Source: Piedraia hortae CBS 480.64
Lineage: Eukaryota
Assembly (NCBI GenBank): GCA_010093745.1
Contig: MU005963.1
Coordinates: 144,217 to 208,216 of the forward strand
Length of the DNA stretch: 64,000 nt
Direction of reading: 5' to 3'
The translations under genes and the position numbers were made by a program. Below, one piece after another: positions 1 to 64,000 of this stretch (positions are counted from its first letter, which is position 1; every line of letters starts with the position of its first letter). The notes under the pieces were generated by a model. The model was not told the DNA's origin. It saw only the letters and a list, made by a program, of their open reading frames with translations, and did no database searches.

Positions 1-1
1 C

Positions 2-145
2 AAGCCAAACTTTGATCTCATGATGGGTCAGAAGAGCCGCCCGCCGGAGTGCGTGTCCCTTGCGTGGTCCGCCGACGGCCAGACGCTCTTCTCTGGCTAC
101 ACGGACAACAAGATTCGCGCGTGGGGAGTCATGAGCCGCTCGTAA
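2..145 (+). CDS. cpc2: 3' end of RACK1/Asc1/Cpc2 WD40 ribosomal scaffold protein (partial, enters from window edge)
   Basis: Frame from nt 2 reads [47 protein letters not shown], the characteristic last WD repeat of RACK1; TAA at 143-145. Confidence 0.93.
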
Positions 146-376
146 GCTATGTGATGAGGGGACGGCACGATGATGCTCGATACGAGGACCGGCAGCTTTG
201 TGGGCAGTGGACTAGGGTTGTCGACGTCTGATGAAAGGTCGCAGCGGTGCACGTGTCTATAGAAAAATGAAAGATTTCTATCCTTTCGCCGTGACGCCCA
301 GTGCATTGTCATGGATGCTAAAGGACGCGGATGCTAAAGGACAAGTTCCATCCATAACGCCATCAAAAGACCTACT

Positions 377-1054
377 TCACCTCGTCTCATCCGATAAAAT
401 CGGCTCTGGGTTCAGGATTGCAAGGCGCATACGGTGCAGCTGTTCATGTTAGTATACAGAAGATACTGGCGGGTGAAAGACTTACCGCTGGCAACTTGGG
501 CACCACTACTGCCAACGTGGCCATGAAGTTGATCATGAAATACGTCAGGTTGTAGTAGGTGTAATGTGTGCTGATGAGGAACAGACAGATGGGCACAGCC
601 GTCAGAAACTTCTTGGCGGGGGTGTACTGGTCGCCATTGTCGATTTGCTCCCACAGGTTGAGGTTATCGTATGCGCCGGCATTGAACTCAAACGGGATGC
701 CGCGTACCCAGTGAAACATGAGGTAGGAGCCGGCCATGTACGTGGTGTTGGTGAGGGTCCATGAAGTCTCCTGCGAGATAGACGGTACAACGTCGTAAAC
801 AATTTTTAGTAGACAGATGAGGATAATGTGGATCATCCATGCGCCTGTCACTGTCAGCCAAGAGGTCGGAAGGCGGGGAAAGGGGGGGGGGGGAAGGAGG
901 GGGAAGGGAAGGATGCCGTACCCTTGGCATACACCCACTGCGCATTAAGATTAGGCATGGTAGCCTGGTCGCTCTGTTGCTCTAAGCTCTCGGGCGGTTC
1001 CTGGTACACCAGACTACTGCTCCGTCGCCGCCGCCGCTTGCCCTGCTGACCCAT
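377..1054 (-). CDS. ORM1: ORMDL-family sphingolipid homeostasis protein; 3 exons (1054-922, 844-486, 439-377)
   Basis: Spliced reading MGQQGKRRRRRSSS...NLNAQWVYAKG|AWMIH...FHWVRGIPFEFNAGAYDNLNLWEQID...VPKLPA|LHRMR; GT-AG introns 921-845 and 485-440 with GCTGAC/ACTAAC branch sites. Confidence 0.95.
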
Positions 1055-1598
1055 GCTCAGCTTCCTCTCGGCCGTCTGCACGCACAGCGGCTGCTCACTG
1101 GCCTCTGTTGCGCTTCTTGTCCGACCAGCCGGCTCGACAAATGTGATTGTGCTCGTCGTGGGACGGCGGAGTGTGGCGGTCGACGACATTTCTTTGGGTG
1201 CTGGCGTCGCCGGATACAGCGAGGATGGGGCGATCTTGCGCAGAAATTTTGGTGGAAACGCCACGATGACGGTCGCTGAATGGTTGATATGGGTATATTG
1301 AATTCGAAAGCTTTTATTTGAAGGAGTTTTTGTTCTCGTTGATTGATCGAATCGTCAAGATCCCTCTGCACGAGCCCCTCTGTGACGTTGTCACCCTAAC
1401 CCTTATTCGGGCCGACCCCTCTTCTATTCTGGAATAAACCTGGAACAGGAAGGCACGGCCCGTTGCATGGCCTCACATCTGCTTACGTGCGTCCGCTCTC
1501 CGCGTAATCTTGAGCCGCAAACGTGAACTTTGAAACTTGACCATTCACTCCTTACTCTTTCTTCTGCTCCATTGCCAGTTCTGTCTTTCTTTGTTGAG

Positions 1599-3218
1599 AT
1601 GGCACACATGTACACTGCCGTCCAACACCCACCAACTGCTCCACGTGAGCCTCAATCCATGACCCGAATGACCTCATCAGTGCCACCCATGCCCCTTGCA
1701 CCCATGGCTGGCAGTCGTAAAAGGTGCTATCCTGAATGTCCTGGCCTGACAGATTTGGGGAAGCGTCCCAGAATAGAAGGCAACAGCCCTCAGCCCTCGG
1801 GCGCGTATTCTGCCATCATCAAGCAGGGCAAGCCGGCCAACTCTGATGAGCGTCGCTTTACTGGGAAGATGACGGTCAGCTTCATCAAGGACGAGCCTTT
1901 CAGATCACACATTCGCATGAAGATGCAGGAGAAACCACTTCTAAACATTGAAGAGTTTGTGAAAAGCTGCATGAAGAAGGGAGCGTCATTCCGAAAGACG
2001 GCGACGTCAACGATGCAGGAATGGGAAGAACTTGGTCGTCTGGAGGATTTTCTCAGGGACAACCTGACATGGGCCGATCTCGGCAGCTATCCGGCTCTTC
2101 TAGATTATGCTCGCACCATTTCCCGAGAGCACAATTGTCCAAACAACCCTGTATATGCTCTCTTGGCCATCTTGCATGGCGACAAACCCATGTGCAAGGC
2201 CAAGGCGCGGGAGTGCATCAAAAGGGTTGTTACCAGTCAGCACACGGGTCAAACGGGAGTTGATCCAAGCCCGCCAGCCTCTGTGCCCAACGTATCCAAT
2301 GGCGATGACCTTGATGCGCCGGCGAAAGCTGAGCGGGGATTCACGCCGCCAGCAGACGAGACTCGGCCTGTGAATGTGAGACCCCAAACTCTGGCCAGTG
2401 GCTTCCCGCGTGCAAGCAGTGTACAGCCTCTGAGACCAGCTTTAGCGGGAATCCGTCCCACTCAAGGCCCCACGAATGGTCGCTCCTCGGCTAAATCCCC
2501 AGTTCAGTTTGGCGGCCAACCCACAAACGGCAACCCCGCAGCTGCAATTGTCGGTCAGGCCCGGGGAAGCTACGCCCGAGCCCCTGGCATGAACGGCCAC
2601 GCATTGCCTCACATGCGCCCAAACGGTGCTGCGTCGCCGCGCCTCTTGGTGCGTGACTTATCGGAGTCCGACAAGATGGCGCAGATGCGTTATTTTGGCA
2701 TCGTGGACCAGCAGGCACCGGCACGCTGTCTCAACTGCGCTCGGACTGGCCATCTGCAGAGCGCGTGTCCACGCAATAATTGCAGACACTGCAAAGGTCG
2801 CCACCCCGCGAGCGCCTGCCCGTCCAATCCCAAGTGCGGCAGCTGTCGTGAACGCGGCCACAGGGCTGCGAATTGCCATGACGCTCCAGCAAGTGGACGC
2901 CAGATGGCAGATGTTTGTGAGGTTTGCCAGGAGCCCCACCACGTCGAAGCAAACTGCCCTCGTCTGGGCTGCACTTATACCAATCAAGGCAGCAAGCCTA
3001 GTCCTGCCCCAAAGCTCAAAATCTCTTGCTACAATTGCGGCAGCTCTTATCACTGGGGTGATGATTGCCCTGATTTGCCCTCTTTTCTAAGAGGAGTGCC
3101 TGGCACCTGGTCGGCTAAGGGTGCAGATGCAGCAATTGGAAAGCAACAGAACACGGTGGCTCAGCCCGTTCAGCCCGTTCAGCCCGCCATGATGCTTGAT
3201 GACACGAGAGATTACTAG
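1599..3218 (+). CDS. Multi CCHC zinc-knuckle protein, Air1/Air2 (TRAMP)-like
   Basis: About five knuckle-like motifs (CLNCARTGHLQSAC, CRHCKGRH, CGSCRERGHRAANC, CEVCQEPHH, CYNCGSSYHWGDDC) preceded by RYF; first ATG at 1599. Confidence 0.72.
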   Translation: MAHMYTAVQHPPTAPREPQSMTRMTSSVPPMPLAPMAGSRKRCYPECPGLTDLGKRPRIEGNSPQPSGAYSAIIKQGKPANSDERRFTGKMTVSFIKDEPFRSHIRMKMQEKPLLNIEEFVKSCMKKGASFRKTATSTMQEWEELGRLEDFLRDNLTWADLGSYPALLDYARTISREHNCPNNPVYALLAILHGDKPMCKAKARECIKRVVTSQHTGQTGVDPSPPASVPNVSNGDDLDAPAKAERGFTPPADETRPVNVRPQTLASGFPRASSVQPLRPALAGIRPTQGPTNGRSSAKSPVQFGGQPTNGNPAAAIVGQARGSYARAPGMNGHALPHMRPNGAASPRLLVRDLSESDKMAQMRYFGIVDQQAPARCLNCARTGHLQSACPRNNCRHCKGRHPASACPSNPKCGSCRERGHRAANCHDAPASGRQMADVCEVCQEPHHVEANCPRLGCTYTNQGSKPSPAPKLKISCYNCGSSYHWGDDCPDLPSFLRGVPGTWSAKGADAAIGKQQNTVAQPVQPVQPAMMLDDTRDY

Positions 3219-3236
3219 CTAACCAGCGCGGGAGAC

Positions 3237-3444
3237 GGAATGCATACTAACGTGTACCTTATTGTAAAAATATTGTAATCCCAACAGCTTTGAGCCCATT
3301 ATCTTGGCCTCTAAGATCTCCCATGCACTATACAGATTTTTGTGGTGATGTGGAGGCCAAGGTAACCATGTTCGTCTCGCTTTGGCCTGGAATGTATGCT
3401 TGTCGCAATGGAATGATGGGTCGACCAGCAGAAAGCTTCATTCT
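3237..3444. promoter_or_regulatory. Cluster of four AbaA/TEA-type CATTCY elements upstream of wetA
   Basis: GGAATG at 3237, 3389 and 3410 and CATTCT at 3439, all within the 372-bp intergenic region. Confidence 0.5.
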
Positions 3445-3590
3445 TCTGTTGCCATGGCATAAGCTATGTTGACCAAACGGTATCTACCATGATCTCGTCT
3501 CGGTGTTTTTCCTCTTCTTCTAATCCCGCACGAAAACGAGTCCTTGATTGACAATTCATCGTCACCTGGAGTAGAAAGGACGTATCAAAG

Positions 3591-5339
3591 ATGACAATGT
3601 CGCAGTACCAAATCCGGCCTGCAAACAAAGAACCCGAATGGAGCACGCTCTGTGACAACGTATTTAACGATTACTTCTTCGACGACTATGACGACGATTG
3701 CTTATACGCTTTCTCGACAGAAGTTGCCCCCAATCCTCCTGACCACACAGCAGCCGAATCTTCGGCTCCAACAATGTATAATCTTGAGCAAGAGTCTCCC
3801 ATTGAATTGTCAACACCAGCACCATCAACATTTTGGAAACGAACTGTTCAGGAACTCGAAAGGAGCGTCGAGTCGGGTTGCAGTAATACACCCACCGATA
3901 AGGAATACACTGAAGTTTTCAGTAGACCTGCTGCAGGTTTTCACCCTGATTTCCTTAGTTTAGGTGGCTGTCCCTCGCCCCCGGTCATATCAACGCCTGC
4001 AAGTACCCTTTGCATTCAGCGTCAGCGGCCTCGGAACTTTGCAGACAACACTCCTTGTAGGGGAAAAGCATCCCAAGCACGATCGAAATCCCGCGGATCT
4101 CAAATCGGAGATTGTTCGCTCTCTCGGGGACCAGCTCGTTCCATCTCACGAGGACCCCAATCTGGAATCCGAAAACCCCTTCCTAACAATAACTCGTTCA
4201 AGCCACGATACCACACGGAAAGAATGTTGACTCGACCGACTCGATCACGCTCGGGCTTCCAAGAAGCCTGGGCCGCGCGTAGCCAATGCGGCCCCAAGCT
4301 CTTCATCGAGCCATCACAGATGTTCAACACATACCCTGACTCTCCGCCGAAAAGCACGACCTTGTTCCAGGAGCATGAAGATGAAGACTTTGCTGCATTT
4401 GGAGCCGCTCAGAACTTCTTGGGCCCCAACGCAGTTGACGAGCAGATGGGTCCATTGATCGGCTCGCTAAAGCTGAAGTCGCGTCTCCCTTCTCCAGCTA
4501 CAGACGGGTTGGAGAGAAGCTATCCACCTTCAATACCCCTGTCGATGCCTGGTGAGGCTGAGCTTTTGTACAATTGCACCACAGAAGCAATGCAGAATTT
4601 CGACTTCGGATTTACTTCGTCCCCCGTTGCTGGCGAAGGCAACTTCTTGACCATGAACCCCAACCTAGCGGTACCCCCCAGCATGGAAGAAAGTTATGTC
4701 CCAATATACCCATACCAAATACCACCGGTGCATAGAGAAAGGGACTTTATCATGCCAGAAATTCTGCATCAGCCACTGCATGGGGAGATGCCACCACAAA
4801 CATGCGCACCTGGAATGGTCTATCCATCAAATTCTGTTGGATCGAGCGTGCCGCTGGCCGCAAGCCCATCGTCAGTGGCAGAACATGGAAGCTGGACAGC
4901 TCCATCCACACCGCATCGGTCTACATTCACCAACACGACCACTGGGGCAGTGACGCCTGTGCACGAGCAACGTGGTCGCAATCCCGTCATCACACCTTCC
5001 GCTGCCCGCACGCGCGCGCGGCGACCTTCATCAGCGTTTTCCCCCAAGCCTAATGGCCACAACACCCGGACAAGAGGTGGTGCAGGCTCGAAACACCACA
5101 GGGCAAAGAGCATGAGTACCTTCCCGTCGCCCGATAAGAATGGGTTTGTCAACCTCACGGCCAACGATAGCACCAAGATTCTCAGCGGTGTAGCGCCTTC
5201 GGGAAGCTCCAAGACCAAGGCAAGGAGGGAGAAGGAGCTTGCGGAGAAGCAGAGACGGCTTAGCCTGGCAGCTCTCAAAGCTGTTCAGAAGGCTGGTGGG
5301 GATGTGGGCTCACTGCATTTGGGGATTGGGGTTGAGTGA
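3591..5339 (+). CDS. wetA: Developmental regulator WetA (ESC1/WetA DNA-binding domain)
   Basis: C-terminal GFVNLTANDSTKILSGVAPSGSSKTKARREKE is the WetA/ESC1 signature; long S/P-rich disordered N-terminus. Confidence 0.9.
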   Translation: MTMSQYQIRPANKEPEWSTLCDNVFNDYFFDDYDDDCLYAFSTEVAPNPPDHTAAESSAPTMYNLEQESPIELSTPAPSTFWKRTVQELERSVESGCSNTPTDKEYTEVFSRPAAGFHPDFLSLGGCPSPPVISTPASTLCIQRQRPRNFADNTPCRGKASQARSKSRGSQIGDCSLSRGPARSISRGPQSGIRKPLPNNNSFKPRYHTERMLTRPTRSRSGFQEAWAARSQCGPKLFIEPSQMFNTYPDSPPKSTTLFQEHEDEDFAAFGAAQNFLGPNAVDEQMGPLIGSLKLKSRLPSPATDGLERSYPPSIPLSMPGEAELLYNCTTEAMQNFDFGFTSSPVAGEGNFLTMNPNLAVPPSMEESYVPIYPYQIPPVHRERDFIMPEILHQPLHGEMPPQTCAPGMVYPSNSVGSSVPLAASPSSVAEHGSWTAPSTPHRSTFTNTTTGAVTPVHEQRGRNPVITPSAARTRARRPSSAFSPKPNGHNTRTRGGAGSKHHRAKSMSTFPSPDKNGFVNLTANDSTKILSGVAPSGSSKTKARREKELAEKQRRLSLAALKAVQKAGGDVGSLHLGIGVE

Positions 5340-5531
5340 GAGAGGTATCAATATCGCGAAGAGAGGAGGTGTCAAACATTTAATGAAGATGTAAGTCGAG
5401 CAAAGTTGGCGAGTAATCAGTTCATGTTCCACTTTTCGAACTCTCAACTTCGGTATTGTGTTGTGGGCCGAAGTAAGCCCGAGCTCGGATCGTTGAAGCC
5501 GGCGCAAATGGTTCCTCTCACTCCCATCATC

Positions 5532-6426
5532 ATGTCTTGCGCAGCTCTCCGCAACGGCTGTCGCTTGGCCATCAGGCTACATGCCAGACCATTCAGCACC
5601 AGCGGCCGATGTCCTGTCAATCTGAACGACCGATGCAACGACACTGCCGAACTGTACCGCAAGTTCCAATTGGAGAAGCCGCTGAATCCTCATATCACCA
5701 ACACAACGTCCACCATCACCAATGAGATGCCGTCGGTCGGTGCAGGTTCTGCGCCGGCCGAACTCCTCACCAACGCGGACCCCAAATTTACCCCCGTCGA
5801 CTCTGACCCGGCGAATACCAAGCACATGACGGGTGGCACTCAGGACTCCGGCAAGAAAGAATACGATGTAGGTGAACTCGAGGGCGGCTCGTTTCGTGTC
5901 GAGCCTCTTCGACGCACTGGCGAAGACATGGAGACGATGCGCGCCCGCCTTCTCTGTACGCCCTTTAAACACTGATAGAGACCGAGAACTAACTTTGGGT
6001 GCGATAGACCAGTGCCGCAAACGGGGGACGCTAGAGTCGGACTTGCTCCTCTCTACTTTTGCGGATGCTCAGCTCACGAGCATGTCTCGGGAGATGTTGG
6101 AGCAATTCGACAGGTTCTTGGACGAAAACGATTGGGATATTTACTACTGGGCTACGCAGCAGCCGTCGCCAACTGCGGTGGAGGCTGCTGAGGGAACTGT
6201 TTCTTCGAAGGACGAACACGTGAGACATCATTCGGGTGAATGGGCGCAAACTGTGGGTACTTTTAAAGCTGCGTTTCGACCGGTGCCATCGCGTTGGAGG
6301 GATAGTGAACTCCTGTCCATGCTGAGGAAACATGTGGTTGATCGCAGTTCAAAGGGCGCTCAGTTTGGAGCTTCGGACAATTCAGGTAAAGGGATGGGCT
6401 TCATGCCTCGTCTGAATACTGCCTGA
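5532..6426 (+). CDS. SDH5: Succinate dehydrogenase assembly factor 2 (flavinator); intron 5956-6007
   Basis: [24 protein letters not shown]...[15 protein letters not shown] after removing a 52-nt GTACGC...ACTAAC...TAG intron; mitochondrial-type N-terminus. Alternative ATG at 5508. Confidence 0.93.
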
Positions 6427-6568
6427 TGTAGCCATGTAGAACCATTTCCCTTGATTCGCTACTTTGCTTCTATCCGACAGAGTTTCTTGTGGGTCCTATC
6501 TAACCACTGTGGGCCTCCACATCCTACCCCAAGCCGTATACGACTCACTCAACCACAACTCGCCCACC

Positions 6569-7555
6569 ATGACCGAACCCCTCACGCAATCCCAACTCCA
6601 ATCATTCCACTCAAACGGCTACCTCATCATCCCCAATTACCTCAACCCCACCCAAGTCACCTCCCTCCTCACCGAAACGAACCACCTCCTCCAAACCTTC
6701 GACCTCTCAACCCACCCCATGACGCGCTTCTCCACTGGGACCAAGACCCCTCACATCGGGGACGCCTACTTTCTCACCTCGGGTGATAAAATCCATTTCT
6801 TCTTCGAAGAAGACGCCTTCACGCCAACCGGAACCCTGTCCAAACCAAAACACCTCGCCATAAACAAAATCGGGCATTACTTGCACCACCTCTCCCCTCC
6901 CTTCCGCGAAATAACCCTCACTGAAAGAACCGCGGGAACCGCAAAAGCGCTGGGGTTCAAAGATCCGAGGGTCCTACAGTCAATGGTGATTTGCAAGCAG
7001 CCGGAGATTGGGGGGAGTGTACCGCCCCATCAGGATTCGTGTTTTTTGTATACGGATCCGCCCTCGGCGGTGGGGTTTTGGTTCGCGTTGGAGGACTGTA
7101 CGAAGGAAAATGGGTGTTTGGCGTTCGCGAAGGGGAGTCATAAGCGCACGCCGCTGAGGAAGAGGTTTGTGAGGAATGAGGAGGGGACGGGGACGACTTT
7201 TGAGGAGAATGCAGGGGCACAGTGGCCGGAGGGATTGGTGCGGGAGGAGGGGAAAGAGGAGGAGGTTTTTGAGTTGGGGGAGGTCAAGGCTGGGTCGTTG
7301 GTGCTGATCCATGGGAATGTGTTGCATAAGAGTGAGAGGAATACGAGTGATAAGGGGAGGATGATTTACACGTTTCATGTTATTGAGGGGGAGAATAGAT
7401 ATGATCAGAGGAATTGGTTGCGGCCACCTGAGGGGGGGTTTACGAGGTTGTTTAGTGAGAGAATAGGTATGGAGGAGGTTTTCTTTCGTTGTGAAACTGT
7501 CCGTCTAGAGAAAGTCTGTCAATTGCTCCACTGTTATGCTTCGCACGTGGGATGA
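6569..7555 (+). CDS. Phytanoyl-CoA dioxygenase family protein (PHYHD1-like Fe/2OG dioxygenase)
   Basis: QSMVICKQPEIGGSVPPHQD (HxD), WFALEDCTKENGCL, GSLVLIHGNVLHKS. Confidence 0.9.
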   Translation: MTEPLTQSQLQSFHSNGYLIIPNYLNPTQVTSLLTETNHLLQTFDLSTHPMTRFSTGTKTPHIGDAYFLTSGDKIHFFFEEDAFTPTGTLSKPKHLAINKIGHYLHHLSPPFREITLTERTAGTAKALGFKDPRVLQSMVICKQPEIGGSVPPHQDSCFLYTDPPSAVGFWFALEDCTKENGCLAFAKGSHKRTPLRKRFVRNEEGTGTTFEENAGAQWPEGLVREEGKEEEVFELGEVKAGSLVLIHGNVLHKSERNTSDKGRMIYTFHVIEGENRYDQRNWLRPPEGGFTRLFSERIGMEEVFFRCETVRLEKVCQLLHCYASHVG

Positions 7556-7837
7556 ACGGGGAGCATGAAAGTTTCTTCGTCCAATAAAGTGGATTTCGCC
7601 ATGTGTCACATCACGTGCAGCACGTGAGCGAGGTTGTTCTCCCGACGGAGCGGCACCCGGAACAACCACAAAAAGTGCGACCAGGACGAGCTCACCATTA
7701 CCCACTGTATTTAGTACGTAGGATTTGGTGGCTTGGGGCGGTTGTGAAGACGATGCACTTTGGCCTTTCCGGGCCCAGTCTGACGCTCCTGCGGCCGTCC
7801 AGAACTCTTTCGTTGGAAGCTGCACGCTGCCGCCCAA

Positions 7838-9481
7838 ATGTCTTGCCGGCGGCCGTTCAAGTCTCGTGTTGGCCGCAAGCGAAGAGTTAGCGATGAAGTG
7901 GACGACGACGTCTCGCTCATTGTTGACGATTCGCTCACCGGAAGCTCCGTTGCCAGCGACGTCGACCTGGAAGGGGAAAGCGACGCCGAAGATCAGCCTG
8001 GGAAGGAAGAGAAACCCCAGCAAGATAAGAAAACTCGACATGCGTCACCCTCACGGTCGAAGCCCGACTCGGAGCCCGCTGCAGCTCAGCGGAGGCGAAA
8101 GAAGTATGACGGAGAGAGGCCTGTGGCTGCGCGGACGGCAAAGCAGCGGCAGTACAACGCCGGAGATGTCAATCCGTCCAAGGCAGAGACCACTGCCGGC
8201 GATGTATCGCTGCAGTCCAGAACGTCGTTGACACACGAGACGGTGGTGGGCACGGTGCAGATCAGAGTGCAGCTGCCAGGCATGAAATCCGCCATCAACC
8301 TCCCCCCAATGCCATGCAGACGGTACGTTTGTTTGCCTGACCATCGCCCGCCGCTGCGGAGGGACAAACCGGTGCGAATCTCGCTTCCAGGTCGCGCCCC
8401 AGAATACATCTTCCCGTCCCCGGAGCGGAGCTTCATCTTCATCCCGCGCCAGCACCGCCCAAACCACCCAAGCCGTAGCTATCTGGGCGGTCGTCGTGAC
8501 TCTTCGCATCGGGGCAGTGTTGGCCTGATGTTCCCCAGCAGACGCACCAGTTTCTTGGCCTCCAGCGTTGCCGCTAGTCGGCGCTCCTCTCTGGCCTGCG
8601 TCTCCCGCGCCGATGCCTTTTCGCCCGCATCCTTTGTAGGCGGAATGCCCCAGGGCCCACATTCACTCTCGAGGATGCCCTACAACTATCCCATGTCCAT
8701 GTACAGCATGTCCCCTGGGCAGTACTCCCCTTACTACAACGACGCGGCGCAAGTGTACAACTTCCCGCTGCCACAACAGCCAGCCTATCAGGGCACGCCC
8801 ACAAACGAGGTGTACCAGCCGCGACCTCAGAAGAACATCTCGGTCACAGGTATTGATCAGCCCGCGCTGGGACAGCCAAGTGGAGCTCCAGCCGACGCCC
8901 AGCCTTTCCAGAACCAACTGCCGGCTCATATGACAGAGCAGGCGGAAGCAAACAGCGCATATCATCTGCCCCCATATCAATCGGGCTTCCAGCCACAGCC
9001 GGGCCCGCACGCCACGCCGTTGAGTGGCATTCCGGAGCAAGCCGTGCACGCCGCCAGCTTCCAGCCCCCTGGCATGGCCATGTATGGGCCGGCGCCTATA
9101 TATTCGCAATTCGTTGCACCGCATGCGCAGCAGCCATACTACTACCTCGCGCGTCCGCCAGGCTACCTGTCGCCCATGGCAATGTACGTGGCCCCGCAGG
9201 ACTACGAGGCCGTGCCACAGCCGCCACAGTCAGTGGACGAGGCCTCGAGTGCGCAAGGCACAACAAAGCCGCAAGGCAGCGCAAATAAGAGCGACATGAT
9301 GGCCCACGAGGTCAACGGCATGGTTGTCTACATGCCACGGTCCGAGGCCGAGAAACAACAAAAAGAGGGACGCAGCTACCAGCCCGCCGAGGGCTTTGTG
9401 CCTTCTTGTGCTGTTTCCGCACCTCAACCAACGCCGCCGCCGCCGCCGCCAACTTCATACTACCAACCGCACCTGTTTTGA
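7838..9481 (+). CDS. Fungal CASC3/Barentsz-like protein, apparently lacking the Btz core
   Basis: Acidic N-terminus, VQIRVQLPGMK and LPDHRPPLRRDKPVRISLP...YIFPSPERSFIFIPR block, P/Q/Y-rich tail with HEVNGMVVY, as I recall for fungal Btz-domain proteins. Confidence 0.65.
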   Translation: MSCRRPFKSRVGRKRRVSDEVDDDVSLIVDDSLTGSSVASDVDLEGESDAEDQPGKEEKPQQDKKTRHASPSRSKPDSEPAAAQRRRKKYDGERPVAARTAKQRQYNAGDVNPSKAETTAGDVSLQSRTSLTHETVVGTVQIRVQLPGMKSAINLPPMPCRRYVCLPDHRPPLRRDKPVRISLPGRAPEYIFPSPERSFIFIPRQHRPNHPSRSYLGGRRDSSHRGSVGLMFPSRRTSFLASSVAASRRSSLACVSRADAFSPASFVGGMPQGPHSLSRMPYNYPMSMYSMSPGQYSPYYNDAAQVYNFPLPQQPAYQGTPTNEVYQPRPQKNISVTGIDQPALGQPSGAPADAQPFQNQLPAHMTEQAEANSAYHLPPYQSGFQPQPGPHATPLSGIPEQAVHAASFQPPGMAMYGPAPIYSQFVAPHAQQPYYYLARPPGYLSPMAMYVAPQDYEAVPQPPQSVDEASSAQGTTKPQGSANKSDMMAHEVNGMVVYMPRSEAEKQQKEGRSYQPAEGFVPSCAVSAPQPTPPPPPPTSYYQPHLF

Positions 9482-10014
9482 GTATCAGTCTCGTTTGTAT
9501 CCAGGAGGAGTTTTCATCGCTTTGCAGCATTCTAGTTCTATGGTCGCATTTACTCGTGTTTGGGGCAGCAAGCAAGCATGGCGCCGGGGTCGTACAGCAG
9601 CTACCGTTTGCGTCGAGACCCTGAGGTAAGGGAACATGGCCAATGGGTGTGTTTGTAATAGTTTGTGCGCTTCTGGAGGACATTTTCGTTGAGCTGCCAT
9701 CTGCAAGTCACCGTCATCTGTCATCTGTCGCCGCGCCGGCGTGTTTCACCTCGGTTGTGGGCTGACTCATCAGCCCCACGTAAGCTTACCCACCAGCCCC
9801 GGTCCATACGTAATCGCTATCTAAACCCTAACCGCCAGGCTGCGCCCATTTCCCCTCTTTCGTCGGTGACTGACACAACATCCCTTCACCCTTTTCCCTT
9901 TGACATTCACCCACGTAGAGCCCCTCGCCTTACGTGCTCTTGTCTGTGCTGTCATCTTCTCTCATCGGGCCCCTCCTCCACTTCCCCTCCTCTCCCCGCC
10001 CTCCATCGCCACCA

Positions 10015-13000
10015 ATGATGCCTGGACCTTCCGCCCAGTTGTCAATGGACACCCCTATTACCGTCAAGGTCGCAGTCAACGGCCATTTGGAGAAACTCCT
10101 CATTCCGCTGCGAGATCTCGGAGCTGAAGAGCTTATCAACAAGGTATCAAGCCTCTTCCTTGTGTCTCGTTTCTTGCTGCTGACCACAAAACCAGCTCCG
10201 CTTTCTGCTTGGCATAGAGCCCCATCAGAATGCCATCTTTGAGCGTTACTCTGATTCTGTCGGCGGATTCATTACCCTTGACCCCACCAACGCCGACGCC
10301 TTCAAGTCGCTCTTCCGGGCCGCCAAATCCAAGATGAGGCTCCGTCTGAGGGCGACTGTGACGCCGCCTGCTAACGATCTGGGCCTCATTAAGAGAAATG
10401 CTCTCATGAACCCCACGTCATCGTCTGTTGGTGGGCAGCTCATAAGTGATCTGACTCATCGCTCCATGGGCCGAGGCGTCTTCGAGTTTCGCGATGCTCG
10501 GCAGCAGCAAATTGCAAATACAGCTTCCAATGCTCGGAATACCTCGCCTGTAAATGACAATCAGCAAGAAGTCAAGCTTGTTGCTGCCGAAGCACTCGAT
10601 GCTGATAGGACAGATAATGACAAAGATTTCGTCGATGCTCTGGACAAATCATGGGTGGTCTGCTGCAACGAATGCGACAAGCGGTTAAATGACGTGCACT
10701 ATCACTGTAGCATCTGTGACGATGGAGACTATGATCTTTGCGAGGATTGCGTGGACGACGGCAAGATGTGCCACGGCTCAAGCCACTGGCTCATCAAGCG
10801 GTACATCCGTGATGGAAAAGTGTACAGCAGCTCCGTCGAACGCCTTCCCGGGCGTATCAAGGAAAAGAACGTCATACTCTCCGCTGAGCCCAGTCGAACT
10901 TGCAACAATTGCATCGGTGTCCACCCGGAACGTGAGTTCGTTACCTGCACGACTTGCGATGATTTTGATCTCTGCATTGACTGCCACTTGAAGAACCAGC
11001 ACGGGCATCATCCGGGCCATGGCTTCAAGCCTGCTACCCCCGCTACCGATCTCTCCTCCGTCGCTACCTGGATGCTTGGCCCCAATCGAAACAAGTGTCA
11101 CTCGTCCACTCTCTGCGATGGCTGTGACAAGACGGTCAGAGGCGTGCGTCACAAGTGTTTGGACTGCCCTGACTGGGACTTCTGCGATGAGTGCATTGGG
11201 AAGGCCAAGGACCTCCATCCAGGCCACCGTTTTGTGCCCATCTACATCCCGTTGGACACCAGGCCGTCCAACTATGTGCGTCACTTTGGCATTTACTGCG
11301 ATGGTCCGCTGTGCACGAAGAAGAAGAAGGGTCAGTGGTACATCACTGGCCCCCGCTACAAGTGTGCCATATGCCATGACACCGACTTTTGTGCCTCATG
11401 CGAGGCCCTGCCCAATAACAAGCACAACCCAACCCATCCGATGGTCATGTTCAAGTCGCCTGTTCGCAACGTCAACATCACGACCGAAAACGAAGACAAG
11501 CGTGGCAATGTGCGTGTTTTGGGTGACGGCCTGGGCCATGCCCCTGCCACCGCTGCGTCCGAGGCCAAGCCTTCGCAGCCGCAGCAAGCGCCAGTAAAGG
11601 CGAAGAAACCTGTCGAGGACAACACCCTTCAAGATGTCGACATAGCCAAGTTCACCCCCGCTCCCCAGTTGGTACTACGCCCATCACTAGCCTCACAACG
11701 CCAAGTGCTCAACGAGGTATCACACGCAGCGCGCAAGCTGACGTCTGACACGCCTCTGAACTCATACTTTGTTTCCGAAGCCATTGCTGATGGTACCGAG
11801 TTTGCTCCACGCATTCGCTTCACTCAAACCTGGACCGTGGCGAATCAAGGTCCGATAGCGTGGCCAGCAGGATGCTTTGTCCGTTTCCTAGGTGGCGACA
11901 ACATGCTTAATATTGGTGCGCCGCCATTTACGGCTGACATCCTCCAAGCGTCAAAGTCCAACGTCATCAACCGCAGCGTTCAAGTTGGCGAAATAGTTAC
12001 CTTTTCTGTAACGCTACAGGCGCCACCACGCCTAGGCAAATCCATCAGTTATTGGCAGGTGAGGACTCCCTCGGACGTTTCGTTTGGCTGCCGTCTCTGG
12101 TGCGAAATCAATGTCAAGGAACCTGAGCTCAAGGCAACTAGTGCGGCCAACATGTCCAGCCCGCCCAGCACGTCCAGCACAACCAATACGTCCAACGCCA
12201 CCCGAAAGGGCCCTACGGAAGACCATATCCCTGCATTCTGGCGGCCAGGTTACAACACCCACTGTCCTCCTAGGCCCTTGAACGCTCAGAAGCACATGAA
12301 TGCTCCATTTTGGTGTAAACGTCCTAGTGCGGCTCCTGTCCTCCGCCCATCGTCGAGTGTTCCTAGAGCGTCGCTGCCCAGACTCATCAACATGGGTCAA
12401 CCTGCCAAGTTCCATGACGCTCCGACCTCGAAGGCTGCGGCAGATAATGCACGTGTGATTGCGCCATTCCCCTTTGTTAGACCTCAACAAGTGCAACGTG
12501 CGATGGATGCGGATCAGGACACCACACGTGATGCCAAAGCTACAGGCGACGCCGCCTTGACCGAAGCCGAGGCGTCGGCAAAGGCCCTTCCATCCATGAG
12601 AGTTGGATCGGATGCCTTCCACGAGGGCAGAAAACATACCTATGCGCGGTTGAGAGATCTGGTTCGAGATCCGGCTGTGTACGCAGCGCTGGCTAAGAAG
12701 GACTTGAATGCTTCCCCGGACCGGACTGTCAAGCACAACGAGGTTAAGAACGAGACCAAGGATGAGGTTAAGTCCAAGAAAAAGGTGAATGACGTTAAAT
12801 CCGAAGAACAGGCCAAGGTCAAGGATGGGGATGAACCCAAAGATGAGAATAAGGTCATTGACCAGGCTGAAGCCGAAGCGGAGAACAATGTCAACGATCA
12901 AGAAGTTGAGCCGAAGACGGAGATGGAAAAGACAAAGCCTAAGGAAGCAGAGACCAAGGCTGAAGATGTGAAGCCAGCCATCGACCGCGTTGTCTTCCCA

Positions 13001-13306
13001 ACGCTTGACAAGGAAAGCCCTGCCTCCTCCATGCAGCTTAAATCTGCCCCGCCTGCATACGTTACGGACGAGGATGGTAAGGTTGAGAGCACAGCCGAGG
13101 CTACGTCTGCGAGCGCAGTCAACGTGGGTGAAACTATCGACTCAGACGCTGCCGCTGCTCCGAGCACTTCATCTGAAAGCAATGATGATTCGGGCGAAGA
13201 GGGCGACATTGAAGTACTCAGTGCAGCTGAAGAGAGTGATGACTTTGACACGGACGAGGAATACGAAATCCTCGATGCCTGTGATTCGGATATCTCTTCG
13301 CAGTAA
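10015..13306 (+). CDS. NBR1: NBR1-like selective autophagy receptor (PB1-like, 4 ZZ fingers, FW domain, C-terminal AIM/LIR); intron 10144-10195
   Basis: ITVKV...ERYSDS PB1-like N-terminus joined by a 52-nt intron; four ZZ fingers (CNEC, CNNC, CDGC, CDGPLC); FW domain FTQTWTVANQGPIAWPAG...ISYWQ...FGCRLWCEINV; acidic DEEYEIL AIM. Confidence 0.88.
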
Positions 13307-15025
13307 AAGGGATCCAGATTGACACGAGTATGTAAAACGGATGAAAAAATAGGTTTTGGTCTTATGTTGGTCAGAATGAATGAGTGTTGCTCTGCAGTCC
13401 TTCCCACTCAGATGATGTGTACAGAATCATTTGCGATGATGATGATGCCACAGACTGCCTGATATAACAAAGAGTTTGTCCGCGCACCGACTAGACTTTG
13501 GGGGCATGACGCATGTGGTAGGTATAGATCCGCTCAGACAAAGTGAACATGCAGTCGAAAGATGCCCGTAAATCTAGCTACTTATTCGATAACCTGTGAC
13601 CGTATGCGATCCCCTTGCGTTTGTCACAGTGTTGCATGGGTGAAAACATACCGAGAAGCAAATGAGAATTGCAGGAATTGGATTGCGTGCATCAATGTAA
13701 ATCTTAAAGCCAAAGGTTTTTGATAGTACCTCACCCGCTTGGCGGGAAATTACTATACATGTACATAAATGGCCGAACATTCGGCGTTTTTCGCATTTTC
13801 CGTGGCATGCTGTGAAAGATGGGAATTGTGTGACGAGATGTGGAGATTAAGATGCAGGTGAGTGGATAAGATGGTGGGATGTGTGGAAATTTGAGCGGGA
13901 GGTATTGCTGGACGGGAAGAGATGATGAAAGCTGAATGGGAGGGCTGTAGACCCTGCTTTCCCTAGCTTGGCCTGATCGGCCTTATGGTCATATCCTCCT
14001 GCATCTTCCTGCATCTTCCTGCCTTTCTCTTGTTTCCTTTTTCTTTGGGCCTGGGGGTGAGGTTAGTGAGCCGCTCCAAGATGCGAGAAGTTTGGAGGTG
14101 TCTTTTTGCAGTCTGCATCGTATGATACACAGTAAATCCCGCATCAGAAATCTGCTAACAGAGTGTGACAGGGTATTTTCTTTCAGAACTCAGACTGTGA
14201 AGGTCTGGTGCTGTGATTTGAGCCCGCACGTTATGTGGGAAACCTAATATGATACCGCATCATGGCAGAGGGTGAGTTGATAGATAGTAAAGTGCGAGGT
14301 GTTGCCTACACGACCATCACATTTACATGCACGATCATAGTGCAGAAAATCGGTGTTCCCAGAACAAAGAGAGCGGATTGCGATTGTAGGGATAGAAGCT
14401 TCTTTGTTCTGCGGTAAGGTTTCTTTGTTAGTGATGCCACGTTTGGACAAAGCTTGTTGGGATTTGCGTGGGAAGGGAGATCACTTCTCCTTGCTGATAG
14501 TTCTGTCTTGATACGTGAAAATTATCGAGAGAGATGTCGAGAGCATATCTCGAAATTCAAACTTTTTCTTAACTTTGTCGGTGGAGATTAGTGATATATC
14601 TGTGGCAAATCCAATTGTCATGTGAAATTTTCATCAAGGAAGTGCACACGAATTACGGGCACGAATTCAAGGTGTGGAGTCTGAGGGTCTATGTGCTTGT
14701 TCTGGAGTCGAGTTCTATGATTCTTTACCGAGGTCGACATAGCCAATAGACCAATACATGTTTCTTCACTTCTGCGAATGAAAATTTCACAGTTCACAAC
14801 AGGTAGCAAACAAACTTCCCGCCAAGCCAACTTCCACTTAACCTGCGAAAAGTTTGTGCAAGTTCTTTTACTACTCGCCCAGACAATCTAAATGTTTCGC
14901 ATTCGTCCTTTCTTTCTTCCACACAAAGACCAGCAATCCTCCACAAGGAAAACCCATCCCGTGTACATAACTTGTTGTGCCCACTCAAAGCAACAACTCT
15001 GATTCGCTGCAACACTTGCTACGCA

Positions 15026-15760
15026 ATGGTGAAATCTAGAGGATCCCGTCCATCCTTCGGATCGGCAACCCGCAATATGCGATTGAAGACGCGCGCAGAC
15101 AATTCTGCTGCGAAGGAGAAGGAACAAGATGCTCAGCCTACTGAAGCTGAAAAAGCGACCAAGCCTTTGAACGGGGCAAAGAAAGCTGCAGCTTCCAGGA
15201 AGGTGCATGAGCAGGATGATAAGAGCAAGAAAGCTTTGGCTGCGAAGAAGACACCCGTCAGGAAGACTGAGACGGCGAAGAAGGAAGCTGCCAAAGTAAC
15301 CAAGGCGAAGAAAGCTCCTGCTGCAAAGGCCAAGATTCAGAAGGCCACGACGGCTAAGAATGCTGCGGCGAAAATTACTGCTCCTGAGCCTGAAGAAGAA
15401 GATGTGCCTGTGGAGGAACCGGTCAAGAAACAGCCAGCAAAGAAGGGTGCGAAGGCTCCAGCGAAAGCAAAGGTGAAGAAGCCAGCCAGTAAAGATAAGA
15501 AGTCACTAGTTGTTCAGGAGGTAGCTGACGGGCCTGAAGTGCCAGAGGAGTCTAACGTTCCCGAGGAACCAGAGGTCCATGTTGATCCCGCGAAAGTGCA
15601 GGCGCCTGAGCCCATCGCCAAGCCCCCGCTGATTTCGGCCCTAAAGAAGGGCCAGAAGGGCAACAAGAGAAAGGTTGCATTCAGCCCTATTCTCGATTTT
15701 GAACCTGAACCGTTGCGGCCGGCAAAACGGGCGCGATTAGCCCTACCTTCTCAAACTTGA
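15026..15760 (+). CDS. Lys/Ala/Glu/Pro-rich low-complexity ORF (histone-H1-tail-like), 244 aa; possibly the detached N-terminus of the downstream USP
   Basis: Open frame with AAG/GCT-biased codons, KKA/AKK repeats, KRKVAF and RPAKRAR near the C-terminus. Confidence 0.55.
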   Translation: MVKSRGSRPSFGSATRNMRLKTRADNSAAKEKEQDAQPTEAEKATKPLNGAKKAAASRKVHEQDDKSKKALAAKKTPVRKTETAKKEAAKVTKAKKAPAAKAKIQKATTAKNAAAKITAPEPEEEDVPVEEPVKKQPAKKGAKAPAKAKVKKPASKDKKSLVVQEVADGPEVPEESNVPEEPEVHVDPAKVQAPEPIAKPPLISALKKGQKGNKRKVAFSPILDFEPEPLRPAKRARLALPSQT

Positions 15761-15885
15761 CACCTATCAATCAAGATGGTAAACGAGCAGCCGATCAAAA
15801 TCCAAAATTCATGCCTGCGAAGAGGGTCAGGTGAAACAAGTCTCCGACGAAATTCACGTTCCCGACGAGAGCTGTCCCAGCCAAG

Positions 15886-17331
15886 ATGGAATCGACTGTG
15901 ATAATTGCAGGAGCTTCATCCTCACAGAGCCCCAGAAATAGACCTCCAGGTCAAAATCTGTACCCTCAAAGAAGCCCTCCTGGGAAAATGTCGGACATGT
16001 TGATCCCCAGCCTTGTCGTGCGAGGGAAGATCGGCAAGAGTTGTCCCAGGTATCTCAAGCAAATTAGGACACTCGGCTTCTACAACAAAGAAAATTTGTG
16101 CTATCGCAATGCCACATATGCCGCACTGGTCCACATGCTAGAGACGTATCATTACCTAGGCAATGTACACAAGACATGCGGCAGGAAGCCATATACCTGC
16201 ACCATGTGTGCCATGCAAGGCTTACTGGCAACTCACTGGAACTACGTGCCCAAGTCGGGATCGCCCGACCGTTATGAAGACCACGGTCCCCTCCACCCAG
16301 CCATCATGTACCTCAACTTTGCTGTTCTATATAACTTCCCAAACGGACAAGGCGGCCTGGAAGAGTACTTGGATGAACTCCAATGGGAAAACGCGGACTT
16401 CACATGCATGCTCCTCGAGCAGCTTCGCAGCCACGAGGACAAGTCCAATGATGAAGTCAGTATTGAAAAACTATTTGACATTAACCTCAAGAGCGAATGG
16501 AAATGTGAAGGGTGTGGAATCACCAGAACCATCAGGGAGTCCACACAGGGCGTGGAAATCGAGCCCCATGTTGGCAAAGCATCCAAGAACGAATTGTCTA
16601 GATTGCTTACAAAGTTTTCTATCAACATCGCAACCTGAAATGCGAGTCTCCCCAGTGCGAGACTACTTAGTCGCGTTTCCTACGTGTCAAGCTGATGAAT
16701 GCGCCGGAGATCCTCGTGGTCAGACTCCAACGCGGAGGATTTGACGGCCAGCAGGTCCGCCATATCACCAAGGAAACTCCTGTTCCGGGAATACCTCAAC
16801 CTTGGGAAAGTCAAGGACGAGAACATCCCGAGCGGCATGATGTATCGCGTTGATGGCATCGTCTTCCGCTCTGGCGAGTATGCAGAAGGGGGCCACTTCA
16901 TCTCCTTCACCCGACGACACGACCGCCAAGGTTTCAACATCGCCGACGATAATGAGTACGTCGGCAGCCTCGACAACCACTTACAAGAAATCATCGACGA
17001 TTCCAAGTTCGACAATTTCTTCGAGAAGGGGTTGTAGGATTTCTGGTGGAATGGCGAACAGATGGGCCATGGCCGTTACGCGATGGAATTCTGGCCTCCT
17101 ATCATTTTTTATAGTCGTCTTCCAGACTATAAAGGTGCTCAAGTTAAAGAGATGCTCGACGCGATTGATCAGCCTTTTTCAAAGGAAGAGAACGAGGTCA
17201 TGTACTTCCACGATGGCCCCGATCTGCAGATAATTCTCGGGGACGAGAACTATCAGCTTGCATCCCCTAATACACGGGAGAGGATGGGGGCTCAGCTTAT
17301 AGCTAACATCTTCCAGAGTTGGGAAGAATAA
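15886..17331 (+). pseudogene. Disrupted ubiquitin-specific protease (USP/C19 peptidase)
   Basis: Cys box GFYNKENLCYRNA, CEGC and KCESPQC zinc ribbon, APEILVVRLQR, His box YRVDGIVFRSGEYAEGGHFISF...ADD, terminal IIFYSR; frameshifts near 16630 and 16788 and in-frame TAGs at 16668 and 17035. Confidence 0.8.
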
Positions 17332-17610
17332 TGACTGATGTTCGAACAAGCGCTGGTGGACAAGAAATGAGGTTGGACGGCTGCTGTTTGCACGAATTTA
17401 GTAATCTAATTCAGATGTGTTGTAAGACGGTAAACCCTCTCATATAGTATACAACCAGATCGCATCTGCGAGCTTAGATAGAGGTCGATGCTTCTCAGGG
17501 CTTTTACCTCCATAGGATGAAGTTCTCCCTGGGACGAGGCATGGTGCCGTTCACGCTCTGTGCGTACTCGGTGACGTGATCTCGGTGTTTGCGGCTAGAC
17601 CTGGGTTGGC

Positions 17611-17639
17611 GTGAGGTGAAGTTCCGCACTTGACCTCAC
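17611..17639. repeat. Inverted repeat / hairpin (12-bp arms, 1 mismatch, 5-nt loop)
   Basis: GTGAGGTGAAGT-tccgc-ACTTGACCTCAC. Confidence 0.7.
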
Positions 17640-19964
17640 CACATCACGTCGAAATACATATCTGCAATATCTGAGGAAGTACCTTCATTGGAATCACAGT
17701 AAAACAGCATGCGGAGACTGGAAAAATCTAGTCCGCCCTTGTATACACTCATGCTGGAGGATGTGACGGGCAATGGGTCTTGAGGCACATGTATGTTTTG
17801 CTATGTGTATGTGTATTGATTCTACTTTGCTGAGAGACTGAAATTTTGAGCCCCGCAAGAGCGAAAGCGGTTTTGTCTTATGACTCAACAGATGATATGC
17901 ATTTGAAAGTTTTCATTGATGTTGACATCCACCATACATTGAGCAATAAACAGCCAAAGCTGACCTGCCATCTGACATGTAGCAGGGAAAGTTGTACCAA
18001 CCAAAAATCCTAATGCCTTCCTTGCCCTAGGTTGCCGCGTTCGTCTCTAAGGTTATTCCCGGGAACAACATGGGTCGGACTTGGTTCAGATCTGGCTTCA
18101 ATCTCGAAAGCTAGGGTTGGTTTCAGTCTTAAATGCGTGCTCCCTACGAAATGTAATGGACGGGATATTGTAACTGCATGCTGTCTTGATAACTAGAACC
18201 CGACTTAAGCTTGGCGTAGAATAAGTCTATGCGGAGACCCCTTTACATCGAAATTGATGACGACGTCCATTGCGAGCAGTTGATGCGGGACCTACATATC
18301 AGCCCTCCAACCAGATCTGGATGTCTCGATGGATAGGAGCATGTTTTCTGCTTCAGTGATTTCGAACACAACCTTGAATAGAAGTTTTTTTTAAGCACAT
18401 CATCTGACACCTGTGACGTAGTCTCAGTGAATACGGCTAAACCTAGATAGCGGGGGATGGTCTCTTACCTCAATTTTCGGCAAAGGCGTGTGTATCTACC
18501 TCTCACCAGGGCCAGACGACCTGACACACAAACCTGTGGCTCATGCACCTTTCGCTTCTGCTATCAAATCCTTTGCCTTGAATAGAGTCCTTCTTCCGTT
18601 CACACCATCGAACACCCACCACTAGGTGGCCCTTGCTCCCGCCGATCTCTTCAAATTACACAGCAAATCCCCCTCCCTTTCAGCATTTTCAGCTACTTTT
18701 GGAGGTTATAATCAGCGGGAGAGCTGCGAGGAGGAAAGACAAAGCAAGTCACATACTCCAAGATAGCGCAACATAGTTCTGATGCATGAAACTTAGACGT
18801 TGTATTGACAGAATAGCAGAAAATGTCAATTGTCTCTTGGCATCTATTCCATTCGTCGTGAGTAATCTTTTCGCCAACAAAGGATTCTTTGAAATTGTTG
18901 ATAGTACAAGAAGGAAGAAAAAGCAGGCAAAACTTACAGCAGTGGGGATTCCCATGTGGACACCTACCATAGTACTGATCCGCCGGTTTACAGCTTAAGT
19001 TCAGGCTAGCGAACGGGACCCCTTGTTCTCTGCAACCTGTGGCCGTAAGTGATCAGTTATTCAGGTTGGTGGGACTCTTTACCTGTGCTGGGCTAAGTTA
19101 TGGCGTAATAGAGAGGTTTTGCAGCACTGAGGAAGCGTGGGGTAAGGAGAGGAGATGTTGTCAAAAGGATGTAGCACCCACCATGACCAGAACCATAGAT
19201 AGAAGTCGAAACTTCTCAGGGTTTTTACCTCTATAGAGGAAGTTTTCCCTGAGATGGGTCATTGTCTCGTTCATGCTTAAGGGCATGGTTCGCTGACGTT
19301 GTATTATAATTGTGAGCAGATGTGTACCTGCATACAAATCTCTACGGAAAACTAGTTGACGCGTGAAGTCGAGAGCCGAGCGACGGTTACTAATAATGCG
19401 CGTAATATACCGCATATTCACAACAGTGTTTCGTCGGGTTGTCAGTCCTGTGAAGATGCAGTGCTCACGTTCGGGAGGCGTTTAACTTCCTCGTGTAAAC
19501 CTGTCCTTTGGACATGTGGACTAGCATTGGCCAATACGCGAGCAGCGCCATCCCAGTGCTGAAAGGACAGTGTGATCACTAGGGCATCATTACTGGTGCT
19601 GTAAATTCAGATTGAAGTGTTGCTGAACGCAGTGTCTTCATTACTAGAGTTTTTCCTACGAGGTTAGGGGGGACTTGCGCCGGCCCGTTCCACTTGGGAC
19701 GTCACTCGATTACACAAGCCAGTCGGTGTCAGCCGTTGGGGTTCTAAATCACGGCCATCAAGGAGGGGAACGGTTGATGGCCCATGACACTGATTGTAAG
19801 TTTCATGGATCGTAAATGATGCAAGTTGACAGTGATTATTGTAGAATACCCACTCAAAGAACATGCTTGTTACCCGCAGAATTATGTGTTCCATCAACTA
19901 CAACTAACCTGATTCTGCGTTCCGATATATGTGCCAATTACATCAAAATTTAAACAAGCAGTCC

Positions 19965-21491
19965 TCAATCGGTCCCCACTGAACTAGCCAGCGCTCTTTT
20001 CAACCTATTGACCTGTTTCTCCAAGCCTTCTTTTGCTGTTTTGATCTGTTGAGTCTCGTTCTTGGAGATCTGCAAGCTCTGCTTCAGCTCCTTGTTATCC
20101 TTATCAAGATTTTCGACTTTTGCTTCCAGTTTTGCAATCCGTTCCTTTGCCTGCCTCAGTTCTTCATTCACAGATGCGAGTTGCTCTGTTCTGATTTTCA
20201 AGATCTGTTTTTGAAGTTCCATGTTCACGTGAACCTGCTGAATCCCTTCCTTGCGACGTTCTTCAGCCACTAGAGCCCTATCTTCGTAGAGAGCTATGAT
20301 CTTCTCGTCTTTATTGCTCGAATTCGTTGTTCCAGTCGCTGGCTTCTTGCGCGATGTCAATTCAAGCTCTTCCTTGGGAACGAATAGTTGGGAGTCAGGG
20401 ACGTCTGGCAGCACAGCCAGACACCCCTTGATGCGGTCCCTGTGCTGGATGAAATGCTCTTTGCAGATCATATGGACACAGGCAAGAGCCCTACTCTTCA
20501 AAGGATGTGTAGCCTTGGGAACAATGGTGAAGTCTTGTTCAAAGGAAGCACAGTAAAGCGGATGGAAGTAATAGATTATCTTGTTCTGTCTCTCTTTGTC
20601 CTTGATGAAGAAATGACCATTGATGTTGACCTCTTTCAGATTGTGCGTCATGCTGAACCCCAAAATTTGGCCTTCCAAACTGTCGACCTCATCCGGCTTA
20701 ACAATTTGGCACAGTTGCCTAACGGCCTCGATCATAGTGGCTGCAGCCGCACATGCTTGCACATGAGCGTAATCCAAACTGATGTCTTTGGCCTTCAACT
20801 CGAACACAAAGAAGGGGAAATATAGTCCGGCCTTGGTGAATCGAGCAGGTCTATATTTTTCGTACCGTTCAAGTTGTTCCAACTCATCTTTGTCGAAGGC
20901 AGTACTGTTCAAGCCGTAGGCAATGTCCGGCCTCGGTGTCCTATCACCAATCCTTCGCTCCCAGTCTGTGTTACTAACCTTTCTGATCTGCATATACTCC
21001 GGCTCACCCTCCCCGAGGATCTCCTAAGGTTCTGGTACAAACCAGGCAGTAAATGTATTTTGCAATTGCATTTCGCTGTCCAAATCAAACTCCTTCCTTC
21101 TTTGTTGCCATTCGGTTAAGGAAGATATGGCTTGAATTGACAATTTTTCTATCGACTTCAACGGCTCGTACTTTCGTAGTTCAGCCGGTTTGACCAAATC
21201 ATTGGTATCCATAGGAAGTGCCTCAACAACTCTTTCATGCTCCTCTAGGCCGATAGTAGCTATAGGGTCTGCCGGTCGCTTTCGGGGGTTGGAAGGTTCG
21301 CTCATTCTGGATGGCCAGTTGGATGCTAAAACCCAATGAGCAACGGGGTCATCCGGACCGCTTATATCAAAAGAACGAATCGAAAGACTTGTAGCAAAGC
21401 GTTTCGGGGATCTGTCCGACTCTGATAATGCGTCCCCATCGCGCTTCCGTTTGGTACCGACGATTGCAGCTATCTGGTCGGATCCTTCCAT
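19965..21491 (-). pseudogene. Fungal PD-(D/E)xK nuclease-like protein with C-terminal coiled coil, ~508 codons, interrupted by one in-frame TAG (21026-21024)
   Basis: ORFs 21491-21024 and 20993-19965 share a frame (10 sense codons between TAG and ATG); motifs PRPDIAYG...YFPFFVFELK...AHVQ; heptad-rich C-terminus; N-terminal KRKR. Confidence 0.7.
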
Positions 21492-22351
21492 GCGATGTGC
21501 CTATTAAGATTTGGGCGTTTAATGATAGGCCACGAGGTTTCGCTCAGGCGCGCACTCCAGCACGTTTGGATCAGATGAGATGGAACTGCGACGCGCCGAT
21601 CGCGCGCGGGTAAAGTGCGCAGCCATTCCAATTGGCGGATATTAATAAAGTCGATGCATCGTAGCAGCTCAGACAGCAAACGGCCCGAACCTACTCCACA
21701 CTACCCCGCCTTTATGGACCGGGATCAACCGGGCGCAGCTACAGTTATTCCCAACTGGAGGGGTTGGCAGGAAGCACAATTGAGGCGCGGCATTCAGCTC
21801 AGCCTGATGGCTTCGGGTCTAGGCTTGCCTTTCAAGTAGCTCCGTAACCTTGATCACATTATTCTCTAAACTGCGCCTCGTACTTGCAGGTCTTCGTGAT
21901 AAAGCTTACCGGACATGCGAACCGCAGAAACCATTCAATACAGTTCCGAGTGGAAAGATTCCAAAGAATTATCAACTCAACAATATAAAATAGCAGTGTC
22001 AACTCAGAAATCATTGAAACCCGAACTGATCATACTTCGGTCAACCCTCTGACGCTAACAAAAAGCCAAGAAAGAGTTCTATCCGTTGACCATCAACTCT
22101 CCCATACTCTCTTCAACCCATCACTGCATCAAGGTTGCAATCATACTAGCCCGACTACCTCGTTAAAAAAAACCAAAACACCTGTTATCGTGCGGACTCT
22201 TCATCTAAACCATTCCAGTCCAATACCCAAATAACGTTATCCGCCTATCACAAACACATCCACAGAAAACCCAACTGCGTGCACCCAGCCCAAAACTTTC
22301 TCCTCATCACACCCACTAATTATCACAAAACGATAATTTATCAACTGTGAA

Positions 22352-22741
22352 TTAAAATCTCGTCTGTCCATGCGAACACATCTGCGCCTGTACCTGCGTT
22401 CGCTTCAATGCCTGTTCCGCATGACACATTTGTATCCGCAATCTTATGACCTGTATTTCTCCATCCGGCCGCACGTGCTGAAGCCATTGCATCACTCTAT
22501 TCTTTCTCGCAATGTCTTCGTCCTTCCTCGCGACAAGTTCATAATCAGCCTCATTCAAGATTTTTAGCTCCGCATTAAAGCCACACGCAATTTCTTGAGT
22601 TGTTGCTGGTTTTTCCAAACCTTTCCGTTGGGGGAGGCGGTGGCGGTGGTGCTCTGACGAGGGATTTGATTGTAGGTGGTGTTCGCTTGCGCAGCAGCTG
22701 CATACATACTGTTTTCCATGGAAAGGTGGTGCGAGGGACAT
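22352..22741 (-). CDS. Hypothetical 129-aa protein
   Basis: ATG-initiated ORF with a helical-looking segment (ELKILNEADYELVARKDEDIARKNRVMQWL); no recognisable domain. Confidence 0.3.
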   Translation of the reverse strand: MSLAPPFHGKQYVCSCCASEHHLQSNPSSEHHRHRLPQRKGLEKPATTQEIACGFNAELKILNEADYELVARKDEDIARKNRVMQWLQHVRPDGEIQVIRLRIQMCHAEQALKRTQVQAQMCSHGQTRF

Positions 22742-22784
22742 TGCTGAGCCGAAACGCCTCTATTGACCGTTTTGTTAGCGCATT

Positions 22785-22811
22785 CCCCCCCCCCAAAAAA
22801 AAAAAAAAAAA
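22785..22811. repeat. C10-A17 homopolymer tract
   Basis: Direct reading of the sequence. Confidence 0.9.
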
Positions 22812-22919
22812 CTCTCAACGGCTAAAGTTTGGGTTTAGCTCAGATAGTTGGATGCAATTGCACCTACGTCGCAGCCACAGCTTATCGTCCATCGAATCAT
22901 TATACACTAACAGCTTCTC

Positions 22920-25900
22920 CTACCCTCCCCTCTGCCTTCCCTCCATCCTCGCCCTCAACGCCTCAATAACATCTAGCCCTAACCACCTCAGTTTTCCCCC
23001 ATCCTCTTCCCTCGCACGTTCCGCCCACGCAAAGAGTACCCTTAAATTCCACAACTCATCCCTCTCATCGCTCATCACGGCCCTCTGTAGCGCCATACGA
23101 TCATCAACCACCGTCCCACGCTCACTCGCATGGACTGCATTATGTGGGTCTGGTGGGAGAACAACCTCCACGTCTGATTTATCTATTTCCTGGAAAGCTG
23201 GGAGCTTAAGCATAGACTGCCAGCCCTCGGTATTCGACTGTGATGCTTGGGCATCGTTGAGCGCCATTGCCAAGGTGGCGCCGTAGGTGGTATCATGGGC
23301 TTCGCCGGCGGGACACTTGCGTACGAAGACGGTTTGGTTTGATTTGAACGCTACTAGGTGGGCAGGGTTGCCGGCAAAGTCGAGTGTGACTTTCCAGTAG
23401 GCTGGGTCGGCCGTTTCGACGGATTCGATTTGGTCAAGTTCGGGGAGGAGGCAGGGTGCGGTAAGGGTTCGGGGTAGGCGGCCGTCTCGCATACGGACGT
23501 GGACGGGCATTTGGATGGGTCGGTGGGTGTCAACGTCTTGAATTACGAGACACCGGGTTTCGGCTGCCAAGACCCAGAAGTGGCGGAAGGCTTGGAGGTG
23601 TACGCTGTTGTCTAAGACCTCGTTGGGAAAGTTGGGATAGAATGCGAGCATGAGAGCGGCAATGGCTAGGTTGGAGGTGCCGAAGGTCTGTGTGCCTCCC
23701 GCGAGGAAGAGGGCTCCAATGGCCATGTGTGCTGCGAGATGCGAGCCATAAGATGTTTCGGCGTTTGTACGCCCGTGAAGACGCCGAAGGTAGCGGAATG
23801 TCTGAAGATCGCCTGTCCCAGCCATCACAGTGGCGGCTGAGAGCAGCAGCATGTCGATGCACCGACGAACTGTTGATCGAGTGATTTTCGCATTGTAGAA
23901 TATGGCATCACCGCTGACGTGGTAAAAGGCATCAACTACTGCCAGTATCTGATCCCGTGCTTCGATGCAGCCGGTGCCGGCATACTTCAGTCCAAGTGCC
24001 CACGCGAGCCCAGTGATGATGTTGTAAAATGGCACATCCGACGTGCTCAATGGATGCTTACCAAGGCTCTTTTGAATCTGCTCTAACCGGCCTTTGTAAA
24101 TGCTGGGCAACTGAGCTTCGATCCAATTAGAACCCTGAGCGTCAATGTCATCCCACATGATAATATGCCTGGCCATGGCACGTAGCATGAGCATGTCTGG
24201 CCGAACATGTTCAAATTGGGTCTCGGAGTCGGGAATATCCACCTTCTTGGCTACTGCTGTGTCGCCTGATTTCATCCAAACTAAGGCTACTGCGATAATA
24301 GCGCCCGCCGTGGCCCGGTCGAATACATGGACAGCATTTACAGGTCGTGGCCCAATAGCCATACCAAGTAATCTTTCTGGTAAATGAATTCCATGAAGCC
24401 CCTTGAGTTCACGGCCTTGGCTCAGATTTATCAGCCCCAGTGCAAATCCAGCAGCGAGCCGGTACGACTCGTCACGCAACTGGTCTGGCCCACTATCCGG
24501 GTCTTCCAGTTCCATGTACTCAATTTCAGACAGCATCACTTCAGTCATGCGACGGTGCTGTGTATTATGGTAAAGCAATCCGATCCCCACAAGTCCAGCC
24601 GTCTGTGTCATTGGAGATACATTGAGCTCCGCCGCACCCACAGGAAGCATGCGGTGGATGTGCACCGAGAGCATGCGGGTTACCAAGCTGTCCATAGTAC
24701 CCAGATGCGAGGCCGAAAGACCCAGCAACAGACCAATGGACGTCATGGTGTGTATAGGAGTCAGATACTTGAATGAGATCCATTTAGCAAGTGAGCGCAG
24801 ATGCCCGCCAAGTCCAAGTGCCAGTAAGAGCCCAGCATGGCGATTGGTGAGCTCAGACGGCTTATTGAAGGCAATCCATGATGTATCAATCCCTTTTGCT
24901 TTGCGTGAAATGCGCAGTCCAGCCGCAGCACCAGCATGAAAATACGCCCAGCTGAACTTGTCCTCGCTAATTCCCGCTCTATCGATTGTGAGGCTCGTGC
25001 CCATGGGTTGCATAAGCACGCTGGCAGTAAAGCCCTGCGTCATATATCTCTCTGTCAACAGCGGCCTGATGCTGTCGTAATGGATCATGCCATGTCCCGC
25101 CGGGAGGGCCATCATGCGAAGAGCTATCCACTGAATGGCACGTCGTTGACGATGCAAGTGCTCCGCGTCATCCCATTCCGGTTTTTTCGGACATTGACCA
25201 ATTTGCGTGCTGCCATAGTGGACGAGATTCACCGCTTCCACGAGCCTACGATCTTCATTAAAGATTAGCTGTGACACAGCGTGCCGGCTCCAGGCTCTTG
25301 TCTTGACCATCGGCGGGTTATGCTCAAGGGAATGGCAGATTGCTTGAATGTCTCGAGGAGGCACGGCAGTTGGGGCATGCAAACCAGTGTTTCTTGCAAT
25401 GTCTCGGACCAGATCATTACGCCCAACAAGCTGGAGTAGGTCAGGCGACCACGTTGTTGGCGGATCTCGCTCACATCTCACAGCGGCTTCTTTCAGCGGT
25501 GCACCTATTGCCTCTGGCAGGGTTTCCAGAACACAGCTGTCGATGCCCGCTTGTGCCATCAGCTCCACGGTGCTCGCAGGACCAACCGAAAGCCCGGCAG
25601 TTTCTGCAATCACTCTAGACAACGCACAGAGCCGGGGCGTTAGTTGATTGGTAACTGCTGTAAAAGTAGTCGAAACCGTTGCGTGGTCCATCCCGGCAAT
25701 GACGGCCAGCAGTGGATACCGCTCTGTCGTCTGCTGCTTCAGCACAAACTCGAACCACTGAAACACGCTGACTGGCTGCCTCATGATTGGCAACTGAGCA
25801 TTCTGGGAAGAAGATGGCTTTAAATAGGCCATTTGCCCTTCGCTTACAGCTTCAAACCCATAATACATGCCTCGAGACAGACCCCATTCTCTGAGACCAA

Positions 25901-28574
25901 GCAGAGTTCCAAGCTGTGCAATGACAGACGCAACCGTGGCCTGCTTGGGGTCAATCGTTGAAAGTGTGCACAGTTTTTGTTCCTCGCGGAATATGTGCAG
26001 CCCTAGCATAAGGCGAACAGCACAAGACGCTGCATGTTCTCTATTGCTGTTCGAAGGGCTCAGTTGCTCAGCTACACCTGCTGCGATCACCAGTAGCTGA
26101 TCCTTGAATAGATCTTGCTGTGATCTCGTAGTCGGTGTCATGCTAACTGCTGAGTGTTGCCCCCAAGATTGAGGCGGTGGCATCCATGACCAGATGGCAG
26201 GTGATAGATTGCAATTACCCACTTGCTTCTTGCTTTGTGTTTTGCCTTCCCGCCGGCTCCCTGCAAGCTTGGAGACAGCAGCCTTGGTCTTCGAGTCAAG
26301 CAAGGGAACCGCAAAGCTCATCATGGTAGCAATCCAAGCAACAAATTCGATGCTACTGGAAGTGGCGGCCATAATATCCGGCTTCTGGGCGAGCCAAGCT
26401 GCAGCCTTACACCACAAGTGATAGGCTCGATCAGAGTCTCCAGACGGTAGCACGGCTTGAGTAACCCGCATCAGCTTTGAAACGTAATTGTCTAATGGTT
26501 GAAACTTGACTCGCCTTCGATGGTGAGTCGAAGTTGCGTCAACTTCATCGTAACAGCCTGCAATGCCCGGACATTTGAGCACTACTGGGCCCTCGGGTGC
26601 CGGGAGAACTGTGTCTTGGTCAAAGTTCTGATCGACTCCAAGCAAAGGCGACTGGTACGGAGAATAAGCTCGATAAGGCGGCGAAGCTGGAAGGGGACAG
26701 GGAATTGAATCCTTTGTGGAGAGAGTAAGACCCTGTCCTGCAAACAGTATGCCACGCATTGATCCATCCCGTAATTTTACCATGCTCGGGCAATGGCCCA
26801 AACAAGTCTCACCATTGACCATGGGTATGGCAACATGAGGTGACTTGGTGAACTCTGGCCACAACGCACGCAATGTAACTGTCAACTGTATGCATTGCAC
26901 TAGCCCCGAAATTTTTTCATGAATGTAAACGTTCAGCTTCTGGTCATCGCTGTCCATTAAAGGATGGTTCTCGGCTAACGTGGCAACTTCAAAATCTTTG
27001 GCTCCAGCTCGAGAAGCGGGGTCAAAGGATATGGGCCGAGATTGCAGCTTCCGCACCATCAATTCCCGCCTGAACCTGCTGACGGCACTGCCAAAGACAT
27101 TGTCCACACTGTCAGTTTCATGCGTCAGTCTCATGTGGCGAATCACGTTCTCGATGGCGTCTCCGTCAATGTCCATATCCGGAAAGTCATCGTACGGCCC
27201 GATGCTGCGACTGAACACGCTGCCAGGGGTTGATGCACGACTTATCCGTGGACCCAGGCTCTGTCGTTCTCCAAACGATGCATTCCGTCGACCAACCCCG
27301 ACAAAGCTGGCGTTGGCATTCAGGCTGGTTCTAAAATCTGAATTCAACGAACTTATTCTCCGACTCTCCCGCCTGGGTCGCTGAGACACTGGCAATTGGT
27401 AATCCGGATCCATTTGTGAGGCCATGGACGCCTCTTCATCTTGTCTTGTCTTCTTCGACGCCGATCGTATTCCATGCGGCTCTTTCCGAACACGCAAAGT
27501 TGCAGGTGCGGGTAAACTTACTCTTCCAGGGTCACGTTTGGGCATTGTAGGTGTTGCCGTGCCTGAATTAAGACTTGTATTCAAAAAAGAGCTGCGGCAT
27601 TTCGTTTTCGCAGCCCGCAGGTCCCCATGTTGTTCCATAAGGTCGTGAAGCGACTGTTCCCCAACATACCAGGCGTGCCAGAGAGACACAGTTTGGTTAT
27701 CGTTATTCACAGTGACTAGAAGCATCAAGCTTGCCCCGAATTGACTCTCGGCAAGTTCGTCAGCAGCTGATGCATATACCAACTCTTCGCCCACATCCAA
27801 GGTCTCAAAATCCACTTGGGTTCCGGTTCGACGCTGACCGAGTTGTCGTGGCTTTTGATGCCGCCGACAAAATGAAAGCACACCAAAGTCAGAGAGCGGA
27901 TTCGCGAACGAGTATAAAGGAGCATAATCTGCTTCGGCTTCCAGGCCAACTTTTTCAAATGCTTCTGCAAAAAGAGAGTCCAGGCCCGAAGCTACACCGC
28001 TTGGTCGGGTCGGATGCGAAGCTCGTAAACTTTTGGTAACGCTTGGTGACTGTAAAAACGACGGATAGCTGGAAGGAGCGGATGCCTGAGTCGTTTGCGT
28101 CCATAGTTGTTTTCGTTGCAGAATGCACCCACGAAAGGCAGGAAAGATGCGGGCAACTTCAAATGGCAAATCGACGATATGATGAGTGCCTGGAAGGAAA
28201 TAAATGTGGAGCTTGGTCCGGAGGAGAACCACCAAAGCCCGGGAAACTTTGTCCGGTTTGGCTGTACCGGCAGAGACATTTGAGCGATTGTACTGAGCAC
28301 TGGGCTCGGTTGAAAACCATGTTATAATTGCTTGTGCCACATCTTCGCCTTCCAGATGGAATTGGTAAATGTTCCGCAGAAAAGCTCCGCGGGACCACGC
28401 AACGCAGTTTTTCGTTACCAACAGCTCTTCCTCAACATCTTCCTGTCCATCATTAAAGACATATGTCTGCCATGAGTAATGACTCGTATCTGCATCCTCT
28501 GGCAGGAGGCTTTCTCGAATCAGATCGTGAAGTGCTACGGGGAAATGAACGCCCCATGACTCTACGCGAGCCAT
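22920..28574 (-). CDS. APC1: Anaphase-promoting complex subunit 1 (BimE/Cut4)
   Basis: 1884-aa ORF; EEELLVTKNCVAWSRG N-terminus, PC repeats (FHAGAAAGL, HAGLLLALGLGGHL, ESYRLAAGFALGLI), HLQAFRHFWVLAAE. Confidence 0.95.
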   Translation of the reverse strand: MARVESWGVHFPVALHDLIRESLLPEDADTSHYSWQTYVFNDGQEDVEEELLVTKNCVAWSRGAFLRNIYQFHLEGEDVAQAIITWFSTEPSAQYNRSNVSAGTAKPDKVSRALVVLLRTKLHIYFLPGTHHIVDLPFEVARIFPAFRGCILQRKQLWTQTTQASAPSSYPSFLQSPSVTKSLRASHPTRPSGVASGLDSLFAEAFEKVGLEAEADYAPLYSFANPLSDFGVLSFCRRHQKPRQLGQRRTGTQVDFETLDVGEELVYASAADELAESQFGASLMLLVTVNNDNQTVSLWHAWYVGEQSLHDLMEQHGDLRAAKTKCRSSFLNTSLNSGTATPTMPKRDPGRVSLPAPATLRVRKEPHGIRSASKKTRQDEEASMASQMDPDYQLPVSQRPRRESRRISSLNSDFRTSLNANASFVGVGRRNASFGERQSLGPRISRASTPGSVFSRSIGPYDDFPDMDIDGDAIENVIRHMRLTHETDSVDNVFGSAVSRFRRELMVRKLQSRPISFDPASRAGAKDFEVATLAENHPLMDSDDQKLNVYIHEKISGLVQCIQLTVTLRALWPEFTKSPHVAIPMVNGETCLGHCPSMVKLRDGSMRGILFAGQGLTLSTKDSIPCPLPASPPYRAYSPYQSPLLGVDQNFDQDTVLPAPEGPVVLKCPGIAGCYDEVDATSTHHRRRVKFQPLDNYVSKLMRVTQAVLPSGDSDRAYHLWCKAAAWLAQKPDIMAATSSSIEFVAWIATMMSFAVPLLDSKTKAAVSKLAGSRREGKTQSKKQVGNCNLSPAIWSWMPPPQSWGQHSAVSMTPTTRSQQDLFKDQLLVIAAGVAEQLSPSNSNREHAASCAVRLMLGLHIFREEQKLCTLSTIDPKQATVASVIAQLGTLLGLREWGLSRGMYYGFEAVSEGQMAYLKPSSSQNAQLPIMRQPVSVFQWFEFVLKQQTTERYPLLAVIAGMDHATVSTTFTAVTNQLTPRLCALSRVIAETAGLSVGPASTVELMAQAGIDSCVLETLPEAIGAPLKEAAVRCERDPPTTWSPDLLQLVGRNDLVRDIARNTGLHAPTAVPPRDIQAICHSLEHNPPMVKTRAWSRHAVSQLIFNEDRRLVEAVNLVHYGSTQIGQCPKKPEWDDAEHLHRQRRAIQWIALRMMALPAGHGMIHYDSIRPLLTERYMTQGFTASVLMQPMGTSLTIDRAGISEDKFSWAYFHAGAAAGLRISRKAKGIDTSWIAFNKPSELTNRHAGLLLALGLGGHLRSLAKWISFKYLTPIHTMTSIGLLLGLSASHLGTMDSLVTRMLSVHIHRMLPVGAAELNVSPMTQTAGLVGIGLLYHNTQHRRMTEVMLSEIEYMELEDPDSGPDQLRDESYRLAAGFALGLINLSQGRELKGLHGIHLPERLLGMAIGPRPVNAVHVFDRATAGAIIAVALVWMKSGDTAVAKKVDIPDSETQFEHVRPDMLMLRAMARHIIMWDDIDAQGSNWIEAQLPSIYKGRLEQIQKSLGKHPLSTSDVPFYNIITGLAWALGLKYAGTGCIEARDQILAVVDAFYHVSGDAIFYNAKITRSTVRRCIDMLLLSAATVMAGTGDLQTFRYLRRLHGRTNAETSYGSHLAAHMAIGALFLAGGTQTFGTSNLAIAALMLAFYPNFPNEVLDNSVHLQAFRHFWVLAAETRCLVIQDVDTHRPIQMPVHVRMRDGRLPRTLTAPCLLPELDQIESVETADPAYWKVTLDFAGNPAHLVAFKSNQTVFVRKCPAGEAHDTTYGATLAMALNDAQASQSNTEGWQSMLKLPAFQEIDKSDVEVVLPPDPHNAVHASERGTVVDDRMALQRAVMSDERDELWNLRVLFAWAERAREEDGGKLRWLGLDVIEALRARMEGRQRGG

Positions 28575-28656
28575 TCGATATTGTTTTCATCCACAAGCAC
28601 TTTTCTGGGCCATTTGTTGTCAGTGTTGATGTGCAACTGACGTAAGCGTAACGGGC

Positions 28657-28731
28657 GTCACTGATGACATTCAACAGCTCTTATGTAAGACGCGTGTCAC
28701 TAAGGACATTTGACAGCTCTTACGTAAGACG
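28657..28731. repeat. Imperfect 39-bp tandem duplication in the APC1/NUP37 divergent promoter
   Basis: GTCACTGATGACATTCAACAGCTCTTATGTAAGACG (28657) vs GTCACTAAGGACATTTGACAGCTCTTACGTAAGACG (28696). Confidence 0.85.
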
Positions 28732-28828
28732 TATCTACGCGACATCACTCCAGGAAGGTCTTATACTGCAAAAGCCTGGTCGATTTTACGGTTGTTAAAT
28801 CTGATTGTTGCGGCGTTTCTGAGTTACA

Positions 28829-30463
28829 ATGGAAGCGCGGGTTTTCCGCAGCGACCGTCGCGTCCACCTGAGGTAAGTCATGCATGATTGGACGAAAGAA
28901 GGCATTGGCTTACGCGTCTACAGCTACGAGGTCCGCCATCGGATACACGCGGCACAGGTTTACCCCGTCACTGCCCCTAACGGCTCCACAGTCATCATCT
29001 ATGGCCATGACGGGGGTCTACGCCTGCTCTGGAGGGGCGGAAAGCAGCCGTCCGAAGATGGCGGCGATGGAACCGAAGAGATTGACGTCGACTGCCCCTA
29101 CCCAAGCATCTGGCGGGAAGTAAACGTTGACTTGGAGGCTGAGGTGCAGCATCTTGCTATTCCGTCGTTGTCTTCCAGTCTACCGCCCCGCACGGCGCAG
29201 ACGCTGCAGCAATATGGCGTCGTTGCAGTTGCTTGTTCTGACGGCAGCCAGCGCGTGCTGACCTTTTCGCTGTCCCCTCCAAGCGCCTATGAGGCGGATA
29301 CGTATGCAAAAAATATTCGCGGCACCCAGGTTAAATTCCCAGGCGAAACGCCATGTCTCGGCATCAGCGCCAAGATCATCGTGTCAGCTGAACATGCATC
29401 GAGCGGCAGCCGTACTAAGCCTACGAGCGACTTCCTGTTTGCGGCAGCCACGCCAGCCACTCTGCATGTCCGCCGCATCTCTGTCTTTGACGAGTTGACG
29501 GCGACGTCGCAGGAGCCTGAGTCGTGGGAAGTGCAATTACCGTGCCGCCCGTTGCGTGTAGTTTTCCATCCCTCGGCCATGTCAACAATACTGCTAGTGG
29601 CTGACGTATCCGGTGCAGTACGTCTTTACGACGCCAGGCCATCAGATGCAGATTTTATGTCGCCTGGGCGGTGGCTATTTACTTATCAAACACCCTTCCA
29701 CACAGACTCCCGCGGGCGGGTAAGACGAAAGCCTATTCTAGACGCAAAGTGGGCTCTTAGCGGGACGACAGTATTAGTTTTGCTATCAGACGGCGAATGC
29801 GGGGTGTGGGCCTGGACAGCCTCAATCCCACGCGGCAGCAGCATCGATGAATTCGTTCAGCGAGGCTCTTTACGTCAAAGTCATGATACGTCAGTCGAGT
29901 TGGGTGCCCCCAAGGGACGAGGCTCAAAACTTGCGCCTATGACCCCCAACACGCGCAAAGTAAAGTCAGAAGTGCTGTTCTACGGCAGCCCGCAGGAGAC
30001 CAAATCATGTCCCCGTGGCGGCATCATGGTTGGTGCCTCGAAAATGCGCAACGAACATTTTGATGAGACTGCTCTGATATGGTACAATGGTCAGGTCTAC
30101 CTGATTACGAGCATGCAGTCCTGGTGGCAGAGAGCCACTGTCTACGGTTCTCTGCATGCTCCTGGTCTTACACATCTCCCAGATGTTCGTCTCGGGCATG
30201 AGCTGCTGACTTCAGTCTCTTTATTCTCACCAGACCAGTCAGGGTCAGTGGTCATCAACACTCGTCCAGACCTGCTTGTCTGCGCAGAGCACCGTTTCAT
30301 AATCGTTCAGACAGTTCGAGCAGCGCCTCAGCCTGCAGACCCGGTGACACCTCCAGAAACTGAAGAAATGCGTCTCGGAACAGCTCAACTGGACCTTGGA
30401 GGCGTAGACCGCGCTCTGGACCGCTTAATAGACGACAGACCCCGACGTGTTGGGTTTGTTTAA
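28829..30463 (+). CDS. NUP37: Nucleoporin Nup37-like beta-propeller; intron 28873-28923
   Basis: MEARVFRSDRRVHLS|YEVRHRIHAAQVYPVTAPNGSTVIIYGH..LLWRGG, ILDAKWAL, KLAPMTPNTRK as in filamentous-fungal Nup37; GTAAGT...CAG intron keeps frame. Confidence 0.75.
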
Positions 30464-30696
30464 TAAATATTTCAATTAGTATGATACCCATTTGCTCTGT
30501 TATCCCATCCGCACAGCAAGGTGGAGCCCTTTCTTAGATTGATGAATGCTAGGCTCAGTATTCTGTGCGGAAGATTGACACTCTTTTATCGTCAAGTCGA
30601 TGAATACGCCGTTGGTAGCAATAACCACACTACTGGGCTCAATCCATCTGGTAGGACCGCGACAATACGGCGACAACTTCTATCCAAGTAGAATGA

Positions 30697-32496
30697 TCAA
30701 TCCAGAATCGTTCCAACATACCCTTCCAGCCCCCCAACACCTTTCTCCCCTCTCCCCTCCCCTCCCCAAAGAGCCTTTCCCCCATCAGCCATAACAAGTG
30801 CCTGTTCCCCCACAGGCATGACCTCATGACCGTCCAACTTCAACCTAACCAACCCATCCTCCTCAACATCAGTCACCGTCGCCGCTGCACGCACACTAGC
30901 CACATAAACCACAACCCTATTCCCCACCGCCAACGCTCCCTTCTCCAACCCCTTCAACCTCGTCGCGAACGTGACCCTCGTCTCCGGCGGGGGCTGCGGC
31001 GCAAGAACCATGCCCCTACGAACATTTTCCAACCCCTCCGTGGGCGCAACAACGACCGTCCCAGCCTGATCCTGGCGAAGCCACGGAACGGGGAGCCTCA
31101 AATTTCTGATCCCCAAAACCGTAACATTCTTCCACTCCGGGAACGGGCCTAGAACCAGCCGATCGCCCACCGAAAGCTGTCCGCTGCGTAACCTCCCCGC
31201 AACAACAATCCCATTAGCGTCTGCGGGACGGAGGTATACATCCTCGATGTGAAACATCGTCGTCCCCGACGCCGGAGGCGGAGGTGAAATAGGAAGATGC
31301 CACAGCAGAGCATGCAACAGCGCGATTCCATCGCCTCTTACAGCGCTCGTAAGCAGAACCGGGACGGTTCTGTCGGTGACAGTTGGGAGGTTCATCTCCG
31401 GAATCCGCTGTGTAGGTTCATCGGGTCCCTCAGCGGGGAGCATAGCAGGCACCCTACCCACGGATTTGAGCCCATCGAGGACGTTGCTAAGAATCTGACG
31501 GAGGCGGGGTTTGACTGCTTTGTCGAGGCGTGTGATTACGATGACGAGTTGGAGGTCAAGTTTGAGGCAGAGACGGAGGTACGCGTTGCAGAGGTTTGTT
31601 TCTTCGTCAGCGTCTGCGGGTAGGCAGAGTAAAGTCCAGTGCGGTGCGCAGCCTACCAGTCCACGTACCGTGGTGCGTTGGTACCGCGGATGGCCGGCCG
31701 AGTCAGCGAGTAGGACGAGCCGGCCTTTGGCCGTTTGTGCGTGGATGTCTGTCCATGAGCTTACGCCGGGTAGGGCATAGTTGATAATTCCCACACCGTC
31801 GGTGGGTACGTATCCCAACAATTCGTGGGAGACGGAACTCGTCATACCGGAGTCGACTTCGTGGCGGTGCTTGAGCATCGCGACGCGGCTGCGTCCGCGG
31901 CCGTTGTCGAGCGTTGATGTTGTGAGTGTTCCAAGGAGGGTAGACTTTCCGCTCATGCTTGGCCCCACGAGTGTTACGCGCAGCTGGGCGTGTTCGCCTT
32001 CGGGTTTGGATAGGGAGGGTTTGACTAGCGCTTCAACGACAAATTTCTCGTTTAGTTTTTCGGTGCGGAAAATGTGGACAGTACAGCCTAGTCTAGCGGC
32101 CATTTGGTATAGTGTTTCGAGACTTTCCTCCATTTCGTGGGCGGTTAGTCCGACCAAGGTTCCATCGTCTGCGACTCCGATTTCGTAGAGAGCGCCTCTT
32201 GGTTCCGATCCCCCGACTGAGAATGAATGACAGGCTGACTGCTGCAGTCGCCATAGTAATTGCGTAGTGAGGTTTTCTAGACGAAGGTCTCGCGACTGGC
32301 TTCCCACTGGGTGGCCTTGGAGTAGTAAATGCTGCTTGTATTCTACCGGTCCGTCGTGCGGTTCGGGGTGTAGGCGAATAGGTACGTCTTCTCCTTTGGT
32401 TTGGATACAATGCCAGGGCGAGGGGAGACTAGCAGCCTCCGCCGTCAAGGAGGTAGCCATAGGGTCAGAGGTCGGGTTACTCGTAGAGGAAGACAT
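30697..32496 (-). CDS. GTPBP2: GTPBP1/2-like translational GTPase
   Basis: GPVEYK and GALYEIGVADDG N-domain; G1 GPSMSGKSTLL, LDNGRGRSR, HRHEVDSGMTSS, G3 DSAGH, RTTVRGL, G5 TSAV; EF-Tu-like barrels. Confidence 0.88.
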   Translation of the reverse strand: MSSSTSNPTSDPMATSLTAEAASLPSPWHCIQTKGEDVPIRLHPEPHDGPVEYKQHLLLQGHPVGSQSRDLRLENLTTQLLWRLQQSACHSFSVGGSEPRGALYEIGVADDGTLVGLTAHEMEESLETLYQMAARLGCTVHIFRTEKLNEKFVVEALVKPSLSKPEGEHAQLRVTLVGPSMSGKSTLLGTLTTSTLDNGRGRSRVAMLKHRHEVDSGMTSSVSHELLGYVPTDGVGIINYALPGVSSWTDIHAQTAKGRLVLLADSAGHPRYQRTTVRGLVGCAPHWTLLCLPADADEETNLCNAYLRLCLKLDLQLVIVITRLDKAVKPRLRQILSNVLDGLKSVGRVPAMLPAEGPDEPTQRIPEMNLPTVTDRTVPVLLTSAVRGDGIALLHALLWHLPISPPPPASGTTMFHIEDVYLRPADANGIVVAGRLRSGQLSVGDRLVLGPFPEWKNVTVLGIRNLRLPVPWLRQDQAGTVVVAPTEGLENVRRGMVLAPQPPPETRVTFATRLKGLEKGALAVGNRVVVYVASVRAAATVTDVEEDGLVRLKLDGHEVMPVGEQALVMADGGKALWGGEGRGEKGVGGLEGYVGTILD

Positions 32497-32669
32497 GATG
32501 ACATTGTTCTTAACATTGCGAATGAGTGTGTTTGCTGACTACCAGCAGTGACGGGTAGTCGTTAACATCTTTACGATTGTGATCTAAGCTGTGATGCCAT
32601 GACACGGAAATTTTTCGGAACGTTGAGGTCAAGTATTACGGTTACTCATTACACCCTTCAGCAGAGGGG

Positions 32670-33122
32670 TCAAGAAGTCCCATATCCCATCGCGCTCTTC
32701 CACCACCCAAACACCCTCCTCCGCACCATCCGTCTCGCGAACTCGGTCATCTCACCTGTTTCTCCAAAGGAACTGCCACCCTCCGCAGCGCCGCCCTTGG
32801 GTAGAACATCCTTGTTCACCTCCCCGTCCTCTTCCCTCCTCAACGGCGCAGGTCGCCGTAACATTTCAAAATCCTTATACCTTAATCTCTACTTCATCAG
32901 CTAGCACATTCCCTAGGATATGAATGTATAACATACGCGCACGACCTCAACCCAATCACGAACCCCCTCCTCCTCCCCCTCAACATACATAATCCCCGGG
33001 GAGAGATTTTTCCCACATCTAAGCTCAACAATAACCTGTAATTCCTTTGCGGCTTTTTGTAACCGCTGTACTTTCTGCCGCGAGGTGATGTGGTGTGTTT
33101 TTATAAGTGCGTTCCACGACAT
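32670..33122 (-). CDS. Small DUF1115/RWDD2 C-terminal-like protein; intron 32936-32889
   Basis: ALIKTHHITSRQK...PGIMYVEGEEEGVRDWVEVVR|RLRYKDF...WWKSAMGY; 48-nt GTATGT...GCTGAT...TAG intron joins the two ORFs in frame. Confidence 0.75.
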
Positions 33123-33440
33123 GTTTTGCTCCAAAACGTGTTGTGTGCAGAATGAAACATCAAACTTTCTCAGATTACCCACATGGAATTTCCCGCAAGG
33201 CTAGAAGCACAGATACACACCTAAACGATAGCAATTGTACAATGCAACGGAAAGAAGAAGAAGAAAAAGTCTCAGCCCCGCGCAATGCCTTAACCAAAAT
33301 AAACTCTTACATAAAACGAAAAAAGAAGCACCACCGTGTGAGGGTGTCATTTTCAGAAAAACTCTTTTCTTGTTTCCAAGGAAAAAAAAATTGCTGTGGA
33401 GAGATTATGTTGTTGTGTAGAGGGAAAGAAGTGTCACAGT

Positions 33441-34452
33441 TCACTTCCTCCGGTCCTGACACTTATCGTGCGCCACATGACCGTTTCTTGCCGTGGTACG
33501 AGTGAACTCGGCCCCGCATTTAGGGCATTTTGATTTCGCAGCCGTGCCGGCCTTTTCGCGCTGGTGGCGCAAGAGGTTGCTAAACGTGGAGAATTGTCGC
33601 CCGTTGCAGCCGTGTTCCCAACACTGTGGTTTTGGCCGTTCGTTGACGGCACGCATAGAGGATGACTGCTGCGCTGATGCGACTGTTTCTGTCGCGCCGG
33701 CTGCGTTGGGATGATAGGGCGGCGGGTAGCTGAAGCTATGTTGCGGTGCCGCATGCGCGTACGCGCTGCTGTGAGCTGAATTCGCTGCTGATGGCGTCCG
33801 CGAGGCTGAGGCTGTGGTCGAATAGGGATATTGGTAGGTCGTTGCTGCAGCTGATCTGAAGCCTGCATGCGCCGATGGTGCAGAGCCTAACTCATTGACG
33901 CTTACGCCGCGACCGGGAACCATGGTGTATGCTGCTTGTTGCTGCTGTTGGTCGTAGGGATGTTCCACTCGACGATATGCTGGGACGTAGCCCTCGGGTG
34001 GGAGATCAGAGTGCCGACGGGCTGGGATCTGCTTGCTTTGGTAGTGAGTTGGGCTTGTTGTGATTGAATAAGGCGACAGGTCGGCCGCGACTGTCGGTTG
34101 TAGGGTGCGGTTGTGAGAGTATCCGTCCATGGGGAATTCGTCGTAATGGCTGGGATCGTAGGATGAAGTTGAAGGCAAAAGGTAGCTCATGGAGCTAGAA
34201 ATAAATATTCGTTTAGCAATGCGATCGGAAAAGTTTCACGGAAAGTAATACGGACCTCATGTCCCCCGGGGATAAAGGTGCAGATTGATATGAAAGTGCG
34301 CAATTGTTGTCGTCGACGAGCAATTTAGGAACGCCAGACTCGGAACGTGGCGGAGTGGGCAGAGTCCAGGCAGGAAACGGTTCAATCGAACTCTCGAGTG
34401 GTACGTGTTCGGGTGACTCTGGTCTATAAGTTCGGGGAGGGGCTAGCGGCAT
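33441..34452 (-). CDS. C2H2 zinc-finger transcription factor (possibly ZfpA-like); intron 34255-34195
   Basis: C-terminal [46 protein letters not shown]; upstream exon with LPTPPRSES joined in frame by a 61-nt intron. Confidence 0.85.
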
Positions 34453-36514
34453 AGTCAAGAGGAGATGATGTGGAAGATAAAGTGGAATGACGGAAGGATC
34501 ATGTGCGAAGTCGGCACGAGGAAGGGAGGGGGCGAGCTGAGATATAGATACGGCGTCGTTCACGGCTGCCTAAAGGCGATCTCTTTTCGACTCTACCCGT
34601 TTATGAACTCAACAAGGCTGCGGCCTTGGTTTTAAGGCTGTACTTCCAGCAATTGGTGGAGGGCCGGAAGCCGTTAGTTGATGCAACTAGGCACCGAGGG
34701 TGTTCAGCCCATTGGGATTGACAGGCGAGCCATCTCGCCAGAGTGTGGGCTGCGAAGGAAGGGGGCAGCCGCTGCAAGCCACTCAGTTGGGTTAAGGCCA
34801 AGAAGACGAATTGGATCTCTAGTCAAGGCCGAGTGCGGCAGAGGCGTCGTTTGTGACGTTGCTTTTTCACCAGAGAGAACGATTATCAGATGATTTCCAT
34901 GCAGTGCAACCGGTTAAAAAAAGATATTCCCACGTGGCCGTTAGCCAAGAAGGAAGACTTGGAGGCGCGTGGGTTCACGGCCGTTGCGGGAACTCAAGAT
35001 GAAAGCAGCGTTCAGTAAGTATCGCCCGCCACCCAACGCCCTACCGAGGAATGTTGGAGAAGAAAAAAAAGAAAGCAGTAAACCGAAGCGAAGTGAACGG
35101 AGAGTAACAGCAGCCTTACCCCACCTGGTCTCGTTTGCCTGCTTAGCCCCATTTTTCCTCGCTCTTACTCCTCGTTACGATGTTTAACCGAAGGCCCAAC
35201 CATTTGCAGGCGTTGTATTGACGTGTTGAGGAACTCGAGAAATTAAAAACGGTGGGCGGCCGTTTGACCCTGGATGTGTGCTGCGACGCACAAGTGGCAT
35301 GCACGTCAACACCCCCATCACCGTCTGCGGTTTGTGTTACGACTTCGGTTCTGGTTTTGATTGGGCGTTTGCTGCCACGTGGATGGCAAAAGGCAAAAAT
35401 GTATTGGCTAATCAGCAATACCGCATTAACGGGGTTGTGCCAGCCACAGTGTGGGGGGTTTTCCTATTTGTTTGGAGTCCGCTTGCACGCGTGATCGACG
35501 TAGGTACTGGGTGTAGTCCCTTGACTAGCATGATCCGAGGGATTGATCGGTGCATCCTTTACATAACGTTCCATCAAGGTTGTTTAATCGTATCTCAACT
35601 TCTGCTTTACTGCGCCTTCAGACTGATTATATGTGGGTGAAACAATGTTTTACCTCGTCCACATAAGCTGGTCTGGCCTCATCAGGCCTCGATGCATACG
35701 CCGCCTTCGTGCATGTTAAGTGACGCCAGTCAGCGTTTTATCCAGCCAAAGCCCAAAGACGGTAGCTTTAATTGACGGCAACCTGCATCGTTCTCTTTGA
35801 TACCCAAACCATAATTTGCAGTTAATCATGTGCAGATGAAATGCAACCCAATGCCGTCTATATGGACCAGAACATATTGCCTTGAAGTCAGGCTGCTACT
35901 TCATGGTGCAAATCGTTACGCAGCTGGACAAAACGTTTAGGCTCTAGAAGGTTACGTGCGCTCCCATCCATGCGCATAATTTGCTATACAGTGGACAGCT
36001 TACGACGCTCAACCGGGGCCTTACAGCGTACATTACAGATCGATGAAGCGTGCATGGGCTTGACATGTGCAGCCTGTTGGTCTTACAGCCCTTTAGAGCA
36101 AGCGGGGAGGCAAGCTTTCCCGTGGACGGGATAATTCATTGCCATATTTCCCCGCATGTTAGAAATGATCTGAATCTGTCTACATCAGACGTGAACTCTT
36201 TTTGCTTTTTTTGGCACCCTGAACATCCATTGTGTGCTGGTAACAGGCCGACAGGACGGTGATGAACGGTAACGGAACGATGAACGGGCGCACATATCGG
36301 GCTGTCGGGAGTCCTCCCTTGCAACGGGTGGGCTCGAGTCAGAAGCCACTCCATTGGGAAGTTGATGAGTCTAAATTTAGCACCAGCCCCGCAGTTGACG
36401 ACATGGACTGACAAGTAACACTACGTAACCCATGCCAACGGCTCGTGAGCGCACAGGATACAATCTAGGGCTACTCAAGATACCTATTTATATTCCACCT
36501 AAACCGGAAAGAGA

Positions 36515-38218
36515 ATGCCAACAACCACAACCCTGACCATAACCAACCCCCTTGTCAACTACCGCGCACTGATAGCAACCAAGCGAATCGTACCAGACCA
36601 AGCTCAACTGCGTCTAGCTTTACACCTGGAAAAACTTTACGACCGATTGAAGAACTACGAGCCGGAAATCGAATACCGCGTTCGACTGAAGGAGGTTACA
36701 CGCACTATCAGCAATTCACCCAGCAATGTACCTCTATCATGGGGTTTTCCGAGAAGCAGACAGGACGCAACTTCATTAGCCTTAACCCGAAGATTAACGC
36801 ACCATGAATCCGCCGTACAGCTCAACTCGCCGCAAGGCCTCCTCCTACACGGCGAAGTCGGGACAGGAAAGTCAATGTTAATCGACCTCCTAGCCGATTG
36901 CCTCCCTACCGCCAAGAAGCGACGTCTCCATTTCAACACATTCATGTTAGAGATCCTCTCCAAACTAGAAACCTACCGCCTCCAACCCTCCACCTCCATC
37001 TCCGAACCGCCCGAAGAAAAATTCACCCTCCTGCGCCTAGCGCGGGAAATGATCCGCACGAATCCAATTCTCTTCCTAGACGAATTCCAAATGCCCGACC
37101 GCGCAGCATCCAAAATCCTCTCCCACCTCCTCACCGCATTCTTCCACCTTGGGGGCGTCCTTGTCGCAACATCAAACCGCATGCCGGAGGAACTAGCCAA
37201 AGCGTCCGGGTTGGCGATGCCCCCTCCGCGGAGGCTACTCTGGGGCAAGTTCCTCCCAGCGAAACCCTCCCTCGAAGGCCGAAACGAATTCGCCGACTTT
37301 CTCGAAGTTCTCAAAGCCCGCTGCGAGATCTGGGACATGACTACCTCCCACGACTACCGCCGTCGGGCAACCACTCCAGAATACTTCTCTCCCTCCCTCA
37401 AAATCCTCTCAAAATCCCTAAACCTTCCCACATCGACCCCCTGGCAAACGGACGAAATATGCATCTACTCCCGCAAGGTCACAATCCCGCGCCACTTCCG
37501 TGGCATCACAATGTGGACATTTTCCCAACTCTGCGAAGCGACCCTCGGACCCGCAGACTACCTCACCCTAGCAAGCAGATACCACACCTTCATCCTTACG
37601 CACGTCCCCGTCCTAACCACCAACCTCAAAAACGAGGCTCGAAGACTCATCACCCTTCTCGACGCGCTATATGAATGTAAATGCCGACTGTGTCTGCATC
37701 TCGAACAGAATATCCGGCCGGATGGGATTTTCTTTCCCGCGGATGAGTCGGCGGAGCAAAGGGAGGGGGGTGATGCGGTTTATGCAGAAACTGTGGCGGA
37801 GGTGTATCAGGATTTATCTGCGCCGTTTAGGCCGAATGTGCTGACGAAGAACCCCGAGTTTGGGGAGGAAAAGGGGGAGACATCAGTGGATTTTGGAAAG
37901 ACGGCGGCGTTCACGGGTGAGGATGAACGATTCGCATATAAACGCGCTCAGAGTAGGATTTGGGAGCTTTGTAGTAGGGAGTACTGGGAGAGGGTGAGAC
38001 ATGTTCCGCTTGAGAGGGGTAGGAGGGGGTGGGAGGGACGGAAAGGTCCAGTGCCGTTGGAGGGTTCGCATAAGGGGGGTAAGGGAAATGAGGATACTGA
38101 AGAGGCCAAGCCGAAATTCGATTTCACGCATTTCTGGGGCATGATGAAATGGGGTCGTCGAGCGGGAAATTGGGGCCAGGGCGTTGAAGGCGTAAAGGCT
38201 CGGCGAAAGGAAATGTGA
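36515..38218 (+). CDS. AFG1: AFG1/LACE1-family mitochondrial AAA+ ATPase
   Basis: Walker A GLLLHGEVGTGKSML, RLHFNTFM, Walker B ILFLDEFQ, VATSNRMPEEL, GPADY, ARRLITLLDALYE. Confidence 0.92.
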   Translation: MPTTTTLTITNPLVNYRALIATKRIVPDQAQLRLALHLEKLYDRLKNYEPEIEYRVRLKEVTRTISNSPSNVPLSWGFPRSRQDATSLALTRRLTHHESAVQLNSPQGLLLHGEVGTGKSMLIDLLADCLPTAKKRRLHFNTFMLEILSKLETYRLQPSTSISEPPEEKFTLLRLAREMIRTNPILFLDEFQMPDRAASKILSHLLTAFFHLGGVLVATSNRMPEELAKASGLAMPPPRRLLWGKFLPAKPSLEGRNEFADFLEVLKARCEIWDMTTSHDYRRRATTPEYFSPSLKILSKSLNLPTSTPWQTDEICIYSRKVTIPRHFRGITMWTFSQLCEATLGPADYLTLASRYHTFILTHVPVLTTNLKNEARRLITLLDALYECKCRLCLHLEQNIRPDGIFFPADESAEQREGGDAVYAETVAEVYQDLSAPFRPNVLTKNPEFGEEKGETSVDFGKTAAFTGEDERFAYKRAQSRIWELCSREYWERVRHVPLERGRRGWEGRKGPVPLEGSHKGGKGNEDTEEAKPKFDFTHFWGMMKWGRRAGNWGQGVEGVKARRKEM

Positions 38219-39869
38219 TGTTATCTTGCGGATGTATCTGACCAGTGGGGCTATTTCAAGCCACTGTCTCAGCCTGAGACTGATAGGCATGCCGAGCGAT
38301 GCTTGCCTAGATGGTGGATATCTGGAGAACAACCGATGGCGTATTGTAGTGGTCAAACGGCGTGGGGAGAGGTCGCTTCGCCGCTTTGTCGCATGGGCAC
38401 ATTGGCTCTGATGAAAAGAAAAGGTTAGTGGTGATGATGGGCTGATGCTTGGATCTTTCAAGTCGGGGACACTGGCATTTCTGGATTGTTGTCAGGTTTA
38501 TCGTCGAAGACAAGAGACTTAAACCCAGTTGCACACAAAAGACAATGCAATCGTCCGAGCTATTTCCCCAATCCATGAGTGGCATGAGCTTCTCGAGCCA
38601 TATAAGACTGAGAACTGGTTCATGCTTCGACTTGTTGAGGATGTATGTATGTCAGGGACGTGCCCCAAAGGCTGACCTTGGTGAACCCGCTTCACACCTG
38701 ATAGCGCCGTGACGATGATTGACCACACTTTTGTGTGTAAGACCATCGCATGACACAACGTGCTCCATCGCATGAGTCTTTGAAATTTCCTCCCACGCCC
38801 AGCCAGTAAGGCGTGACACTGCATACTTAAATTCATTGCGTCTATTTTATACTTTCTCTTTATGCATCCAAGTTGTAAGTCTTTGCGAGGGTTTTCTTCC
38901 TCGCTTGGACTTCTTTCGTGAGGTTGACGGACCCTTGGGCAAAATTTTCAGCTTGTTGAACTCAGCCGTCTATTTCGTTGGCCCTTGACATGAACGCCGA
39001 GAGCGCGTAGAGAGCTTGCCTTTCCAAATTATGCCAGCCCTCCAGACGATGCAAAGTCGCTCTTCTGAGCTTTTGCTAGAAGGCAGAAACCAGGTGTTTT
39101 TTTTCATTGCATCTCATTCGCCGCTGAGTTTCTCCGGTCCTTCTTTACGATCATGCGAGGTGGTGTCCAACCAGGTGACGAATTTTTTGGCAGATACCTT
39201 ATGTTCATCTGGGTCAATCTTGAGATCCGAAATCCTGCTGGCGTTTGGACCAATCTTCTACCTCGTGTGATGTGGCCGCTAAGAACGAATCGCTGACGAC
39301 GACCTTCTCCAGCTCACAACGAGAGGCTTTGCAGTGCCTCACAACATGTTGGAACTGTGCCGCGAAGTTGAGTGTTCTTGCCCGAGTGCTATTGCCCGAG
39401 TACTTGAGGGATGATAGGAAGTAATACTGTTAACGGATCGCCGTGGTTTGATGGCATGGAGAAATGTCACCAGCAGTTCTGAGCCAGTGAAGTAATCTTC
39501 CGGCAGAGCTCGGGCACTACCTTTGGTTGTTTTCATGATTGTAGCACCAAGATATGCCTTATCGACTTCGGTCAAGGAGGCCAGCCTGGCATGCGTGATA
39601 TGGTATTTTTCTCATACCAGTAATACCACGTGACAAGTGATAAGTGGTATTTTATCACTTTGCAATACAGTATATTGTACTGGTGATATCGATATACTAC
39701 ACATTATCACATTAAGCCCCACTACGCTTGCCTAATTAGGTTGATTTAAACAGAGTGGTATCCAAGTGACCATCACTCAGCACGAGGGGACATAACGACG
39801 GCTGAGGGAGCGATCAATGACATCCATTTAAGGAAAACAATAATTGCCATATGAGACTTTTTCTGTTTA

Positions 39870-41884
39870 CTACTGCTCAACATCTGGCACTTTTCTCATA
39901 GCATCTGCGACGGTGGCATCAGTCTATAGATCAACATTTGCGTGAAGGACCATGAGAGCTTCAAATGTCTGATCTGACATACTTTTCCTGTAATCAATCT
40001 TGATCCTTCTCGCGAGACAGAAAACCCGCTCGCAGGTTTTTGACGTTGCGTGAATGTACGACAGATTTAGATATGTCGAGCTGCGTGATTTCCGCGCTCT
40101 CTTCAACTGAAGGTGTGGTGCCAGATCATCATCATCCAAGGCATCGGCCTCGGGTTCACCAACGCGGAAGATGCTGACGGCCTGCTTTTGGTGCGATGTG
40201 AGTGATTCCGCTTGCCCATCAAGTACCTTGACGGTGCCATCCTCGAAGTCGGGGTTCACAATGACGGCCGTCCGGTTGTTCAGACGGAGCTCCGTCTGAG
40301 GCAGCTTCTTCACCACCCAGTCGAAGATGCATCGGGCAACAGCCAAAGACACATCTTCGCCTTGGAGTAACTTGGTTGCTTGCTCAAGCGAAGACAGCGT
40401 ATTCTCCATCAGGCCTTTTAGCTTGAGGCGCGTCTCAGAATTTGGCAGCTTAGCTGCAAGCTCATCGCCCTCCTTGTCAATGGATAGCTCCAATTTGAAG
40501 AAACGCTTTGGCGTGTGATAGGTCGATCCCCATCTCGTGGCGTTGCGAGTGATGGGCTGAAGTTTTGTGCGCTTGCGAAGTTCATCCATCTTCTTGATCT
40601 TTCCACGGCAGACCATGATCTCATTGATCCGTCGGAGGTCAGCTTCATACTCGTCGAGTATGTCTTGTACGGCCAAATTTTGTCGGTGGGTAGCGCAGCC
40701 GATAAAGGGGTGACACATTCGGTTGGCTATAGCTTGGTTAGTCTGGCAGTTGTCGCCGATGGCGAAGATAATGGCACTCCGAGACTTGGTGTAGTCATCC
40801 AGCACCTTTTCCAGCAGATGAATATTATTGTCCGCAGTCAGATTTGTCTGATCCTGGAAAGTCGTGAAGGCCAACATGGATAGCTTCGAGGCAGCCGACT
40901 TAGCATCATATACTGCGAAGATCGCCAGGTAGTGTGTACGCCTTTCTGTCCATCCATCGAACACGATGCCAAAATAATTGGGAAGGCGGCTGTTGACCTG
41001 TTGGACTACCTCTGCATGGACAGCCATCAGATATCTGGTTAATGACGTGCGAGGGATGGGGTCGTAGCGGACTGCTTGCCGCAACAAGAGATCTTCCACG
41101 GCGCAAAGGGGCTCACATCTCATTACAATAAGACGAAGCCAGGCGCACATGTTTCGGGCCTTGCCACTCGTCTTGAGCATGCTTGATGGGAGTGGATTTC
41201 CAGCATAATGGGCGGCCATGTATGTCTCAAAGTCAGTATGCGCTTCGTAAATGGGTTTGACCAGATTTGAATTCCCACGCTGGTTCTGTTGATATCGATT
41301 GCCGCACAAACACTGGTACCATGTTTTCCGGTGAGGTGAGATTTATCCTGGAGAAATGTGAAAAAGAACTAGGAAATGCGGATATTTTTACCACTCGCGG
41401 ATTCAGTTGAGGGCATGGAGTGATACGAAGAAGCCTGGGCAAAAGCAGCGGGGGTTCCGGACGATGGGAGTAGCGGTCTTGCACTCTGGCTCGAGTGGGC
41501 TGCGTTAAATCCGGAGACTGAGGTGCTATTTACCTGATAGTATCTGGACGGGCCGGTGTGTAAGGTGGAAGCAGCGGTACAAGCTACCACATTTTGCCTA
41601 GAAGGGTGTGCGTTCTCGAAAGATGTGGAACTCGAGATGGCGGTGTTTAGGAACGGCATGGAGACGAGATGATTTGACTGACAGTTGTGTGAGGTAGGAT
41701 TGAAGGTGGTGCCTACGATGAACGAGGAAGTAGCCGTACTAGCTACGGTTTCTTGGCTAGAGGGATGTGCATTTTCGAAGGATGCGGAGCTCGAGACAAG
41801 GGTGTTTGGGTACAATATATTGATGATATGATCTGACTCATCGTTCTTATGGGAGGTTGGACTGAAGGTGGTGCTGTCGTCCAT
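39870..41884 (-). pseudogene. hAT transposase pseudogene (BED-like finger, DDE core, dimerization domain)
   Basis: WYQCLCG...NLVKPIYEAH, FGIVFDGW (D), IGDNC (D), GCATHRQNLAV (CxxH), NATRWGST, TSKTCERVF (E); TAG at 41371-41369, frameshift near 41322, TAG at 39926-39924, likely original stop 39872-39870. Confidence 0.88.
41567..41874. repeat. In-frame ~160-bp tandem duplication in the transposase N-terminal extension
   Basis: CTCGAGA at 41631/41790 (159 apart), TGAAGGTGGTGC at 41701/41863 (162 apart); peptides SSSASFENAHPSSQETVASTA and SSSTSFENAHPSRQNVVACTA. Confidence 0.85.
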
Positions 41885-42995
41885 AGGGACTCTGTAGCGG
41901 CTCCATCCACTTGAAAGCCCGTAGCCTGTGTCGCGGCTTCTGATTGGCTATTATCATCACGCTAAAAGTAGTATTTATTGCGCTATCACTCATAGCGCGA
42001 TTGATAAGACTCAATATTGTCTAGCGGATCTCGGCCAAATATAGCACCCTGTCCAGTAGCACAGTGACACTCTTAATTCGATATTGTTGCATCTCATTGT
42101 GTCTTTGCTGATTGATCCTTCACTCCGTCTATTGTCTGGAATTCGTGTGAATAAAACAGAGCCACGAACGAGATCCCCAGGCGTCTTTCGATTTGTTCAC
42201 AAGGTGACCGAGACCACTGAGTAATCTTGGGCAACCTCCTGGGAAAGGATAGTCCCCAAGAGTGCTGCCGACTCGAAAAAGTTTGTCACGAATATGGCTG
42301 AAATCAACGCCGACGACTGTCTCTTGTTCAAACAGATGACCTTCTGTGGTGGTAGGTCCTTGAACCTTGAGGTCTGTACCCGGGGAAAAAGGACAACCCC
42401 AGCTTGAGCGTGGGCGAAACGATAGTTCCTCTTAATGTGAGGAAAAAACAGTAAGGTGCCTTCCCAATGGCATCGCTTCGGGTGTCTTCGATATCGCTCA
42501 GCTGCCTCAACTGTATGTATACTTTTAGTTGCGAATGCTGCATCTGTCACTGTTTAGTTTCAGAGACATCCAAGGCCGCCAATTGCGCACAAGGCCTTGG
42601 TTATCAAGGTCTTGTGCTCGAAGTTTTGTTGACGTCAAGGCTTGGCATCAACTAAAATTTTCAACCCAGCATTCAAAAGGTGCTTTGGAGGACGTTAGAT
42701 TGCCATGCTGGCCTTCAATAATTCAGATAGTCTAGGACCCATGAGGTAACATGTTAACAGCCAGTCGCATGCACAAGTTGAGCGACATTGACCAAAAACA
42801 CTCCTATGTCTGGCTGTGTGGGAATTTGATCCCCCTTGTGGGGGTTTAAATTTGGTTACGGGCGCCAAGACAATTGCGTCATATTTAACACGCTATCGTA
42901 ACATTCGACTGCTAGCTCAATGCTCTCCTCCGCAGGCTGCGCGAACCCCACCTTAACCTAACCTAGCCATAAAAACGTTCATCCAAAGAATAACT

Positions 42996-44951
42996 ATGGC
43001 TCCCAATAAAACGAAGAAAGGACCCGCGACAGCAACCCAAGACGGAGAAGAAGAAGAGTTTTGCGCCGTACTCTTTGCGGATGCGTTTGACGACAAAGCC
43101 TTCTTCCCACTGAATTTTTCCCACCCGCGCTGTTTGCTATCGCTTGCAAATACACCGTTGATTGAGTACACCCTCAATTGGCTTTCACTCCTTCCGCTTA
43201 GCCGCATCTACATCTGCTGCAACTCCCCTCAAGTCGAGGCTTACCTTACGAACTCATCATGGCTTTCGCGCACCTCGCCGTTGTCGGTGCAAATTATCAA
43301 GACATCCACAGTCAATGCGTCAGTAGGCGACTACATGCGTGATCTGGACCAGCGTCAACTCATAAAGTCCGACTTCCTTGCTGTTTACGGGGATCTGGTT
43401 ACTAATATCCAGCCTGAAAGATTCGAAACCGCTCTAGCAAAACACCGAGCGAGACGGAGTAAGAACAAGAATGTGGCCATGACGATGCTTCTTTCAAGCG
43501 TATCAGTCGCTCAAATGGACAGGATGGCGCATTGCAGGCCGTTTTGGGTCACAGACTTGGAGACTCAGCGCATCTTGCATTACGACATCATCATTCCTTG
43601 TAAGACTGCGAGTCTGCGCCTTCCCAAGAGCGCGGTGGCAGAGGTTGACACAGAGCGGAAGTCATGCCTGTTAGATATCGGCGTAGACATTTGCTCGCCA
43701 GAAGTCCCGGCGCGTTACAGCGATAACTTCGACTGGCAGGATGCGCGGCAGAATTTTCTCAGGGAAGTGCTCAGAGATTACGATACAAACCGCTTGGAGA
43801 TATATCATGAGGAGATTAAAGGTTTTGCTACCCGGGCCACGACCCTTCGTGCATACGAAGCTATTGCAAAGGACACGCTGATGCGATGGGCCACACCATT
43901 TGCCCCCGACGCAAATCTGCTGGACCAGACATATTCGTTGCATGGCCCAACAGCCGTGTACAAAGAGCAGGGCGTTATGCTCGCACGGAAATGTAACGTG
44001 GGCACTCGCTGTGCGATTGGAAAGGATTCTTCCATTGGTGAAGGCGCTTCGGTCAAAAACTGCTTTATTGAGCGCCGATGTGTGATTGAAAAAGATGTCG
44101 AAATTGATGGGGCCATCGTCCTCGATGACGTTACTATTGGGCACGGTACCGTCATGGGCAGGGCTATTGTTGGGAGCAAAGCTATGATTGGCAAGGATTG
44201 TAAGATTGACGATAACGTGGTAATTGCCCACGGTGCTGTTGTGAAGAGCAACACCACGCTGCAGAAGGGCACGAGGATGGCTCAAGACGGTACCATAACC
44301 ATGCTCTCGCCAGAAAACCATGAGTTTGCCTTTGGACGCCCGGCCGAGTTTGTGCGTCCCACTCGCAAGAAGCAGTCCAAGTCGAAAAAGTCTGGGCAGG
44401 ACCAGCAGAAAGGATGTGATAAATCAGCAGGAGATTTTCACTCGGAAGCAAGCTTCAGCATCTTTGACTCCATGCAGAAGAAAGAGAGTGCGGATACTAT
44501 CCAACTGGAGCTCACTGCGCTAAAGCTTGCCAATGGAGCTGATGACGCGCAAACACAGAATGCCATTGCTTCGGCCTTTAGCCGCCGAGTCATTGCAATT
44601 GTTGAGAACGGGAGTCTTACGTCTCGTCAGACCGACATTAACAGTTTGTTTTCTGACTACCAGCGGCTCATCTCAGGGTGTGTTAGCCTTGACAAGGCTC
44701 AAGAACAGGTTGATATGTTGCTCGCTTTCCAGCGATGCTTTGTCAATCAAACGGATAAGGCCTTTGTTCTCGTGTGTAACGCGCTCGTGAGAAGAGACCT
44801 CGCAGACGCTGATGGAGTGGAAGCTTGGTGGAACGATAAGCAGAGCTGTTCCAGTGAAGGGATGATTCATGTCCGCGAGCAAGCAAGACCAATGGTGGAC
44901 TTTTTGCTAGCTGAAGACAGCGACGAGGAGGAGGACAGGAAAGATGATTAG
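42996..44951 (+). CDS. GCD6: Translation initiation factor eIF2B epsilon
   Basis: AVLFADAF..FFP...PRCLLSLANTPLIEYTL, SVGDYMRDLD, DICSPEV..DNFDWQ, hexapeptide beta-helix, W2 domain IQLELTALK...WW. Confidence 0.93.
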   Translation: MAPNKTKKGPATATQDGEEEEFCAVLFADAFDDKAFFPLNFSHPRCLLSLANTPLIEYTLNWLSLLPLSRIYICCNSPQVEAYLTNSSWLSRTSPLSVQIIKTSTVNASVGDYMRDLDQRQLIKSDFLAVYGDLVTNIQPERFETALAKHRARRSKNKNVAMTMLLSSVSVAQMDRMAHCRPFWVTDLETQRILHYDIIIPCKTASLRLPKSAVAEVDTERKSCLLDIGVDICSPEVPARYSDNFDWQDARQNFLREVLRDYDTNRLEIYHEEIKGFATRATTLRAYEAIAKDTLMRWATPFAPDANLLDQTYSLHGPTAVYKEQGVMLARKCNVGTRCAIGKDSSIGEGASVKNCFIERRCVIEKDVEIDGAIVLDDVTIGHGTVMGRAIVGSKAMIGKDCKIDDNVVIAHGAVVKSNTTLQKGTRMAQDGTITMLSPENHEFAFGRPAEFVRPTRKKQSKSKKSGQDQQKGCDKSAGDFHSEASFSIFDSMQKKESADTIQLELTALKLANGADDAQTQNAIASAFSRRVIAIVENGSLTSRQTDINSLFSDYQRLISGCVSLDKAQEQVDMLLAFQRCFVNQTDKAFVLVCNALVRRDLADADGVEAWWNDKQSCSSEGMIHVREQARPMVDFLLAEDSDEEEDRKDD

Positions 44952-45473
44952 GAGTTGCATTCTACTCTGTCGCCAGTTACATATAGAGGGCTGATGCCAG
45001 ATGACGCCGGCGGTTTTCGGCTGCCCACAAAGCCGGAGGTGTTATGTACATATAAAATCCGAATTACGTGCTGTATATTACAGGTTACCAAACAAAGAAC
45101 GACGCTGATGACTAATCATGCAGTGACACACTCGCCACGTGGTTGTCACACACCTTTATTCCACCACTCTTTGCGGCCTTCTTTTGTGGAGGTGGCATCC
45201 GCAAACTGCGCGGTGTAGCTGCAAGGAAACTTACTGCTACCATCTCAATTGTGCCATCCAGTGATTGCTGCAAATAACACCCGTAGGCGCCCCACCATAA
45301 TCGCTGCGTTTTCCGGCACGGCGGCTGTCATATTATCGGTGACGACGTTGGCTGCAAAGCGCAGACTCGGGGCAGAGGAGGTGCCGATAGCGTCGGCTCA
45401 ACCTGCAACCAAAAAGAGACTTACGGGGGCGAAGACACTGTCCCTCGGTCAATTTACTTCGGCCTCGCTCAAC

Positions 45474-47060
45474 ATGGAGTCGGACGATGACATGGCCAGC
45501 GTGACGTCCAGCGGCCTCGATGATACCAGTAGCGTGGGATTTGGTGCCGATGAATCTGACGAGGATTTCGTTGAGTACCAGAGCGACGACTCTGACGCCT
45601 ATGAGGCCGAAAAGCCCAAGAAATCCGCGTTTGAGGTTGATTACACCGTCTACAGCCCGAGCGCAATCCAGGAGCAGCAGGACAAGCAAGTTTCTGAGGT
45701 GGCCATGCTCATGAACCAGCCGCGCGAGGCTGCCGCCATACTACTGCGATACGCTCGGTGGAACAAGGAGTGGCTGGTTGACAAGTACGTGGACAATGAG
45801 GAAAACCTGCTCAAGAGTGCTGGTCTGGGTGAGGCTTCGAAAACCCCGCCGCGCATCGAGAAGAAGCCGGGCTTTGAATGTGAAATCTGCTGTGAAGACG
45901 GTTCGGGGCTGGACACGTTTGCCCTGAGCTGTGGCCACCGTTTCTGTGTCAATTGCTACCGGCACTATCTGGACCAGAAAATCTCAGAAGAGGGCGAGGC
46001 GGCACGCATCCGCTGTCCGGGCGAGGGCTGCAATCAGATCCTCGATGCGCGCTCGTTGCATCTGTTGCTGTCGCAGAAGCTCCTGGCACGCTACAATGAG
46101 CTGCTGACGCGCAGCTATGTTGACGACCGCGAGCCACTTAAGTGGTGTCCAGCACCCGAGTGCGTCTACGCCATCGAGTGCAGCGTCAAGCCAAGTGATC
46201 TGAAGTATATTGTGCCTACGGTGACGTGCGATTGCCACTACGCGTTTTGCTTTGGGTGTACTCTGGCCGATCACCAGCCAAGCCCCTGTACGATCGTCAA
46301 ACGCTGGCTGAAGAAATGCGCAGATGACTCGGAAACGTCCAACTGGATCTCGGCAAACACCAAGGAGTGTCCCAGATGCCAGTCGACGATCGAGAAGAAC
46401 GGCGGGTGCAACCATATGACATGCCGGAAGTGCAGGCACGAGTTTTGCTGGACCTGCATGGGCCTCTGGTCGGAGCACGGCACCAGTTGGTACAGTTGCA
46501 ATCGGTTTGAAGAGAAGAGTGGTAGCGATGCTCGCGACGCCCAGGCTAAAAGCCGGATGTCCCTAGAACGCTACCTCCATTACTACAATCGGTATGCCAA
46601 CCACGAGCAGTCGGCGCGCCTCGACAAGGACATTTTCCACAGAACGCAAAGGAAAATGGAGCACCTACAGAATAAATCGGGCCTATCGTGGATTGAGGTG
46701 CAATTTCTCAAAGACGCTTCGCAGGCCTTGCAGCAGTGCCGTCAGACGCTCAAGTGGACCTATGCCTTTGCGTTTTATCTAGCACGTAACAATCAGACTG
46801 CCATGTTCGAGGACAACCAAAAAGATCTCGAAATGGCCGTGGAAAACCTTAGCGAGATGTTTGAGAAGCCTACCGAACAGCTCGCCGATCTCAAGCTCGA
46901 TATGTTGAACAAGATGGCCTATTGCCAAAGACGTCGCGTAATCCTACTAGATGAGACTGCTAAGGACCTTCGAGATGGTAAGTCTTTGAAATGTTACGAG
47001 ATCAGCGGCTAACTTGAATGATTAATAGGCAAGTGGGAATACAACGTTGATGATCTGTAG
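45474..47060 (+). CDS. ARI1: Ariadne RBR E3 ubiquitin ligase; intron 46978-47028
   Basis: RING1 CEICC..CGHRFC, IBR WCPAPEC, RING2 TKECPRCQSTIEKNGGCNHMTC, Ariadne domain LERYLHYYNRY; last exon encodes GKWEYNVDDL*. Confidence 0.94.
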
Positions 47061-47265
47061 GTAGAGAGGTAATCGGGAGACGAATTCACGATGTAGACCA
47101 ATTTTCGCCTAACATTCTGTTGTTCATAGCGTGTGTTCATCATGGAGCTTGGCAGAGATAACAATATTCTTACACCCAACCTGGCAAAGAAGTTCTTACA
47201 ACGAGTGCTTACAATACATGAATTCGAGTGCTGAAAACGCAGAAAAACAACTACAGGAGAACACT

Positions 47266-49361
47266 TTAGGCGCCTCTCGCATAAGGGTGGAAACCACGAT
47301 GCCCCCCTCTCCCACCACCGCGATAATTCGCACCTGGTCGTCCCGCATTTCTCGGACCCGTGGGAGCATTAGCAGGGGCCTGAGGAGTGCCAGCCGCGGA
47401 TGGAGGCGTACCCGTCGCACCACCGCCACGTTGTCCTGCACCATAACCCCCTCTCATATGTCCCGGAGCGGGAACATCATCATACATCCCCTCCCATGAA
47501 CTGCTGTTTCCCATACCCATGCCCATGCCTATACCACCCATACCCATATTCATCCCCCCCATATCCTGCCCCTGATGCTGTCCCTCTTGACTAGGCGAAC
47601 CGGGATGCATCGGGGACCCATCCCCCGTGGAACTACTCGGCTGACCACCCATCATCTGTTGCATCATCCCCTGACGAGCCATCATCTGCTGCATCATAGC
47701 CGGATGCATTGCACCCATCCCGCCCATCGAATTCGCCGTCATCTGCTGCTGCATCATCTGGAAATACTGCTGCATGCGCTGCCAATAAGCCGCCATCATC
47801 GCAGGACTCATCTGTTGCCCTCCTGCGCCTGCGGTGCTCCCCGCGCGGTTAAAAAGCGGTCCTCCGCCGTTTTTGTTGAGTTTGTTAAGACCCCGGGGGT
47901 CTTGTTCTCTCATATCGCCGCGAGGCTGAGCACGTTTGATTTCTATGTATTTGTTGCAGATGGAGAGAGGTTGTTCGAGTGTGCGGTCTACGGCTGCGTC
48001 GTTGTCGAAAGTTACAAAGCCGAAGCCACGGGGACGGTTGGTGTTTTTATCCATCATGAGAGTTGCGTCTAGTACATTGCCGAATTGTTTGAAGTAGTTC
48101 TTAAACGTCTCTTGATCACATTCTTGGCTTACGCCCCCGACGAAGATCTTCGCTGTGCGTTCCTGCTCATCACGCGGGATGGCACGTTTGGGGTCGATCT
48201 GGGAGATGTATTAGTTGGGGTTGGGTTTTGGAGGTTGGGTGGGATATACCAGTTTGCCATCGAGCATATGCTCCTTTACCATGACGGTGTTGACATTTTT
48301 CGGGTCTTTGAAAGTGAGGAAGCCAAAACCTCGAGAGCGGCCCGTTGCTCCATCTCGCATCACCGTGCATTCAATGACTTCGCCGAATTGTGAGAAATAG
48401 GCTTTGAGGGATTCTGTTTCGAGGCGTTAGTTGCCTTTTTTTTTTTTTTGCTTGCATATTCGAGTCTCTTACCATCTGTAGTCTCCCAATTTAATCCGCC
48501 AATGAACATTTTACTACACCGTGTCAGCGAGTTGTTACATGATGGAGTTTTCCGGCAATTGTGTGCGTGCGTCGTGCGGTATATGGGTTGGATTCCCCAC
48601 GCAGATAATTTACGGTTCTCCCCAGATCAGCAGTGGTGAAGACAGTGACGATTGTCAGTTGCGCATATACTGGTGACTTGTGGATCTTTTGGACGCTAAT
48701 CAAAGCTTGGCAAGCGATATCTCATCGGCTACCTTGAGTCTGTCTCTGCTGTCTGCTATGACGCTAAGCTGTCGTTTATCGACATCATTGATAGCTAGAA
48801 GGTTTCTTTCTTTTGAGGTCCTGCATCTAAACCCGACAGTCCTCCATCCACGGGACATGACCCCAGGTATCAATTACAGTCCTCTGGTGATGCTCTCCCA
48901 CATAAAAGGGAGGCAATGCATATTTAAAAGATCGACTGCTAGGCTGATTCAAATGCGGTCTTCCGGCCATGCTTCGTCATGGTTGCTGTTTCATAACCCA
49001 CCGCACAAACGCACACACACAATCGCACTGGTGAAACTTACCCGTCATCCTTTTGCACGAACGGCCGTGCGGCGGGAGCACTGTCCGTACCGGTGTCGGA
49101 TCCATCGTAATCATAACGCACGTTTACGTCTGATTCGCTGTCTGCCGGTGGCTGCGCCGTGGATGTCACGACTGTCGCTTGACTGGTCTCATCCCGCTCG
49201 TGCTCCGGTTCCTGCTGTGCCGTTGTCGTCGTCGTCGTCGCTGCAGTTGCGGCGGCGGCGGCTGGGGCAGGCTGGGCCTCTGGTTTACTGGCTACAGGCT
49301 CTTCAACATCAGCATAGATGTCGGCGAACAAGTCATCGTCTTCGTAGCTTGCGTCCGCCAT
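47266..49361 (-). CDS. HRP1: Hrp1/Nab4-like tandem-RRM hnRNP; exons 49361-49042, 48513-48473, 48413-48250, 48198-47266
   Basis: EDDDLFADIY...KDDG|KMFIGGLNWETTD|ESLKAYFSQFGEV...RSRGFGFLTF...DGKL|IDPKRAIPR...RPRGFGFVTF...GFHPYAR (PY-NLS); all three introns GT-AG and frame-consistent. Confidence 0.93.
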
Positions 49362-49654
49362 GGCTGTTGTAAGATCAGTTCTGTGGAAAACAGGTGGTCA
49401 GTTCGTGTTTGGGGAGAAAGCGCGTGGGTCCGCGGCGAAAAAAAGGCTGGTGGGGGTCCGAGCGCCTGGCGTCAGCGCGGGACGATCCGAGCGTGCAGCT
49501 ACGCCGCCAATCACGCGCCAACTATGACCGCATCCGGTGCGGACGAGGCGAACGCTGTCGAATATGAATTTCAATAAGCCGTCTCGTCAGGTATTACATT
49601 TGCTCTCGGATCTTTGTGCGCCGCGCTGACCCCCATGCTTTTCTCCAGCAGGAG

Positions 49655-51564
49655 ATGGTTCAGGTCGGTACGCTCAACGTCGGCGTAGCGTATCGGACGG
49701 CGAGCTAATATGGATCTCTGGGCTTTTATAGACCGCACAGAGTATGTATTGTTTTGTTTTTTCGATCAAATGGCTAACGAAAAGCGCAGAACCGCCTCTC
49801 CGTTTTGGCGAATGCCATCAGCTAATAGCGCCCGTGATAAACAACAGGCTCAGCAGCCGAAGCGCAAAGTCATTGGAGCATCTTACAGCCATGCCGATGT
49901 TTTGAACTTGAGTAGTCTGTATGCACCACTCTTGTTTCTACTTTCTTTTTCTTGTGCTGATGTTCTGCCATAAGATCTCTCGGTAGCGAATCTAGGCCAA
50001 GGACGCCGCCTGTGTTGACTCGCCAAAAGAGCACTCCGCCACCTAGTCGGTTACAAGCCCAATCGAAACTTCAGGGGCTTGGAAATGGCAGTCACGACGA
50101 AGAAGACCCACTTGACTACGATGAGGACGAAGATGAGTTTGGCTTACCGAGTTTGACTTCTGTGCAACGAAAACCTAAGCCAAAATCGACACAAAAGTTG
50201 CCCGACTTGGGCTCAAGGCCTAACTCGTCTAGTCGAAGAAATCCTACAACTCTTTCTACCTCTGTGTGGGCGGCTGACAACGGGGATGTGGCTGAAGAAC
50301 GAGCTGTGCCCACGTATCCCATGCCCAAAGCTGGCGAAGGAAAAATTCTCCGCCCTCAATATAAGGACATTTTGCGGGATCCTGCTAATTCTCTGCATCT
50401 CATCAATCACCCAACACTCTCTCCCAATGCTTCAGCCAAAGACATCGAAGCCCATTCTTCTCGTGTCCTGCGCATAAACAAATTCAAGAAAATGCTGCAA
50501 TCAAGCTCCATCAACCTGGCGGAACTGCGTAATTCTGCGTGGTCTGGGCTGCCTTCAGAAGTTCGTGCAATGACATGGCAGCTCTTGTTGGGTTATTTGC
50601 CGTCGAGCAGTGAAAGGAGGGTGGCTACCTTGGAGCGAAAACGAAGAGAATATCTGGATGGTGTGAGACAAGCGTTTGGCAGGAGCGGTGTGAGCAGCGA
50701 AATGCCCGGTGTGCCCTTTAATGGGAAGGCAAGTCGAGGGCGTGGTCTGGACGAGTCGATTTGGCATCAAATCAGTATCGATGTGCCGCGCACAAACCCG
50801 CACCTGGAACTCTACAGTTACGAGGCGACCCAACGCTCGCTTGAGCGAATATTATACGTCTGGGCCATCCGACATCCGGCATCGGGCTACGTTCAAGGCA
50901 TCAATGACTTGGTCACACCGTTTTGGCAAGTCTTTCTTGGGCAATACATTACGGATCCAGAGGTGGAGTCTGGCATGGATCCCGGGCAGCTACCAAAGCC
51001 AGTGCTTGATGCGGTCGAAGCGGATAGTTTCTGGTGTTTGTCAAAGCTATTAGATGGTATCCAAGACAATTACATCCACGCTCAGCCGGGAATCCTAAGA
51101 CAAGTTTCTGCCCTGCGGGATCTCACCTCTCGCATCGACGGTGCGTTGGCCAAGCACATGGAGAATGAAGGTGTTGAATTTATCCAATTCAGCTTTCGCT
51201 GGATGAACTGCCTGCTCATGCGCGAGTTTAGTGTCAAGAATACAATCCGCATGTGGGACACGTATCTTGTGAGTTTGACATGGGCAGAGCATTACATTTG
51301 ATGCTGACTACGAATCAGGCTGAGGATCAAGGCTTCTCGGCATTCCACCTGTACGTGTGTGCTGCCTTTCTCGTCAAATGGTCCGACAGGCTGCAGCATA
51401 TGGACTTTCAGGAAATCCTCATGTTCCTGCAGTCGCTCCCAACCCGTGACTGGGGAGAAAAAGACATTGAACTCTTATTATCCGAAGCGTTCATCTGGAA
51501 AAGTTTATTCGCAGGCAGCAAGGCCCACGTTCTTCAAACGAGCGGTGGAACCTTGAACTTGTAG
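49655..51564 (+). CDS. GYP1: TBC-domain Rab GAP Gyp1; exons 49655-49667, 49732-49741, 49790-49918, 49975-51268, 51319-51564
   Basis: IWHQISIDVPRT, GYVQGINDL, EADSFWCL, FRWMNCLLMRE; spliced N-terminus MVQVDRTETASPFW reconstructed through four GT-AG introns. Confidence 0.93.
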
Positions 51565-51591
51565 CCTAATGACCAAAACAATGATGAAAAA

Positions 51592-52646
51592 TTAATCGTC
51601 TACATCCAGCAATTTGACCAGCCCCTCAGCCGGCGGCAAAAACTGTCTCAACTGCACCTTTGCCTCCTTAAAAATCCTCGCCGCGTCCGCATCCATGTAA
51701 TAACTCTGGCTATAAACGACCTCCGTGATCCCCGCCTGCACTATCTTGATCGTACACGTCAAACAGGGGCAAGTATTGCAATACAACACCGCACCGCCCC
51801 CAATCCTCTCCCTCCCCGCCTCCAAAAGCGCATTCTCCTCTGCATGAATACACAAACACGTACTCAACGCCGCACCCCCTCCCCCACCAGAATTACACCT
51901 CTCACACCCCCCCTCATTACAATTCCTCACGTTCCTCGGCGTGCCATTATATCCCGTCGAAATCACCCTCTTTTCCCTCACAATCACGCACCCAACTTGC
52001 CTCCTCATACAATTACTTCTCCTCGCCGCAAGACCCGCCAACTTCATAAAATACTGATCCCACGTCGGCCTTAGCCTCCTCTGATCCAACAAATCAACCC
52101 CGTCAAGCACAGCATACAACCTCTCCACCGAACTCGTAGCATTCAGAAGCTTAATCCCCGCGCGGGATTCCAATCCTGCGATCCCCGTCATGGGACTATA
52201 CAGCCTCTCATCATTCTTCAACACAAACTCCTCCAACGTCGGAGCAGGGCGTGAGGCTCTGTGACAGCAGTCCCTGAACCTTTCCCAGCGGAGGGTTATT
52301 GGAGCGTCGATGTAGATTAGGATGAAGAAGGGTCTTTGGGAGAGTTGATCGACGGTAGCTTCGTCGTAGATGGAGGATGTGACGAAGTTGGATTGCCAGT
52401 TTTTTAGTGCAAAGTCGAGGAGGGAGGAGATGGAGGGGAATTCTTTGGTGGGGTAGACGTGAGGTGTAGTGTCTGAGATTTCGACTTCTGGAGTGTGTTG
52501 GGTGGTGAGCTTGAGTTCGATAAAGTCGTGCTTGGATAGGAGGTGCTGTTTGACGGAGTTTTTGCCGGCGCAGACGCCTGACGGAGGGTTAGTTGATTGG
52601 GAGAGGGGAAGGGGGATGGAGTACCGCCGCAGATTCCGATTAGCAT
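51592..52646 (-). CDS. DCD1: dCMP deaminase; intron 52624-52578
   Basis: MLIGICG|GVCAGK P-loop-like N-domain; RPTWDQYFM, STGYNGTPR, CIHAEENAL, PCLTC. Confidence 0.94.
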
Positions 52647-53057
52647 TTGTGTTTTGGGTTGTCTTTGTGGAAATATGTGTGCGGGCGTGCTTGTGTTGTT
52701 TTGCTGTCCCCCTTGGGCAGGCACGCCGGAGCTGTGTGGTGTTGGCTATATTGTGTTTTGTCTATATGATGATTACTTACGGCCATAGGTTGCAGAGAAC
52801 AGAGGATCCCGTCCGCTCTCCTGAACTTAAGCTGCAAACCGGCGGATTAGTACTACGGTGGGTGACCACGTGGGAATCCCCGCTGCTGTAAGTTTTTTTT
52901 TTTTCCTTTTCCATCACTTTAACAAAAGTCACAAGGACTCGGAACTTTACCAATTATTCTTATCTGAGACTCTGCCAAGGTGGGCCGACCCCCGCTGTGG
53001 GGTAACTTCCAAGGTTCCACCAACCTGTCAGGTCTGTTTACAAACATTTACAACACA

Positions 53058-55283
53058 ATGTCGCTACAACCGATCCAGTATGCGCCGTGGCAGTCTGATG
53101 TCGAACTCGCGTTTTGCTCGGCGCTCGCGTCGTCCAAGGTCAACCATGATAAGCTTGACAGCTCAGCGCGAAAGGTACTGGGTCTGTACGAAGTAAACCA
53201 CAAGAACCCGCCGGAACGCAGCACGCGCATGCAGATACACGCCTCGGCGTTGACGGCCGATGAGTAGGTGAATAAATATACAGGGGACTTACGAGGCTGA
53301 GCGTTTGGTAGAAGTCCCCGGGGATATTACCGAGCTGAAGGGCTCATTCGGAATTACAACACCATGGAAGAGTACCGACATGTTGATAAATCGGCTCATA
53401 TTGAGCGAGCGGGTAAGACTATCCGGGACGCGATCAACGACGGGACGATTTACTCTTGTCCGAGTTTGTTGAGTTCGTTTTCGGCGGTTTGTTTTGTGGA
53501 TTTGAAGAAGTACAAGTTCTCGTATCATTTTGCGTTTCCGTGTATTCATTCGGACCCGCCGTGGAAGGCGAAGGGGGTTGAGACCGGGGGCGTGGTTCAG
53601 CATTTGGGATCGAGGGAGACGGAGGCTTTGGTCGACGTTGTGCAGACTTGGCGGTATGGTGTTGATTCTAGACAACATGGATTCTTCCTTGCGAAGCGGA
53701 TTAAGAAGGAGGTGTTGGAGGCTCAGTGGCGTCAGGGACCCGGACGGGGTGAGGTTGAGGAGGAACCTGATGATGATGGAAATATGAATATGGCTGCTCA
53801 ACGACGGCGTAAGTCGAGGACGCTGAGTCTAGGGGAACTTGGGTTCCTCTGGCAAGTTGCTCCGTTGGCGGAATATGAGAATGGGTTTTTCAATTCCGCT
53901 GATGAAGCTGATCGCTTTGTGTGCTTTGCTGACCCATCAACTTACCCTGCGAACCCGGCCTGGCCTCTGCGCAACTTACTGGTTCTGGTGCGGCAGAAAT
54001 GGAAATTGGATAAAGTCCAGGTGCTCTGTTATAGAGATGTCCACGTCCGACGAGAGCATCCGACTAGTTTGATTCTACAACTTGAATCGTCGGGCCCGAC
54101 ACAGCAAGATGGCCAATTCAAAGTTACGGGATGGGAACGCAATGAACAAAACAAAGTCATGTCAAAGACAATCGACCTAGCAGCATACATTGATCCGCTG
54201 AGACTGGCTGATCAGGCCGTCGATCTCAACCTCAAACTCATCAAGTGGCGCATCTCTCCTCATATCGACCTCGACATTGTCAAAAACACTTCCTGCCTCC
54301 TCCTCGGGGCCGGTACGCTGGGCTCGTACGTCGCTCGGGTACTGATGGGATGGGGCGTGCGTAACATCTCCTTTGTCGACAACGGCCGCGTTAGCTATAG
54401 CAATCCCGTCAGACAGCCGCTTTACGATTTCAAGGATTGCGAAAATGGCGGTGCGAATAAAGCAGAAAGAGCAGCAGACGTGCTTGCGGAAATCTTCCCC
54501 GGCGTTTACTCCCATGGATATAACATCTCCGTACCAATGGTGGGACATGCAGTCACCGACGAAGAGAAGATGAAGCACGATTTCGAAATACTAAAAGGAC
54601 TAATTGCCTCCCACGACGCTATATTCCTACTCCTAGACAGCAGAGAGGCGCGATGGCTGCCTACAGTCATGGCCAAAAGCTTGGGAAAAATCGTCATCAA
54701 CGCAGCTCTTGGATTCGACACCTACGTAGTCATGAGACACGGTCTCCGTCCTAACGATAACGAGGAAGAGCTGGGATGCTACTTTTGCTCCGATGTTGTA
54801 GCTCCAGCGGATAGCATGACCAACGCAACGTTGGACCAGCAGTGTACCGTCACACGACCGGGAGCAGCTCCTCTGGCTTCAGCATTTGCTGTTGAGCTGC
54901 TTGTCAGCATTGTGCAACACGAACTGAAAGCACGAGCACCAGCGCCTCCTGCACCAATCTCCATCGGGATCCAGAGTCCCCCACCGACTGACCCTTCCAT
55001 CCCAGGGAGCCATCCTCTAGGCACAGTCCCACATCAGCTTCGCGGATACATGTCCACATGGCAGACCATTCCCGTAACGAGCAAAGCGTATAACTGCTGC
55101 GCAGCATGCTCTCCAGCTGTCGTTGCCGAGTACGCACGCCGGGGATGGGAATTCGTCAAACGGGCCATGACGGAGCGGGGGTGGGTGGAAGAACTCAGTG
55201 GTCTGGCACAAGTACAAAGAGAAGCTGAGGCGGCGGAAAAGGAAATTGAAATTCTTTCTGATGACGAAGCGGAACTGGTGTAG
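53058..55283 (+). CDS. ATG7: Autophagy E1-like enzyme Atg7; intron 53264-53311
   Basis: KVNHDKLD, DLKKYKFSYHFAFP, DLNLKLIKWR, LLGAGTLG, SNPVRQ, catalytic LDQQCTVTRPG. Confidence 0.96.
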
Positions 55284-55384
55284 GATATTCCTTTGGACTG
55301 AAAATGAATTCTTTCTGACGTAGTCCACCCTTTTTGAATTCCCATCCCATCCCATTCCGCTTCCCCTTAATCCTCCCTCAAGAT

Positions 55385-56935
55385 CTACCCCCCAAAATCC
55401 CACCTCCCAAACCCCCCCCTCAACACCCTAGCATCTTTCTCCTCCTCCTCCAAACTCTGCACCACATCCCTCCACTCACTCCTCCCATCCAACCCCAACA
55501 AACCAGCAACAACCCGTCTCGGAAAGCGCACATCAAACCCCTCCCCCAACCCCATCTCCATCTCCTCACATCCGCCCCCCTCGTCCCAAATAAAAACCCT
55601 CAGCACCTCCCCCTCCAAACCATCCTTTACAAACCCACAATACCCCATCTCCCTCCCCTTCTCAACAAACGCCTCCCCCACACAGCCCGCCACACCCGCC
55701 GGCAACCCCACGACTTGCACGTGGAAATGCACTCCCCCCAGTCTACTGATCTCCCACCCCACCGCCCCTAGGTTCTTTTCCCTAAGCATCCCCACCACCG
55801 CTTCCTGATACTTCCTCATTTCGCGAAGCGCCTCTCCCTCCGGACAGAGAGGCGTATGGTCGAGGGGAATTATCATCACATGGCCGGGGATGGGGAGGTA
55901 ATCCCTCGTTAGGAGTGGACCGCGCGGGAGAGAAAGGTAGGCATGCTCCGCGATGGAGATGATTAAATGGGGGGTGGGGGTTGTGGAGAGACAGAGGAAA
56001 CATTCTTTCTGTTTCGGTTTGGGGGCACGACGGGGACGTTTTGAGGGAGGGGGAGGGGGAGGGGGAGGCATACTCCGCTTAAGTGCCTGCTGTGTAAAGG
56101 GGTTGGGCGTACACTTCGGGGTCACTGTAGGGGGCTTGAGGACGAAAGCGTACATGCTCTTTTGGGTGGTCGTGGAGAGGGAGATGAACCTCGTGATCCT
56201 CTCGGATGGAGGAGGGTAGGAAAAAGGCTCCCGCTCGTAGAAGCATTTGCTGACGGAGAAGTGGTACCGCGGCTGGAGGGCTTTTGTTAGTTTCGCGATT
56301 AGTGGGCTGGGTGTGTATCCCTCCGGGGATGGGAGGGTGGAGGCTTGGGCGACTCCTTCGGGCCAGTCGTGAGTTAGGAGGATGTCGACTCCATGGGGAT
56401 ATTTCGTGGTCAGGGGGGGGAGGTCGGTGGGTGCGTATGGTACTTTTTTTGCTGCGTTGGGATGGTGAGTTTCTTTGTCAGCGGCAGATGCGTTTCCGTT
56501 TGCGTCGTTTTTGGTCTCGCACTCGCCTTCGCTCGCGCACGTCCCGCCCAACGCGGCGATAGCTGTGCCTTCAAGGGTAGTGATGCTTCCGCGTTGGCCT
56601 AGAAAGGTTATACCTTCGACGATCTCGCCGTCGGGGTGCGAGGCTAGGTGCTGGGCGAGTTGACTCGGGAGCTCGGTCGAGCCTTGGGTAAAGTAGATGG
56701 GTAGACCTGCTGGGTAGGGGATTTTTCCGGAGAGGAGGGCAGGTATTTCGGGAGCAGTGCTGGGCGGAAAGAGGTTCAATATCACCGCAAAGGTGAATTT
56801 TTGCTTGGTGTGTAGTATTGTGAGCTTTTCGAAGAGAAAGGCGAGGGTGCTGTTGTTGGTGAGGACTATTCTGTTTTGCGGTGAGTTTTGGGTTTAGGTA
56901 GGTTGGAGGACGGACATTTTGGGATACGTTGCCAT
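55385..56935 (-). CDS. CWF19L1/Drn1-like CwfJ-domain splicing/debranching-associated protein; intron 56915-56871
   Basis: VDILLTHDWP, PRYHFS...FYEREPF, TRFISL, CFLCLS, GHVMIIP, HFHVQ, FPRRVVA, EEEEKD. Confidence 0.87.
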
Positions 56936-57146
56936 GGCTGGGTCTGAATGGGGTTTGAATATGGTTGGTTGTCGTTACAGTAGCTACGTGACAACCTATG
57001 AGATTAGGGTTGGTGGTGCGTCGAGATGGAGGCCGCCCGGAAAAAAAAAAATCTGTGCGATGCGAGCTTGAACAAGTGACTGTCCGAACGTTATAGGAGG
57101 GTCTTCCCATTATATGATGAAGACTTTACTCATACAAACATAAAAA

Positions 57147-58613
57147 TTAAAGCTGCCTAGACCCAATGCTAACGTCCAACCGGGAGATGAGGTAGCTCGC
57201 AGAGAAGATGGCAATCATTGTCGCAAAGATGGAGAGAGGCTTGCGCAGTTGGCCGGAGAGGGGATAATCGTAGCGTACGACTAGCTCGCCTTCCATTTCA
57301 TCGACGACATTTTTCGCCTCGACGGTAACCGTTGTACGCCCGACGGTGTCTAAAAAGGTCCTGTACAGTCCCGTGCGGTTATTCGTCGTGGGGACTTGGG
57401 TCTCGTACTCGACGTTTCTATCTCATTAGCTTCTCATTTACACCATCGTAGGCAAAACGTACCGAGCACCCTCCGGGAGAATCACGGTGGTGACTATTTT
57501 CTCATAAGCCACGCCCTCGGCCTGACGCGGTCCCTCAAAGAATGGAATCTTCAAAACGTAACCGCTTCCAGCGTGACGGAGGAATTTGCCAAGCTCATTG
57601 TTCCACCCCACCCGGAAACTATACTTCCACGCGCCAAAAAGCGGATACCGCGGCCGTATGTCTATTGTGGACGCTCTTGAATCAGCACGGAAGTTTGATG
57701 TTGATACATTGCCAATGTCGTCGACAAAGTAGGCGTCTGAGCTACCGGGAGCGAGGACGAAGTGCATTTCTTTGAGTGCACTAATGGCTGGGTTGAAAAA
57801 GGCGCTTTTTTGGTAGGAGACGCGGCTAAAGTGGTTCTTTAGAGACGCGGCACGGTTGGTCAGCCAGAAGCGTTCTTCAGTAGCCATGTTGCCGCCCCAA
57901 TGCGATACTTCAGCCTCGCGCTCCAACAGCGTGCAGTACGTCAGCGGCTTGGTAAATTCATACCGCACACTGACCTCGTGTTGCTTTCCAGCCTCGACGT
58001 TCTCAAATGGGCCATATGTAAACGCCGTGCCTTGCTTCTGCGGACTCTCCTCGCTGCCGACTTTGAGAGTTGTCACGTCTGGGGCATCCGTCGTGGGCAG
58101 CTTCAGCTTCGTCTTTTGCTTTGCAGTCGTGTAGGTGCTAGGGGCGTAGGCGGAAAATTTGTGCACCACGTATTGCTTATCGGACTGGTCGATTTGTGCC
58201 GGCAGCGGCTGGAGAGCGCCGAGGACGTAGTATGAGATGGAAAGCGTCACTTGACCCTTTGGCGGTACTGGGTCCGGCAGCGAGATCTTGTAGTAATCCG
58301 ACCCCCAAATTTCGGCGAAGAAGGTTCCCCGCCCGGTGTCCTTCTTGTCTTTGGCGGTAAACCCGCCGACGCGGTCTAGCGTCCCCGGCTCGAAGCGCAG
58401 GTAATAGTCCCAGTGGGAGGTAGAATCGACATTTTCAGCTATGACATTGACCGTTTCCCGCGCATAACTCTTGTCCAAGTTGACGTTTCGCACGAGATTG
58501 ACGTTGCGCCAGTGTTGTAGCGGGGCAGACACGGGGATCGGGGAGTGAACGTGTAAACTACTGTTGAATTCGGCCGCGGCGACAGCCAGCAGCGGCCACA
58601 GGAACAACCGCAT
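57147..58613 (-). CDS. OST1: Oligosaccharyltransferase alpha subunit (ribophorin I); intron 57462-57418
   Basis: Signal peptide MRLFLWPLLAVAAA, EVSHWGGNMATEE, DDIGNVSTSNFR, RPRYPLFGAWKY, ILPEGAR|NV, FLDTVGR, C-terminal TM helix. Confidence 0.94.
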
Positions 58614-58683
58614 GGTTGGTGGTTGCGGTGGTGGAAGTGAAGACGTGGCAGCAGAATCCGGAAGGTTTGCCGAAGCCACCACA

Positions 58684-60841
58684 ATGTTGCGCACCGTAGC
58701 AGCGTCGGGCAGAAGATGGGTCGCTAGCAGAAGATGGATATCTAATTATCAGGTCTCGGAAGAGGTGCAGCAGGCTATCGCAGAGCATCGTCCCGTTGTT
58801 GCCCTTGAATCCACCATCTACACTCATGGCTTTCCATATCCCGATAACCTAACACTTGCCAAACGACTAGAGTCACTTGTACGTTCTAATGGAGGTGTGC
58901 CAGCAACTATTGCCATTTTGGATGGAATTGCAAGGGTGGGCTTGTCCCCAAACGAACTCGAACAGCTCGTCAACCGTCCTGCACTCAAAGTCTCGCGAAG
59001 AGACTTGGGCTTTGCCTGTGCCTTGACTGCTCCCGATGGCAGACGGATGAATGGAGGGACAACAGTATCAGGAACCATGATCCTGGCCCATCGAGCAGGG
59101 ATTCGTATCTTTGCTACTGGAGGCCTTGGGGGCGTACACCGCGGCGGGGAGGTGACCATGGACGTCTCAGCAGACCTTACAGAGCTTGGCCGGACACCAG
59201 TTGCTGTTGTCAGCTCCGGGTGCAAATCGTTTCTGGACATTCCTCGCACACTAGAATATCTAGAAACTCAAGGCGTAGCTGTGGCTACTTTTGCTCAGGG
59301 TAGGAAGGATGTAGATTTTCCCGCTTTCTACACCCGCGAGAGCGGGATAGCGTCTCCTAATATCATTCGAGATGAAAAAGAAGCAGCTGCCGTGGTGCAC
59401 GCCCATCTCTCTCTCGGCTTGCAATCGGGCCTACTCTTTGCAAATCCCATCCCAGAACAGCATTCCATTCCGCTAGCCGATATGGAGGTTGCCATTGCAG
59501 AGGCATTGAGAGAGGCCCCTAGTGGTGCCTCCAGTACGCCCTATATCCTCGCCAAAATCTGCAGTCTCACAGGCAGCAAAAGTCAGGAAGCCAATATTGC
59601 TCTTGTCGAGGACAATGTCATCCGCGGTGCCAAAATGGCAGTTTCTCTGGCCAAACTAGAGCAGTACGTCTTTTCATAAAGTTTCGAACGGTGCTCAGTG
59701 TGTTAGGGAAAGCAGCAGTGCTGCCATCAACTCCATCAACAACACCCCCAACCAACCCCCACCCCTCCAAACAGCAAGCATCTTCGTCGTAGGCAGCATA
59801 AACCTCGACACGATCTGCACGCTCCCATCCTCCCCAGAATTCCACACCTCCAACCCCTCCAAAATGCACACCTCCCTCGGCGGGGTGGGATATAACATCG
59901 CTCTCTCCGCTCACTTGACCGGCGGTAGTGTCCTCCTTTGCAGCGCTCTCGGCGACGATCCCTTGGGAACCTCCACCCTCACCACCCTCCAAAACTCCAC
60001 CCTCCCAACCACCTGTATCGCCATCCTCCCCGGCTTGCCTACATGTCGCTACATAGCCCTCAACAACCCCGATAATTCCCTCCTCCTCGCAACAAGCGAT
60101 ACATCCCTTCTCTCCCAAACCCTCAATATCTTCCACGAAATCTGGCTCCCCGCCCTACAGTCCCACAAACCAAGCCACATTGTGCTCGACGCGAACCTCC
60201 CCCCCGAAGTCCTACAACTCTGGCTTGCAGCAGCGAGAGCCCTAAACGCGCATATAACCTTCGAGCCGGTCAGCACGACCAAGGGGTGTGCGCTCTTTAC
60301 CCAAAATTTGACTGTCTACCCGGACCACACCATAGATCTCATCACCCCTAATGGACAAGAACTTACCGCTATGCACTCCGCCGCGAGAAAAAGCGGCCTC
60401 TTTGAGAGAAAGGACTGGTGGGAAGTGATCAACGCGCTCGGCATCCCCCCATCGAGTGGGGCGAGGGAGTTGAAGGCACTTAGCAGTGAAAGCCTCGTGG
60501 AGAGGGGTGTTCCGCAGCAGTGTATCCAGCTCCTGCCGTTTTTTCCAACGGTTTGTGTGAAGTTGGGGGGGGAGGGGGTGCTTGTTGTGCGGTTGGTAAG
60601 CCATGACAAGGGGAAGGGATTGGGTTACGAAATGAGACTTTTCCCACCCCCGGACGTGGAGAGGGCGAGGAGTGTTAATGGTGCTGGGGACGCGTTTGTG
60701 GGGGTTTTGGTTCGGGAGTTGAGTGAGGGTAGGAGTGTGGTGGAGGGGATGCCGATGGCGTTGAGGGCCGCGGGGGTTACGTTGGAGACGGAAGGAGGAG
60801 TGGGGGATTTGAGGGTTCTGAATTATGAGAGGGGGGGTTGA
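58684..60841 (+). CDS. Bifunctional pseudouridine-5'-phosphate glycosidase (PsuG/IndA) - PfkB-family pseudouridine kinase; intron 59664-59706
   Basis: PVVALESTIYTHGFPYP, GGTTVSGTM, FATGGLGGVHRG, DVSADLTEL; after a 43-nt intron IFVVGSINLD, GGVGYNIA, VKLGGEG, SVNGAGDAFVG. Confidence 0.92.
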
Positions 60842-60980
60842 TTGTGTGGAGGTGTATGGATGTCGTCTGGTAATATGTGCACTGTGAAGATAAAATGGGG
60901 ACTTTTACATCTCTTCGATCTTTTACGTCTGTGAACTGCCCCCCTCACCCATCCTTCTCCATAAACCAACATCACCCATC

Positions 60981-63900
60981 CTAGTATCCTCTCCTCCTCC
61001 CTCGTCCCCTCTCATTTTTCTCCCTTTTCTTATTCTTCTCCCGCTCCCTCTTCCTCCTCTTCAACTCCCCCACCTTTACCGGGTCCGTAACAGCCTCAAT
61101 GCGTCTCTTCTGCCTCCGTTCATCCCTCCTCTCCCTCGCTTGCGCAGTAGCGATCCTCATCGCATTATTAAACCCTTCTGCCCCACCAGTAGCCTTTGTC
61201 CTCAACAAATCCAAAATTTCATGTGCGAGCGCGACGATGGGTTTATAACTCCCTGGCAAGGCGGCAACGGGGCTGGTTAGGGCTAGTAAAGGGCGGAGGA
61301 GAGCTGCCCCATCGCTGAGATTGACACCCTCACTCCCAGTGAGGTTATCGGTCTCACTTTCAGCCTGCGGAGCGTCTTGTTCAGTCTGCGGAGCATCCTT
61401 CCCTCCCAAATTGATAGCTCTTTGCGAAGCCTTAACCACATCCCTGAACGTTGTCCCTGCCGCCTCCTTGGTCGAGACAGTGACGGTCTCATCGACAAGC
61501 ACCCTCCCCAGCGGGAGCAGGAGGGGTTCCTCCACCCCGATTCCATTGAGGGAGAAGATCTTTCCGAGGAAGACGATGAGTTGGTGTACCGTCTCGCTTT
61601 CGGAGGAGTCGGTGGAGGGAAGGGCAAGCAGCCCTTTTTCCGCATACATTCGCATCTCCCCTTCTGTAATTTCCAACCCTCCCTGACTTAGCGGAAGCGC
61701 CGCCAAATCACACCCACGCCTCGCAAAATGGGAGAGATATAGAATCGTCAACCGCGCCGCGAGTGTCGTCCCCTCCGCAAACCACTCCGGGAGTTGTTTC
61801 CACAAGGGTGCTGCCTCCCTCGCGAAAGCAATCTCAGGATACGTTTCCACGAGAACGATCAGCGTCTCTAGCGCGGTAGCATCCCCGTCCCTTGACAGAA
61901 CCCCCTCCAGCTTGTGACGAAGTTCCTTTACCTCCTGGATGGGAACTTCCACCGTGCGAAGAAGAGCCATCCACGTCTTCACCGCCGCATTCCTCACCGC
62001 AGTGTTGTCACTTCCCATCCACTCTCTCATCGTGTCAAGCAACTCACTCTTCCTCCCCGTCAGGGTATAAACCTTTCCGATCAACGCGCCGGCCATATCC
62101 CTACACACCTCCTCCGAGTCGCCGTTGTGGGTTAATTGTAATGACACAAAAAGCGTAAACGCCAACTTATCAATCTCCTCACCCGACAGCTTTCCCAGCA
62201 GGGTATGCATAACCTCCATCACACTAATCCTCCCACTCGCGTGATTATAGCTTAGATTAGTAGTTAGAAATGCTATGCATTTCTTCCACCTCTCACTCCC
62301 CATCGGGTAGTTTAGTATAAAAATCGTATACACGCTTCGCGCGCTTGCTCGGATTTCTGCATCGGGGTTGACGATCGCTACTTCGCCGACAGTGTCCATG
62401 CACTCGTACACCTCGGGCGTTACGATTTTTCGGGATAACACCGTGCGGAGGAATTTGTAGACCATTCCCTGGTCGTCAGGGCTGTCGAGGGAGGTTGAGA
62501 GGGTTTTAAGGATTTGGGCTAGTTTTTTGGGTGGAAGGGTGTAACTTTTTTCGCGGAGAAGGGAGGTTAGGAGTTCGAGACCCGCTCGCGCAGAGGGGGA
62601 GCTCATGCTTGGTGAACCCAGGATTGTGGCTACGGCTTCGCTTGCGTAAACTGGGAGTGCGGGTTCGAGTTCGGGTAATGGTAAAAGGAGGAGGGTGGAG
62701 AGGAGTTTCATGGAGGCAATTTTGACGTCCTCGTGCCCTTCGACTAAGGCGTCGCCAACTACGGGGAGGAAGGCGGACATGTTGGAGGCGGTGAGGAGGG
62801 CGGGGTGCCGACGGGTTGTTTTTTGGATTAGATTTAGTGCGAAGGCGACGAGTTTGTGTTGTTGAGATGAGGTCGTTGTGGGTGTGGATTTGGCGGGCTG
62901 TTTGATTAGGAAACGGCGGGCTTTGGCATCGGGTTCTTTCTGGGCGCGGGAGGAGGTTTCATTGTAGGCCCCTCGGATGATTTCGTGGGAGAAGACTAGG
63001 ATATCCCTCGTCCCGGCCACGGCGTTTTGGTCGATTCCCTTGCGCAGACGGGAAAGCACTTCATCTATCTTGTTGAGCATGCGTGAGTCTAGCTTCTCGC
63101 CGAGAAGTGCACATATCGGCTTGACGAGCAGCCACAGCTTACCAACCGGTGTAAATTTTGCCAGCAGTTCGATAGTGTTAAAACTCTTCCCAGCTTTGAC
63201 TTCTAGCTTCGCACTCTTGTACTCCTCCGCGTCTTTCTCTTGCCCAACAGTACCAAAAATGTCATCCATAACAATCGACATCAAATCTGACAGACACGGA
63301 TCCAAGTCTCCGGGCTGACACGTCTCACACAACTTCACCAGCAGCGAGTGAACCGTAAAAGACAGCACATGCAGCTGATATCCCCTCTGCAACGCCCTCT
63401 TCAGCTCCCTCACCACAAAAGTCAAATAAGCCGGTCCCAGCAGCGACAGGATCGTAGCGAGCGTCTTTCTCGCCTCATCGCGCGCCTCCTGCGCCTTACT
63501 CCGTAGAACCTGACACACATCCGTCAGCAACGGCGTCAGTCTCGTCTCCACCTCATCCTCCGGCAACAACAACATCAACTTCACAATCGAAACCGCAACC
63601 GGCATCCTCCGATCAACAGTCGACTCATCCGTGTGATGAACATACGCCAACAACGGCGGCAAAAACTCTTCCGTCACAACCCTCGAACGATCCCCCTTAG
63701 GCATAGCATCAACCAACGCCCCAATAACCCTCAACACCACTTTCTCCATTTCCATCTTCGAGATAAACCCAATATACCTCCTAAACGTTGCCCGAAAAAC
63801 CTGCCAGTTGAGCGACGCACCCAACGCCCCAATCGTAATCACACTCTGATCCGCGAGCGTCCGTCCGCTATCCCCCTCCGCGGGATCAAACACAAAATTC

Positions 63901-64000
63901 TCAACCAGCGGCAGCCAAAATTTTGCCACATTACCCGAACTTATCTTTTCCGCGGCGTCAGCCAGTCTCCTCAACGCCCGCAACCTCCGGTGCGTCTGAA
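60981..64000 (-). CDS. UTP20: 3' part of SSU processome HEAT-repeat protein Utp20 (partial, enters from window edge)
   Basis: LRSKAQEARDEARKTL, LQRGYQLHVLSFTVHSLL, DDIFG..GQEKDAEEY, YNHASGRISVME, basic C-terminal tail. Confidence 0.92.
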   Translation of the reverse strand, partial: QTHRRLRALRRLADAAEKISSGNVAKFWLPLVENFVFDPAEGDSGRTLADQSVITIGALGASLNWQVFRATFRRYIGFISKMEMEKVVLRVIGALVDAMPKGDRSRVVTEEFLPPLLAYVHHTDESTVDRRMPVAVSIVKLMLLLPEDEVETRLTPLLTDVCQVLRSKAQEARDEARKTLATILSLLGPAYLTFVVRELKRALQRGYQLHVLSFTVHSLLVKLCETCQPGDLDPCLSDLMSIVMDDIFGTVGQEKDAEEYKSAKLEVKAGKSFNTIELLAKFTPVGKLWLLVKPICALLGEKLDSRMLNKIDEVLSRLRKGIDQNAVAGTRDILVFSHEIIRGAYNETSSRAQKEPDAKARRFLIKQPAKSTPTTTSSQQHKLVAFALNLIQKTTRRHPALLTASNMSAFLPVVGDALVEGHEDVKIASMKLLSTLLLLPLPELEPALPVYASEAVATILGSPSMSSPSARAGLELLTSLLREKSYTLPPKKLAQILKTLSTSLDSPDDQGMVYKFLRTVLSRKIVTPEVYECMDTVGEVAIVNPDAEIRASARSVYTIFILNYPMGSERWKKCIAFLTTNLSYNHASGRISVMEVMHTLLGKLSGEEIDKLAFTLFVSLQLTHNGDSEEVCRDMAGALIGKVYTLTGRKSELLDTMREWMGSDNTAVRNAAVKTWMALLRTVEVPIQEVKELRHKLEGVLSRDGDATALETLIVLVETYPEIAFAREAAPLWKQLPEWFAEGTTLAARLTILYLSHFARRGCDLAALPLSQGGLEITEGEMRMYAEKGLLALPSTDSSESETVHQLIVFLGKIFSLNGIGVEEPLLLPLGRVLVDETVTVSTKEAAGTTFRDVVKASQRAINLGGKDAPQTEQDAPQAESETDNLTGSEGVNLSDGAALLRPLLALTSPVAALPGSYKPIVALAHEILDLLRTKATGGAEGFNNAMRIATAQARERRDERRQKRRIEAVTDPVKVGELKRRKREREKNKKREKNERGRGRRRGY

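What the first reader, a model, noticed from the sequence alone, without database searches (positions are those of the whole stretch)
51592..64000. Kilobase-scale wave of C/A-rich to G/T-rich strand asymmetry crossing genes of both orientations
Seen: on the + strand composition alternates in 0.5-1.5 kb blocks. Approximate blocks are C/A-rich 51600-52230, G/T-rich 52240-52760 and 53400-53900, C-rich 55340-55840, G-rich 55860-56950, C-rich 59710-60260, G-rich 60400-60860, C-rich 60930-62330, G-rich 62340-63060 and C-rich 63140-64000. The C-to-G flips are sharp and lie inside CDSs on both strands. They affect synonymous sites (CTC/ACC/CCC versus TTG/GGG/AGG/GAG), introns and amino-acid composition. 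Other genes (NBR1, most of APC1, GCD6, ARI1) show little skew. Inference: each flip behaves like a centre of bidirectional strand-asymmetric mutation or repair. Candidates are fixed replication origins (same sign as leading-strand G/T skew), break/repair hotspots or R-loop/G4 sites; selection for mRNA fold-back is an alternative. I do not know a description of this at such strength in fungal genes.
Basis: partly seen in the sequence, partly recalled or inferred. Interest (0 to 1): 0.75.

Follow-up and report, generated by a model that had tools for sequence, protein, structure and literature searches.

The report
Extreme within-gene C-to-G strand skew
In this fungus many genes switch abruptly from C-rich to G-rich on their coding strand about half a kilobase before the stop codon; this is an unusually strong case of a fungal gene-body composition bias that is already described but still unexplained.

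Summary
35 of 425 300-nt windows exceed |GC skew| 0.4, against 0.66 expected. The skew is at least as strong at 4-fold sites and is seen in 5 of 6 introns inside or beside skewed blocks.

The window is Piedraia hortae. The wave is tied to genes, not to free-standing centres. The coding strand is C/A-rich upstream and G/T-rich in the last ~0.5 kb. This pattern reads the same on both strands, so it seems to ignore gene orientation. 9 of 12 C-to-G flips lie 150-750 nt upstream of the host gene's own stop (P=1.5e-4).

80 orthologous dCMP deaminase loci from other fungi show the same 5'-to-3' trend at 4-fold sites, with P. hortae the most extreme. This matches McLean & Tirosh 2011.

Not covered by that paper as read:
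- step-like switches;
- mirror-image composition of the two block types;
- reversed or internal blocks in ATG7, UTP20 and APC1.

Replication origins, hotspots and mRNA fold-back are not supported. The mechanism is unresolved.

The parts
51592..52237 (-). 3' G/T-rich block (sense strand) of the dCMP deaminase gene; reads as C-rich on the + strand
   Evidence: + strand skew -0.51; 4-fold sites G54 C8 A8 T16. Pfam dCMP_cyt_deam_1.
52238..52780 (-). 5' C/A-rich block of dCMP deaminase: exons 1-2, the 47-nt intron (52577-52623) and the 5'UTR with its intron (52732-52780). The step lies at about 52242.
   Evidence: 4-fold sites G2 C35; intron core skews -0.91 and -0.69; step model, fraction G 0.00 to 0.88 at 52242. 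Introns from RNA contigs.
53400..53900 (+). G/T-rich block in the 5' third of ATG7. This is an exception to the 5'-C / 3'-G rule.
   Evidence: +0.34; 4-fold skews +0.60, +0.70 and +0.80 over 53301-53840. Gene start and intron 53264-53311.
55330..55841 (-). 3' G-rich block of the CWF19-like gene, including at least ~55 nt of 3'UTR
   Evidence: + strand skew down to -0.83; 4-fold G45 C5; sequence; step at 55843, fitted width 13 nt.
55842..56950 (-). 5' C-rich block of the CWF19-like gene, including intron 56871-56915
   Evidence: 4-fold G30 C101; intron core skew -0.88.
59314..60382 (+). C-rich block in the second half of the spliced IndA-PfkB gene
   Evidence: segment skew -0.32; 4-fold G13 C82 from 59708. 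The fusion is shown by the RNA joint 59663/59707.
60383..60860 (+). 3' G-rich block of IndA-PfkB. It ends at the 140-nt spacer to the convergent UTP20 gene.
   Evidence: +0.50; 4-fold G40 C9; fitted sigmoid width 94 nt, the only gradual switch.
60981..62414 (-). UTP20 3' part. On the sense strand it is G-rich at 61660-62414 and 60981-61120, and near neutral between.
   Evidence: 4-fold skews +0.54, +0.44, +0.62, +0.52, then -0.21, +0.22, -0.18, then +0.75.
62415..63100 (-). Internal C-rich block (sense strand) of UTP20
   Evidence: 4-fold G15 C77; amino-acid replacements against 50 orthologues run 52 toward C and 27 toward G.
63101..64000 (-). Upstream G-rich block (sense strand) of UTP20. The G-to-C change inside the CDS lies at about 63060-63140. 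The block runs off the window.
   Evidence: 4-fold skews +0.75 to +0.91. The ORF is continuous and an RNA contig is continuous over 62546-64000.
6455..7552 (+). PhyH gene, outside the finding's range: the same C-then-G pair, with a step at about 6947
   Evidence: (G12 C52 against G53 C10).
22923..23929 (-). APC1 3' end: an 0.8-kb C-block followed by a 0.2-kb G-block, at the end of an otherwise neutral 5.6-kb gene
   Evidence: 4-fold skews -0.6, -0.9, -0.8, -0.8, +0.4, +0.8 after about 30 neutral bins..
30700..32538 (-). EF-Tu-like GTPase gene: C-block then G-block, with a step at about 31362
36503..38215 (+). AFG1 ATPase gene: C-block then G-block, with a step at about 37664
47269..48210 (-). 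RRM protein gene: a weaker C-then-G pair, with a step at about 47859

Best explanation
The 'wave' is the per-gene form of the fungal gene-body GC-skew pattern, here unusually strong. In Piedraia hortae the coding strand of many genes is C/A-rich upstream and switches to G/T-rich for roughly the last 0.2-0.7 kb before the stop codon. A C-block followed by a G-block reads the same after reverse complementation. Genes of either orientation therefore give a C-to-G flip on the + strand, and neighbouring genes string these pairs into a wave.

Shown:
- The skew acts on nucleotides, not on protein or translation: it is seen at 4-fold sites, introns and UTRs.
- It is anchored to gene 3' ends.
- It recurs in the orthologous gene of other fungi.
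- It is stronger in this lineage and has dragged amino-acid composition with it.

Inferred (about 0.35 as a sub-claim): the two block types have mirror-image base composition, so one transcription-linked, strand-asymmetric mutation or repair process probably acts with opposite polarity in the two blocks. One possible arrangement is sense transcription dominating upstream and antisense transcription from the 3' gene end dominating the last ~0.5 kb.

Relative to neutral segments, the net flows implied are T to C and G to C on the C-rich strand (equally, A to G and C to G on the G-rich strand). This assumes the neutral segments are a fair baseline.
For: Identity. The CWF19-like and dCMP deaminase proteins are 100% identical to Piedraia hortae CBS 480.64 entries.

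Gene anchoring (24 approximate gene models).
- Pooled sense-strand skew rises from -0.15 (900-600 nt before the stop) to +0.27 (last 150 nt), then falls to -0.02 after the stop.
- The last 150 nt are G-biased in 19 of 24 genes.
- 9 of 12 called flips lie 150-750 nt upstream of the host gene's own stop, against 22% of positions (binomial P=1.5e-4).

Nucleotide-level action. At 4-fold sites the C-blocks hold G172 C649 A278 T178 and the G-blocks G480 C107 A112 T202. 5 of the 6 introns inside or beside skewed blocks follow the local sign.

Mirror symmetry. All-site composition is A.246 C.382 G.160 T.212 in C-blocks and A.197 C.161 G.389 T.253 in G-blocks.

Orthologues. In 80 metagenomic dCMP deaminase loci, pooled 4-fold skew along the gene runs -0.29, -0.40, -0.41, -0.27, -0.24, -0.13, +0.08, +0.30. 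The 3'-minus-5' difference is positive in 56 of the 76 measurable loci. P. hortae is the most extreme, +1.63 against a maximum of +0.99.

Gene-specific proneness is conserved. In the 22 syntenic loci examined, the convergent TBC-GAP gene stays mostly near neutral even where dCMP deaminase is strongly C-biased; five of its half-gene values exceed |0.35|.

Lineage-specific protein drift follows the blocks. For UTP20, the mean profile of 50 orthologues is about flat (one bin -0.30, one +0.32). P. hortae replacements run 52 toward C and 27 toward G in the C-block, against 72 and 79 in the G-blocks (Fisher P=0.012). dCMP deaminase gives 14:10 against 7:16 (P=0.08).

Literature. McLean & Tirosh 2011 (PMC3315797; parts 1-3 of 4 read) describe a 5' C-bias and 3' G-bias of the coding strand in most fungi. 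They report that it affects 4-fold sites, amino-acid use, promoters and 3'UTRs.
Against: - ATG7 has a G-block in its 5' third.
- UTP20 alternates G, C, G inside one continuous CDS.
- APC1 is neutral for about 4.7 kb and carries a C/G pair only at its 3' end. A plain 5'-to-3' gradient does not predict these three cases.
- Five of 24 genes lack a G-biased end, and several genes are neutral throughout.
- A step fits better than a logistic gradient in 6 of 7 genes, with fitted widths of 0-13 nt. The published description is of averaged ramps. So sharp a boundary is also not what a fuzzy meeting zone of sense and antisense transcription would give.
- At 4-fold sites AT skew flips with the blocks (+0.22 against -0.29), whereas McLean & Tirosh report uniform AT skew. 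The pooled all-site AT skew here is uniform and positive.
- No data on strand, transcript start sites or expression level could be obtained; the RNA run is held as unstranded contigs. The transcription link and the antisense idea are therefore untested here.
- Only 64 kb (24 approximate gene models) of this genome were available.
- Many of the 80 loci are near-duplicates, so they are not independent.
Confidence: 0.75

Rival explanations
1. Selection on the DNA or the nascent RNA rather than mutation bias. G-rich 3' ends would promote R-loops and efficient Pol II termination in a very compact genome, with C-rich bodies avoiding R-loops. Alternatively, C is avoided near 3' ends because CTP is limiting (the adaptive hypothesis of McLean & Tirosh).
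For: - The G-blocks sit at 3' ends, where neighbouring stop codons are only 28-206 nt apart.
- 4 of the 6 canonical G4 motifs in the window lie on the sense strand of 3' G-blocks.
- Ginno et al. 2013 (PMC3787257, abstract read) report terminal GC skew with R-loops in closely spaced human genes.
- P. hortae has the smallest genome of 101 Dothideomycetes (PMC7082219, passages read).
Against: - Across the orthologous loci, 3' skew shows no visible relation to the distance to a convergent neighbour. Loci with 3-80 nt spacing have skews from -0.48 to +0.09 (by inspection, no formal test).
- In four of five convergent pairs only one partner carries a long G-block.
- Internal and 5' G-blocks (UTP20, ATG7) have no termination role.
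- G-blocks are not merely C-poor. G doubles, A halves, and the composition mirrors that of the C-blocks. Neither selective idea predicts this.
Confidence: 0.15
2. Two different transcription-phase-specific mutation or repair regimes (initiation and elongation against termination factors on Pol II), as McLean & Tirosh proposed, rather than one process with reversed polarity.
For: Same gene-anchoring evidence as above. The hypothesis is stated in PMC3315797.
Against: - The near-exact mirror composition of the two block types is not expected from two unrelated regimes. At 4-fold sites the C-blocks are C.51 A.22 T.14 G.13 and the G-blocks G.53 T.22 A.12 C.12 (fractions computed from the counts).
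- The G-blocks in the 5' third of ATG7 and in mid-UTP20 are far from any termination zone.
Confidence: 0.07
3. One reading: each flip is a fixed replication origin, or a break/repair hotspot, that throws strand-asymmetric mutation in both directions.
For: The sign of the jump (C/A to the left, G/T to the right on the + strand) is that of origin-associated skew jumps (recalled knowledge; Touchon et al. 2005 appears in the reference list seen). The mirror-image composition fits a polarity switch.
Against: - There are 12 flips in 64 kb, one per 5.3 kb. This is much denser than the tens-of-kb origin spacing known in yeasts (recalled knowledge).
- Each arm lasts only 0.2-1.5 kb, and most arms end at gene boundaries.
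- The flips are anchored upstream of stop codons (P=1.5e-4).
- The same trend follows the orthologous gene into other genomes, with and without conserved neighbours.
- For 5'-resected breaks, deamination of the exposed strand would give the opposite sign (inference).
Confidence: 0.03

Closest known systems
Opposite GC skews at the 5' and 3' ends of fungal genes (McLean & Tirosh 2011, BMC Genomics 12:638; PMC3315797; parts 1-3 of 4 read)
   Same: The coding strand is C-biased 5' and G-biased 3'. The bias is present at 4-fold sites, extends into non-coding parts of the transcript, and shifts amino-acid use (for example W and G toward 3' ends). It is found in filamentous ascomycetes, including Dothideomycetes. 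The mechanism is unknown.
   Different: - Strength: pooled 4-fold skew is -0.58 against +0.64, and single 41-60-codon bins reach -1.0 and +1.0.
- The switches are step-like within tens of nucleotides, not the averaged ramps described.
- At 4-fold sites AT skew flips together with GC skew, whereas the paper reports flat AT skew.
- Skewed blocks have higher GC at 4-fold sites than neutral segments (0.64-0.65 against 0.52).
- Some genes carry internal or 5' G-blocks.
C-over-G strand bias around transcription start sites in plants and fungi (Fujimori et al. 2005; recalled, and cited as reference 9 in PMC3315797; not read here)
   Same: The coding strand is C-rich near the 5' ends of genes, including 5'UTRs (dCMP deaminase 5'UTR and intron).
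   Different: That description concerns the TSS neighbourhood only. Here C-blocks can fill most of a gene, or sit 1 kb before the stop of a long, otherwise neutral gene (APC1).
Terminal GC skew and R-loops at 3' ends of closely spaced human genes (Ginno et al. 2013; PMC3787257; abstract read)
   Same: G exceeds C on the non-template strand at 3' ends of genes in gene-dense surroundings.
   Different: In human genes the 5' skew is also G-positive, whereas here the upstream part is C-rich. R-loops were not tested here. Among orthologous loci there was no relation to neighbour distance.
Replication-associated skew jumps at origins (bacterial Lobry-type skew; mammalian skew N-domains; recalled)
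   Same: The sign of the upward jump, and the coupling of G with T.
   Different: The scale differs (0.2-1.5 kb arms against tens of kb to megabases). The flips are anchored to stop codons, and the pattern is conserved along an orthologous gene in other genomes.

Membership tests
Fungal gene-body GC-skew gradient (McLean & Tirosh 2011) | The coding strand is C-biased toward the 5' end and G-biased toward the 3' end. | tested here: met
   pooled skew -0.15 rising to +0.27; 19 of 24 genes G-biased in the last 150 nt; 9 of 12 flips lie 150-750 nt before the host gene's stop. Exceptions are the ATG7 5' G-block, the UTP20 G-C-G alternation and five genes without a G-biased end.
Fungal gene-body GC-skew gradient (McLean & Tirosh 2011) | The bias is present at 4-fold degenerate positions. 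| tested here: met
   G172 C649 against G480 C107 over nine genes, each with Fisher P of 3e-4 or less.
Fungal gene-body GC-skew gradient (McLean & Tirosh 2011) | The bias extends into non-coding transcribed sequence (UTRs, promoters). | tested here: met
   5 of the 6 introns inside or beside skewed blocks follow the local sign; the CWF19-like 3'UTR and the dCMP deaminase 5'UTR are skewed. No intron lies inside a 3' G-block, so that block type rests on UTR and 4-fold sites only.
Fungal gene-body GC-skew gradient (McLean & Tirosh 2011) | The bias shifts amino-acid use in the direction of codon skew. | tested here: met
   G 2.5x, W 2.1x, E and V 1.7x in G-blocks; H, T and P about 0.5x; replacements against orthologues follow the blocks.
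Fungal gene-body GC-skew gradient (McLean & Tirosh 2011) | AT skew is roughly uniform (A over T) along genes. | tested here: inconclusive
   The pooled all-site sense AT skew is uniform, +0.03 to +0.15. At 4-fold sites it flips: +0.22 in C-blocks against -0.29 in G-blocks, Fisher P=5e-12.
Fungal gene-body GC-skew gradient (McLean & Tirosh 2011) | The pattern recurs across fungal species. | tested here: met
   56 of 76 measurable orthologous loci show a positive 3'-minus-5' difference, and the pooled profile runs -0.4 to +0.3.
Replication-origin skew jump | Skew of one sign persists over the replicon arm (tens of kb or more). | tested here: not met
   strongly skewed arms of 0.5-1.5 kb; 12 minima in 64 kb.
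Replication-origin skew jump | The position is independent of gene ends and is not carried with a gene into other genomes. | tested here: not met
   P=1.5e-4 for anchoring upstream of stops; the trend follows the orthologous gene.
Replication-origin skew jump | The jump coincides with mapped origin activity (ORC/MCM, nascent strands). | not testable with these tools
   No such data are held.
R-loop-linked terminal GC skew (Ginno et al. 2013) | R-loops form over the G-skewed 3' end. | not testable with these tools
   No DRIP data. Only the composition (G over C on the non-template strand at 3' ends) is met.
Repeat-induced point mutation (RIP) | C-to-T transitions give AT-rich sequence with depleted CpA/CpG-type dinucleotides in repeated DNA. 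| tested here: not met
   GC is 0.52-0.58 in the blocks. CpG observed/expected is 0.99 and 1.04, and CpA 0.99 and 0.87. The genes are single-copy housekeeping genes.

The most novel reading that the evidence does not exclude
The blocks are footprints of a single strand-asymmetric process whose polarity flips at discrete points. The genome would then be tiled by 1-2 kb units, each C-rich then G-rich in its own reading direction. G-to-C boundaries would be bidirectional initiation zones, and these would include sites inside long coding regions (about 63100 in UTP20, about 53900 in ATG7, about 23900 in APC1) and the spacers between convergent genes. The near-zero width of the C-to-G steps would need a self-reinforcing mechanism, for example G-rich RNA favouring R-loops that expose the same strand to further change. 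If so, P. hortae sequence alone would map sense, antisense and cryptic transcription units, and would offer a handle on the unexplained fungal gene-body skew.
Probability: 0.2. Interest if true: 0.7.

Novelty: new member of a known kind. Interest (0 to 1): 0.4.

Why it matters
The cause of the 5'-C / 3'-G skew of fungal genes has been open since it was described in 2011 (mutational or adaptive). In the searched library only four papers hold the title phrase of that paper: the paper itself and three others. In Piedraia hortae the signal is close to saturation at synonymous sites and switches within tens of nucleotides. Single genes are therefore informative, not only genome averages.

This makes the species a good test case. 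Stranded nascent-RNA, TSS, 3'-end and R-loop maps, or mutation-accumulation lines, could show directly whether a change of transcription direction, of Pol II phase, or selection sets the boundaries.

There are also practical consequences:
- The bias measurably drives protein divergence. The CWF19-like protein finds only itself in word-seeded searches.
- Skewed blocks are poor in stop codons, which gives spurious ORFs on both strands.
- It probably contributed to a public dCMP deaminase model that reads through an intron.

Tried and rejected
- Whole genome: none is held for this window, so no genome-wide statistics were possible. Everything rests on 64 kb and 24 approximate gene models. Models for 1-44 kb come from stop-to-stop ORFs and Pfam only.
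- Expression, strand and TSS evidence: no RNA holder was listed. Run X2, whose kind was guessed as RNA, shows 13 joints with GT..AG or CT..AC ends that the DNA run lacks, so it holds spliced transcripts. It is kept as unstranded contigs, which cannot show starts, ends, strand or level. The antisense idea could not be tested.
For the 1017-nt dCMP deaminase mRNA the native MFE is -354.4. Ten within-block shuffles gave -339.6 +/- 7.1 and ten whole-sequence shuffles -351.3 +/- 8.9 (mononucleotide shuffles). The block arrangement brings no energy gain. Rejected as a driver, on one gene only.
- Long inverted repeats across flips: only 13 short (16-35 nt) imperfect pairs were found, several of them C-run/G-run low-complexity matches. 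Rejected.
- Motif at the flips: none is evident in nine aligned flips, by eye.
- G4 motifs: 6 in 64 kb, none at a flip.
- Methylation or RIP-type deamination: CpG observed/expected is about 1. Rejected.
- Convergent-neighbour distance as the cause of 3' G-blocks: no visible relation across the orthologous loci with a measurable stop (by inspection, no formal test).
- Amino-acid test for the CWF19-like gene: two searches found only the protein itself, so no orthologue alignment was made.
- Earlier findings of this scan: nothing on this genome. The word search returned only prokaryotic replication-skew notes, which were not used.
- Literature on nuclear GC skew in Dothideomycetes: 31 papers hold both terms, and the 15 listed are mitochondrial or general genome papers. 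The P. hortae genome paper has no occurrence of 'skew'. I saw no description of this species' skew. Supplements were not opened.

Full report
**1.

GC skew runs from -0.75 to +0.50 at an unchanged GC content of 0.52-0.58, and AT skew has the opposite sign in 9 of the 10 blocks.

Across the whole window, 35 of 425 300-nt windows exceed |GC skew| 0.4, with a maximum of 0.85. Within 51592-64000 the count is 18 of 81. In 200 shuffles within 3-kb chunks the mean count was 0.66 and no window passed 0.50. A cumulative-skew zigzag (reversal of 60 or more) gives 26 extremes, against a mean of 9.2 in shuffles.

The pattern is not special to 51.6-64 kb. The same 'C-block then G-block' pairs occur at about 6.9, 23.1, 31.3, 37.7 and 47.9 kb.

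The sequence is matched by contigs of a DNA run and of a second run from another study. The second run carries spliced joints, and the only differences lie inside a 5S rRNA repeat. The DNA run may be the source of the assembly.

**2. Organism and genes.**

Two encoded proteins are 100% identical to entries of Piedraia hortae CBS 480.64. This is a Dothideomycete with the smallest genome (16.95 Mb, 7,572 genes) among 101 sequenced members of the class (PMC7082219, passages read). That paper has no occurrence of the word 'skew'.

Pfam hits and ORFs, together with spliced RNA contigs, give the following genes in and just before the region:

| Gene | Strand |
|---|---|
| TBC-GAP | + |
| dCMP deaminase | - |
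| ATG7 | + |
| CWF19-like | - |
| OST1 | - |
| IndA-PfkB (one spliced gene) | + |
| C-terminal 1005 codons of UTP20 | - |

Stop codons of convergent neighbours are only 28-206 nt apart.

**3. The skew acts on nucleotides, not through protein or translation.**

At 4-fold degenerate sites of nine genes, the composition is as follows:

| Segment type | G | C | A | T | GC skew | GC at 4-fold sites |
|---|---|---|---|---|---|---|
| C-blocks | 172 | 649 | 278 | 178 | -0.58 | 0.64 |
| G-blocks | 480 | 107 | 112 | 202 | +0.64 | 0.65 |
| Neutral stretches of APC1 and UTP20 | 258 | 217 | 210 | 236 | +0.09 | 0.52 |

Per-gene Fisher tests give P from 3e-4 to 7e-27.

Five of the six introns inside or beside skewed blocks follow the local sign. 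Core skews are -0.91, -0.69, -0.88 and -1.00 in C-blocks, and +0.44 next to the ATG7 G-block. The IndA-PfkB intron (+0.14) does not follow.

The CWF19-like 3'UTR and the dCMP deaminase 5'UTR are skewed as well.

Amino-acid use shifts in the direction of the codons. G is 2.5 times, W 2.1 times, and E and V 1.7 times commoner in G-blocks. H, T and P are about half as common.

**4. The wave is anchored to genes.**

A C-block followed by a G-block is its own reverse complement in composition. A gene that is C-rich 5' and G-rich 3' on its coding strand therefore gives a C-to-G flip on the + strand whichever way it points. This explains why the pattern seemed to ignore orientation.

With 24 approximate gene models:
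- Pooled sense-strand skew rises from -0.15 (900-600 nt before the stop) to +0.27 (last 150 nt), and drops to -0.02 just after the stop.
- The last 150 nt are G-biased in 19 of 24 genes.
- 9 of 12 called flips lie 150-750 nt upstream of the host gene's own stop, whereas 22% of window positions lie in such zones (binomial P=1.5e-4).
- The three that do not are 33335 (outside any model), 43446 (GCD6, near its 5' end) and 62414 (UTP20, 1.4 kb from the stop).

Of the 13 G-to-C maxima, nine fall at or near gene boundaries by my reading. These include the convergent 3' ends at about 47157, 51332 and 60900, and the divergent 5' ends at about 1345, 35552 and 42862. Four lie inside genes: 23929 in APC1, 53923 in ATG7, 59314 in IndA-PfkB and 63000 in UTP20.

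**5. The same trend follows the gene into other fungi.**

A scan of metagenome contigs with an alignment of dCMP deaminases returned 80 loci at 48-72% identity. Codons were mapped by tblastn.

- Pooled 4-fold GC skew along the gene runs -0.29, -0.40, -0.41, -0.27, -0.24, -0.13, +0.08, +0.30.
- The 3'-minus-5' difference is positive in 56 of the 76 measurable loci and negative in 20. Many loci are near-duplicates, so these are not independent counts.
- P. hortae is the most extreme: +1.63 against a maximum of +0.99. Its 3' block reaches +0.74 against a maximum of +0.43.
- Several loci (L010, L002, L013, L069) also switch from about -0.8 to +1.0, but at a different codon than P. hortae. The switch is therefore not a conserved site.
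- In about 4 kb around the gene, the median maximum |skew| over the 60 loci of at least 2.5 kb is 0.32. The value is 0.65 in P. hortae and 0.67 in the strongest locus.
- In the 22 syntenic loci examined, the convergent TBC-GAP gene stays mostly near neutral where dCMP deaminase is strongly C-biased, as in P. hortae. Five of its half-gene values exceed |0.35|. Proneness to skew is thus a conserved property of the gene.
- The strength of the 3' skew shows no visible relation to the distance to a convergent neighbour (by inspection).

**6. The bias is stronger in this lineage and has moved the proteins.**

For UTP20, the mean codon-skew score of 50 orthologues is about flat across the blocks (one bin -0.30, one +0.32). 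P. hortae deviates upward in the first G-block and downward in the C-block. Replacements against the orthologue plurality run 52 toward C and 27 toward G in the C-block, against 72 and 79 in the two G-blocks (Fisher P=0.012). In the second G-block alone the balance is 44:36, slightly against the expected direction.

For dCMP deaminase the counts are 14:10 against 7:16 (P=0.08). The first few replacements in that count come from a mis-modelled N-terminus.

The CWF19-like protein finds only itself in two word-seeded searches, although Pfam recognises CwfJ_C_1.

**7. What is known.**

McLean & Tirosh 2011 (PMC3315797; parts 1-3 of 4 read) describe the following for 'almost all unicellular fungi', in a data set that includes many filamentous ascomycetes. 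The coding strand is C-biased at the 5' end and G-biased at the 3' end. The bias affects 4-fold sites and amino-acid use, and extends into promoters and 3'UTRs. The cause is unknown. They offer two explanations: different mutational regimes in different Pol II phases, or C-avoidance because of limiting CTP.

The finding belongs to this pattern.

**8. What that description does not cover.**

- **(a) Strength.** The signal is far stronger here than in most orthologous loci examined.
- **(b) Shape.** A two-level step fits the 4-fold G/C series better than a logistic gradient in 6 of 7 genes (BIC lower by 4.5-27). Fitted transition widths are 0-13 nt, with PfkB at 94 nt. The published ramps may be averages of steps at variable positions.
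- **(c) Mirror symmetry.** All-site composition is A.246 C.382 G.160 T.212 in C-blocks against A.197 C.161 G.389 T.253 in G-blocks. The 4-fold sites behave likewise. AT skew at 4-fold sites flips from +0.22 to -0.29 (P=5e-12), whereas the paper reports flat AT skew. The pooled all-site AT skew here is flat and positive.
- **(d) Exceptions to the 5'-C / 3'-G rule.** There is a G-block in the 5' third of ATG7. UTP20 alternates G, C, G inside a continuous CDS. APC1 is neutral for about 4.7 kb and then carries an 0.8-kb C-block and an 0.2-kb G-block at its end.

**9. Mechanism.**

Shown: the bias acts on nucleotides, is tied to genes, and is partly specific to this lineage.

Inferred: the mirror symmetry argues for one strand-asymmetric process acting with opposite polarity in the two block types, rather than two unrelated regimes. 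Relative to neutral segments, C doubles while G and T halve and A is unchanged in C-blocks. This implies net T-to-C and G-to-C change on the C-rich strand (equally, A-to-G and C-to-G on the G-rich strand). GC rises rather than falls, and CpG is not depleted. Plain cytosine deamination to T, methylation or RIP therefore do not explain it.

The polarity switch most compatible with gene anchoring is a change of the dominant transcription direction, sense upstream and antisense from the 3' gene end. I could not test this, because the only RNA data are unstranded contigs. The very sharp steps are not what a fuzzy meeting zone would give.

Selection for R-loop-assisted termination is a live rival (compare Ginno et al. 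2013, abstract read). It explains neither the mirror composition nor the internal blocks.

**10. Ideas rejected.**

- **Replication origins or hotspots.** There are 12 flips in 64 kb with arms of 0.2-1.5 kb. They are anchored to stop codons, and the trend is carried with the orthologous gene into other genomes.
- **mRNA fold-back.** The native MFE is -354. Within-block shuffles gave -340 +/- 7 and whole-sequence shuffles -351 +/- 9, on one gene with mononucleotide shuffles.
- **Inverted repeats.** Only short imperfect matches were found, several of them C-run/G-run low-complexity pairs.
- **G4 sites at the flips.** Six motifs occur in the window, none at a flip.

**11. Verdict.**

This is a real and striking signal, and an extreme member of a known but unexplained fungal phenomenon. 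It is not a new kind of element and not a set of origins. Its value is as a high-contrast test case for the cause of gene-body skew.

Limits:
- Only 64 kb of the genome were available.
- Gene models are approximate.
- One gene was compared at the DNA level across species, and two at the protein level.
- No strand-resolved transcription data were available.

Noticed in passing
window 52775-52894 (+) and 18931-19050 (-): Two 5S rRNA genes (Rfam RF00001, 90.9 and 60.7 bits). The first lies in the divergent spacer between dCMP deaminase and ATG7. It is high-copy in the DNA run (depth 316 against about 12, with many loose ends), as expected for dispersed 5S genes.
   Followed up: partly
window 52577-52780 (-): The public protein model of dCMP deaminase (381 aa, starting MALRRACPRG) reads through a 47-nt C-rich intron that RNA contigs splice out. 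The orthologue consensus N-terminus (MLxGxCGGICAGK) instead fits the ATG at 52645 plus that splice. The stop-poor skewed sequence probably misled the gene caller.
   Followed up: partly
window 55319-55808 (+), 52211-52745 (-), 62506-62958 (-), 63507-63998 (+): Skewed blocks are poor in stop codons in several frames. This gives low-complexity ORFs of 90-165 aa in other frames or on the opposite strand that overlap real genes. They are very likely spurious.
   Followed up: no
window 55388-56893 (-): The CWF19-like protein finds only itself in two word-seeded searches of 5.8 billion proteins. Pfam CwfJ_C_1 matches (E=3e-20), and CwfJ_C_2 falls just under its cut-off. The protein looks strongly diverged, and its C-terminal part is very G/E/V/R-rich.
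   Followed up: partly
window 58549-60841 (+): The Indigoidine-synthase-A-like (pseudouridine glycosidase) ORF and the PfkB kinase ORF are joined by a 43-nt intron (59664-59706) into one transcript. This is a fused bifunctional gene.
   Followed up: partly
loci L003-L030 (22 syntenic metagenomic loci): The convergent arrangement of dCMP deaminase and TBC-GAP is conserved in many other fungi. TBC-GAP stays mostly near neutral at 4-fold sites even where its neighbour is strongly C-biased.
   Followed up: partly
window 48514-49041 (-): RNA contigs show a 528-nt skip with CT..AC ends upstream of the RRM-protein gene. It is far longer than the other introns seen here (43-59 nt) and overlaps a + strand ORF (48677-49369) that has no Pfam hit.
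   Followed up: no
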